DNA from: Felis catus
Taxonomy: Eukaryota
Reading direction: 5' to 3'
DNA length: 64,000 nucleotides
NCBI RefSeq assembly: GCF_018350175.1
Contig: NC_058368.1
Coordinates: 8,370,001-8,434,000 of the forward strand
The stretch's first letter is position 1; every line of letters begins with the position of its first letter. Below are positions 1 to 64,000 of this stretch, piece by piece. A program made the translations under genes and the position numbers. The notes under the pieces are model-generated. The model was not told the DNA's origin. It did no database searches and worked only from the letters and a program-made list of their open reading frames with translations.

Positions 1-659
1 ATGTGATGGAAAATTGTCGAACTATACTGATTTTTACAACAAGACACTTTCTTGCCATATGCTGGAAAATTGCAATATAAATAATCAAACTACCCATCTT
101 TAAACCATCGGTGTTGCAACAAAGATGCACAGTTTTTGAAATCGTAGAGATGCTAATGATGTGATCGGTGGCCTCTTAAACGTGGTGAACTTGCACAGTA
201 CACAACTTGAACAGATGCCAGGCTGGCTTTGCTTTGTTGGGATTTAATTCAGGGTAGACTCTAAGGAGGGAAACTTTTTATTAATTCTGGTCATTGGGGC
301 AGAGGATAGAAACAACAGTGTGGGGTATGGCTTTCACTGGACACTTGGGTAGCATGAAAGAAACTTGTTAGAAGGACAGTAGCTTCTATAGGTTTGGAGG
401 CCAGAAGGGTAGCCTGAGCTTTCTAGGGGTAAAACTAGGAAAGGAAAACCTCAACTTTTATGTTTTAAATCAAATTTATGCGTGAGTTCCTGAGACTTAG
501 TGATATAGAGTGTATATTTTCAGAGTGCCAACCTTACTCAAGCGGGCTTTATTCTGTAGATCACCACCTCTGTGATGGGCTTATTCTGAAAGACTATTTA
601 AACTTGAGTGTTTTGTCCCAGTGAAAGGGAGCTACTTTCAAAATGTTGAGGGTGTTCAT

Positions 660-850
660 GGAGCACCTGGGTGGCTCAGTCAGTTGGGCAGCCAATTCTT
701 GATTTTGACTCAGGTCATGATCTCATGGTTTCTTGGGTTTGAGCCCCACATCAGGCTCTGTACTGACAGTGTGGAGCCTGCTTGGGATTCTCTCTTGCCT
801 TCTCTCTGCCCTCCTCCCCCACCCTCCAAATAAGTAAATAAACTTTAAAA
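660..850 (+). mobile_element. Can-SINE (tRNA-derived carnivore SINE)
   Basis: ggagcacctgggtggctcagtcagtt head, CT-rich body, A-rich tail; TSD atgttgagggtgttca on both sides (~643-658 and ~853-868). Confidence 0.93.
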
Positions 851-1478
851 AGATGTTGAGGGTGTTCAAAATGGATGGATGGCTCTTCCCTGCTTAACAA
901 TTTTTTTATTATTATTTTTTCTGCTTAACCAATTTTTAAATTAATCTTCCGATGAGACAAAAAGCTGTGAAGTTGTTGTTAATGGGTAGATAGCGATTGA
1001 TAAATACAGGGTAAGGAGGATGCAGCAGTATTTTAGGACAGCAGGTGGAGAATGTGGCTGATGACTGATGTGTTAAAGAACAGATCCGGGAAAAAAACTT
1101 AATGCAGTGCTGATAGGTGGCAGTGGTTGCAGGAGTGGTCAGGGTGGTGGTGACAGCCGCCATAATGTTGATGACTCCTGTGAGGGAGGACATGGAAGGA
1201 AAGGATGCCAGGCCATGGAAACAAAACATATGGCCTAAGAAGAAGCTTCGGCATCCTTAATGCTGATGACAGAATTGATTAGAGGGAAATTCAAGGAGCT
1301 CCTCTTTGTGGAATGCCAAGTTAGTTTTCTTATTGTATCACTTATCCGTCCCCTCCTCCCCCAAAGGACACCACCTTACATTAAGAATGACAATAAAGAG
1401 ACCTTAGAGAGTAGTTCTAATTCCAGTGAATGTTGATGTTTATCTCCCATACCCCAGCTCATGGCCCTCATTGCTTTC

Positions 1479-1481
<3 letters not shown>

Positions 1482-1530
<49 letters not shown>
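1482..1530. repeat. (TG)n microsatellite
   Basis: uninterrupted TG run. Confidence 0.98.
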
Positions 1531-1535
<5 letters not shown>

Positions 1536-1685
1536 GTGGGGTTGATACTCTGGGTACTGAAGCAGAGGAACACATGGTCAATTCAGAGAACCATTTAGGT
1601 GATTTAGGGGAGAGGCCCTGGTGTTGTTTACATGTGAAACCTCTCTCCCCCACCCCTGCCACATATACATGATCTATGTTTTAAA

Positions 1686-1898
1686 ATATTTTTTAAATGT
1701 TTATTTATGTTTGAGAGAGACAGAGACAGAATGCGAGTGGGTTAGGGGCAGAGAGAGAGGGAGACACAGAATCAGAAGCAGGCTCCAGGCTCCGAGCTGT
1801 CAGCACAGAGGCTGACGCGGGGCTCGAACTCACGAGGCATGAGATCGTGACCTGAGCCAAAGTTGGACGCTCAACCGACTGAGCCACCCAGGTGCCCG
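1686..1898 (-). mobile_element. Can-SINE (SINEC_Fc-like)
   Basis: reverse-complement SINE ending ...gagccacccaggtgccc; TSD tacatgatctatgttttaaa at 1665-1684 and 1899-1918. Confidence 0.95.
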
Positions 1899-4800
1899 TA
1901 CATGATCTATGTTTTAAAGAAAGGTATTTTGAGGATGTATTTGTTTTTAATGAGTGGAGGGTGCAGAAGGAAGTGGGAAAGCGGATAAGGGAGGCTTATA
2001 TAAATCAATTCCCTCCCACCCTCGGATAATTGCTTAGATGTTGTTTTGCTTTGTGGATATTAAGTCTGATTTTTTTCTCTGCTGTCGGAATGCCAAGGAA
2101 AGAGCAACAATAGGAAGATGTTCTGGGGTCTGATATTTGGCACCTGTGATACTGAGCTAATAAGTTCGTGTTCCATTTTCCTTACCTTTCAGTAGGGAGA
2201 AGGATATTTGCAGTTAGAAAATGCTGAGGAAATCTTTGTGAAAACACTAGCTTAACAAATGTTAAAATGGCACAGAATAAGGTACATAACAACAGTATAG
2301 CATTCTCGTTGTCATTAATCTTCGTACTTTCGGATTAAAACATTTTATCGCTATGTGGTCCAAATAATCGTCTTGATTATTTTTAATAAGAGACCCTTTA
2401 TGTTGATTATATAAAGATGTACATACACACTCTGACGTAAGAGAGATGTAGAAAGAGTAGCTTTTAAAAAGGAGTCTTAGCGGGGTATCATACGCTAGAG
2501 GTTGTTCGATTAGGCATATAGCACCCTGTATTAATGCATGCTCAATGGAATGGAATCACTTTACAGTGTTTAAATGCCAATAATATCTGACTCAGAGCAA
2601 GTGCTCACTTACTCCAGTGCTGTGCTGAGCTGACCACACTCCTTTGTCTCCTTTGTTCCTTAAACACCCTGCGAGGTAGATGGTGCCATGGCCCTTGGTT
2701 TGCAGCTGGGGCTTGTAGCCAGCCTTGCCCTTACTCACTAGGTCTGCTGCCCCTTTGGACACTGGATGAAATCTTGTAGACTCCTGAAAGTGTTTTTCAT
2801 TTCTCAAACTCTATGCATTTCAGACCAGCCTGGCTCAGTCCTCATAATATGAAGCCTGATAGCTTCACACATGGAATTGCTTTAAAATTGAGCAAATAAT
2901 TCTATCATTAGATGGCACCTGCTGAATAAGGCCAGAGGAATCCTAAAAATAAATTTGCACCACATAACGAGATGTGAGGGAATTGTTGGTTACAATTTGT
3001 TTCCCAGAGACCTTAGAGATTTTTGAAGAATATGTTGGTTTTTTTTTTTCACCATTAAAGAAGGTCCTGTGATTTGAAAATATCTAAATGTCAAATAGGA
3101 CCGAAATAGTCTCAGATTTTTGAGGATTGGAAGAAACTCAGCAGTGTGTGTGTGTGTCTTGTTTTCTGCTTTAGCATTATCTTGAGGAATAGATTAGAAA
3201 CTCTAGGGTCTCACAGTCCCATTATTTCAGGGAAGGTGAGGTTAATATTCTTCCATATCTGCCTTTTCCTTAGAAAACCCAGGAGGAGAGCCCAAGCACA
3301 TTTTAATATTTAAATCCATAGATGCAGAGCCCAGGGTTTTAAGAAATTGGTTGTTGGGGGAGGGGAGGCAGAGCGAATAAGTGTCACATGGCTGATCCCG
3401 TTAAGATGATGGACACCACGTAGGTTTCTTTGTTGTCTGTTTCTCCATGTGTCCAAGACTGTACAATTTTCCATGCACTGCTGTCTCGTACTGTTAGATA
3501 CATGCTATTATCTGGCCTCCGTAGTTAAGAAAGAAACCCGTGTTCTGTCTGAGGCGAGGTCAGATTTTATTCAACTAGGTCGTCGGGGCACACACACGGG
3601 GGCCTGGATCGCACTGGCACCGTGTCGTCTTTGGTAATTAAATGGGTAAGCATGCCAGCAGCACACGCGATGGCTTCACTCCCGCTATTCGAGGCAGATA
3701 GCCGGCAGCCGTGTGATACTTGTACACGCGTCCAGTTAATGATGAATTACGACGGGAATCCTGGAAGGGCTCCTGCGAGTCTCATGTTAAGTCAGATGAG
3801 TTCACTGTAGTTCAAGTTAGCACAGAAATCACAGAAGAATTAAAAATGGATGGGTTATTCAGATGTTTTATGAGTCACTTTGAGGACATCTTAGAATACT
3901 GTAGACTCCGCCCGCCCCTTTCCTCTTGGAAGCACTGAGAACCCGAGCTGACATAGCCATTTGGTGGGGACTTCCTGGGGCAGCAGCCTGGGACCTTCGT
4001 GAGGAGAGATCAGTTGCAGATCCATTTCATGTTCTTCTTTTGAAGGTTGAGTTTGGTTCCAACTATAGGAGAATGAGTTAAATGGCTTTTAAAATACGAC
4101 TTTTTAAGATTTGCTTTTGCGTGAAAAGGATTTTGTATTTAGCTTTTCATCATATTTTTATAGTCATTATTCATTTTACTTGCCATCCTGACCTTTGAAA
4201 ATGCTGTGTGCACACGTGTGTGCGTGCGTCTGTGTGTTTGATGTGCTCTTAGGGTGAGGATGCTCCGCTTCGATGCCAGGATGGGCAGGATGACCTTCCC
4301 AGAAGTGGTTGTTGACCTGTGCAGGTTGCGGAGCAACCAGAAGTGGTTCCCAGAAGTGGTTGTTGGCCTGTGGCTGGGGGGGGACACGGGGGTCCACAGC
4401 ATCTTCTCATCTTGTTCCTGTAGGGCCAGCTCATCATTGGAAAGTAAGCTCCATGGGGGCTGGCATTTGTTCATTCACTGCTGTTTCCTGACACTGTGGC
4501 CTCCGAACGCCTGACACTTGCTGGGTGCCCCGTGGACGTTTGTAGGATGAGGGAGGCCGACTGGAAGCTGGTGGCTCTGGGGAGTAGGATGCCTTTTTTT
4601 CCCATCTCAATTGGAGGAAACCAAGAAGATGCGTGTAGGCCTTCTGTTATTCTTTCTGCATCAGAGGCGTAGTGAGAGATCACGGCAAGACTTAACGCTT
4701 CATTTAAGAAACTGGGGAGAAGCAATCTTTTATTCATGGCATAGAACGTACTCAGTTCAAGTCCTGGCTTTGCAGGTGAGTCCCTGATATGTTGGCTTTC

Positions 4801-4899
4801 TCTTTATGCTTTTTTATGTATAGACAGCTTGTTACGTTTGTCAGTCTGAACCAGAAAGGTCATGAGAAAGGCATGACGAAGGATGGCGTGGCATTTGGT

Positions 4900-5060
4900 G
4901 GTGACACTCTGGGTCATATCTTGGCATTTGGGAGTATGTGACCTGAATTGCATTACAGTTCCCTTCCCTTAAAATGGGATAGCACTTGTCCTGTAGTTCC
5001 AGAAGGATCCAATGACATGATAAGGTAGGGCACCCAATAATGTTACAGTGCTGGGCACAA
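4900..5060 (+). mobile_element. MIR fragment (approximate bounds)
   Basis: degenerate MIR core: tatgtgacctg...cagttcccttccttaaaatgggatagcac. Confidence 0.5.
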
Positions 5061-5106
5061 AGGAAATATTGCTTTCCCTTCCAAGTAAGGCCGTGTTTAA
5101 AATTGA

Positions 5107-5313
5107 GGGGCACCTGGAGGGCTCAGTGGGTTAAGCGTCTGACTTTGGCTCAGGTTGCGATCTCATGGTTCGTGGGTTCGAGCCCCACGTCGGGCTCTGT
5201 GCTGACAGCTCAGAGCCTGGAGCCTGCTTCGGATTCTGTGTCTCCTTCTCTCTCTGCACCTCCCCCACTCATGCTCTGTCTCTCTCTAAAAAAATAAATA
5301 AAAAAGTTTAAAA
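5107..5313 (+). mobile_element. Can-SINE (SINEC_Fc-like)
   Basis: ggggcacctggagggctcagtgggttaagcgtctgac...gctgacagctcagagcctggagcctgcttcggattc...A tail. Confidence 0.95.
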
Positions 5314-7699
5314 AGTCTCCTTTGAGAAGCTGACATTTCTAGACTTGCTAAACTTCTTAAAAAAGCGTATATAGTCCCCCCGCCCCTTCTTTCTCAAAAT
5401 AGGGTATATTAAAGGGTCCTATACAGGAAGTAGGGCTGCTCAAAAGTTGTGGTTTGGCCGAGGAGTCTGTTTAGGCATTCACATAACTGCGCCAATCTGA
5501 GCTCATTTGCTAATGAACCAACATTCTTCCATGTGGAAGCCACATGAGAGCAGACCGTGGGGAAATCTAAACTAAGTTTTGAGGTCTGTCAATCCAGGGT
5601 ATCCTTCTCCTCAGAGTTTAATTTAGAGGAATAGTGATTCTCTGTAATAACCGCAATGCATGAAAGAATTAGATCGGAAACGCTTGGCCAATTGTAAGTT
5701 CTAAGATGTATTTCAGGTCACTGGAGAGGTTTAACATCAACCAAAACGCACGGATACACTTCTGACTCCATCAAGTCAAAAGCTGTATGTGTCTTTTCAA
5801 TATTTTAGTTCTGTTCTCTTTTTTTTTTCCCCTCTCGTTAAAAGAAATTAAATTATCTGGGCAGATTCATCTCCACAGACTATTATAAATGTGCAAATAA
5901 TATGCCACTTATGGTGGATTTTTAATAGACTCCTTGTCAGAAGAACTCATGTCTTCTTCTGCTGCACATAGAAGCGGTTCTTGTTATGCATTCAGAAAAC
6001 AAAGCAGTCTTTCCTTTATTAAGAAAATGCATACTTAACAAAGCCAATGAATTTTAATAGGAAAAGGGTATTAGGACTCATCATCTTCCTAAAAGGCAGA
6101 CGTAATAGAAATGATAGTCTGTGAAGCTCCTTGCTCCATAGCACCCCATCAATGCCTTGCCGGGGATTCGTCCTTCTACCTTGCGGTGGGGTTATTTACA
6201 AACACGTTATTTCCATATTGGACATTATGCTTCTTCGGTGGGGTGATCCATGTCTCATTTACTTCAGAATTATTTGACAAAATGCCTTGCACGTAATGGG
6301 GCTTAGTAAGTATTTGGTGAATGAAAATGTTGTCTGCCCAAAGCACGGAGGGCTGGATTCATTATGGTTCTCATTATTTAAGATGGGAATGGTGTGGAAG
6401 GGTTGATGTCTGTCTTAGATCCTGTTCAAGCCATCGCGCTGGGCTGTCTTTAGGATGGCAAGAGGAACCTGCCAGAAACTCACCTAGGGTAACTTTCTTT
6501 GTAAAGTGGGAATATATTGAAATAGGCATGAACGGTTTGGTGTTTCTGTAAATAGAGTGAGTATCATTTGAGGTTTTTTTTGGTGGCATTTTCATTCTCC
6601 TTGTTGGAGAAATGGGGATGGGGGTGGAATCTACAGGTTTGTTTTTTTTTTTTCTGCCAGAAGGAAGAGACGGGGGACACAGGAGCCCTGAGAGGGAAGA
6701 GTGATAGTGACTGGTCCCAAAGAAAAGGCAAAAGGACCCACTTCCGAGAAGGAGTCAGGAGAAGGACTCAGTGGGATGTCAGGCCTCGGTTAGATTCTAG
6801 AAGACATTAAAGATAACTTGAGACTTTTAAAACTTCTTTTGATTGTGTCACTGTCTTCCTCTTCCTTGTTTATTATTTGCACCGTGTCCTCAGTCTCATT
6901 ACTGCTCTGGCAAATGCCAGGGAATTGATAAGCAGTTGGTAGGGTGGTCTCACAGGGCAGGCCTCGTTGCCCTCCATACGTGGCCTGATTCCTCCACCTG
7001 CACTGTCCGAGGAAACCAGGCAGCTGCCCTGAAGATCGATGCCACTTTGGAGTTATGCTTTCTAAGGCCAGCCGGGCCCTGTATAGCTCCTGCACCTGGG
7101 CGTCCGCTGTCAGCTCCGCTCAGCCTGGGGAGAGCGGGAGGGGAAGGTTCATCTAGGCCTTCTCCTCGGACAGACACTGGCATTTACTTACCTGGGCCTT
7201 CTGCCTTGGCTGGGCTCAGCCCTCGTATATTTGACAGCCCCCTATATAACCCCGCAGGACAACGCTCAGATTCCTCAGCAGAGTGTTCCTTTGCACACTC
7301 TGTCTTCGATCTGCATTTCCTGCTGCCTGCTCCTGTTTTAGTTCAGCTGTGGAAGTATGTATTAAATGTGTGCTTTGTGATATTTACCAAATAAAATTTG
7401 GTTTCATGTTTTCCAAGAAATTACCACCTGATGGGATAGACTAGTACGTAAACAGTGGTTTAAAGCGATGTTACATGGGAAGCATGGAGGTGAGGTTCCA
7501 TCCTTCCTAAGCCACTCATAGTTAGTATGTCTGGGGATCAGTCAGTATTGATTTGATATTGGTGTTTTATATCTGTAGTACTGAATGACAACAATTGCTG
7601 TACCGGAAAATAATTTTAGCTACCGTAAGAGCTGTCAGAGTCAAAAGAAATAAATTATACTCAGTGGTGTGTAGTCTGGCAGGACAAGAGACTAATACA

Positions 7700-7998
7700 T
7701 ACCGTTGACCCTTGAACTTGTGGGGATTGGGGGCCTGTCATCCCCCTGTGCAGCTGAAAATTCATCTGTGACTTTTGATTTCCCCAAACTTAACTACTAA
7801 TAGCCTGTAGTAGACCAGAAGCTTTACCGACAACATAAACAGTTAGGTTATATTTTGTGTGTTATGTGTGCCGTGCACTGTATTCTTACGATAAAACAAG
7901 CCAGAGAAAAGAAAACGTTACTGAGGAAATCATGAGGAAAACACGTTAATAGTACTGTGCTGGGAAAAACCCACGTATAGTGGGCCTAGTCAAACCCA
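7700..7998. mobile_element. Tigger2-type (Tc1/mariner) non-autonomous DNA transposon
   Basis: terminal ta-ccgttgacccttgaac and the characteristic internal cccaaacttaactactaatagcct...gaagctttaccgacaacataaacag. Confidence 0.75.
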
Positions 7999-8289
7999 GG
8001 CAAAGGCCAGTCTCCCACAAAGGATTTTCTGACCTAAAATATCAGTTGTGTCAGAGTTGGCAAAGCTCTGGTCTGGATGCCTGACCTATGTTGCTCGTAT
8101 TCACTAGAGAATTTTATAAGAGCTCAAATCAAGTGTGCCCATAAAGATATTTAAAAAGATGATTTTGAACCAAAGGGGGTTGGAGGGCTAGATTACAGGC
8201 AGAGTGATTCGTAGCAATTTTTCACTGGTGATGGTGACCCTCTTTTATTTTGGCCTTTGCTACGGTCTTTTTTATTTTTTTAACAAGCT

Positions 8290-8987
8290 CTCTTAAAAAT
8301 CAAGGCATCATTGACATACAATATTTTCTGAGTTTCAGGTGCACGACATTGTGGTTTGATATTTTTATCCATCGCAAAATGATCACCTTGATACATCTAG
8401 CTGTCACCCTACCTGTCACCCTACAAAGTTAACACGATTATTGACTGTATTCTTCATGCTGTACATGAATCTCTGTGACTTAATTATTTTATAACTGGAA
8501 TTTTGTATTTCTTGATCCCCTTCACCCATTTTGTGTCCACCCCTCTCTCCCCTCCCCTCTGACAACCCCCGGTCTGTTCACTGTATCTATGAGTCTGATT
8601 TTGCTTTGTTTTGTTGCTTAGATTCCACATATGAGTGAAATCATATGGTTTTTGTCTTCCTCTGACTTATTTTGCTTAGTATAATACCTTCAGGATCCAA
8701 CCATGTTGTTGCAAGTGGCAAGATTCCATTCTTTTTATGGCTTCTTTATTCATTCCTCTTCTTTATCCATTCATCTATCAATGGATACTTGGGTTGTCTG
8801 TAAATCTTGGCTTTAGTAAATAATGCTGCAGTGAACATAGGGGAGCATATATCTTTTTGAATTAGTATTCTCATTTTCCTTGGATAGACACCCAGTAGTG
8901 GAGTTGTTGGATCATGTGGTAGTTCTATTTTTAAGTTTTTGAGGAACCTCCATACTGTTATTCATAGTAGCTGTATCAATTTACATT
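8290..8987 (-). mobile_element. L1 3' end (older carnivore L1)
   Basis: antisense L1 3'UTR/ORF2 end: gattccacatatgagtgaaatcatatgg, ttgaggaacctccatactg. Confidence 0.9.
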
Positions 8988-8992
8988 TTTTT

Positions 8993-9826
8993 GGTAAATA
9001 TTTAACATGTAAGCGTTAAACAACACACTACTGCACAAGCAACAGGCCGCATAAGAAATCAAACAGCAAATCAAAGTATGTCTCAAAACAAAAGAAAAAG
9101 AAAATACAACATTACAAAACCTATGCGATGCAGCAAAAGCAGATGTTAGAGTGAAATTAATGCTATAAATGCTTCTATTAAGAGAAACACGTTCAAATAA
9201 ACAACATTGCACCACAGCAACTGGAAAAAGAACAAACATAGCTGAAATGTAGTAGAGGAAGGCATAAAAAAGAAGAATCAGAAGTAAATAGGAGAGAGAC
9301 CAGAATAAACAATAACATGATATGGAAAGAAATGACCAGCTTTTCAAAAAAAATTTTTGGCAGTGCTGTAACTACATTAAGAAAAAGAGAGAAGACTCAA
9401 AAACCAAAATGAGAAATGGAAGAGAGAATACAACAGATAACCACAGAAATACATAGTGTGATAATAGATTACTTTAAACAATCATATACTAACAAACAAA
9501 TCAGATAACTTAGGGAAAAAATCAGCTAATTCTTAAAAGCTCACAAGTTACCATGATTGAATCATGAATCTGGACTCCAAGAAATAGGAAATATTCTTAG
9601 ACCAGTGGAAGTTAAATTAGAAATAAAAAAATCTTCCAGCCCAGAAAAGCCTAAGACCACATGGTTTCATTGGCGAGTTCTACCAAACATTAAAAAAAAA
9701 AAAAAATTGATGACGGTCTTTATCAGAATCTTACAAATAACAGAATAGGTGGAACTCATTCAAAATCTTTCCATGAGGCCAGTGCTACCCTGACACCAAA
9801 GTAAGATAAAAACAATATGAGAAGAA
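8993..9826 (+). mobile_element. L1 ORF2 internal fragment, sense orientation, heavily degraded
   Basis: A-rich; caaaacctatgcgatgcagcaaaagcag (NLWDAAKA-like), ccatgaggccagtgctaccctgacaccaaa (YEASITLIPK-like). Confidence 0.8.
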
Positions 9827-11330
9827 TAAAGTCTAGTTTGTCTGATATAAGTATCACTGTTCCAGCTCTCTTTTGACATCCGTTTGTGTGATGAATGTTT
9901 CTCCATCCTCTCACTTTCAATATGCAGGTGTCTTTAGGTCTAAAATGAGCCTCTTGGAAGCAGCACATAGATAGGTCTGGTTTTTTGTTAATCTACTCTG
10001 ACACTGTATGTCTTTTGATTGGAATGTTTAGTCCACTTACTTTCAAAGTAATTATTGATAGATAGGTATTTATTGCCATTTTATTACTTGTTTTGTCATT
10101 GTTTCTGGAGATTTTCTCTGATCCTTTCTTGTCTTTGTCACTTTTGGTCTCTCCTTTGCACTCAAGGAGTCCCCTTTAATATTTCTGGCTTAGTGGTCAT
10201 GACCTCCTTTAGTCTTTGTTTGGGAAACTCTTTATCTCTTCTATTCTGAATAGAGTACTCTTGGCTGCAGATTTTTTCCCATTCAGCACTTTGAACATAG
10301 CATGCCAGTCCTTTCTGGCTTGCCAAGTTTCTGTTGAGAAATCTCCAGCTAGCCTTATGGGTTTTCCCTTGTAAGTTAAGGACTTCTTCTGTCTCACAGC
10401 CTTTAAGATTTTTTTTCTTTGTGCCTCCTGGATCTCGATGTCTGTTTCCTCCCCCAAATTAGGGAAATTTTCTGCTATTATTTCTGGAAATAAAATTTTT
10501 TTGCCCCATTTTCTCTCTCTTCTTCTTCTGGGACTCCTATAATATGAATGTTATTATGTTTGATGGAGACACTGAGTTCTCCAAGTCTATTCTCGTGTTG
10601 CATAATTCTTTTGTTCGGCTTCTTTATTTTCCATTATTTTGTCTTCTGTATCACTTATTTGTTCTTCTGATTCTTCCAGCCTGCTGTTCATTGAAGCAAG
10701 CCTGTTTCTAGTCTTGTTTATTGTAGTCTTTCTTCATCTCTGATTCTTTTTTAACTCTTCTATCTTTATTGTAAGAGTCTCCCTGATGTCTTCTTTTCTC
10801 AAGCCCAGTGAGCATCCTTAGGGTTGTTTCTTTAAATTCTCCATCAGGTATGTTACTTATATCCATTTTGCTTAGATCTCTGGCTTTGGCCTTATTTTGT
10901 TCTTTCATTTGGGATAAATTCCTCCATCTTGGCATTTTTTATTAGTCTCTGCTTCCTTCTCTGTGTTACAAAAGCCAGTTATATCTTCTGCTCCTGAAAG
11001 CAATGGCTTAACGAAGAAGAGGGCATGTAGTGCCCAGGGCCTGGCACTTCAGGGAGTGTCTCTGGTGTGTGCTCTGCTGTTGTGTTTTGGTTGCTCTATC
11101 CTTCAGGCTAGTTGTCTGCAGAGGCTCTCCTTGCCTTCTATGGGAACTCTTTGGTCCCTGGCCTGAATGTGGTGAGTTTTAACTAGGTGTGTTCTGGTCT
11201 GCGTGTGAAATGAGACCCGACACCACGTCCACCAGAACTGAGGCCCTGCAGAACTCTCTGGCTGGGAATGTGGGCAGGGACCTTTGTTGGTCTTCTGGGG
11301 AGGGGGCATACCACACTGGGACTGAGGCAC
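9827..11330 (-). mobile_element. L1 5' part (5'UTR remnant, ORF1, endonuclease start), degraded
   Basis: track peptides CCFQEAHFRPKDT (EN), KILKAVRQKKSLTYKGKPIRLAGDFSTETWQARKDW (ORF1), MPRWRNLSQMKEQ (ORF1 N-term). Confidence 0.88.
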
Positions 11331-11361
11331 ACTTGATTGAGAAGGGCAGTCCCACCATGGG

Positions 11362-14120
11362 ACTGGTTTTGATTTGCATTTCCCTAATGATTAGTGGTGT
11401 TGATCATCTTTTCATATGCCTGTTGACTGTATGCCTTTTTTGGGAAGAATGTCCATTCAGATATTCTGTACATTTTTAAATTGGATTGTTTACTTTTTGT
11501 TACTGAGTTGTAGGAGTTCTTTGTATATTTTGAATGTTAACCCTTGTTTGATATATGACTTGCAAATGTCTTCTATTAAGTAGGCTGTCTCCTAATTTGT
11601 TGGTGGTTTCCTTCACCATGTGGATGCTTTTAATTAGATGCAATCTTATTTGCTTATTTCTGCATTTGTTTCCCTTGCCTTTGGAATCAAGTAAAAAAAA
11701 AAATTACTAAGATCAGTTACTTAGTAATCAAAAAACATTTAGTAATCAAAAATGACTAAGGTCAAGGAGTTAAGTGCCTATGTTTTCTTCAGAGTTTTAT
11801 GGTTTCACATCTTACATTCAAATCTTTGAGTTAATTTGTACATATGGCATAAGATAACAGTCTAGTCTTTCTTTTGCATGTAGCTCTCTAGTTTTCCTCA
11901 TACCATTCATTGAAGAGATTCTTTTCTCCATTGTGTATTCTTTTTTCCTTTGTTGAAAATTAAATGATCATATATACATGGGTTTATTTCTAGGCTGTCT
12001 CATCTTTTCCATTGATCTATGTGTCTGTTTTCATGCCAGTACCATACTGTTTTGATTAGTATAGCTTTATAGTATAATTTGAAATCGGGGAGCATGATAC
12101 CTTTGGCTTTGTTTTTCTTAAGATTGTTTTGCCTATTTGTGGTCTTTTTGTGGTTCCACAGAAATTTTAGAATTATATGTTCATTTTTTATGAAAAATGA
12201 CATTGGAATTTATCAAAATTCCCTATCAAGGGATTGCATTAAATGTATAGATTGCTTTGGGTAGTATGGACATTTGAACAATACTAATTGTTCTAGTCCA
12301 TGAGCACAGAGTATCTTTCCATTTATTTGTGTCTTCTTCAGTTTCTTTCATTAATGTCTTATAGTTTTTATTGTACAGGTCTTTCATATCCTTGGTTAAG
12401 TTTATTCCTATTTTTTTCTGATGCAATTGTAAATGGGATTATTTGCTTTTCTGATAGTTCATTATTAGTATATCAAAATTCAGATTTTTGCAAATTAACT
12501 ATGTATCTTGCAATTTCACTGAGTTCATTTATTAGTTTTAACGGTTTTTTTGGTGGAGTGTTCAGGATATCCTATATATAGTATTATATCTACAAATAGT
12601 GATAATCTTATTTCTTCCTTTCCAATTTGGATGCCTTTCCTTTCTTTTTCTTCCTACTTGCAGTGGCCAGGCCTTCTGGTAATATGTTGAATAAAAGTGA
12701 GGAGAGTGGGCATCCTTGTCTTGTTTCTGATTTTAGAGGAAAAGCTTTCAGCTTTTTACTGTTGAGTATATTAGCTGTGGACTTTTTCATACATGGCCTT
12801 TATAATGTTAAGGTACATTCTGTCTATACCTAGTTTGTTGAGGGTTTTTATCATAGATGAATGGATTTTGTCAAATGCTTTTTCTGCATCTGTTGAGATG
12901 ATCATATTATTTTCTTTATCTTTTATTTTGTTAATGTGGTATATCACACTGATTGGTTTGCAGATGTTGAACCATCCCTCTATCCCTGGAATAAATCCCA
13001 CGTGATCATGGTGTATGGTTCTCTAAATGTATTACTGAATTTGGTTTACGAATATTTTGTGGAAGGTTTCGCATCTGTGTTCATTGGGGATGTTGGTCTG
13101 TAATTTTCTTTTTTTGTGGTGTCCTTGTCTGTTTTTGATATCAGGGAAATGCTGGCTTTGTAAAATGAGTTTGGATGCTTTCTCTCTTCTTTTTTCTTCA
13201 AGAGTTTCCATCTTCTCTGAATGTTTGAGAAAATTCACCAGTGAAGTCATCTGGCCCTGGACTTTTGTTTGTTGGCAGGTTTTTGATTACTTACTCAGTC
13301 TCCTTACTAGTAACTGGTCTATTCAGATTGTCTATTTCTTCATGATTCAGTCTTGGAAGATGGTATGTTTCTAGGAATTTATCCATTTCTTTTAGGTTGT
13401 CCAGTTTGTTGATGTATAATTTTTCATAGCAGTCTCCTATGATTTTTTATATTTCTGTGGTATCAACTATAACTTCTCTTTCATTCTCACTTTACTTATT
13501 TGAGCCCTCTCTGTTTTCTGCTTGTTGAATCTAGCTAAAGGTTTGCTTATTTTGTGCGTTTTTTCAGTGAACCCATTCTTAGTTTCATTGATCTTTTCTA
13601 TTATCTTTTTAGTCTCTATTTCATTTATTTCTGCTCTCATCTTTATTATTTTCTTCCTTCTACTAACTTTGGGCTTTGTTTTTCTTTTTTTTTTATAGTT
13701 CCTTTAGGTATACAGTTAAATTGTTTGAGATTTTTCTTGTTCCTTAAGGTAGGCCTCTATTACTATGAACTTCCTTCTTAGAACCACTCTTGCTGCTTCC
13801 CACAGAGTTTGGTATGTGTTATTTCTGTTTTCATTTGTCTCTAGGTGTTTTTTGATTTCTCCTTTGGCTTATTCTATGACCCGGTAGTTTGTTCTGTAAC
13901 ATGTTGTTTAATCTCCATGCATTTGTGGTTTTTCTGGGTTTCTTCTTATAATTGATTTCTAGTTTCATACCATTGTAGTTGGAAAAGATGCTTTATATGA
14001 TGTAAATATTTTTCAATTTGTTAAGATTTGTTTTGTGACCTAACATGATCTATCCTGGAGAATATCCCATGTGCACTTGAGAAGAGTGTGTATTTTGCTG
14101 CTTTAGGATGAAATGTTATG
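11362..14120 (-). mobile_element. L1 ORF2 region, 5'-truncated, degraded
   Basis: peptides [51 protein letters not shown]; many stops and frameshifts. Confidence 0.92.
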
Positions 14121-16679
14121 TTTCCTATTATGGGACATTTAAGGCCTTAACAAGCTTGTTTTTATTAATTAATAAGATAAATTGATTATTGATTAGTGTA
14201 TTTTGGAGAATGTTACACATGTATCCCTAGTCTCTAGCACAGACTCTATAACATAGTGCACAATTAATATGCATTTTGGGTGACTGCATAAATGCATATA
14301 TTCCTGGAGATAATAGCATTTTATTTGTTTTCCAAATACTTCTTTTGACCTTTGATGGTTAACTAAATGGAAAATTTGCTGCCAAAGTTGATGAAAGTCA
14401 TTTGAAAGATTCAAAGGGAGTGTTAAGTCAGTAAAATAAGACACCTGGCTCTCCCAAAGGGAGAAGCTGGGAAGTCATTGTCTCTAATATCAGCTTGTTT
14501 GGAAAGCTGAACAGGCATAAAGTACGGCAGAAGTTCACAAAAGCCCACTTGGTCCAGAGCCACAGAGGAATACGGCACAAGCAAACAGCTGTACCAAAAA
14601 GCCAGCTCAACACAGAGCCTCTAGTAGGAAAACAAGTGGGCATAATACAGAGTCCATAGAGGAAACAGAAACTCAGCTTAACGGTCGTGCTGCCGTCAGC
14701 CAGGGACGCAAACTGATAGAATGAGAGCAAGCTCAGAAAACCCTGCGCTGCCTCAGGGATGCTTCTGTGCCGGTTCCACCGGGATCGGTTCTTCCCAGTT
14801 TCTCTCTCACTCGTTTTCATGTATGAACCCTTTGCTCCAGCCAGATTTCCCTGCTTATTTTCTAACCATGCCTCCTGCTGCCTCGACCCGGTTTTGCTCC
14901 CCATGCTCTTCTCTCCGGAATGCCATTTTCATTCTCCTCTCTATCCTTGATTTGTTTCCAAGACCCAGTTCAAGTTCTGCACCCTCTGCGAAACCTTTTC
15001 TAAATGTTTCCGCATCAGAAAATTTTAAGTGAGGCCTGCATCCTTCCCATTCCACCAAATTCAGGAAACGACGTGCAGTCATGGTCTATGAGCAGGACTT
15101 AAAGAGGACAGCAGTCAGCACATTGCATGCGGAATGCGAATCCCAGAGCGAGGAGGTGGGTAGAGGTAAGGAGAGCACCAGGAGGACTCCATTCTATAGA
15201 AACCTCAGGCATTTACAGAAAATTAACTGGAGAGAAATTCATCTTCTTATGGTCATCGAAGCGGGCATTAAGAACAGGAGAGCATCCCCCTTCTGTCCAG
15301 CAGGGACCCATTGGATGAATGCCCACAGGCAGGGACGTTTGGCCAGAGTCTGTGCACAGCACCCTGCCTTCTGGCTTAAAATCTGCGTGAAGGTTTTGGC
15401 AGTCCCTACCTGGACAAAGAAGGGATGGGAAGTGCTTTTAACTTGTCTTCAAACTCCAGACAAAAACGTAAATGCTAACCTAACATTAGGCAGAGGTTCC
15501 CCCATGCACAGGACGCCATTCCGGTTTTTGGATACAGGTGGAAATTCCTTGGGGTCCAGGTACAACATGGGAGGAATGTGTGGCTCTTGCTGTGCCCTGG
15601 TCTTGGCTCTAAGCTCAGGGAGTGAGGCTATGTTCTGCTAATTGGCCAGAGCCAACCCCACGGGGCTAAGGACTCCTGTCAGGATCACCAGGGACCCTCT
15701 TCCCAGAAAGTGTATCTGGGAGTTTAGCAATATTGGATAGAATTCCCCAAAGCAGTGGGTTTGATCACCTCTGTTGAGAAGAGCAATATTAAAAACATAA
15801 ATTGCCCAGAGGGTATGCTTAACATTAAAATGTGAAGCAGTGGTAGGGAGAAGAGACTTGTAAAAATGAAGTTTAATTTTGCTACAGAGAACTTTCATTC
15901 TTTGTGCGGCATTTCTTAAAGGATGTCTGAACCACCCCTGAGGTCGGTCTTTAGCTAGTTGATTCATTTTACAGCAAAATCTCAGACAGATACATTAAAA
16001 TTAAACCTCCTGCTGGGTGTTAAAATTTCATTATCAAACCTGTCCTTATTACAAGTACTTGTTTTCTATTCATATGAGACCACTGGGTAGAGAAAACTTA
16101 CCTTGATTTTTGTAATCAGAATATTCAGTTGCCTGTTTAATGTGGTTTCATTTAGTTTTGGATGTAAATCTCCCCGTTTTGTGTGCAGCCGGGTGTATCA
16201 GTTGCCAAAGAGGAGAGGAATATCGCTGTTAAATGCAATGATCATTTATTTGCAAGTTAAAACATATTCTGAAAAGGATGAGAGCTTATTCTTGCCTGAA
16301 GCTTGTTTGTTCTGCGAGAGCTGCGAGGTGCCTCTGAGGGTTGTTTCTGTGCTGTGTTTTTTCCTGTGTCTTAGCAGTAAGGTCTGTTCCTATTCCAGCA
16401 AACTCCTTTACTCATGTTGGTTCTGGGAGTAGAGGAAAGTGAGGAAATGAATCTGGAGTGGACCTGTGAGAAATAAGAAACCTGCAACACTTGTGTGTAA
16501 TTTACATGCAGGGCTGGTGATTCTGAAAGATTCTGAATTGTATTTTTAAATACCGTCGTGCGAGCGCATGCATTTGGATACTGACATTGATAGAAGTCAT
16601 CTTAGATGACCCAAATGTACCTGAAGCCCTGGGGTTGGTTCTGGTCTACAAGTAAGGAAATGAGACTACTTGTTTCTTT

Positions 16680-16917
16680 CTTTTTTTTTTATTTAAAAAA
16701 AATTTTTTTTCAACGTTTTACTTATTTTTTTGGGGACAGAGAGAGACAGAGCATGAACGGGGGAGGGGCAGAGAGAGAGGGAGACACAGAATCGGAAACA
16801 GGCTCCAGGCTCTGAGCCATCAGCCCAGAGCCCGACGCAGGGCTCGAACTCACGGACCGCGAGATCGTGACCTGGCTGAAGTCGGACGCTTAACCGACTG
16901 CGCCACCCAGGCGCCCC
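16680..16917 (-). mobile_element. young felid Can-SINE (SINEC_Fc)
   Basis: near-consensus with CpGs retained (ggcgcagtcggttaagcgtccgacttcagccaggtcacgatctcgcgg on -); TSD agactacttgtttc both sides. Confidence 0.97.
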
Positions 16918-16962
16918 AAGACTACTTGTTTCAAAAACATTATCACCCTTCACCCACCCCCA

Positions 16963-16969
16963 ACACACA

Positions 16970-17009
<40 letters not shown>

Positions 17010-17017
17010 TGTGTGCA
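16963..17017. repeat. (AC)5-(GT)n compound microsatellite
   Basis: acacacacac-gtgtgtgt... Confidence 0.95.
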
Positions 17018-17559
17018 TTAAATAATTTGGAAAATATATTTTGAGTAACCATTATGCATCAGGTGCTCTGCGTCTGTCATGGTTGCAGAGATAAACGTGA
17101 TGTGTATAATACAGTGCTTGCCTTCCAGGTGCTTTGAGTCTACGAGGAGACACAGTGAGTAGCAGCTGTGGTACAGGTGAAAAGGGCTCTGAGCAGGGGC
17201 ATGACGTGCCTTTAGTTCTGGGGGCCCTTCTTAGAACTGTACATTCTAGAAAGAGAATCTGGTGGAGAAGTGAATGTTTATTTGCAAGAGGCTTGTGCAG
17301 GCGACGAGCCCATGGGAAGTGTGCGGGGCGAGGGAGCTCCTGAGAAGAGCCTGCGATCCATCGTTGGGCCTTGGGCCCTATTTCCCCAACGAGCCAGACT
17401 GCCGGTGACATCGTGCTCTGCCCCTCCAAGCGTCTTCTCCACACAGCAGCCAGGCGGGGCCTTTGGGAGCTCATTCAGACAGCATTGCTGCCCTGCTCAC
17501 AATTCTCCACCGGCTCCCATCACCCCAGTGCTTCGCCCCCTCGCTCCTCACGTGCCGAC

Positions 17560-17920
17560 CGCTGGCCTCCTTGCTGTTCCTCAGGCGTATCTGCCATCAT
17601 CCTGTCTCCGTTTGCCTGTGTCCCCTCTGCTTGCAGGACGCCCCCTGTGTGTGGTGTGCGGCTTGCTCCAGGGGGCCCTCGGAAGGGCGCTGTCTGCCCA
17701 CGCATCTGTAGCACCCCTGCACGCTCTGCCCTCTTTATTCTGACCTCTATCCTTCTGGACATCATCACTCCGTTACGTGGTCATTTGTTCGTCCGTCTCG
17801 ACTGCAGTGCAAACTCGGGGAGGAAGCCTTGTTCTCTGCTGTGTTCCGGCACCTAGAGTGGGGTCTGGCACATGGGAGACACTCAGTGAGTACCTGCTAG
17901 ATGAAAAAGTGAATGAAGGC
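17560..17920 (-). mobile_element. L2 3' fragment (approximate bounds)
   Basis: ggcctccttgctgttcctc ... cacctagagtggggtctggcacatgggagacactcagtgagtacctgctagatgaaaaagtgaatgaa. Confidence 0.6.
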
Positions 17921-18377
17921 AGTGGAGAAACATAGTTCGGGGATGGTAATTGGGAGCGTTGTCCTCGCTGGCTTGTGAAAGAGAAATCAAAATGGTCTTC
18001 TGTAAAATATATTAGTTCCTGAGCAACATACGTTCAGAGGATTTCTAAACTGTAGGAAAACATTTCCCTGCCAGGTATCTATGGACAGGCAGTGGCAGAT
18101 TATCGGAAATAGGTCTGATTTTGTGTTGTAATTAACACCTGTACTAAATGTTCTGTCGTTTCAAATATAGTACTTCATTTGGATTCAGTTGGAAGTTTGC
18201 ACAGTGGGAGAGAGAGGGAGGAGTTCAGTGTGTGTCTGTGTGCAGTGTAGTTTTAAAGGGTTAAAAAATTCCCATATAAATTATTTTCTTCTACTGATGT
18301 TGCATTTGAACATGCATTTGGTCATGAAGGCAGCAGCACGTTGACTGTGAAAACGATCTCTTGTCTTCTATGTTCCT

Positions 18378-18615
18378 GGGGCGCCTGGCTGGCTCAGCTG
18401 GTTCAGCATCTGACTCTTAATTTCGGCTCAGGTCATAATCTCATGGTTCTTGAGTCTGAGCCCTGCTTCCAGCCCCACGTTGAGCCCCGCCTTGGGCTCC
18501 ACGCTGGCAGCGTGGAGCCTGCTCGGGATTCTCTCTCCCTCTCTCTCTCTGCCCCTCCCCTACTCAGACATGTGCTCTCTCTCTTTCTCTAAACAAATAA
18601 ACGTTAAAAAAAAAA
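18378..18615 (+). mobile_element. Can-SINE flanked by a ~120-bp direct duplication
   Basis: ggggcgcctggctggctcagctgg head, CT body, A tail; flanks 18260-18378 and 18616-18736 are homologous. Confidence 0.93.
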
Positions 18616-19071
18616 GTTAAAAAATCCCATATATTTTCTTTTACTAATTATGCATTTGTTAAACTGTTTGAACATGCATTTGATCGTGAAGGCAGCAGCA
18701 CTTTGTGAAAACGATCTCTTGTTTTTTATGTTCCTGCAGGATATGTGGGGCCTCTTTTCTCATGGGCTGTGTCCAGAGTGGGTACCCTGGGGAGGCCCAT
18801 AAAATTCCTTTGAGGGTAGAGGATGGGACAGAAACAAAGCTTTTGTAATTTTGCTTAAAGGGTGGCCACACACAACTTCACTTGGTCTACTGTAGTGTTC
18901 TGGACTGAGATACTCAGGGGCAGCAGTGGGAGGTCACGTCTGGGCGTGGGGGAAGAGAGACCCCCCCACACCCTTGTCCCTTTTGCAGTCTGTGTGCAGC
19001 GTTAAGTAGATTTGCAGATTACATTATCTAGTTTTATTTATTTATTTTTTATTTAGTTTTACTTTTTTTTT

Positions 19072-19979
19072 AGTTGTTAAATTTTATTTAGCTTTATGGT
19101 TTTAAGAACTGCTTTAGGTTTACAGTAAAATTGAGAGACAGGTACAGATGTTTCCCAAATGTTCCCTTTCCTCACACACACATAGCGTCTCCTATTATCA
19201 GCATCCCCTACCAGAAGGGTACATTGTTACCAAGGATGAACCTACCCTGATACGTCATAATCGCCCAAAGCCCATTGTTAACCTTAAGGTTCACTCTTGG
19301 TGTAGATTCTGTGGGTTTGGACAAATGTGTAATGATGTATATCCATCAGTGTAATCTTAGAGTATTTTCACTGCCTGAAAAGTCCTCTGTGCTTTGCCTG
19401 TTTATCTCTCCTCCCACTTCTATGTGTGGCCACCACTGATCCTTTTACTGTACTGTACGCGGTATGTAGCCTTTTCAGATTGGCTTCTTTCACTCGGTGC
19501 ATATGAGGGCCTCCACCTCTTTTTCACGGCTTGGTAGTCCATTCGTTTCAAAGCTGAATAGTAATGTATTGTGTGGATGTCCCACAGTTTATCCATTCGC
19601 CTACTGAAGGACATCTTGGTTGCTTCCAGGTTTTGGCAGTTATGAATAAAGCTGCTATAAATATCTATGAGCAAGTTTTTGGGTGAATATAAGTTTTCAG
19701 TTCCTTTGGGTAAATACTAAGGACCATGACTGATGGATCATATGGTTAAAGTATGTTTAGTTGTATAAAAACCATTGAACTGTCTTCCAAAGTGGCTGTA
19801 TTATTTTGTATTCTTACCAGCAACGAATGAGAGAATTTCTATTTCCGTTGCTCCACATCCCTGATAGTATTTAGTATTGGCAGTGTTCTGGATTTGGGCC
19901 ATTCCAGTAGTGTTGAGTGGTATCTCATTGTTATTTTAATTTGCATTTCCCTGATTACATATTTTCATGAGAGCATCTT

Positions 19980-19980
<1 letters not shown>
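19072..19980 (-). mobile_element. ancient L1MC-type 3' end (probably carried here as L1 3' transduction cargo)
   Basis: L1MC-like 3'UTR: ttcactcttggtgtagattctgtgggtttggacaaatgtgtaatga, tgtagccttttcagattggcttctttcact. Confidence 0.8.

Positions 19981-19981
<1 letters not shown>

Positions 19982-20023
<42 letters not shown>
19982..20023. repeat. (TG)n microsatellite grading into (TA)n
   Basis: TG run followed by tatgtatatccatatatat. Confidence 0.97.
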
Positions 20024-20026
<3 letters not shown>

Positions 20027-20277
20027 ATATCCATATATATATTTTTTTCTGTCATTCTTTTTTTTAATATATGAAATTTATTGTCAAATTGGTTTCCATA
20101 CAACACCCAGTGCTCATCCCAAAAGATGCTGTCTTCAATACCCACCCCCCCCACCCCCATCAACCCTCAGTTTGTTCTCAGTTTTTAAGAGTCTCATGCT
20201 TTGGCTCTCTCCCACTCTAACCTCTTTTTTTTTTTTTTCCCTTCCCCTCCCCCATGGGTTTCTGTTAAGTTTCTAGG

Positions 20278-23200
20278 GATCCACATAGGAGTGAAAACAT
20301 GGTATCTGTCTTTCTCTGTATGGCTTATTTCACTTATCAACACACTCTCCAGTTCCATCCACGTTGCTACAAAGGGCCATATTTCATTCTTTCTCATTGC
20401 CACGTAGTACTCCATTGTGTATATAAACCACAATTTCTTTACCCATTCATCAGTTGGTGGACATTTAGGCTCTTTCTACAATTTGGCTATTGTTGAGAGT
20501 GCTGCTATAAACATTGGGGTACAAGTGCCCCTATGCATCAGTACTCCTGTATCCCTTGGGTAAATTCCTAGCAGTGCTACTGCTGGGTCATAGGGTAGGT
20601 CTATTTTTAATTTTTTGTGGAACCTCCACACTGTTTTCCAGAGCGGCTGCACCAGTTTGCATTCCCACCAACAGTGGGAATCCTCTCCGCATCCTCTCCA
20701 GTATCTGTAGTCTCCTGATTTGTTCATTTTGGCCACTGTGACTAGCATGAGGTGATATCTGAGTGTGGTTTTGATTTGTATTTCCCTGATGAGGACTGAC
20801 GTTGAGCATCTTTTCATGTGCCTGTTGGCCATCTGGATGTCTTCTTTAGATAAGTGTCTATTCATGTTTTCTGCCCATTTCTTCATTGGATTATTTGTTT
20901 TTCGGGTGTGGGGTTTGGTGAGCTCTTTATAGATTTTGGATACTAGCCCTTTGTCTGATATGTCATTTGCAAATATCTTTTCCCATTCTGTTGGTTGCCT
21001 TTTAGTTTTGTTGATTGTTTCCTTTGCTGTGCAGAAGCTTTTTATCTTCATGAGGTCCCAATAGTTCATTTTTGCTTTTAATTCCCTTGCCTTTGGGGAT
21101 GTGTCAAGTAAGAAATTGCTACGGCTAGGTCAGAGAGGTCTTTTCCTGCTTTCTCCTCTAGGGTTCTGATGGTTTCCTGTCTCACATTCAGGTCCTTTAT
21201 CCATTTTGAGTTTATTTTTGTGAATGGTGTGAGAAAGTGGTCTAGTTTCATTCTTCTGCATGTTGCTGTCCAGTTCTCCCAGCACCACTTGTTAAAGAGA
21301 CTGTCTTTTTTCCATTGGATATTATTTCCTGCTTTGTCAAAGATGAGTTGGCCATACTTTTGTGGGTCTAGTTCTGGGGTTTCTATTATGTTCCATTGGC
21401 CTATGTGTCTGTTTTTGTGCCAATACCATGCTGTCTTGATGATTACAGCTTCGTAGTAGAGGCTACAGTCTGGGATTGTGATGTCTCCTGCTTTGGTCTT
21501 CTTCTTCAAAATTACTTTGGCTATTTGGGGCCTTTTGTGGTTCCATATGAATTTTAGGATTGCTAGTTCTAGCTTTGAGAAGAATGCTGGTACAATTTTG
21601 ATTGGGATTGCATTGAATGTGTAGATAGCTTTGGGTAGTATTGACATTTTAACAATATTCTTCCAACCCAAGAGCATGGAATGTTTTTCCATTTCTTTGT
21701 GTCTTCTTCAGTTTCCTTCATAAGCTTCCTATAGTTTTCAGCATACAGATCTTGTACATCTTTGGTTAGATTTATTCCTAGGTATTTTATGCTCTTTGGT
21801 GCAATTGTGAATGGGATCAGTTTCTTTATTTGTCTTTCTGTTGCTTCATTGTTAGTGTATAAGAATGCAACTGATTTCTGTACATTGATTTTGTATCCTG
21901 CAACTTTGCTGAATTCCTGTATCAGTTCTAGCAGACTTTTGGTGGAGTCTATCGGATTTTCCATGTATAGTATCATGTCATCTGCAAAAAGTGAAAGCTT
22001 GACTTCATCTTTGCCAATTTTGGTGCCTTTGATTTCCTTTTGTTGTCTGATTGCTGATGCTAGAACTTCCAGCACTATGTTAAACAACAGCGGTGAGAGC
22101 GGACACCCCTATCATGTTCCTGATCTCAGGGGGAAAGCTCTCAGTTTTTCCCCATTGAGGATGATATTAGCTGTGGGCTTTTTATAAATGGCTTTTATGA
22201 TGTTTAAGTATGTTCCTTCTATCCCGACTTTCTCAAGGGTTTTTATTAAGAAAGGATGCTGAATTTTGTCAAATGCCTTTTCTGCATCAATTGACAGGAT
22301 CATATGGTTCTTATCTTTTCTTTTATTAATGTGATGTATCACGTTGATTGATTTGTGAATGTTGAACCAGCCCTGCATCCCAGGAATGAATCCCACTTGA
22401 TCATGGTGAATAATTCTTTTTATAAGCTGTTGAATTCGATTTGCTTGTATCTTATTGAGAATTTTTGCATCCATATTCATCAGGGATATTGGCCGGTAGT
22501 TCTCTTTTTTTACTGGGTCTCTGTCTGGTTTAGGAATCAAAGTAAAACTGGCTTGGCTTCATAGAATGAGTCTGGAAGTTTTCCTTCCCCTTCTATTTTT
22601 TGGAATAGCTTGAGAAGGATAGGTATTATCTCTGCTTTAAATGTCTGGTAGAATTCCCCAGGGAAGCCATCTGGTCCTGAACTCTTATTTGTTGGGAGAT
22701 TTTTTGATAACCGATTCAATTTTTTCACTGGTTATGGATCTGTTCAAGCTTTCTATTTCCTCCTGTTTGAGTTTTGGAGGAGTGTGGGTGTTTAGGAATT
22801 TGTCCATTTCTTCTAGGTTGTCCAGTTTGTTGGCATTTAATTTTTCATAGTATTCCCTGATAATTGCTTGTATTTCGGAGGGATTGGTTGTAATAATTCC
22901 ATTTTCATTCATGATTTTATCTATTTGGGTCATCTCCCTTTTCTTTTTGAGAAGCCTGGCTAGAGGTTTATCAATTTTGTTTATTTTTTCAAAAAACCAA
23001 CTCTTGGTTTCATTGATCTGCTCTATAGTTTTTTTAGATTCTATATTGTTTATTTCTGCTCCAATCTTTATTATTTCTCTTCTTCTGCTGGGTTTGGGGT
23101 GTCTTTGCTGCTCTGCTTGTATTTCCTTTAGGTGTGCTGTTAGATTTTGTATTTGGGATTTTTCTTGTTTCTTGAGATAGGCCTGGTTTGCAATGTATTT

Positions 23201-24089
23201 TCCTCTCAGGACTGCCTTCGCTGCATCCCAAAGCATTTGGATTGTTGCATTTTCATCTTCGTTTGTTTCCATATGTTTTTTAAATTTTTTCTCTAATTGC
23301 CTGGTTGACCCATTCATTCTTTAGTAGGGTGTTCTTTAACCTCTGTGGTTTTGGAGGTTTTCCAGACTTTTTCCTGTGGTTGATTTCAAGCTTCATAGCA
23401 TTGTGGTTGGAAAGTATGCATGGTATGATCTCAATTCCTGTATACTTATGAAGGGCTGTTTTGTGACCCAGTATGTCATCTGTCTTGGAGAATGTTCCAT
23501 GTGCACTCGAGAAGAAAGTATATTCTGTTGCTTTGGGATGCAGAGTTCTAAATATATCTGTCACGTCCATCTGATCCAATGTATCATTCAGGGTCCTTGT
23601 TTCTTTATTGACCGTGTGTCTAGATGATCTATCCATTGTTGTAAGTGGGGTATTAAAGTCCCCTGCAATTACCACATTCTTGTCAATAAGGTTGCTTATG
23701 TTTGTGAGTAATTGTTTTATGTATTTGGGGGCTCCCGTATTCGGCGCATAGATATTTATAATTGTTAGGTCTTCTTGATGGATAGACCCTGTAATTATTA
23801 TATAATTCCCTTCTTCATCTCTTGTTACAGCCTTTAATTTAAAGTCTAGTTTGTCTGATATAAGTATGGCTACTCCAGCTATCTTTTGACTTCCAGTAGC
23901 ATGATAAATAGTTCTCCATCCCCTCACTTTCAATCTGAAAGTGTCCTCAGGTCTAAAATGAGCCTCTTGTAGACAGCAAATAGATGGATCTTGTTTTTTT
24001 ATCCATTCTGATACCCTATGTCTTTTGGTTGGCGCATTTAGTCCATTTACATTCAGTGTTATTATAGAAAGATATGGGTTTAGAATCAT
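20278..24089 (-). pseudogene. L1 ORF2p remnant (APE endonuclease + reverse transcriptase), broken into about 8 ORF pieces
   Basis: MILNPYLSIITLNVNGLNAP (EN start), [33 protein letters not shown] (RT), [17 protein letters not shown] (Cys domain). Confidence 0.95.
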
Positions 24090-24139
24090 TGTGATGTCTG
24101 TAGGTTTCATGCTTGTAGCAATGTCTCTGGTACTTTGTC

Positions 24140-25032
24140 TCATAGGAACCCCTAAGGATCTCTTGTAGGGCTGGTTTAGTGGTGATGAATTCCTTCAGTT
24201 TTTGTTTGTTTGGGAAGACCTTTATCTCTCCTTCTATTCTAAATGACAGATTTGGTGGATAAAGGATTCTCGGCTGCATATTTTTTCTGTTCATCACATT
24301 GAAGATTTCCTGCCATTCCTTTCTGGCCTGCCAAGTTTCAGTAGAGATCCGTCACGAGTCTTATTGGTCTCCCTTTATATGTTAGAGCATGTTTATCGCT
24401 AGCTGCTTTCAGAATTTTCTCTTTATCCTTGTATTTTGCCAGTTTCACTATGATATGTTGTGCAGAAGATCGATTCAAGTTACGTCTGAAGGGAGTTCTC
24501 TGTGCCTCTTGGATTTCAATGCCTTTTTCCTTCCCCAGATCAGGGAAGTTCTCAGCTATTATTTCTTCAAGTACACCTTCAGCACCTTTCCCTCTCTCTT
24601 CCTCCTCTGGGATACCAATTATGCATATATTATTTCTCTTTAGTGCATCACTTAGGTCTCTAATCCTCCCCTCATACTCATGGATTTTTTTTTATCTCTC
24701 TTTTTCTCAGCTTCCTCATTTTCCATAATTTTATCTTCTAATTCACCTATTCTCTCCTCTGCCTCTTCAATCCGTGCTATGGCTGCCTCCATTTTATTTT
24801 GCACCTCATTTATAGCATTTTTTAGCTCCTCATGACCATTTCTTAGTCCCTTGATCTCTGTAGCAATAGATTCTCTGGTGTCCTCTATGCTTTTTTCAAG
24901 TCCAGCAATTAATTTTACAACTATTATTCTAAATTCTTGTTATGTTATATTGCTTAAATAGTTTTTGAGCAATTCGCTAGCTGTCGCTACTTCCTGGAGT
25001 TTCTTTTGAGGAGAATTCTTCTGTTTTGTCAT
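24140..25032 (-). pseudogene. L1 ORF1p remnant (frameshifted)
   Basis: ATG at 25032 (MTKQKNSPQKKLQ); C-terminal QPRILYPPNLSFRIEGEIKVFPNKQKLKEFITTKPALQEIL; no continuous ORF. Confidence 0.88.
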
Positions 25033-26504
25033 TTTGGATAGTCCCTGGGGTGGCGTGGAACTGCAGGGCACTTCCCCTGTGCTGTCTGGAGTAACTTGTG
25101 TTGGTGGGCGGGGCCACAGTCACACCTGATGTCTGCCCCTAGCCCACTACTGGGGCCACAGTCAGACTGGTGTGTGCCTTCTCTTCCCCTCTCCCAGGGG
25201 CAGGACTCACTGTGGAGTGGTGTGGCCCCTGCCTGGGCTGCTTGCACGCTGCCAGGCTTGTGGTGCCGCTTCGATGTGATCTCGCCAAGGGCATGTTAGC
25301 CAGGGTGGATCCTCAAGGTGCACAGGGGCGGGAGGGCCAGGCTCAGCTCGCTTTGCCGTGGGTGGTCCCCTGTGGGAGGGGCCCTGCAGCACCGGGAGGG
25401 GAGGAGGCAGGCCCGTGGGAGGGATGGATCCACAGAAGCATAGCATTGGGAGTTCGCGCAGTGCAAGCAAGTTCGATGTCGGGAACTGGTTCCCTTTGGG
25501 ATTCCGGCTGGGGTATGGGCGAGGGAGATGGCGCTTCCCAGTGCCTTTGTTCCCCACCGAGCTGAGCTCTGTCATCCGGGGCTCAACAACTCTCCCTCCC
25601 GTGTCCTCTCACCCTCCCCACTCTCCGAGAGCAGAGCTGTTCACTTTTACCATTCCAGATGTTAAGTCCCGCTGGCTGTCAGAACACACTCCGTCCGGCC
25701 CCTCCGCTTTGGCAAGCCAGACTCGGGGGCTCTGCCTTGCCGGGTGGGCTGGCCGCCCCTCCACCGCCCCGGCTCCCTCCCGCCAGTCCGTGGAGCGCAC
25801 ACCGCCTCTCCGCCCTTCCTACCCTCTTCCGTGGGCCTCTGGTCTGCGCTTGGCTCCGGAGAGTCCGTTCTGCTAGTCTTCCGGCAGTTTTCTGGGTTAT
25901 TTAGGCAGATGTGGGTGGAATCTAAGTGACCCGCGGGACGCAGTGAGCCCAGCGTCCTCCTATGCCACCATCTTCAAATGTTTTACATTATCTAGTTTTA
26001 ACTAAATTAACCTTCACAAAATAGATAAGTGGGCTAAAAACCAGAAATCAACCATTATACTAAGAAATGAAAGTGTAAATGAACATTAAGAAAACAGTAG
26101 AATTGATACCGTTTCTACCACTCCCTGTATGCGAATTTTCTTAGCTGAGTAAAAAAGTAGTGATAACCTAATCCTGTTGGACAAGAGATTGGCCCAGAAA
26201 TTCAAGATCACCAAGAAAATTATTCAAATGAGGATTTATAGCTGTTATTGCGACAGTGTAGTTTGGCCTAACTGGGTAGTGTGTCTAGTTACATTAGTTG
26301 CTGGTCGGAATACGTGTATACAGTTTATATACAGTGTATACGTGTATACAGTTATATACAGTGTAACTGTATATAATAGCATATGTATGTGTATATACAG
26401 TTTGTAAGTAAACAAGTATACACCTGTTGGGGGATGCCTGATCAAAGTGTCTTTCTCTTAGGGGTGTCCACCCAAGCACGTTTCCTGCCCACAGTTTAAG
26501 GGGC

Positions 26505-26652
26505 TTGCCGTTCAAAGTGTGGTCCCTAAACATGGGAACGTTTTTGAAACGCAGCATCTCAGACCTCCACGTCAGACTTTCAGAATGAGAATGTGCTTTT
26601 TAACAAGATTCTCAGGTGATTTGTATGTATGTTATAGTTTGGGAAATGCTGG
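26505..26652. mobile_element. MER5-type hAT-Charlie MITE
   Basis: tcaaagtgtggtcc...tttttaacaagattctcaggtgatttgtatg...agtttgggaaatgctg. Confidence 0.65.
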
Positions 26653-26747
26653 TCAAGGGCATATTTTATAACATACTGCTTCTGTGCTTTTGAAATCAGG
26701 GAGTGATTGCCCTACACAAGAAATTGTAGAGTTAGGAAATTCTGAGT

Positions 26748-27688
26748 TTTTTTGAAAAAGATGGAATTGACATAGAGCATTATATTGGTTTCGGGTGCAC
26801 AACATAACGATTCCATATTTGTATATTTTGTGAAACGATCACCACAGCAAGTCTATTTAACATCCATCGTCACACAGAGTTATTGTTTTCCTTTGTGATC
26901 GGACCTTTTAAGATCTGCTCTCCTAGAAATTTTCAAATATGCAGTACAGCATTGTTAACTGCAGTCACCACCCTGTACGTTCCATTCCCAAGACTGACTT
27001 ACCTGGAAGTTTGTACCTTTTGACCATATTTACCCATTTTGCCTACCCCCTTGCCCCTGCTTCTGGCAACCACCAATATATTCTCTGTATTTGTGAGATT
27101 AAAAAAAATATGCCCCGTGGAAGTGGAATCATATGATAATTTGTCTTTCCCTGCCATACATCACTTAGCATAATGCCCTTAAGATTCATCCATGTTGTCG
27201 CAGATCGCAAGATTTCCTTCTTTTTAATGCTGAATGATATTTCAGGATACATATAGACCACATCTTCTTTATCCACTCCTCTATCAGTGGACACTTAGGA
27301 TGCGTCCATGCTTTGGCTGTTGTAAATAATGCTGCAGTGAGCGTGGAGATACATTAATCTTGTTGGGGTCAGTATTTTTGTTTCCTTCGTTTAAACACCC
27401 GGAAGTGGAATTACCGGGTCATATGGTAGTTCTACTCTTAATTTCTCTCTTTTTAAAATGAAGTACAGTTGACTTCATTTTTAATTTTTTGAGGAACTTC
27501 CATCCTGTTTTCCATAGTGGCTGCACCAATTCACATCCCCGCCAGGGGTGCCTGAGGGTCCCCTTTCCTCCACGTCCTCAAAAACACGTGTTATTTTTTG
27601 TCTTTTTAGTGACAGCCATTCTAACGGGAGTGAAGGGCTGCCTTTTTGTGGTTTTGATGTCCATTTCCGTGATGATGAGTGATGCTAA
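26748..27688 (-). mobile_element. L1 3' end fragment (carnivore L1)
   Basis: ttgacatagagcattatattggtttcgggtgcacaacat ... ttgaggaacttccatcctgttttccatagtggctgcacc. Confidence 0.88.
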
Positions 27689-28202
27689 ACACCACACGTC
27701 TGGTTGTAAACTTTGTTCTATCACTTCAGACTTGACTTTAGGCAGCTTACTGAGCCCCTGAGCCCCTGTTCTAAGTCTGGAAAGTAGATGTGGCCTCGTA
27801 GGTGTTTGTAAGGATCGCGTGTCTATGAGGCACAGTGAGGATGAACCTAGTTATCCTTGGTTCAGCCCCTCCTCCTCTGCTCCTTGGTCTGTGAACCCTT
27901 TGAAGGAGGGAAAGCCTATCTTCATATTTCCCAGCACAGAGGTCTTTATGAGCTTTTTACTCACGTACCTCCTAAAGGAATTTGGAAAAATCACATATAC
28001 CCTCACATTTTTAAAAGTGAACATACAAAATTTTTATCGTAAGTTTAAAAAGTTGCAAAGTAATTCCTAGGTTCTTGTAAATATTGATATTTTACAGGTG
28101 GTTCCATCACTCTTTTCAGTCTGGCTACTAGAATAAAATTACCAAGTGATTTGGTAGATTCCCAGTGGGGGCTGGTGAATGGGAAGAGCCTGGGTTTATT
28201 TC

Positions 28203-28204
<2 letters not shown>

Positions 28205-28257
<53 letters not shown>

Positions 28258-28329
28258 CCTCCCTCCCTCCCTCCCTCCCCCTCTCTTTCCCTCCGTCTCT
28301 CTTCCTCTCTCCTCCTGCCTCTCTCCCTC
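28205..28329. repeat. (TC)n-(CCCT)n polypyrimidine tract
   Basis: about 125 nt almost free of purines on +; mirror-repeat/H-DNA type. Confidence 0.95.
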
Positions 28330-28625
28330 ACAGACTTTGGTGGCATCCCCTGGTGGTTCCAGCCCCCGCTGAATGGGCTCACAGCTCCGGCTCCGGCTCC
28401 CTCCTGGGGCTGCTGGCCCAGGGCTGTGGTCTGGCCAAGGCTTCTTTTGTTTCTTCAGTGCAGGCTGGTGGGCACCTTCCAGCAGTGGCTTCTCTGTGCT
28501 GCTCCACAGTTTCTCTTAGTAGCTCAGCTCGTCTTGTATTTGTGTGGCCAGTCCCCTGAACTGATTCCCTCTGCAGCAAATACTTCCAGTGGATTCTGTT
28601 TTCCTGGAGAGATTCTGACCGATAT
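28330..28625. mobile_element. possible old ERVL-type LTR remnant
   Basis: cttccagcagtggcttctctg...tccctctgc...gtggattctgttttcctg...ctgaccgata resembles LTR33/LTR41/LTR16-class 3' ends; family not verified. Confidence 0.4.
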
Positions 28626-28761
28626 TCTAGTCTTTACTGATATGCCAGTATTTAGAAGTGTCCCGCTGTCACTGGAAGATTTTAGAGCCCCAATCAGTGC
28701 ACTATAGAGAATTTCAGGATGTGTGAGGGATGTGCTTTTCTTTAAAAAATGGAACAAGGAC

Positions 28762-28970
28762 GGGGCACTTGGGTGACTCAGTCGGTTAAGCGTCTAGCTC
28801 TTGATTTCGGCTCAGGTCATGGTCTCACAGTTTCACGAGTTCCAGCCCTGCGTCGGGCTCTGTGCTGACAGTGTGGAGCCTGCTTGGGATTCTCTCTCTC
28901 TGCCCCTCCCTGCTCATGCTCCCTCTGTCTGTCTCAAAATGAATAAATAAAAAATAATGATAATAAAAAA
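28762..28970 (+). mobile_element. Can-SINE
   Basis: ggggcacttgggtgactcagtcggttaagcgtc head, A-rich tail. Confidence 0.93.
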
Positions 28971-29392
28971 GCAGAACAAAGGACACTCGTGAGGAGGAAA
29001 GTTGTTCCCAGGCAGAACAACTTGGGGGGGGGTACAAATACAAGATAAGGATGTATAAACCGATTCCCCTCGATGAGAACCCCTGGAAAGTCGTCGTGTG
29101 CCCCTGTTTGGAGACTGCTGCCTTGCAAAGTCAGGCACGTCACACGCAGCGGGCACATGAAACGCCGGTCGAGTAAATGGGTGATGACTGAGTACGTACC
29201 ACCATCCCAGATGGCCAGAAACCCCCACTGAGCGCAATGTGTATGGAATCTGCTGAGCCCTGGGGCAGCAGCACAGAGCCGGACTGGACGTCTCCCAGGG
29301 CCGGCAGTTGGCAGGGCAGGTAAAGCCACAGGCAGGGCTGGAGGCGTGGAGGAAGCGGGGGCAGTAACAGCCGGCAGCTGCAGGCGGCTGCA

Positions 29393-30990
29393 CCCCCAGC
29401 TCCTCTGCGCCCCCCACCCTGCTGCGCCCCCGTACCCCATTGTGCCCCCCACTCCTCTGGGCCCCCCGTCCTGCTGCGCCCCCGTACCCCACTGTGTCCC
29501 CCACCCTGCTGCGCCCCCGTACCCCATTGTGCCCCCCACTCCTCTGGGCCCCCCGTCCTGCTGCGCCCCCGTACCCCACTGTGTCCCCCACCCTGCTGCG
29601 CCCCCGTACCCCATTGTGCCCCCCACTCCTCTGGGCCCCCCGTCCTGCTGCGCCCCCGTACCCCACTGTGTCCCCCACCCTGCTGCGCCCCCGTACCCCA
29701 TTGTGCCCCCCACTCCTCTGGGCCCCCCGTCCTGCTGCGCCCCCGTACCCCACTGTGTCCCCCACCCTGCTGCGCCCCCGTACCCCATTGTGCCCCCACT
29801 CCTCTGGGCCCCCCCACCCTGCTGTGCCTACGTACCCCACTGTGTCCCCCATTCCTCTGTGCTCCCCCACCCTGCTGCAACCCTGTACCCCACTGTGCCC
29901 CCCACTTCTCTGTGCCCCCCACCCTGCTGTGCCTACGTACCCCACTGTGCCCCCCACCCTGCTGCGCCCCCGTACCCCACTGTGTCCCCCACTCCTCTGC
30001 GCCCCCTCACCCTGCTGCGCCCCCATATCCCACTGTGTCCCCCACTCCTCTGTGCCCTCCACCCTGCTGTGCCCCCATACCCCACTGTGCCCCCCACCCT
30101 GCTGCACCCCTGTACCCCACTGTGCCCCCCACTTCTCTGTGCCCCCCCACCCTGCTGTGCCTACGTACCCCACTGTGCCCCCCACCCTGCTGCGCCCCCG
30201 TACCCCACTGTGTCCCCCACTCCTCTGCGCCCCCTCACCCTGCTGCACCTCTGTATCCCACTGTGTCCCCCACTCCTCTGCACCCCCTCACCCTGCTGCG
30301 CCCCCATACCCCACTGTGTCCCCCACTCCTCTGTGCCCTCCACCCTGCTGTGCCCCCATACCCCACTGTGCCCCCCACCCTGCTGCGCCTCCGTACCCCA
30401 CTGTGCCCCACTTCTCTGTGCCCCCCACCCTGCTGTGCCCCCCACCCTGCTGCGCCCCTGTACCCTACTGTGCCCCCCACTTCTCTGCGCCCCCACCCTG
30501 CTGTGCCCCCGTACCCCTCTGTGCCCCCCACTTCTCTGTGCCCCCCACCCTGCTGTGCCCCCCACCCTGCTGCGCCCCTGTACCCCACTGTGCCCCCCAC
30601 TTCTCTGCGCCCCCACCCTGCTGTGCCCCCGTACCCCCCTGTGCCCCCCACTTCTCTGTGCCCCCACCCTGCTGCACCCCTGTACCCCACGGTGCCCCCC
30701 CACTTCTCTGCGCCCCCCCACCCTGCTGTGCCCCCATACCCCACCGTGTCCCCCACTTCTCTGTGTCCCCCCACCTTGCTGTGCCCCCATACCCCAATGT
30801 GCCCCCACCCTGCCCCCACCCTGCTGCACCCCTGTAGCCCCCTGTGCCCCCACTTCTCTGTGCCCCCACCCTGCTGTGCCCCCGTACCCCACTGTGTCCC
30901 CCACTTCTCTGTGCCCCCCACCCTGCTGCGCCCCGTACCCCACTGTGTTCCCCACCCCTCTGCGCCCCCCCACCCTGCTGCACTCCCCAC
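29393..30990. repeat. GC-rich minisatellite/VNTR with higher-order structure
   Basis: subunits ccccaccctgctgYgccccYgtaccccactgtg (~35 bp) and ccccactYctctgYgc (~17 bp); periods of 87, 228 and 120 bp. Confidence 0.97.
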
Positions 30991-32027
30991 TCTGCCGCTG
31001 CTGATGTCTGCAGTTGAGTACATCTGCCTCCCGCCCTTGGAACTCTGCCGCCCATCCAGGGAAATGTCTTTGACAAATTTGTTTACAGAATATCAAATTG
31101 TGCATTTATTGGCTAGCTGACGAATCTGAAAATAGCCTGAGGAGGATTTATAACAGGGCTACTTTCATTGCTCACAGAACAGAGTTTCTCCCTGTAAAGA
31201 GCACCCCATTTGGCATCGAGGATTGCCTTCTGCCGTGGCACACACGTCCTGAACTTTAACCCACATGGAAGTGGAATGAGGGAGTTCAGAAACCACACAG
31301 GTGAAGGCGATGGAAGCAAAAGCAGACCCCAAACCCCAACCCGCGCTCTGGCAGAAGGAGACTCCTGTCGTTTCTAGACGGCTAACGGGGCGGGGCTGGG
31401 CGCGGCGGCGCCCACTGCCCACGTGTCCAGCGCACTTAGTTCTCACCGTGAACGCATCGGCTGGATGTTGTCGTCAAGTCCGTTTCACTGACGGGGAAGC
31501 CGAGACCCACGTAAAGCTGCTGAGCCCCACAGCTCTCGGAGGCACAGCTGACCCTGACCAGCCATTCTGGCTCCAGACGCACCTCCTCGGCCACTAAATC
31601 AGAACCTCTAAGCGGCCGAGTACGTGGGCCACCGACTCTTGAAGGAGGTGTGGATGTCTCTGAGGGGGCTGGTGGCCTGTTTGCCTGGCTTATCTGGGAG
31701 GGCAGGGCCTTGGGTACTGAGACAGGGCTACCTTTAATGTATAGCGATTAATACCGTCGCAGAGAGCCACCCTGGGTGTGGAATTGGGGGCTTCTCACCT
31801 GGGGTATAGAACCAAGGAGAACATTTGGGAAGGTGAAAGCTCTGAATGACCAAGACAAGCCTTCTTAAACTCGGAAGGTTCACTTTCCAACTAATAACCT
31901 GTTTGAAAATCTGAAAGATTAAAGCCGTACACGGTCTGTGAGCTTTTTGGAGGCAATAAAGATCATGGAGATAAGTTTTCTGGAAGGCGTCATGTGGGAA
32001 CAAAGTCGGCTCCTGAAAGAGAAGGCA

Positions 32028-32242
32028 GGGGCGCCTGGGTGGCTCAGTAGGTTGAGTGTCTCTTGATTTCGGCTCAGGTCGTGATCTCACAGTGGTTCGT
32101 GGGTTCGAACCCTGGGTGGGGCCCTGTGCTGACAGTGTGGAGCCTTCTTGGGATTCTCTCTCTCCCTCCCGTTCCTCCCCACCCCTGCTCATGCTGGCTC
32201 TCTCTCTATTTCAAAATAAGTAAGTAAACTTAAAAAAAAAAA
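32028..32242 (+). mobile_element. Can-SINE
   Basis: ggggcgcctgggtggctcagtaggttgag; TSD aaagagaagg both sides. Confidence 0.95.
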
Positions 32243-32253
32243 GAGAAGGTAAA

Positions 32254-32455
32254 GATATCACAGTTTGTGGGTTCAAGCCCCACGTCGGGCTCTGTGCTGA
32301 CAGCTCAGAGCCTGGAGTCTGCTTTGGATTCTGTGTCTTCCTCTCTCTTTTCCCCTCCCCTGCTCATGCTCTGTCTGTCTCTCTCAAAAATAAATAAACA
32401 TTAAAAAAAATTATTTTTTAAAGAATCCTTCCTATAAAAGAATTCCAGCCTTAGG
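32254..32455 (+). repeat. headless SINE plus unique flank; inverted copy of 33361-33561
   Basis: reverse complement matches 33361-33561, including non-SINE aagaatccttcctataaaagaattccaRccttagg. Confidence 0.92.
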
Positions 32456-32659
32456 AATTGGAGTATCCCGCTTCCTGGAGTAGAGGTGGAGTAGAGGAAA
32501 GAGGAAGCTAGAGGGCTTTAACTTGATCCCAGGAGGCAGCAGGTACCAAGGCTGTCTTTTGGGGAACAGGGAGAGACTGATACTACTTTTGAAAGTCAAA
32601 CTACAGAGCAGCCCTTTTGGAAGCTTTGTTTTGTTTTGTAAATAAAGAATGAAAATACG

Positions 32660-32850
32660 TTTTTTTAAAAGTTTATTTTTGAGAGACGGAGAGACAGAGC
32701 ACGGGTGGGGCAGGGGCAGAGAGAGAGGGAGACACAGGATCCGAAGCAGGCCCCAGGCTCCAAGCTGTCAGCACAGCTGACAGGCTTGAACCCACGAACC
32801 GCGAGATCATGACCTGAGCCGAAGTCGGACGCTCAACCGACTGAGCGCCG
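32660..32850 (-). mobile_element. Can-SINE
   Basis: TSD gaatgaaaatac at 32647-32658 and 32852-32863. Confidence 0.93.
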
Positions 32851-33395
32851 GGAATGAAAATACTCTTGATATAGTACCGTGGGAGCAACAAGTGAGGGAC
32901 TTGTTAACGGACTTTGATGATCAGTAGGTAAGAAAGTATAAAGGGAGTGAGAGAACATAGACAAATGAAGGTCAGGGACGATTCCTACTCAAGTTCGTTT
33001 GCTTCTGCACAGAGTCTAACCTTAGAGTTTCACTTTGGCGCTTCCTCATCCATCAGTCCATTTTTTCCGTAAGTACCTTTGAGGCCCTGCTGTGTGCCAG
33101 GGCCTGGGCTGGACACTAAGGACACAGAGGAGCACAAAGCCGCACATGGTCCCCGCTGTGCTATCTTATTAAAAGCGCCAGTGAACAATTACAGCAGCAC
33201 CAAGTCCCAAGCAGGAGAGCCCTGTGGCGTCCTGGATGGCCGATAGAGGGATCAACGTAATCAAAGAAGGAGAAGAAAGAAGCCAGTGAGGGACGGTGTG
33301 CTGTTTCCCTGGGAGGCAGGGTCCTCACTTGCTTAGGAATGTAAGGATGTGTACATCGACCCTAAGGTTGGAATTCTTTTATAGGAAGGATTCTT

Positions 33396-33613
33396 TAAAA
33401 AAACATTTTTTTAATGTTTGTTTATTTTTGAGAGAGAGAGACAGAGCATGAGCAGGGGAGGGGAAAAGAGAGAGGAAGACACAGAATCCGAAGCAGGCTC
33501 CAGGCTCTGAGCTGTCAGCACAGAGCCCGACTCAGGGCTCGAACCCACAAAATGTGAGATCATGACCTGAGCCAAAGTCGGACAGTCAACCAACTGAGCC
33601 ACCCAGGCACCCT
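33396..33613 (-). mobile_element. Can-SINE
   Basis: complete head; TSD taggaaggattctt at 33382-33395 and 33618-33631. Confidence 0.96.
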
Positions 33614-34483
33614 AACGTAGGAAGGATTCTTGAATGAAGGTGTGCAGGGACCCAGAGCCTTTTCTGCCTCGCATCATCCCCCTGCCCCACGTTTACAGTG
33701 GGTCAATTATACCACAATTGTAGCTAAAGGCAGGAACATTGAATTTCAGATTTCTCTTTTGCACTGACCTGCTTTATGAAATGATATTGACACTAGCACA
33801 CAGCAATTAATAGCTGGCTGAGTACTTTGTAGTTATTTTGACTGTATCTCTGTCCCCAGCCCCCTTTCCTTCCTCTCATTCACCTACCTCCCATGCAGGT
33901 AGGATAGGCAGGACAATATTATGCGTCCATTATCGTAATGCATTATTATCATTACGCATCATTATTATTACCACTGTGCCATTATTATCAAAATGCCTTT
34001 TGAAGATTTGCTGCATTGGACATTAGAAACAAAATTATAATGTGTGCCTACCACCTATAGAGAGGGAGACCGATAACTTTCAAATGTAGTGTGTTAGTTT
34101 CTCTTGAGGCATGCGCAGAGGACATCAGAAGATGAGGCAGGGAGCCCCTAACTCAGAATGTGTGGGGGAGCTTTCTGCAAAAGTTTGGAGAATGGGTGAG
34201 ATTTGGCTGGAAAAGGACAGAGTGGGTGGGAAGCAAGCTCAGACGAAGTCGAAGTCGAGCCCTGCTGGATGAGGAGGTGAGAGAAGCTGGAGTTGAAACC
34301 CGATCTTCCGATCTGTCTCCAGTGCTCATTCCCTGAACTAAGCTGCCTTTGGGGGGTGGGGCGGGAAGCTGGTGGGAGAAGATAAAGATCCTGCAGGTGG
34401 AGTAGGAAACCAGGAAGCAAGAGAGCCTTCTTTAAACTGGTATCAAAGGCTTTGGGGGAATGGGGGAATGTAGGTAGTATGTG

Positions 34484-34682
34484 ATTTTTAAAAGTGTTTA
34501 TTTCTGAGAGAGAGTGCAACGGGGGCGGGGGGAGGCGCAGAAAGAGGGAGGGGAACAGAGGATCCAAAATGGGCTGTGTGCTGACAGCAGTAAGCCCCCT
34601 GTGGGGCTTGAACTCACGAACCACGAGATCATGACCTGAGCTGCAGTCAGACGCTCAACCGCCTGAGCCACCCAGGCGCCCC
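34484..34682 (-). mobile_element. Can-SINE
   Basis: ...gagccacccaggcgcccc; agtatgtg flanks both ends. Confidence 0.92.
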
Positions 34683-36480
34683 AGTATGTGGTGTTTTAAG
34701 TTGTCCTTTATGGAGCCTTTATCAAGCCCAGGTGCGGAGCCGAGCCCTGTGCCGTGGTCGCATTTGCCCTTCACCCCGGTGCCCCTGTGAAATCTCATCC
34801 TGTGCACACTCAGCCTTTGCAGGCACTGTTGTTACACACGGGGAGAGGTGGGACGGGGACACAGCCTGTGCGTCTCACTCTTGGCGTTGTGCCCCTTGTA
34901 GCTCTGAATTCGGTGTTAGTGCCTCCATGTCACAGAGGGAGGAGCTGAGCCAGGGGGTCGGAACGCGGGTTGAACTTCACCCTGCATTGCCCTGATTCGG
35001 TGGTCAGTGCCTCAGGGCTGGGTCTGGTGTGGGGGGGGAGGGGCTGTGCGCTGCCCTTGGCCTTGTCCTGGGCTGGACGCCTGCAGGCCGTCCCTACAGT
35101 CGTCAAGCATGGCTGGATTCTTCACAGACACGCTGAACATACAGACTCTGGGGACCGTTCCGGGACGTCATCCCTCCAGCATAGTCATTTCTATGGTAAA
35201 ACGCATTTACAGACCCATTTGAAAGCCGGGCCCGTCGGGGTGGTGTTTTGCTTTCTAGGACTTGGTGTTCATTAGGCATATGCTGGCTTCCGGCAGGCCC
35301 GATGTGTATGGATGTCTGCCAACTTTCTGAACTATAGTAATTAAGGCTTTTATGCGTTAGCAAGACTCAAACGTAATGCGGAGTACAAGTAGCTACTGTT
35401 AGACTTAAGTCCTGAAGTCAAACTTCGTTTTCAGAAAACACACTCAATTTGGAAAGGCAGGGGGTAAATCATCCTGTAACCGATGTAAGGGAGACTGCGT
35501 TTCCCTAAGGAGTTGCACAGATCAGCAGCATACGTACAGAAAAGATCGGGTGTGGGCAACGTGCATGTTGCTTCAGGAGAAATGTTCCTGTGGGATGGTC
35601 AGGGCTCGTGGGAGCAGCCCGCTGATCAGGTGGGGAGAGAGGGCAGAATCCTTTCTTGTAACACGTTTCCCCTGAAGCTCCGTAAGAGGCAGACTTCTGG
35701 GTTATGTTTCAGAATTAATCTTGCTGATCAACGAACTCCATTCTGCCTACTTGTGTTGCAAAACCTTGAGCCTGGGGGGAAGGGGTGGGGGAAGGCAGAG
35801 GCTGGCGGCGGGATTTAACTGGCACTGAGCTGTGATCACTTGGACAAAGCGATGCAGATCTTTGACAGGATGGGTTTAGGGCTCCTGCCATCCGCAAGGA
35901 AAGCCTCCATCTGGAGACGCCATCAAAATAATACTTCTAGGTTTTATTGAGGGCCCTCCTCCCATAACCAAACACTGTTGTGTCTTCCGTCCAGATAACT
36001 ATTTTCACTTGCCGTGAAAACAAGCGAACACCTCGTTTTTCTCTTGGAGGAGAAATGAGTCAGCATTCCTTGCAGCCGTCCCTTTGCCAGCTTTTCACAG
36101 GCGTCGGGGAGTTTGATTGCTTCCTCCTAAAAGGATAGCATCTGAAAAGAGGAGAGCGGGGAACGCCTGAGGATTTATGTGCCAGCCCTTGAGCTGAGAG
36201 GCGAGAAGGAGAGGTTTGGAATAGGGATGTAGGTCTGGACACTTGGAGACGCCCCTCGTGAAAGCAGCCGAGAAACCAGGGTAATTGTGAGAGCGTGGGA
36301 CCCTTGACTCTGCGTGGGCTGCGCTGCCTTCAGTCCCAAGGAGAAAGCAAGCAGGAGAGAGAGCACCTTAGGGAAACATTGCCATGGGCTGCCCGTTTCG
36401 GCATAAAATGGGGCGTGTGCCTGGCTTGTCCCTGTGGCCCTAGGTTGCTGTTGGGGTCGACGGCCCCCTCCCCCCTGCTC

Positions 36481-36486
<6 letters not shown>

Positions 36487-36534
<48 letters not shown>

Positions 36535-36540
36535 CGCGCA
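36487..36540. repeat. (TG)20(CG)6 alternating purine-pyrimidine tract
   Basis: read directly. Confidence 0.97.
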
Positions 36541-37229
36541 GGAGGAATTAGGACAGACCGTTCTTGTGCTGCCTCAGGAGAAACCTTCTCGGCGCACCTG
36601 TGAAATCTCATCCCGTACAAGCTCAGTCTTGCCAGACATTGTTGTTACACACAGTGGGGGGGAGGTGTGTCAGTGACCCAGCCTGTGCGTGTCACGTTTG
36701 GTGTTGGCCGTGGCTCTGCTGGACAGCCGAAGCGTGGCCCGGTCATAGCAGTCGTCCTGTCTGCGGCAGGCATACCGTCCCTTGCTAGTTGCATCAGTTG
36801 CATCAGTAACGGGTACTGTTCTTATCAGGTAAACAGTCTATTGCAGAGTCTTATCAGTCTCCGAGAGCCTCCGGCAGAGAGAGTTGAAGCTCTGCTGCTC
36901 AGGGCCAGGGCCAGTCGAGGGTGGTGCTCTTAGCTGGAGAGTGTCTCTGTCCGCCCTCACGGGGGATGGGGTGGGGGACGTTTTCCCGGTGCCACAGCAT
37001 AAACAGAGGAAGTAGTCCCTGAGGTTAGGATGCTACATAGAATGGAAAGTAATATGGGGGCGGGGGGAGGAGTGGGGGTGCATTTGTACTTTTAGAATGT
37101 GCATGTGAGAGTCTGTAGATTAATTGCCTATTTAAGAAATGATTGCCAGAATTGTGTTAGAGAGTTCATGCAGGTAGCCTGTCCACCCACAGAGAGCCCC
37201 ACACAGTGACTGTTCTGCATGTGGGGGGG

Positions 37230-37430
37230 AGGCTGTGAGGCCAGACAGGCCTGGTATGGGTGTACTTCTGTCGCTTATTAGCTCTGTGTAAGCATTTGGC
37301 TCTTCTAAGCCTCGGTTTCTTTTACTCTAAAATGGTGACAACAGTCACCCCAAGGGTTGCTTTCAAGATTAAAGGAGATCACTGCATATATTAATACATT
37401 TTAAAATGCCTGGCACTTAGTAGGCAATCA
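37230..37430 (+). mobile_element. MIR
   Basis: ttattagctctgtg...ctaagcctcggtttcttttactctaaaatgg...gcctggcacttagtaggc. Confidence 0.7.
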
Positions 37431-38029
37431 GCAGGCAGTGTCTGCGATTGCATTAAGGCCAAAATACCATCTTTGGGAATACTCTTCACAAGTCAGGAGT
37501 CTTGGATCTTTTCTTCATGCATTGTTTTTTTTTTTTTCTTTTCTTTTTGTTGAACCTAGAGGAGTACCTGGCACATAGTAGACACTCAGCACTTACCAGT
37601 GTATGGAAGGATCAGGGGAAACTTAGAAGGCAAATATTCTCCCTGTTTAGTGACCCGAGGAGTGCGTGTGTGGAAGGGAACTGCTCTAGTGGCTTGAATG
37701 GAGGGGTGGCCACTCGGAACGCCGATGCCTGGTTTTCCCTGACCCGGTTCCCAGAGATTCCCAGAGAACTCCCCATAGGTTCTCTGGCTTAGAGTTTTGC
37801 TGCAACCCTCTTCCCCCCACACACCCAGCTTCCAAAGTATGTGGGAAAGAAAACTCTTTCTATTTTTATCCTTGACATAGGAGAGAGAGGCTAATATTTA
37901 CAAGACAACTTCATCAGAAGTAGACGCCAACACACAAACACACACACACACACACACCCTCCTCAGCCCATACATGATTTTAATGTGTGTGTATGAAAGG
38001 GCATATCACAAATCAATCTGACAAATCAA

Positions 38030-38960
38030 TCTGAACTGGATTATTCAACAGTGTTGTTGACATAGCTGGTTTGAAATTTGCAAAATATTTATTTAGGGTA
38101 GCACCCGATAGAATGTACCCAATTCCATACGATTAAATAATAAAGAACAACAATACAATCCAACACAATACAATCCAACAGTAGAAAAGCTGGAAGAAAA
38201 TAGAATGTAGTATTTATGAACCCCCTGGACGACAGATGACTTTCAAGGACTAGGAGTGATCATGGGACTTGAGTACCTAAAATAATCTCATGTGAAAACA
38301 GAAAGTAGCCAGAGTGGAGAACATATCTGCAGCCAGTATGATCAAGTATTAATATGTCTTTTATGTAAACAGCATATTCAAGTTGATACATAGTAGATAA
38401 ATGGCAAAAAAAAAAATATGAATAGACAATTTGGAAGAAGTCGAGCTGATAAATGTGTGGAAATAGGTCTATCTCAAGTAGAACTAAAAATGTGCAACCA
38501 GAGAGAAGCTTCTATTTTTAGGTACTGAACTTGAAAAAAAAATCAATGAAAACAGTACTTGGGCTGGCAAAGATAAACTCTTGCACGTTTTCGGTTGCAC
38601 GGTTAGTTCGTGTAAAACTCTTGGAGAGCAATTTGACAGGCGATCCCCAGATCAATCAGCGTGTGCCTATCTGATGATTCGGTGTCCCACTTCTGGGACT
38701 TTGTCCTAAGGAGCCAGTGCAAAAAGGAAACCCATCTATGCACAGGATGTTTGTTGCGGGTTTATTTGTAACAGTGAAAATTGGAAACTTCTTAAAAGCC
38801 AAGAGAGTGGGATCCATCTCCTGGGTGAATTATAAAATCATTAAAAGTGATTCTGAAGATCAAGGTAACATGGAAAAATTTAATGTGATATGAACTGAAA
38901 AATGGGAATAAAACTCATATACAAAGTGACTTCAGCTAAACATGTATGACTTGAACAGAT
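38030..38960 (+). mobile_element. ancient L1ME-like 3' fragment
   Basis: ttggagagcaatttgaca, cccacttctgggactttgtcctaagga, ggatgtttgttgcgggtttatttgtaacagtgaaaattggaaac. Confidence 0.65.
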
Positions 38961-39907
38961 ACATAATAATATTTCATACTAGGGGATGGTGCTAGCGTTT
39001 TGTTGTTTGATTTATAATTTCAAACCATCTATTTAAGTGATTACCATTTCTAAGGGTGATCAAAGAGAAGAAGAAATGGCAGAAAAGACCTATAAAAGGC
39101 CGTCTTTCACATGCGGTCTCCTCTCTGTTCCTGAACAGGACAGCACTGTGTGGGAGAGCGTGCTGGTAACAAAGCTTCATCTTTATCTGGGGGGGGGGGT
39201 TCCCAACCTCATCGAATTCAACTTTTTGCCCCTTTTCCTCCTCCTTCCAGCCTTTCTCTGTCTCCTGAGCAGTTGGCTTCCGTGACTCTCCAGAGCTGCT
39301 CTGCCGGCTGTTTGCCCCACAGACCGGCAGATAATGCCTTACTAAAATTCACTCCCTTCCCGGATCAGGTGCTGGTCGTCTGCAGCCCTCCCACTCACTC
39401 ACAGTGTGTTGGTCTGAAGGACCACCCAGCCTGCTGGGCAACTGGCGAGGTGGCCCCCAGTCGTGATCCAGCCGAGGTTCCCTCCCTGAGCCGTCACCAG
39501 AGACCCACAGAGTCCTTCCTGCCAGCGTCCTGGTGCTGAGCCCTGCGAGCATTCCAGCAGAGCCTGAGGCTGAGGGACTTTGACCTTGGACAGAAAAGGT
39601 TGATATTAACAGGCAGCCGTTTCTGCTCCTCTGCAGTGGGACCAGCATAACCCTTGTGCACCTGTCTGTTCGCCTGGAGCGGGCTTGCCAGTGAGGGAAA
39701 GACAGCTCATTTTAGCAGAAGAATGTCTCACAGGTGCCACAAGCGCTATGGGTCTGCTGAAAACGGATGTGTTTTAAGGGGAAGTTGAAGTTCAGCTTCC
39801 AGGCCCCGTGTAGTTCCTTATCTGGAGTTCAGAAGTTGTGGGTGAGGAATTACGAATTATATCCCCGTGCCTCTGGTTTTTATCTTTTGCCACTTTGTCC
39901 ACTTTTA

Positions 39908-40148
39908 AAAAAAATTTTTAAATGTTTATTTTTGAGAGCAAGAGAGAGAGAGAGAAAGAGAGGGAGAGGGAGGGAGACAGGGTGTGAGGGAAGGAGGGAC
40001 AGAGAGAGAGGGAGACACAGAATCAGAAGCAGGCTCCAGGCTCTGAGCTGTCCGCACAGAGCCCAACGTGGGGCTCGAACGCATGAACTGTGAGATCATG
40101 ACCTGAGCCAAAGTCAGACACTTGCCCGACTGAGCCACCCAGGTGCCC
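39908..40148 (-). mobile_element. Can-SINE
   Basis: TSD gtccactttt both sides. Confidence 0.94.
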
Positions 40149-40473
40149 TGCGTCCACTTTTGATTTTGGTGAATGTCTAACCATCCACACCTCCCTGCAC
40201 TGGGTATTCACAAATGCAAGAAGCTGTCTTATAAACATATACCAATTACGAGTTCACTATGTAACAACTGCTAGCTACCTAGTAACCATAGCAAGTATAT
40301 TATAAGCCACAGTGAAGGGGAAAGGGAAGTGGGATAGTTTTCTACACTATTTTATGGGGAAGGCAAGATTAACCTGATTTCAGGTTATCAGATTAACCCA
40401 CTTAGGTCAAAATTTGAGCTGTGATCACATCTGGACAGGAGAGTCCCATGCTTCCAAGAATATATCATGGGGT

Positions 40474-40599
40474 GGGGTGCCTGGGTGGCTGAGTTGGTTA
40501 AGCCTCCAACTCTTGGTTTCAGCTCAGTTCATGTTCTCACAGTTTGTGGGTTTGAGCCCCACCTTGGTCTCTGCACTGACAGTGAGGAGCCTGCTTGGG

Positions 40600-40654
<55 letters not shown>

Positions 40655-40710
40655 GCCCCTCCTGTGCACGCTCTCTTTCTCTCTCTAAATAAATACATAC
40701 TTAAAAAAAA
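40474..40710 (+). mobile_element. Can-SINE with expanded (CT)n
   Basis: TSD aagaatRtatcatgg at 40456-40470 and 40709-40723. Confidence 0.94.
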
Positions 40711-42407
40711 GAATGTATCATGGCAAGTGGATGGCACCTGTAGCTTTGGGACTTCCCAGGCTTCCTGGCTCACGGGGCTGTTCAGGTTGGTGAGGCCGGG
40801 AACAGCTGCTGTGACTTACCAGGTTTCTATCATTGTCATTGCTGACTAGGTCCTACTCAGCACCTGAGTGGTTTAGTGGCCCTGAAAGGCTGAGAGAGTA
40901 GATGTGGGCACAGGAGGCACCTGAAGGAGAGTCAGATCTCTGAGACACTGATTTCCTTCATTTATTCACTGTATATTTATTGCGTTCTCATTATTTGTCA
41001 TCACCGACAAATTTCTTCATCAGTATCTTGAGCCTAGCTATAGGCAGGCCAACCCGATTAGTTAGAGAAGGGGATTGGTTAACGTGGAACTGTATTCAGG
41101 GCTCATATGGACCGTGTTAAAGCCACTGGGAGTCTCTTGCTCCCAGGCAGTATCTCTGACCCCAGATAGCTATCTTGTCAGTGAATACTGTTGGGCACCA
41201 AGTGATGCAAGTTAGACTGTGGGTGGCTTAGTGCAATTAATCCCCATCTCTGGAGAGTAGATGTGATGTTTCTGTTGTCGTTTTTAATTTTCTTTCTTTC
41301 TCTCTCTCTTTTTTTTTTTTTTTTTTTTTGCCAAGGAAGGGTGGCTACTTGATTTAGTATTCCATTTCAGAATAATACAATGGAATGAAGGCTTTATATT
41401 CTGTTGGGTTCATTTCTGTGAGAATTTATTATCTGAGTCGTCGAAAGTCAAACGGCTTTAGGGGGTGTTCCATGAAGACACCGAGAGGAGTAAGCAGTCC
41501 TTTGTCGCATCCTCAGAATTAAGCAAGTCGACGGTGCCAGTCGTCAACCCAGCAGAGGGCTTCAGTTCAAAAAGGACCCAGGGAAAGGTGTTCATCTCCT
41601 TTTAAAACTGCTTCTAAAAATAAAACCCTGTTTCCTGCAATGCTGGGTATAGGAGGGCAGGAATTAGAAGCAACAGGATATTCTAGGGGTTTGGTAATAT
41701 ATGTTGAGCCAAAATAAATGCGAGAGCTCTGGGCATTATTTGAGCTTATTGTCTATTTGAAGTGACAGTATTTATTCTGATCTTAGACTGTCTCAGTCCC
41801 CTTTTCTGGAATGAGGTAAAAATGAACGAATACCCAAGATGTCAATTCCAAGATGTCAGTGTGTCAAACTGTGTTCTGTAGATTCCTAGGAGGAGTTTGG
41901 GGGAAGGAAAGGAGGTGAGAAAGTTTTTTTTTTTTTGGGGGGGGGGGGCTCAACTGATGTTTTAGGATTTGCAGCATGGAATCCAGAATCCAGTTTCTTT
42001 GAATAAAGCCTAGACTGTTGTATAATTTATAGTCCAGTTTTTTTTTCTTGTTACCTGTAAGGAATTAGGGGATTTTTGTTCTTAGTCTCATGTGAAAAGC
42101 CTAATAATAATTGCTGTGGAGCAAAACCCACCAAACAAAAACTTTGAAAAGGCTTTTCTGGTGTATTATTTTTCACCGTTGAATATATTTCAAACAAGTC
42201 CTAATTGGCAAAACCTAAGTTAATACTCATTAAGCTAATAGCTAAAGACCATGCCTTTCAAAACCCAGTGATGGTAGTGGTGATGACTAAATTAAATGAA
42301 AAGGTGTGGGTCTGAAATTGTGCTTGATTCAAGAAGTTGCATGGTTTTAAACTCACTGAACAAAAATACTGTGCTCAGATTCCTCACACCTGAGAGGCTT
42401 GAGTTCC

Positions 42408-42615
42408 TTTTTTTTTTTTAAGTTTATTTATTTATTTTGAGAGAGAGAGAGCAGGGAAGGGGAAGAGAGAGAGAGAGGGAGAGAGAGAATCCCAAGCAGA
42501 CCTCACACTGTCTGCACAGAGCCCCACTCAGGGCTCAAACTCACGAACTATGAAACCATGACCTGAGCCAAAACCAGGAGTCAGACGCTTAAGTGACTGA
42601 GCCACCCAGGTGCCC
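42408..42615 (-). mobile_element. Can-SINE
   Basis: T-rich start, (GA)n, ...gagccacccaggtgcccc. Confidence 0.93.
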
Positions 42616-42892
42616 CTCACCAGTAACTTTAGTATCAGCTATTTTCATTGCAGTCCTCCCTTTGAGGAGGGGGGGCGGCGGGCAGAAATTGGCTGATTGC
42701 TCAGGGAGGGAGAAGTGTGAGTTAGTGATAGGCAAATATGAACCATGGTTGTAAATCTGATCAACAGTGTCTTTTCATTGTATTGTCCTTTTATTATTAT
42801 TAAAAAAAATTTTCCCCCCATGCACATACAGCTGCCAGTAATTGAAGTTTTTGGTCAGTATAGACTTGGCAACTCTTGAAGAATACGAAACC

Positions 42893-43052
42893 AGGGGTTG
42901 GGTGGCTCAGTCAGTTAAGCTCAGGTCATGATCTCACGGTTTGTGGGTTCGAGCCCCACGTTGGGCTCTGTGCTGACAGCTCGGAGCCTGGAGCCTGCTT
43001 CGGGTTCTGTGTCTCCCTTCTCTCTCTCTCTCTGCCCCTCCCCTGCTTGTGT

Positions 43053-43091
<39 letters not shown>

Positions 43092-43112
43092 AATAATAAA
43101 TGTCTTTAAAGA
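42893..43112 (+). mobile_element. Can-SINE with small deletions in the head
   Basis: flanked by aagaatacgaaacca / aagaatgtgaaacca. Confidence 0.92.
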
Positions 43113-43221
43113 AAAAGAATGTGAAACCATGAACATGTGCTTCGCTTAAAATTCTTTCCAGTGAATATAACCGCAAAGGGTGCATTGTGTGTGTATGTTC
43201 ACCAGTTCAGACTCTCTGTGA

Positions 43222-43395
43222 AACAGTTGGTTGTTCATGCAGCAGATTTTAATGTGCATAAGAAATGTTAAGTACAGATTCCAGGGCCCGTCCCCCAAGG
43301 CTCTGGCTGGGGGTTCAGGAATCTGCATTTCTAATAACTACTGTTAAAGCCTGGGCTGCAGGTGACACAAAGGCCCGTGATTTGAAGAAACGTTG
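43222..43395. mobile_element. MER5A-type hAT MITE
   Basis: cagattccagggccc...caggaatctgcatttctaa. Confidence 0.6.
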
Positions 43396-43599
43396 CTTGC
43401 TTTGGAGTCTTGAATACCGAGCTAAGGGAGTCCCTTTCGTTTGCATTCTGGTTCTAGCTCTTTCCCCAGTCCTCTGGGTCAGAACCTCACTCGTGTGTCA
43501 GAATCCAACGAAAGCGATGAAAGTCTCAGAAAATATGAAATCTTCATCTTAAGTTGGCAGACTGCCATGGCGTTCCCAGCCATTTGTGCTTCCAGCCGT

Positions 43600-44520
43600 G
43601 ACTTTACGAGTCCTCTGTAAGTGCTCGATAACGAGGGGCCGAGCTTAGTCACGCGGATTGTTTGAGCACCAAGCGTCCACATTTTAAATGGGGAGAACAC
43701 GGAACCTGGGCTGTGGAACCCTGAGGATTTGGGCCCGTGGTGGAATCCCCTGTACCATGAGATGGGTTATGGCGTTTCTAAGGTGAGCCGCTTAAAGTAA
43801 GCGTATTGATCGGTCTGGAGTGGAAAGAGTAGCGTCATCGGCGACAGACCTCGGGTTTTCCCCATGGTGACGTTCTGGGGAGGACGGGGGCACTGGAGTG
43901 GTGGCCTCTTGGAGGCTCAGCTGCTGTAGCTCTTTGTCGTTCTTTTTCTCCTGCGATTTCCTTGATGTGTGAGCCAAAGTGTTTTTTTCCTGCAAACAAA
44001 ACTGGAAACAAACCATGTGAGGCCCTGGGAGAACTCTGCTTGGAGTTCGGATTCCTTACTCTTCTCCGTTTCAGATGCTAAGGAAATGCTGCTGCTGCCG
44101 TTGTTTGCGGTTGTTTCTGACAAGTACCCGTGCGGGAGGAGGGGCGTCCACCGACGGCGTGTTTAATTTTTCACGAGGAGTGCATTTTCGCGCTCCCCCC
44201 CCCTGGTGCGGTGCTTCTGACGCGCGTCAGCAAGAAGATGTTCACTATCTGCACGGGAGCAGGTGTGCGCGCTGCATCTTGTGCTCGCGTACGAGAGGGT
44301 GGCTGCTCGTGCCGGTGCCACTTCCCGCACACTTTCGTTGCTTTCATCTTGGTTGAGCTACTGTGGCTCCTCGGAAGCCGGGTGGCCGTTTGGGTTTTCT
44401 CCTCCTGCGGAAATTCAGAGGTGCGGAACCTCATTTTCCTGAACTTCCGACAGTCGGGAGGCACAAGTGAGGAGAGCAGTTGCAGGTAAGGGCGTGCTGG
44501 GAACGAAGAGCGGTGTGCTG
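43600..44520 (+). promoter_or_regulatory. CpG-rich non-repetitive segment; candidate internal promoter / alternative first exon
   Basis: locally dense CpG; E2F-type TTTCGCGC at 44186-44193; palindrome ctgacgcgcgtcag at 44217-44230; donors AAG|GTGAGC (43782) and CAG|GTAAGG (44485). Confidence 0.4.
44238..44485 (+). CDS. candidate alternative first coding exon (MFTICTGAGV...FVAFILVELLWLLG...GGTSEESSC), unverified
   Basis: AAGATGT start context; open frame of 82 codons + 2 nt running into CAG|GTAAGG; no recognised homology. Confidence 0.22.
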
Positions 44521-44663
44521 CCTCCTGCTTCTTGGCACAGAGCTTTTGACGGCTTTTATTATTGATCCTCGTGGCATCTGTGCCTCTTGACTGCTGGACC
44601 CTATGGGGCGGAAACATTCTGTATTAGAATACTAAAATGACTGATAATGGTTTTCAGCTGAGG

Positions 44664-44732
44664 GTTTTTTTTTATTTTTAATGTTTGTTTATTCTTGAGA
44701 GAGAGAGAAAAAAAGAGTGCAAGCGGGGGAGG

Positions 44733-44796
<64 letters not shown>

Positions 44797-44930
44797 CAGA
44801 ATCCGAAAGCGGGCTCCAGGCTCCGAGCTGTCAGCGCAGAGCTCAACACGGGGCTCGAACCCACAAACCGTGAGATCATGACCTGAGCCAAAGTCGGACG
44901 CTTAACTGACCTGAGCCACCCGGGCAGCCC
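44664..44930 (-). mobile_element. Can-SINE with (GA)n(GACA)n expansion
   Basis: TSD tcagctgag both sides. Confidence 0.94.
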
Positions 44931-45984
44931 TCAGCTGAGTTTTGAAATTTATTTTTAAATGGTTTGAAGTAAATACTTAAATTTATTGTAAACTTCCTTC
45001 ACCCGTTTCTCATTTTAAAGAGAGTTTTATGTAAAATTTGGAGAACGGCTGCAAAGAATGGCTTTTAGACAAACTGTAATTTTCATTTTAACGTGTAGCA
45101 GTTTTGATTTAGCCTTTATTTTTGGTTGAGTCCTAGGCATGTTTTTCTGCCTGGTATTATTTGATACAATGATTGATAGAAGGATTACTGGCTATCCTGT
45201 ATATGACTCCGATGCCTACATTTGGAGGTTTCTAAATCCTCCTTTTAAAACATATCTGTAATTGAGGATTGATTGAGACTGTCAAATGAATTTTAAAATG
45301 CAGGTAAAATTTTTTAAGGACAGTAACAGGATCACGAATGAATCAAAATGCAGCGTTACACCTGCTACCTGAGCAAATGTTCAAGTCACATAAATTACCT
45401 CTGCACGCCTCCAAGCCCTTGGAAACATAGGTGAAAGTCTTAAATCTTGCCCGCTGTACTTTAGTGGTAGATGGTGTATGTGGAGGGCAGATGGATAGTG
45501 AGAGAATGTGTCGGTCTGATCTTACGCAAGGCAGTTACCAACAATGGCCAAATGTTTAGCTTCTAAAAGACCTCTGCTCTTTATATTAAGCAACTATGCT
45601 CCCCTTTATTACTATTAAATAAAAGTTGCTTGTGTCTCTAACCCTTTGTGGTGTGTAAGCAAAGCTCTTTTCCTTTTCTTTCTATTCTCCTCCTTGTATT
45701 TCATTTAATATAGATTTAAAAGTTGAAGAGAAAATTAGAAGAAAAACGTGGGGAGGCACTATATTGACCAACAATGCAAAGAGAAAGTTCTGGACTTGGC
45801 TAGATGTGATCAGGTGCTTCTGGAGAAAGAGAAATGCCATTCAGAATTTCAGTAAATCTCTTATGCAAAGTTTCACCACTCATTTTCTTGTCTTTTCTGC
45901 CAAATACCATTTCGTATTGCTTAGAAAATATTTAGTGGGAGGAAGGGTTAGTGTTTTTCATACTAGAATACTTGGGTTATGTTT

Positions 45985-46208
45985 AAAAAAACTTTTTAAC
46001 GTTTTTATTTAGTTTTGAGGGACAGAGAGAGAGTGTGTGTGTGAGGAGAGGAGGGGCATAGAGAGAGAGGGAGACCCAGAGTCCGAAGCAGGCTCCCTGC
46101 TCCCAGCTGTCAGCGCAGAGCCCAACGTGGGGCCTGAACCTATGAACTGTGAGATCATGACCTGAGCCAAAGTCAGACGCTCAACCGACTGAGCCACCCA
46201 GGCGCCCC
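45985..46208 (-). mobile_element. Can-SINE
   Basis: ...ctcaaccgactgagccacccaggcgcccc. Confidence 0.94.
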
Positions 46209-47239
46209 TCAGTTCTTTTGTAACTCTTAATGCATGTGTGTGGGCTTCCTTCAGTAACGAGGTGAAGAATATTGGGAGCCACTGTATTGGGCACGGCGTG
46301 AGGTTTTCTTGTAAGCCGGTCGCTGGGGTTCCGGAAGTGCGGTTCTGTGCAGCTGTCACCAACAGCACCTGTGTCCCGTGCTTACTGTTTCGCCGCGGTG
46401 ATTGACTGTGGCAGCTTCTTTTCCTTTCTCCTGAAATGCTAGCACAAGGGCCCAGGGGAGCAGCTGCAAGTGCCAAGCTCTTTCGGCACAGCGGTCGTTG
46501 CCAAGACAGGTACTACTGTTCGCTCAGTCAGACTCTGGGGCCCTGGTGGTGCGGCATCCTGGGACAGTTAGGATCCTTCGGAGGGAATCCCAGAAAGACC
46601 CAACACGAAGAGTCGACCGCGTAATTTTTGTATCTGCTTCTAAGGAATTCAAAGCACTTTTCTGTTCTTGTGATTCATCTTTGTCTGTCTGTAACAGAGG
46701 TGGAGGAACCACAGGGCTACTTTAAAGGAAAACAGGAGGAGGAAATGGACGTCGGAAAAACAGCATTTTCTCCCAAATTCAGAACCTTGTCCGTTTTAGA
46801 TGCTCATTTTAGCTCACTCGGGTGGAGATTCACGCTGCACTGCAATAATGGGTAATTTATTGGCTTATAGTCGTGTTATCCCGTATGACAGATTCATCCG
46901 TTTCTTGCCATGGAAGCTGTGTTTCTGTGGTGGTTGAACGTTCAGCCAGAGTCATCGAGAGGTACTGGGATCAGTGACGGCAGTGACGGTTTCCTGTCAG
47001 CTCGTGCGGGAATTTTAGTAAGCTCTTTTCTCATCTTTCGGTGTTGGAGCTTCGGGGGGAAGAAGGAGGTGACCCACCCACAGTGTTGTGCTGTTGGCCC
47101 TGGGTTCCATCTGCCCAGCGCGTTCTGATCAGTTTGCTACTGTGTATGTGGTGCCTGGTGTGAGACTTCCAGTCACTAGTAGGACTCAGACGTTATAAAG
47201 GGAAGAATTGGGATAGATCTTAAACCTTTTGGATTTTAG

Positions 47240-47290
47240 GGACTATATAGTCCAGGAGAAGATATTCCAATTTTTATTTTCGCCAACCAG
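47240..47290 (+). other. candidate 51-nt cassette exon
   Basis: ccttttggattttag| acceptor and perfect CAG|GTAAGT donor; length divisible by 3; two frames open. Confidence 0.3.
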
Positions 47291-47503
47291 GTAAGTTAAA
47301 AAGAAATACTCCGTCATCATCTCCCACCAATACGGTCATCGTCTCCTTGGTTTTGTTGCCTTCTAGAGAGTTCGTGAAAGAAAGGACATGTTAACGTCAG
47401 AAAAGTAGGAACATTGTAATCTCAGACTGTCAGTCCTCTAGAGATGAATCGAATTCAGCTTTATAAAGAGTTCACTATGTCTTTTTTGAAAAAAAAATTC
47501 ACC

Positions 47504-47680
47504 AGGACACCTGGGTGGCTCAGTCGGTTGAGCATCCAACTTCTGCTCAGGTCATGATCTCATTGCTCGTGAGTTTAGGCCCCACATCAGTCTCGCTGCT
47601 GTCAGCACAGAGCCCCACTTGGGACCCTCTGTCCCCTTTCTGTGTCTCTCCTCCCTCAAAAAGAAACATTAAAAAAAAAA
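47504..47680 (+). mobile_element. Can-SINE (first of a head-to-tail pair)
   Basis: ggacacctgggtggctcagtcggttgag; preceded by aaaattcacc. Confidence 0.92.
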
Positions 47681-47682
47681 TA

Positions 47683-47896
47683 GGGGCACCTGGGTGGCTC
47701 AGTCGGTTGAGCGGCCGACTTCAGCTCAGGTCATGATCTCACGGTCCGTGAGTTCGAGCCCCGCATCGGGCTCTGTGCTGACAGCTCAGAGCCTGGAGCC
47801 TGTTTCAGATTCTGTGTCTCCCTCTCTCTGACCCTCCCCTGTTCATGCTCTGTCTCTCTCTGTCTCAAAAATAAAATAAAACGTTAAAAAAAATTA

Positions 47897-47939
<43 letters not shown>

Positions 47940-47953
47940 GTAAGTAAGTAAAT
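47683..47953 (+). mobile_element. younger Can-SINE in the A-tail of the previous SINE, with (TAAA)n tail
   Basis: ggggcacctgggtggctcagtcggttgagcggccgac; followed by aaaattcacc at 47954-47963. Confidence 0.94.
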
Positions 47954-49199
47954 AAAATTCACCGTAGACTGATTGATAAAAACCTTATTTCAGGCCAGAG
48001 TTTGGGAAACACTGGGATGCCTGATCTTTAGGACTCCTCTCAGTGTCCCCATTCCATGGCTTACATGTGTGCAGGATGCTCTTGGGTACAGGCAGAAAAG
48101 AGAAGGTTGGTCAACATGAGTGCAGGACAGTTGCCAGAAATTTCTCTTTCAAAACCATGTAGCTGTAGTGTTTACACAGGGTTGATTTGATTATCTACAG
48201 ATCAGCTGCAAATCCTTCTCAAAGGGCAGACACATTCAAAACTGTTGAAGAGCTCTTTAGAATCTTGACCTTGGCTCCAACTCCAACCCTGGTTGGCTCT
48301 CGCTCACTTAACTTGCTCTGGGTTTCTCAGACCTCAAAGGTAACTAATTAAAGCTGACTCTCCTAGCATCCAATGAGCCTAGCTGGATAGCCCATTCTTC
48401 AGATGATTTCACATTGGTGTTGATCTTAGGGCCCTCTCAAAGCTTTTAAATTCCAGTTCATTTTAATTGTTCCTTAAAGTACTTTTACAATCGCTGGACT
48501 TTCACTGGTCCATTTGTAAATCAATTATTATTGTAAAGAAAGATTCTTTTCTCTTTCAGTGCCATTCATAGAGTTTCGTTAAAAAGTAGTAGTAAAACAA
48601 AAAAGCGATGGGGCAGTTTCCTGTATTTTATGGGACTGTTTCCTGTGCAGTAGAGGCACTGTTTTGGTTATTATCAGATATTTGAATTACCATAAAATGT
48701 TCACTCTTGGGCTGACGTAGACTCTGATTTCTTTGTGCACACTAGTAAAAAGGTATGCGGAATATTACTAGATTGAAATTTTTACTTTCAAAAGAAACTT
48801 AGGTCTTAAAAGAAGAGGAATCCAAATCAAATACCTCTTATTGTTTGAATAATAATAATAATAATAATAAGACAGTCTTGATATTATTTCCATTGTCCAA
48901 ATGGTTGGACAAATGGCCTCACTGGGAGAAGCAGGCAGACGACAGACTGTAGGAGGAGGAAGGAAGGTCCGCTGGATCAGAACTGCACATCACAGCCCCT
49001 CGTCTTTTCTTCAGTCAAGTTCTCTGCTGGGCTGTTCACCATCTCATGTTGGTTGCCCTCAGTTATCGGTATCCATGCCTGTGGTAGTGATTAAGCTTGT
49101 AGATTAGTTGGGGTTTATCAAGTTTGGTTTGATTTGCAATTGATCAAGGGTAGTGGCTAGAAAGACAACAGGAGTTTGTCGGAGCAGCACATGAGAGAG

Positions 49200-49615
49200 A
49201 TTGTAGGGTGACAAGACATGGAGATTTTCAGGAAGGGAAGGAAGCAGGTGACCTGATTCATACTTTAAAAGATGACTGTGGTGATGTGTGGACAGTAGAC
49301 TATAGAAAGTCCAGTGAGGAGGCTGTCGGACAAAGAGTCTGATGCAAGATGGGTGATGGTGGGCAGCTGAGGAAGACTGCGTAAGTTTAGAATATGTTTT
49401 GAGGGATATGTTGATGGATTCCAGGAAGGGTGTAGAGGAAAGAGAGGAATTAAGGGGCATTCTTAGGTTTTTGTCCTGAACAATTGTTGTGTAGATGTGA
49501 TACTCCTTACTTAGTTGGGGAGGGCTTGGCGAATTGTAGGTTTTGAAGAGAAAACCAAAAGTTTTATTTTGGTTATGTTAAGTTTGAGATCCATATAGAC
49601 CATCCAATGGGAGAC
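49200..49615 (+). mobile_element. L2 fragment
   Basis: tgattcatactttaaaagatgactgtgg, gtttagaatatgttttgaggg, tttggttatgttaagtttgagat...gacatccaa. Confidence 0.65.
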
Positions 49616-49619
49616 CTGA

Positions 49620-50020
49620 GGGGCATAAGCAATACTTGAAGAGTGAATGGCTGTGAATTTTCCAAGTCTGATGAAAGACATCACAGATTCAAGACACTCC
49701 ACAAACTCCAAATAGTCCTGTCTTTGACGGAGTAACGACGGTAAAACCGACTTGGTGGCTTTATGAGAGAATCAATGGAACCCGAAGATGATGCACTTAC
49801 GTGCTTAAAAAACTAAAGGAGAGTAACTGCCAACCTAAAATTTTAGATACAGTGAAAACATCCTTCAAAGACAAAATAAAGAATTTTTGGGCAAATGTAT
49901 TGCCCTCCCCCCCCCACCCCCACCCCGGCCCCGGCAAAAACACAAAAAAAATGCATTGCCAGCAGACCAAAATGGAAGTATGGAGATATAGGAAGGAACA
50001 ATATATTTCAGTGACACATC
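49620..50020 (+). mobile_element. ancient L1 ORF1 fragment
   Basis: tgaagagtgaatggctgtgaattttccaagtctgatgaaagac; KKLKESNCQPKILDTVKTSFKDKIKNF (ORF1 C-terminal like). Confidence 0.65.
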
Positions 50021-50399
50021 TTTGAGATTCTTGAACATGCCATGAGGGAGCATTTACTCCCTTCAAATAGTCTTTAAACGTATCGTGTGTTCTCTGCTTG
50101 GTGTTTTTCTCATCTTGGTTAAGTTGACCCACTCTGCTCATTTAGATAGAGTCACAAAGGACATTTCTCTGAAAGCCTTCTTTGAGACCCTGTCTAGTTT
50201 AAAGCTAGATTAAGTCCCCCTATAAAGGGTATCATGAGTATCCAAATGTTAATTATTGGACTTCTCTACCATGTTCAATAGGGAAGTTATCGTCATAATA
50301 TAAAAATATTTGTGAACTGATAACATTTAAATTAGTTCACACTTAAACCTGTTGCCTTAACACTGGCATTGATCCTCATTCATCCTGTCAGTGTCTTGT

Positions 50400-50810
50400 A
50401 TTAACCTCTAGTTGATAGTTGGATGTTTACAACTATGCAGAGCCAGTCGGTTCTAAAGTAAAATCACTCATGTCACCATCTATGCAGAATTTTATGAACT
50501 TGATGACAGTGATGTTGAGTTATAGAACTATATGTAATGGTATTGACCAGTAACTGTCCAGTAGAGTTATATGAGCTCATAATTGAGGAAGATACAATGG
50601 ACAATGAATGACCTTTAATAGATGCTAATTTGGACATCAAGGAGCTAAAAAAAAGACTCTAAGAAAATTCTTTTTATAAAATCACTTTCTTTATTGTCAC
50701 CCTGTAAAAGTTCAGAATGAAGATAGGGTTTTGTACTATGTTGTTTATTATATGGTATTTGGGGGGAATTATCCATCTCTCTGATCAACACTTGACTCAT
50801 ATTTTTTGTT
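50400..50810 (+). mobile_element. possible ancient Tigger transposase remnant
   Basis: gaattttatgaacttgatgacagtgatgttgag (F.E.D..DV.E-like acidic C-terminal motif); very degenerate. Confidence 0.3.
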
Positions 50811-50894
50811 TTAAGAATTACTTTCTTAAATATTCTTAAATATTAGATGAAATAAACTTATTTTTCTTATCATTTTTAAGATAAGTCATTTAAT

Positions 50895-51385
50895 TTATGT
50901 TGTGTAATAAATCATATAAACATAATGGCTTAAAACAGAGGAATCCTTTATTATGTCCTATGGTGTCTGTTAGGAATTCAGGAAGGGCTTGGCTAGGTAG
51001 GTCTTTTTTGCTGTCTCTTAGATTGTGGTGACCGTATCTTCTCTGAGGCTGCATGCTCTATAGCCATGACTAGGCTGGAGTGGCTCATTAGTGTGCCTAG
51101 CCATTTATCTGAGGCCTCAGTTGCCCCCCCATGGGGGTCTTTTTATGGGGGTGCTTGAATGTCTTCATGACATGGTACCCAGCCCTCTCAAGAGCAAATG
51201 TTCCAAGAAGCCAAGGTAGAAGCTGCAGTGCCTTTTTATGACATCAGAAGTCCCATACTGTGACCTCCACTGATGTTAGTCACACAAGGCCAATGCTGCG
51301 TCACTGTGGGATGAAACTATAGAAGGACAGGAATACCAGGAGTCATGGATCATTGTAGGCTTTTTGGGGGGTTGGAAACCACATG
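50895..51385. mobile_element. MLT1-type MaLR solo LTR
   Basis: aatggcttaaaac..., ggaattcaggaagggcttggctagg, tcttcatgacatgg, agaagtcccatactgtgacctcc. Confidence 0.65.
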
Positions 51386-52559
51386 AATTACCCTTTTTTT
51401 TTTTTTTACAATATACTATGAAAAGTCTGTTTTAAATGGATTCACTCTGAGGGGTCTTGGTTTAGTATCAGTTATCCTAAGAAAAGTAAGGTCTCCCAAA
51501 CTCTTTTTTTGTAGAAGTTCTTACCATAATTATAATTCAGATGTATTTATGAGGTTATATTATTGTGTCCCCCCTCAAGACAATGTTTTATGAAGGAAGG
51601 ATTCAGTGTACCCCACCAACCAGCATAATAGTACAGTACCTAGCACATATAATAGGCGCTCAGTAAAAATGTATTAAATAAATGAATAAATGAATCCAGT
51701 TGAACTTGTTTGTTCTTTGTTGGAGAAATTCCAAAGTTAGATTAAATAGATTCAGTTCTTTTTTGTTTTTATTATCCAGGGTATGCCCTTAATTGCCGCT
51801 TTACTAATCCTATGTGTTGAGTGTTCTGTATTCATGTTACTGTTTAATTTTTAAAGGATTAACTTAATCTGCACTACTGTGGAAGGAAAATATACACCAT
51901 ATGTAGATTTATGCTATTGGGTTTATATGGATTTAGCATGTTCCCCGGGAGAAAATTGTTCAGCTGAATTATGTAATCGATCACTTGACGTCACTCAAGA
52001 ATATTGATGATCATTTCAACAATTTGGGGTTAGTAAGAAAGATAAAGCTGTATGTTTAAATGAAAAAAAAAAAACAGGCTTGTAGTCATTGAGGTTAAGA
52101 ATCTATCAGTAAAGATTTACAGCAATTTTTTAAGGGATTATTTTGTAGGCTTGCTTATTGTAATGTTCTAGAATGTTTTATTCATCACTTGTTTTGCCTG
52201 CTAAAACCTGTTTAAAATGTTTTTTAATTTAAAAATTGATGAGATTTGGATGGGTGGCAGAATGCCAGGAAGGCCCCAAGTCCTACAGTTGCCTGCATAC
52301 TGTTATTCTGAGATGCTGTTATTGAACCGTTTTAGCTAACAGCTGAAACATGATTCTCTCCCAGGAGGATTTTAGCACTTCTAATCTTTTGCTCCATCTC
52401 TGCCTTCTTTCAGAATTAAGGAGCCTAATTCTGATCAGGGTCTATGTTTCCTCCTAGATTATACATTCTGAAGCAAAGAGGCTATGGCTGTCCTTCAAAG
52501 AGTTGCCCTCATATGCTTTCATAAGACCATCTAGTTAAGAGTGGTTAAATAATGAGATT

Positions 52560-52960
52560 TGGACCTGCCCACATCAATATGGAAGCCTAAAGGGAGGGCA
52601 GGATTGAGGGTAACGTCATCTGGAGGTTCAAGCTACGTTTCCATGTGGACATCTTGGCTCTACTGTCCTCCGGATCCTCTGGCCATCTGGATGGCTGTAG
52701 CAGTTCCCAGCCTGTCATCTCAACACACTGTCCAGATAAGAGGAGAGCTATTTCTTTGAGGTACCATAAGATTGAGGGAAGTCTTTTCCAGAAATCCCCT
52801 GGAAGGCGCTCTGTGTGTGTCTTTGGTCTAGGTTGAGTCATAGGCTCATTCCTGAACTCCTCTTTGGTGATAGGAATGAGATTACCTTTGGATCAGTCAG
52901 GCCCATGGGTGGAGCTAGGAGTGGGGCCAGGGATGCATTGGAGGAGAGGTGAAGACCTGA
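52560..52960. mobile_element. MLT1-type LTR fragment (approximate)
   Basis: gatggctgtagcagttcccagcc..., ttttccagaaatccc, ggttgagtcataggctcattcctgaac. Confidence 0.5.
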
Positions 52961-53297
52961 GAAAAATCAAAATTTTATTAGGAAGGAGGTAATACATGCT
53001 GGGTGGATGACCAAAACAGTACCCATATGCTTCCTGTTATGTCCCCGGTACCTGGAACAATGCCTGGCACATAATAGGTCATCAGTAAACATTTATCAAA
53101 TGAATTTTCTCTTTTATCTTCTGGTTTCATTTATCAAACTCTATGTTTGCTTTTTAAAATTAATTAATCTCACATTAATTTTTTATTGAAATATAGTTGA
53201 CACATATATATTTGCTTTTGTTTCCTGGTTGATAAACATTTATACGTTGCTTGTTATTGTCTTTTTAAAAAAATTGTCTCACTTTTAAATGCTATTT

Positions 53298-53432
53298 AGG
53301 GGTGCCTGGGTGGCTCAGTTGGTTAAGCGTCCGACTTTGGCTCAGGTCATGATCTCACGGTTCATGGGTCTGAGCCTCATGTCGGGCTCCGTGCTGACAG
53401 CTCAGAGCCTGGAGCTTGTTTTGGATTCTGTG

Positions 53433-53464
<32 letters not shown>

Positions 53465-53535
53465 TCCCTCCCCAACTTGTACTTTATCCTCTCTGTCTCT
53501 CTGAAAAATAAATAAACTTAAAAAATAAAAATAAG
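53298..53535 (+). mobile_element. Can-SINE
   Basis: TSD taaatgctatt both sides. Confidence 0.95.
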
Positions 53536-55144
53536 TAAATGCTATTAAAAACTAATTTATATAGCCTGTTGCTATTTCGTAATTAATAGAATTATTAAAA
53601 ATAACTTATAATTAAAACAGTTTGATAGGTATGTGTTTACATAATTTCGTCAGCATATCCTCGTGTAGGGGCTCATTTTTAGTAAAGTTAAGGAAGCAGA
53701 TCGGATCCATTATTTATAATTTGTAAGCCAGAGGAAGTATAACAGAGACCGTCCTATTCTAATGATGGCGTATGGTAGGAACCATAAAATCTCACCGTGC
53801 TTGTTGACACTTGCTCAGTTAAAAGAAGTGAATTTAGTGTGATTACAATAAATCCTGTAACTGATGTCGTGATGATGTTGCTTTGGTAAATGAATCCGTA
53901 AGAAGATACACAGGAGCTTCCCCACCGATTTGTAGTGTGTAGCATATGTATATTTTATCTCCTGATGTCATAAACTGTAAGTAGTCTTATATTGCTGATG
54001 CCGTTGTCGGTTTACTTAAAATAAATTTCGTCTCCAGGTAATAGATTCATTGGCTGATTCTCTACCCTGGTGCTCGTTGTTGGGTAGGCAGCGTGGGCCT
54101 CAGAGATGCTGGCTCCTTTGTTTCACCACATCTCAAAATGTGTTTCCTTTGCATTTGGAAATGAAGTTACTGACCTCCTGAGTATGGACATGGCCTCTGT
54201 GTTTTCTCTAGTTACGGCGCAAGATTTGCACTTGATCCTTTGAGGAATGACTGGCGGATTAGGGTACGTGCTGTGTGGCTCTGAAAGAGTTTGATTGATA
54301 TATGCGAGGATCAGACTTACTATTTGGTGGGCTTTAGCACAGTGGCTCAGAATGCTTTCAAACACTGGAGTGGTGGCTTAAAAAATAATATATATTCTCC
54401 ACGGGACTGGTGGCAGATAGGAGAACTCGGGTGGAATGGCCTTTCCCCAGGTCACTTCTGGCAACGGCAGGGAATAAAGTTTCATTACTATTTAAAACCT
54501 GCTTTTCTTCCCGCTCACTTTCATGCTCCTCTGTGTTATTAATCCCATTTAGAATTAATTTAGAATTAATCCCATTTAGAAGTTCAAATTTTAGAATCTG
54601 AATGTAGAGCCACACCTAGTGTTAAAGGCAGGGAAGGGTCTGTGGAATACCATTTTATCTCTTAGAATGTACATTTCATTGGTTTCCACCAGACTTCTCC
54701 TGGACCGTTATTTCATGTACGCGTGATAGGAAACATTGATGTCAAAAACTTGACCTGGGGGCTCCCCTTATTTGCATATATTCTTGAAACGTCATCGCTG
54801 CAAATTTGAGAGAGCGAGTGTCTCCTAGACAGGCTGTGTGGCCCTGTGTGCTTTAAGAGAGGGTTTTTAATGATCTTTGTTAAATAATAAAGTCCCTGGA
54901 TGGTCTAGCAGAAGTTGAAACTTATAGAGAGAACTCTATAAATTGAAGTGAAAGAACTTCCTTTTAGTGTTGAGTGCCCCATGGACATTGACGGCAGGGA
55001 TGTATCTAAACACCATTGACATTGCTTTGTGGTTTTCAGGGTCAGTGCTCAAAAACCCATGAGAGGACAGAGAAAGTAGAGGTGGATGAATCGATTCAGG
55101 TCAGGGAGGCAAGAGGGCAAGAAGGTGAAGGCATTTGTACTGAT

Positions 55145-55197
55145 AAATAAAATAAAATAAAAACAAAATAAAAATAAAAATAAAAATAAAAATAAAT
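55145..55197. repeat. (TAAAA)n A-rich repeat
   Basis: read directly. Confidence 0.9.
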
Positions 55198-56269
55198 ACA
55201 CGCTCTTCTATCTGAAGTGATAGATCTTGGGGTTGAGGTAAAGAAATGAAACCCAGGAAGGCTACAACTTATTGGAAGAAGACAGAAACTTCTTCAGCTA
55301 CTGAAAGACTCCACCGTTTTCATCAAACACTTGGGCATCTTCTGCTGAAATTTTATTTCACCAGCATTTGGTCTTAACATTTTTGTTCAACACATTTTGG
55401 TTAATAATATGATTTAAGGAAGAAATCTGTATTCATTGTGTTTAATTCATACCAACTCTGAAAAATATGAAAAAAGCATTTACTGTTGGTGAAATGGAGT
55501 TCTCATTTCCCTCCTGTCTGATTATTATTGTTTCCTACTTGCATATTACTCCAGGATAATGTGAAAATGTAAAACACATTTTATCAAGATCAGGATAAAT
55601 CTAGCAAGGTTGATCCTTGAATATTTATGAAACAGAGCAGTAAATGAATAAAGTAAAGCATTAATAAAGTTTGTTGTTCTGTCTTGGATTTTGTGAAATG
55701 GAAAAGCAAAGTCCAGGAATCATGGACTCTGACAATATTCATGCTAACAACTCAGATCGTAACACTGTATTTATCCACCAAAAAGCAAAGGTTAGAAGAA
55801 AAAGGAAAATCAAATATTGAAGGTCCATGTATTTTATAATAGGAAAAAATAAGCTTTAATGTAAAATGCATATTTTAGAAAATTTGGGTAAGTATATAAA
55901 AAGGGAAAGAAAAACTAGTTGCCATTGGTTATACTACTCAGCAATAATCACAGATTATGTTTTATTATTATATAATTATTATAAATACTATTATTATGTT
56001 TTGAATATTTTATTCCAGATTTTGGTTTTCTGTACCTATTTTTCCTTTTATTATGGGGGAAAATTTTAGTAAGTTTCATCCATTTATATTACTTGAAAAG
56101 ATTAGGTAGACAGTTGAAGGCGAGAGAGATGATAATTTCACATGGTTAATAGTACAGTATGGTCTGTGTTGAGAGAAATCTTATGAAAAAGGTTGAGTTC
56201 TAGAATAGACTGTAGTTACACATTTGTTTTTAGAATTAAATGTTTTTGAAAGAACAAAGTCTATAAAAA

Positions 56270-57720
56270 ATGGAGTGCTTTTGGAAATGGAAAGGATCTA
56301 GCATAGCCAAGGTGATTTTGAAAAAGAGTATAATTTGAGGACTTCTACCACTAAATTTGGTATTGGCTTAAGGATGGACATAAAGATCAATAGGACACAA
56401 TAAAAAGTTCAGAGATAAACCTCTATATTTGTGATCAATTGATTTTTGACAAAGAGGCCAGAGTATTTCAATGAGGGAAGGGTAATCTTTTTAACAGACA
56501 TTGCTGAAACGATTAGATATCCGTATGCAAAACGGTGAACTGAGACTGTTATTTCATACCAAACACAAAAATTATCTCAAAGTGAATCATGGACTTCAGT
56601 GTAAGAGTTAAAACTGTAGAACTCCTAGAAGGTTGCTTTTCATGTGTGACCTTGCACTAGAAAACGTTTCTTAGATATGACATTCAAAAGCATGACCCAT
56701 CAAAGAAAATATTAATATATTAGACTTCACTAAAATTAAAAACTTCTGCTTTTTGTTTTTTTAAATGTATTTTTTAATGTTTGTTTTTGAGAGAGAGACA
56801 GAGTGCAAGTGGGGAACAGGCAGCGAGAGAGGGAGACACAGAATCTCAAGCAGGCTCCAGGCTCTCAGCAGTCAGCACAGAGCCTAATGCAGGGCTTGAA
56901 CCCACAAACCGTGAGATCGTGACCCGAGCCAAAGTCTGATGCTTAACCGACTGAGCCACCCAGTGCCCCCAAAACTTCTGCTTTTTAAAAGATAGCATTA
57001 GAAAATGAAAAGACGAGCCACAATTAAACGTTTTTGCTTTGCAAAGGATTTTTTTTTTTAAGAGGCTGAAAAGACAAGCTCCAGTCTAGGAGAAAATATT
57101 TCTAGACCACGTATCAAAAAGTGGACAACATCTGGAGTACATAAAGAACTCTCAAAACCCAACAGTAATGAACACATAATCCAATTTGAAAATGGGCAAA
57201 GGACAGGGACGTGAACAGACTGTATAGACGATACTTATCCAGATGGCAAGTAAGCATGTGAAAAGATGGATCATTAGCCATACGGGAAGTGCACATTAAA
57301 GCTGCAGTGAGATACCTCTCCACACCTATCAGAATGGCTAACGTAAAAACAGTAACCATACTGGATGCTTCTGAGACTGCACAAAAGCTGGATCACCGAT
57401 GTACCACCGGTGGGAATGTGAAATGGTGTAGCCACTCCAGAACCCAGTGCAGTTTCCTGTAAAATAGCGTGTGTTCACCACACAGCTCCACAGTTGCGCT
57501 CTTGGGTATTGACCCCAGAGAAATGAAATCTTCCGTTCACCCATAAACCTGTACACAAATGTTCATAGCCGTTTTTTTGAGAAGAGCAAAAAAGTAAAAA
57601 CCACCCACACATCCTTCATGGGTGAATGGTGTAGTAATAGGGCCACACCATGGAACGGTATACAGCAATGGAAAGGAACAAACTATCAGTACCTGCAACG
57701 ACTTAGATGGATCTCCAAAG
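56270..57720 (+). mobile_element. ancient L1M ORF2 3' part / 3'UTR, interrupted by a SINE
   Basis: tcaattgatttttgacaaag, aaaattaaaaacttctgc, aatccaatttgaaaatgggcaaagga, cctgtacacaaatgttcatagc. Confidence 0.85.
56755..56970 (-). mobile_element. Can-SINE inserted in L1
   Basis: TSD aaaacttctgcttttt both sides. Confidence 0.95.
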
Positions 57721-58032
57721 GTTAAATATTCTATTAATACAACATTCTTGAAATAAGTTTCCCCAAGGGGGAAACTGGGTCAAGAATACTGTTGTCTGTA
57801 AAGACAACCCACCGATTTTCCTGATGTACAGGAAATACACAAAACCTGCTGTGATTATTGGAAGGAATGCCATTTTGTTAGATTCTTTCCCCATATATAT
57901 ATATATGAATTAAAATTCTAAGATCTAGTAGAATTTTCCATTTGCACCTTTTGCTTTTTTAGGTAAGGGTTTGCTTGGAATGACTACATTGATTTACCAT
58001 CAGTGATTGAATTTTGACTTTAGTCATTATAT

Positions 58033-58174
58033 ATTCGGGAGAATTCTTTGCCTTTCCTGTGATAGATCCCCCCCTCCTTTTTTAAGTGACCTCTATGCCC
58101 AACGTGGGCCTCAAACTCATGATCCTGAGATTTGAGAGTCACGTGCTCTGCCTACTGAGCCAACCAGATGTCTC
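58033..58174 (-). mobile_element. older/short Can-SINE
   Basis: ctctatgcccaacgtgggcctcaaactcatgatcctgagat...ctgagccaaccag; TSD tagtcattatat. Confidence 0.8.
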
Positions 58175-58311
58175 TAGTCATTATATGTTTTTAAATGAAT
58201 GAATGAATGGATACATTTCTCTATAGTAGGATTTATTTTAACAGTTTTGGTTTGGGTGTTTTAATAAAAGCATCATTCATATTTTACTTTTTATCTTGTT
58301 TTGCAGTGATT

Positions 58312-58364
58312 CTAGATAGATACATAGATAGATAGATAGATAGATAGATATAGATAGATAGATA
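58312..58364. repeat. (GATA)n tetranucleotide STR, interrupted
   Basis: tagatagatacatagatagata... Confidence 0.95.
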
Positions 58365-58909
58365 TGTCATCTGGTAAACATTAGTCAGAAAATTTGGTGA
58401 GACATAGACTTTTGTGTTTAACCAGATTGAAAAATGTTCTTGGCAACTGAATGATGCCATGAGGCTGACAAGGAGAACGTTCATGGTATTTACCTCTGTG
58501 GACAAAGGCGAGAACAGTGAGCTAACACTGATTGTCGACATTTTTGAAGCCTGTGCTCCAATTACTGTGCCAGATAGTCTCATATCTGCCCTCTTTCTGG
58601 GGGTTAAGTGTCCTCCAGAAGAAGACATTGAGGCTCAGGAACATTTAGTGGTTTCCCAAGGTTCGACAGCTGATGTGTTCCTGAACTGGGATCCAGACTT
58701 GCTTCGGAGAGGCAACAAAGTGTGGACCATAAGCAGGCTTTGGGTCAAGTTTAGGAGTATGACAGTCTTAACCATCTGTACTCTTCTTTGGCTGTGGATG
58801 GCCCTGATTTATAAACAGGAAGTATGTACAGAACATACCTGCGTGGATCCCTTTTAAAGACGAATAGTAAATACTGTATTTCAGAGTAGATAAATATCTG
58901 TTTATTTGA

Positions 58910-59200
58910 CATACATTCAATAAATAGTTTTTGAGTCCTTAATTGGTCCCAGGCTGTATTTTGGGCAGTGGGGATATAGCAGTGGATAAACCAGACCAAA
59001 ATCAAGGAAAATAAGTAAACTATCTGTATAAGTAAACTATATGTAGATAGTGGTAGGGGTTATGAAAACACATCTAGAAGGGAAGGGTGATAGGATGTGT
59101 TGGGACAGGTTTATATTTCGAGTAAGGTCATTAGGGAGAGTCTCCCAGAGTCACCTGAACATGATGAAGAGTGAGGCTTGTAGATATGTTGAGGAAGGAA
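58910..59200 (+). mobile_element. L2 fragment
   Basis: cattcaataaatagtttttgagtcct...ccaggctgtattttgggcagtggggatatagcagtggataaaccagac. Confidence 0.6.
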
Positions 59201-59475
59201 AAAGTATGTGAAGTTTATGAGAGACATAGACTGGTTTTTAGGACTTTAGATGAATAATCACCATGGGCCAGAACAGGTTAGGAGTAGGTGAGCTTGGGTG
59301 AGGAACTGACATTTCCCTTGGCTTTGAAGTCTGCAGGGTGTGGCAGGTTAGAGACCCAGGAAGCTAGTCTGGTGGGTCCAAGGTATAGAAGTCGGGACAC
59401 GAGGGTTTGAGTTGGAGGTCAGTGAGTTGAGGAAGGCCTTGGGTTCCTGCTAGGGAGTTTGGCTTTCATTTTGAA

Positions 59476-59687
59476 TTTTTTTTTCAATGTTTATTTATTT
59501 TTGGGACAGAGAGAGACAGAGCATGAACGGGCGAGGGGCAGAGAGAGAGGGAGACACAGAATCGGAAACAGGCTCCAGGCTCTGAGCCACCAGCCCAGAG
59601 CCCGACGCGGGGCTCGAACTCATGGACCGTGAGATCGTGACCTGGCTGAAGTCGGACGCTTAACCGACTGCGCCACCCAGGCGCCCC
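59476..59687 (-). mobile_element. young felid Can-SINE (SINEC_Fc)
   Basis: almost identical to the copy at 16680-16917; CpGs retained. Confidence 0.97.
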
Positions 59688-59964
59688 TACATTTTCTAGA
59701 TAATAAACCATGACTGAAGGGATTTGATTTATGTAGTTGACCTGGTTGGATAGTTGCCTTGGGAAGTTTAATCATTCCCATTAGGTTTTCTAGAAGTAGG
59801 CCTTTTTGTTGTCTTAGCTGTGCTTATTCTCTGGGTCACCTCCTCATTATTGACTCTATATTCTTCCTGGTACACTTGCCCCTTTGGTACATTTGCCCCT
59901 TTTGGCCCCCTGGACACTACGAATTCCTGAGTTGCCTCCAGTCTCTCTGGCCACAGCTCTTTTC

Positions 59965-60300
59965 TCATTTACTCAGGAAATCTTTACTGAGAGCCTGCTC
60001 TGTGGCAGACCTCACGCTGGATATGGAGGACAAAGCCAGGCTTTGGGGAGCAGGCATGAAAGAAATAATCACACACACCCCTGCATTATATTTCAATTTT
60101 GTTATGTCCTGTGAGGGAAACTCACAGAGCACTGAGGAAGAGGGTTTGGGGCTGGGCTGCCTGAGACCAGAGTGATGTTGGGCAAAAGGAAGGGGGAAGC
60201 ATTCTGGACCAAGGGGGCATGTGCTGAGGCCGAATGATGAGAACGAGCTTCATGTACTAGGAGAGGAAGCAATGTCTGGTGTGGCTGCAGAGATATGAGG
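59965..60300 (+). mobile_element. L2 fragment
   Basis: tcatttactcaggaaatctttactgagagcctgctctgtggcagac..., agcattctggaccaagggggcatgtgc. Confidence 0.55.
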
Positions 60301-62659
60301 GGGCATTCTCTGAGGTCTGTCCCTAACCTCTTCTCTCACACCACTCCCTCTCAGGGCTGTCTGTCATCTGGGCCCTTATTTCCACCTTCTTCCTTCCCTC
60401 ATCACCTCCAGACTTCCTCACCAGGTAGCTCTACCCATGTGTGAAAGGCATGAGTAACTTACATGTGCCAAACTATGTGAAGTGTCTGCTCAGGGACCGC
60501 ATATGTACTTGGGGATCTGCTTATCTTCATGTTTTTCTCCTTGTCCCTACACACCTTTCCACCCTCTCTTTCCTATCAAAACACAGCTTAGGTGCTCCTC
60601 TTCTGCAAAACCTTCCCTGCCCGTATATCCTTACCTGTCATCCGTGGCAGAACGGATTAATCCTGTGACCCTACAGAACACTGCCCATTCTTCTGTTAAC
60701 ATTGTTGGTCTGTACTATTGACCATTGCATGTTTGTGCTCTGAGTGGATCGAGTCTTTCTAAAGCTTAAATCCCTGTGCCTTGCGTGATATTTGGGCTTA
60801 TAACTGTACTAAATAACTTTTATGAGCAATACAAAAATAGATATTGCAACACTGATGAAAAGGCTCTAAATAGGACAATGAAAGTGGGAAGGCAAGAGTA
60901 GCGTCTGATACAGAACGAGGGCATGTCAGATGAAGAAAAGCATCTATCTGATTTCCCCTTTGGCATCGTAATCAGAAATGCTGTCGACCGTTATTCTGGT
61001 TGGAGGCCCTGCACAGTTCTCATGAAAACTGAAAAGCAAGAGATATTGCGAGAGAGAATTGGTCCCTTGAGATACTACAATCAACCTTTGCGTCCCATCC
61101 TTTGCTTTTAAGATTGCATTGTCAATGTCTAGGGCAAAGGGTAAGGGATAAACCACATTATTTGAAAAGATTGATTAAAGAAAAAGAAATAAAATTGTAT
61201 GCTAAATTGACCTCCTCCCCCCCCCCCCACCAAGAAAAAAAGTAATTGTGAAGTCCGATACCCAAGAATCCACTTGGAAGTAATTAGTGTTTACCAAGGG
61301 TGCTTCGTATAATCCATGTATTTTAATTTCTTTTTAATTCTTTGTGATGATGGAGGTGACAGGCTCATTGTTCACTTGTTCTCAGCTCTTCCCAGGAGGG
61401 TAGCTTCTCACATGCTCCCCATTCTGTGACAGGCTTCAGAAAAACCAGAAAGGATTTCGTGATGGTAGCGTTCCATTCAAGGGGGGGGAAACGTGGCATT
61501 TAGGGGTTCCCTTGACTTGCACAGATGATTGAATTAAGACATGCATTGCCTGCCCTGGAGAACTTAGACTCATTTGCACAGTGGCATTTTCTCCTAGCGT
61601 TGTGCTAGCATTGGGCTTGCAGGTACATGCTCATTATTTCTGACTTTCTAATTATAACTAAATCATCACAGATTTGGGGGAGCTGCCTAGTTATTAGGTA
61701 ATTACTCTCACTGTGTTGTAGGGCGTCTGAAGTTGTAATAAAGCCGAAGTGTGCAATGAGTATGGGTGTGTGTTGTTGTCAAGACTTCCACGTTTTTCCT
61801 TTTCCCCCAGTTTATGTGTGTATTGCAACCATGTGTTAAACACAGAACAGTGCTTTGTGCTGCGTGTTGGGATTTGTATTTCAAGACAAAGGGTGTGGGT
61901 TTTTTTGTTTTTGTTTTTTTCTTGAAAAGAAGGGTAGCCATGCCTGGAGAGATGTGGGAAAAAACATCAGACTCAAAAACGCTCTGATTTAGGATTCTCA
62001 GCGTTTCCATAACCAGTAGCAAAATGGACCATAGCCTCAAGGAATAGCAAATGGAAAGTTGGCACGAACACATGAAAATACTCCCTTTAGTGTATGCGTG
62101 TGTTTTCTGCTCTTAAATGGAGTTTGAGCAGGAGAAGGCGTCTATAGTCTGCGTATTGTAGTGGGAGTGGATGAGGTTGGGGGCAGGGGATGCAGGAGGG
62201 TAGGGATGATACTCGACCAGGGTCTTGGCTAAATTTGTCCACACCTGCGTTCCGGTGTTTGGTTCAGAGGACTTAGCAAAAACAGTTTCTGTGCAATGTA
62301 GCAACTTTGTATTTATTAGACTATAAAGCATCCTAGCGTCCCTGGAACAGCGTCCGTTTTGGCCATGCAGCTTCGCTCCTAGTGATTTATACTCTGTAAC
62401 CACCCAATGGCCTAAATTATAGGAGCTCTTAGTGGTTATATTGTAATTCTAGAAGATGGATTGGAGGAGACCTTACTGATACATCTAGACAAGTATATTT
62501 CAGACATCAGCGATGAGACTGTATTCATGATTTTTGCTCTCTCTGCTATATCTGAGAACGACTTGACTATTAGTTACTTACTAGCTTTTCTGCAGATTAA
62601 ATCCTATGTTTGGCTTAGCTTCATCCTAAGCATAAATATCTCGATTTGATGATGTTGCT

Positions 62660-62865
62660 GCTTGGACTCTGGCAGCCAGATTGCCCGGGTTCTGATTCTG
62701 GTCATAGTGACCCGGAGCAGGATGCAAATCTCTCTGTTTTTCTGTTTCCCAAGGGCAAAATGGAGACAATAATATTATTGGTCTTAAACGGTTTTTAGGA
62801 AGAGTCCGTGGGAAAAAAAAAAGAGTGAAAAGCAGTTATAATAGTACCTTGCACGTAAGCGCACG
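62660..62865 (+). mobile_element. MIR
   Basis: ggactctggcagccagattgcccgggttc...ctctgtttttctgtttccc...aaaatggagacaataa...atagtaccttgcacgtaagc. Confidence 0.7.
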
Positions 62866-64000
62866 CAGCGTATGTCTCTTTATGATGTGTTTTGGTAACA
62901 ACCATGAAAATACTTATTTAAAAAATCGCTTTTATGCCAGTTAAGGTTAGATCACATTCTACTAACAGGGGTGGGGGGTGGGGGGTAGGTGTTTTGCTTT
63001 GAGAAGCACTGATCTTGTCATCTGGTCTCCTACATTTTTTGTGCTTGATTCTCTCCCTCGTGACCCTGGACTGAGGCCACAGGGGAAATCCACCCCATCT
63101 TCGCGAGCCACGATTGTTGGAACATCCCGCCTCCACGGGGCCCCCGAGCTTCCTCCCGTCTCTTCCAGTTTGCCCGTTGACATCACAGAAGCCACCTCTG
63201 ACCTCTCTTCTCCATTATAGTCTCTTGCATAATCGAAGGAAGCCGCCCCATCTCTCGGAGTCTTCTCATTTTCATCCCTATAAAGTGTGAGCTTTTCCTC
63301 TGAACCAGCCCCGTGCTATCCCTTTACCTGGAAAGACGCTGTGGGAGAAGAGATTTGTCCTAGGACACATGGCACACATTTTGCTGTTACTAATTAGTGT
63401 TCGTAAATTCTGCAAGCACCTGGAGCCTGGAAGCCTCCAGTGTCTCATCAGATGCCAAAGTTGCAGGTGAGAAGGGGATAGAGCCAATATTTCCATTAAG
63501 AGGCAGACACGGGAGTTTAAAGAGATCTTGGAGAACTGTGCATGCGGTTGCCTCTGTGAAAGGGAACTGAGAGGCAGGTCAACTTTTTATTGTACACTCT
63601 CTTGTCTCTCAAGTTTTATAGAGTACAGCGTGTTACCTATTAAAAAACTCTGCCTGCACGTACAGAAGAGCAGAATCATAGGCTGTTGGCACTGGAAGGT
63701 ATCTTTAAATGTGTATATATGAACTCATATAACATAATATGAGTTTTTGTAAATGCCAAGCTCCTGACTAAGGGAATGAAAAGGTAATCAGGGCAGGAAG
63801 TACAAGTAACAACAAAAGCTCATCTCTGGCAGGTACCCTCCCTCAGCCGTCTGCGTACCCCATTTGGTCTGGTGGATTCTTACTTTTTCTCTAAGATCCA
63901 GGTCAGGTGTTATTTTCCCTGGAAAACCTTTCTTAGCTGCTAACTCTCTCCACCAGGTTGGAGCCAGGGTCTCCCTTCCTCTTCCCTGAACGTCCTGTAC

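What the first reader, a model, noticed from the sequence alone, without database searches (positions are those of the whole stretch)
19019..25999. Full-length L1 with a ~1-kb 3' transduction: one 7-kb insertion bounded by a perfect 17-bp TSD
Seen: ttacattatctagtttt occurs at 19019-19035 and again at 25983-25999. On the L1 sense (-) strand the order is gtt|aaaactagataatgtaa (canonical TT/AAAA endonuclease site), 7 extra nt, the complete L1 5' end, the L1 body, AATAAA and only A8 (20058-20065). Then come ~985 bp of foreign sequence ((TA)/(CA)n plus an ancient L1MC-like 3' end, 20057 to 19072), a second AATAAA (19083-19088), a longer degenerate A-tail (19036-19071) and the TSD. I see no TSD next to the L1's own A8. 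Established: L1 transcripts read through their weak poly(A) signal and mobilise downstream flank. Inference: a source L1 elsewhere borrowed the poly(A) signal of an old L1MC downstream of it. A repeat annotator would report these as two unrelated L1s. The cargo is a tag that should identify the source element.
Basis: partly seen in the sequence, partly recalled or inferred. Interest (0 to 1): 0.7.

Follow-up and report, generated by a model that had tools for sequence, protein, structure and literature searches.

The report
Old L1 copy carrying hitchhiked DNA
A full-length, now broken LINE-1 jumping gene landed here together with about 1 kb of an older LINE-1 remnant, most likely copied from its parent site, which is a well-known by-product of LINE-1 jumping.

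Summary
An exact 17-nt repeat (18 with one tail-side base) brackets 19036-25982; shuffled probes never exceed 14 nt. Inside, on the minus strand: endonuclease-type site, 7 extra nt, a 5.9-kb L1 (ORF1, endonuclease and RT domains; 4 stops, at least 7 frameshifts), AATAAA, A8, 986 bp of a much older L1 3' end, AATAAA, A-rich tail. There is no TSD at the A8, and old-L1 sequence does not resume beyond the young L1's 5' end. Stop-codon decay gives about 2% for the L1 and about 15% for the cargo (p=0.005); a perfect TSD fits the younger age. Best reading (0.82): a partnered L1 3' transduction ending at the 3' end of an old L1 downstream of the source. Donor copy and empty site could not be tested (no genome held; no runs listed), and the L1MC label is recalled, not tested. 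The process is textbook, is reported in dog, and termination in a downstream truncated L1 is in print for human tumours (PMC13009371). An ordinary member of a known kind; its small value is as an all-repeat transduction that pipelines discard.

The parts
25983..25999 (-). 5' copy of the target-site duplication, preceded on the minus strand by TT (TT/AAAA endonuclease-type site)
25976..25982 (-). 7 nt between TSD and the recognisable L1 5' end; 5 of them are the reverse complement of the TSD's end (possible fold-back templating, or untemplated or 5'-carried bases)
   Evidence: origin inferred
25033..25975 (-). L1 5' UTR, 63.5% GC, 45 CpG, observed/expected 0.47
24140..25032 (-). ORF1, broken: one stop (24942), frameshifts near 24685 and 24345; coiled-coil part, Pfam Transposase_22 (8.6e-24) and Tnp_22_dsRBD (2.8e-24). 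Lower end approximate
20281..24089 (-). ORF2, broken: frame changes near 23285, 22705, 22550, 21655 and 21122, a 3-codon gap against dog ORF2p near 20683, stops at 22114, 22111 and 20478; Exo_endo_phos and RVT_1 domains; 67-70% identical to a canine ORF2p (P0096)
20058..20280 (-). L1 3' UTR with AATAAA at 20082-20077 and A8 at 20065-20058; no TSD beside it
19982..20057 (-). start of cargo: about 30 nt AT-rich junction and a 45-nt CA/TG array; homology of the junction to L1 is not significant
19471..19985 (-). cargo: end of ORF2 of a much older L1, same strand (residues 1091-1263 of P0096 at 34-38% identity, 4 stops; 61% nucleotide identity to the young L1)
19072..19470 (-). cargo: 3' UTR of the old L1 (L1MC1/2-like by recall only), with AATAAA at 19088-19083
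   Evidence: subfamily label recalled
19036..19071 (-). distal A-rich tail, 28 of 36 A
19019..19035 (-). 3' copy of the target-site duplication

Best explanation
A partnered L1 3' transduction. A source L1 elsewhere in the genome sat upstream of, or inside, an old same-strand L1 remnant. RNA polymerase II passed the source's own AATAAA and short A tract, transcribed about 1 kb more and was polyadenylated at the A-rich 3' end of the old L1. ORF2p nicked this site at TT/AAAA, primed on the new tail and copied the whole 6.9-kb RNA to its 5' end; repair left a 17-bp TSD. The copy then decayed neutrally (about 2%). Shown: the anatomy, one TSD round both parts, the age contrast. Inferred: the source locus, read-through, and which hexamer was used.
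For: Exact 17/18-nt flanking repeat far above chance; TT/AAAA at the 5' copy and an A-rich tail against the 3' copy; no TSD at the A8; AATAAA 11 nt before the distal tail, within the 10-30 nt window reported for transduction ends (PMC13009371, passages). Old-L1 ORF2 does not resume beyond the young L1's 5' end: score 77 against shuffle mean 80.5, 206 of 300 shuffles as high; positive control 224 against a maximum of 126. Stops: 4 of 1528 codons in the young L1, 4 of 171 in the cargo, Fisher p=0.005; divergence 2.2% (0.6-5.7) and 15% (4-38). Chance of a perfect 17-mer is 0.51 at 2% per copy and 0.008 at 15%. None of 5 other, older L1 pieces in the window shows a TSD-like pair above score 8 (random pairs: mode 5; 1 pair scored over 10, a SINE-SINE pair), against 18 here. 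9 of 19 SINEs scanned keep a perfect repeat of 10 nt or more, one of them only an A run. Precedent: transductions ending at the signal of a truncated downstream L1 (PMC13009371, section 10); confirmed human flanks of 50-1600 bp (PMC3024322, passages).
Against: No donor copy and no empty site seen: no genome held, no runs listed, no donor inside the window (best non-self match of the cargo's L1 part 61-64%). The decay intervals are wide: at the cargo's lower bound of 4% a perfect TSD still has probability 0.26. The distal AATAAA lies in a degenerate A-rich array that holds several such hexamers, so it is weak evidence. 986 bp is at the long end of one human catalogue (8-997 bp, median 63; method-limited; PMC9311842, passages). 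The 7 extra 5' nt are unexplained.
Confidence: 0.82

Rival explanations
1. Nested insertion in place. The old L1 fragment was already here with its own 17-bp TSD; the young L1 later inserted at or near the fragment's 5' end without a TSD of its own (endonuclease-independent or with a target deletion).
For: The cargo is a natural 5'-truncated L1 with its own 3' end and A-rich tail, which is what an ordinary old insertion looks like. The 7 extra nt could be its leftover 5' end.
Against: Needs three uncommon things together: a TSD unchanged over the cargo's age (0.008 at 15%, 0.04 at 10%), an insertion within a few bases of the old 5' end, and no new TSD. None of 5 other older L1 pieces keeps a TSD (their ends were set roughly). 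No old-L1 sequence on the far side of the young L1.
Confidence: 0.06
2. Chimera of two RNAs. Reverse transcription began on an unrelated polyadenylated RNA ending in the old L1 (for example a gene's 3' UTR) and switched to an L1 RNA at its A tail, or the two RNAs were joined first.
For: Gives the same TSD, site, tail and orientation. L1 chimeras by template switching or RNA ligation are described (bioRxiv 10.1101/2025.02.02.635956, passages). The A8 lies exactly at the junction.
Against: In the passages seen, chimeras carry the foreign RNA at the 5' end of L1, not 3' of a complete L1 that keeps its own signal and A tract. Read-through is far commoner (about 15% of full-length human L1s as quoted in PMC13141329; about 25% in PMC13009371).
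Confidence: 0.05
3. DNA-level capture after insertion. A plain TSD-L1-polyA-TSD insertion later took the 1-kb segment into its tail by break repair or ectopic gene conversion, using A-rich homology at the distal end.
For: A-rich sequence lies at both ends of the cargo (A8 and the distal tail); the tail region is a degenerate array.
Against: The cargo ends at the natural 3' end of an L1 with AATAAA at processing distance; no second duplication or junction filler is seen.
Confidence: 0.05
4. Assembly misjoin through the L1 or the CA array.
For: Both are repeats at which assemblies break; no reads could be laid.
Against: A misjoin to another locus would not leave the same 17-mer at both outer ends.
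Confidence: 0.02

Closest known systems
L1 3' transduction, partnered type (concept from Moran 1999, Goodier 2000, Pickeral 2000, seen here only as cited in PMC13141329, PMC7980453 and PMC13756887)
   Same: L1 with its own signal and A tract, downstream foreign DNA, second signal and tail, one TSD, TT/AAAA site.
   Different: Decayed germline copy in a non-dog carnivore (felid by recalled repeat types); donor not identified.
Transductions from human source L1 9q31.3-1 ending at the signal of a truncated L1 about 2.4 kb downstream (PMC13009371, section 10 read)
   Same: The transcript borrows the polyadenylation signal of another, truncated L1 downstream; easy to misassign.
   Different: Those four are somatic orphan transductions without source sequence; this one is germline, keeps the whole source L1, and the borrowed L1 is far older than the carrier.
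Canine L1_Cf 3' transductions (PMC7980453, PMC13141329, PMC13756887; passages read)
   Same: Carnivore L1, longer elements enriched, usable as a parent tag; often parentless.
   Different: Those are dimorphic and needed at least 25 bp of unmasked sequence; this cargo is almost wholly repeat and would probably be discarded (inferred; RepeatMasker not run).
RNA/L1 chimeric insertions (bioRxiv 10.1101/2025.02.02.635956; passages read)
   Same: Two components inside one TSD with an endonuclease motif and tail.
   Different: There the foreign part is 5' of L1; here it is 3'.

Membership tests
L1 3' transduction (partnered) | L1 ending in its own polyadenylation signal and A tract | tested here: met
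   AATAAA 20082-20077, A8 20065-20058
L1 3' transduction (partnered) | Sequence foreign to the carrier between its A tract and the final tail | tested here: met
   986 bp, 61% identical to the carrier over the shared ORF2 part
L1 3' transduction (partnered) | One TSD round both parts and none at the internal A tract | tested here: met
   17/18 nt exact; best pair at the A8 11 of 15
L1 3' transduction (partnered) | L1 endonuclease-type target (TT/AAAA) and terminal A tail | tested here: met
L1 3' transduction (partnered) | Polyadenylation signal 10-30 nt before the terminal tail | tested here: inconclusive
   AATAAA 19088-19083 is placed right, but the region is a degenerate A-rich array with 5 such hexamers
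L1 3' transduction (partnered) | Near-identical donor copy elsewhere, without the new tail | not testable with these tools
   No genome held; no runs listed; none in the window
L1 3' transduction (partnered) | Empty orthologous site with one copy of the TSD and no cargo | not testable with these tools
Full-length mammalian L1 | GC/CpG-rich 5' UTR, ORF1, ORF2 with endonuclease and RT, 3' UTR, about 6 kb | tested here: met
   5918 bp; Pfam PF02994, PF17490, PF03372, PF00078
Retrotransposition-competent L1 | Both ORFs intact | tested here: not met
   4 stops and at least 7 frameshifts
L1MC subfamily (cargo) | Subfamily-diagnostic 3' UTR | not testable with these tools
   No repeat library here; the label is recalled. 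Shown only: an old L1 ORF2 end on the same strand

The most novel reading that the evidence does not exclude
The source was a prolific feliform L1 whose read-through 3' end, donated by an ancient L1, was inherited by many daughters: a transduction lineage in which a roughly 7-kb young-plus-ancient L1 hybrid spread as a unit and re-seeded copies of a long-dead L1 family's 3' end across the genome. Such copies would look ancient by divergence from consensus while being young insertions, and repeat-masked pipelines would miss them. Nothing here shows siblings and nothing excludes them.
Probability: 0.07. Interest if true: 0.5.

Novelty: new member of a known kind. Interest (0 to 1): 0.2.

Why it matters
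Little by itself: one more decayed L1 with a 3' tag. Its use is practical. (1) The cargo can identify the source locus of a feliform L1 lineage. (2) It is a clean example of a transduction made of old repeat: annotators would call two unrelated L1s and date the cargo's arrival by its family age, and dog pipelines drop candidates without 25 bp of unmasked sequence, a filter whose authors say removes about 40% of eligible cases (PMC13141329, passages). (3) The insertion is a possible presence/absence marker in feliform phylogeny.

Tried and rejected
Whole-genome search for the donor: no genome is held. Sequencing runs for the left flank (17100-19035, DNA, library word PACBIO): none was listed, which is no evidence; so no reads or contigs were laid. 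Exact 32-nt pattern from the L1 3' end: 0 matches in metagenome contigs and 0 in viral contigs. ORF2 endonuclease relatives: 8 loci in metagenome contigs (40-74% identity) and 1 in viral contigs (27%), none close enough to date this copy or define its 5' end; not analysed further. Protein search: best hit 82%, most 62-68%, mainly canine; no same-subfamily reference. Earlier findings of this scan: nothing in 3 of 3 answered look-ups. The first stop-codon count used wrong ORF1 frames and was discarded; one search is the corrected one, with segment edges at the frameshifts left out. The idea that old-L1 homology runs right up to the A8 was tested and is not significant (21% and 47% of random L1 windows score as high). 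SINE identity to a young SINE was tried as an age scale for TSD decay and rejected, because it mixes subfamily with age. Literature: searches (listings only) showed no paper on felid L1 transductions; the library lacks most subscription journals, and PMC156586 (Szak 2003) is not held. No supplements were read; those of the canine and human transduction papers may list further repeat-only cases.

Full report
What is there. The window is non-coding-looking carnivore DNA rich in tRNA-derived SINEs; felid by my recall of the SINE and L1 types, not by a test. An exact 17-nt repeat stands at 19019-19035 and 25983-25999, extendable by one base to 18. In 2000 shuffles of the 60 nt upstream of the L1, the longest exact match to 18900-20100 never passed 14; 8 of 3528 real probes reached 18 or more and were not inspected. 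On the minus strand the 5' copy follows TT and starts with AAAA, the L1 endonuclease-type site, and the 3' copy follows an A-rich tail (28 of 36 A).

The carrier. From 25975 to 20058 lies a 5918-bp L1: a 5' UTR of 63.5% GC, ORF1 from 25032 with Pfam Transposase_22 and Tnp_22_dsRBD, and ORF2 from 24089 with endonuclease and RT domains, 67-70% identical to a canine ORF2p over nearly its full length. It is dead: ORF1 has one stop and two frameshifts, ORF2 three stops and five frame changes. It ends in AATAAA and A8. No TSD lies beside the A8 (best pair 11 of 15). Seven nt separate the TSD from the recognisable 5' end; five of them are the reverse complement of the TSD's end, which may be fold-back templating or chance.

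The cargo. The 986 bp from 20057 to 19072 hold a CA array, the last 170 or so codons of an L1 ORF2 at 34-38% identity to the canine protein, and a 3' UTR unlike the carrier's. It is thus an old L1 3' end on the same strand. An AATAAA at 19088-19083 stands 11 nt before the tail, but the stretch is a degenerate A-rich array with five such hexamers. There is no donor in the window: the best non-self matches of its L1 part are 61-64%.

One insertion or two? Three internal tests. (a) If the young L1 had landed inside a resident old L1, ORF2 sequence should resume beyond 26000. It does not: score 77, shuffle mean 80.5, 206 of 300 shuffles as high; the positive control scores 224 against a maximum of 126. 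(b) Age. Stops number 4 of 1528 codons in the carrier and 4 of 171 in the cargo (Fisher p=0.005), about 2.2% (0.6-5.7) and 15% (4-38) divergence under an assumed mutation model, using each copy's own codons as proxy and leaving out frameshift edges. A perfect 17-mer has probability 0.51 at 2% per copy, 0.04 at 10% and 0.008 at 15%, but still 0.26 at 4%. The TSD therefore fits the carrier's age better; the ratio is about 60 at the point estimates and only about 2 at the cargo's lower bound. (c) Calibration. None of 5 other older L1 pieces in the window shows a TSD-like pair above score 8, within the range of random pairs, against 18 here (ends set roughly; the one random pair above 10 is SINE against SINE). 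9 of 19 SINEs keep a perfect repeat of 10 nt or more, one only an A run, so perfect TSDs are normal here for carnivore-age insertions. The nested reading also needs an insertion within a few bases of the old 5' end and no TSD of its own.

Mechanism. Best reading (0.82): read-through of a source L1 into a downstream old L1, polyadenylation at that element's A-rich end, and target-primed reverse transcription of the whole RNA here. The anatomy is shown; the source locus and read-through are inferred from established L1 biology. Rivals: nested insertion in place (0.06), two-RNA chimera (0.05), later DNA-level capture into the tail (0.05), misassembly (0.02; unlikely since both outer ends carry the TSD).

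What could not be done. No genome is held and the one run search listed none, so neither donor nor empty site was seen. Metagenome and viral collections gave no close L1 copy. Look-ups of earlier findings were empty.

Comparison. 3' transduction is routine. PMC13141329 (passages) maps it in about 1.8% of dimorphic dog L1s, quotes about 15% for full-length human L1s, and discards candidates with under 25 bp of unmasked sequence. PMC7980453 (passages) found 17 of 18 dog transductions parentless. PMC13009371 (passages and section 10) finds a signal 10-30 nt before 274 of 349 ends and reports four insertions ending at the signal of a truncated L1 2.4 kb downstream of the source: the borrowed-signal idea is in print, there as somatic orphans. 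PMC3024322 (passages) gives the confirmation criteria and lengths of 50-1600 bp; PMC9311842 (passages) gives 8-997 bp. PMC13756887 (passages) notes that tails shorten with age, which lessens the weight of the short A8. The RNA/L1 chimeras in the passages of bioRxiv 10.1101/2025.02.02.635956 carry the foreign part 5' of L1. The listings showed no felid L1 transduction paper; that is a limited library. No supplements were read.

Verdict. It works like a partnered 3' transduction and meets the four structural criteria that could be tested cleanly; the signal criterion is inconclusive and the two comparative criteria are untested. New member of a known kind; interest 0.2. The boldest open reading, a lineage of hybrid daughters re-seeding an ancient L1 end, has probability about 0.07.

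Noticed in passing
window 18260-18378 and 18618-18737, round the SINE at 18378-18617: A direct duplication of about 120 bp brackets a SINE exactly: 98 matches, 9 mismatches and several gaps. Both copies begin with TT/AAAAA, the left ends at the SINE's first base and the right starts after its A tail. It looks like a SINE insertion with an unusually long TSD, or a SINE at the seam of an older tandem duplication. Longer-than-usual TSDs are mentioned in PMC13756887 (passage).
   Followed up: partly
window 19036-19071 (minus strand): The distal tail holds a stretch resembling the target site itself (about 10 nt like the TT/AAAA site and the start of the TSD) and a 10-mer repeated at about 19092 and 19056; possibly slippage or abortive priming, possibly chance in A-rich DNA.
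   Followed up: no
window 29387-31000: A C-rich minisatellite of 1.6 kb, about 70% GC, units of about 17/35/52/87 nt, with five near-perfect 87-nt copies at 29411-29851.
   Followed up: no
window 8290-14120: A cluster of older L1 pieces in both orientations: minus-strand 3' end 8290-8995, plus-strand ORF2 piece 9016-9700, a minus-strand 5' portion with ORF1 and the start of ORF2 at 9828 to about 11360, and a minus-strand ORF2 body 11362-14116; nested or rearranged.
   Followed up: no
window 34777-34889 and 36590-36706: A 115-bp direct duplication at 79% identity, 1.8 kb apart, not a SINE.
   Followed up: no
window 47500-47960: Two SINEs head to tail; the second appears to sit in the first one's A tail and ends in a long ATAA array.
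   Followed up: no
window 3540-3800 and 16100-16330: Repeat-free stretches that by eye resemble conserved non-coding elements; untested.
   Followed up: no
window 26310-26420: A self-complementary TA/CA-rich low-complexity array about 310 bp beyond the 5' TSD.
   Followed up: no
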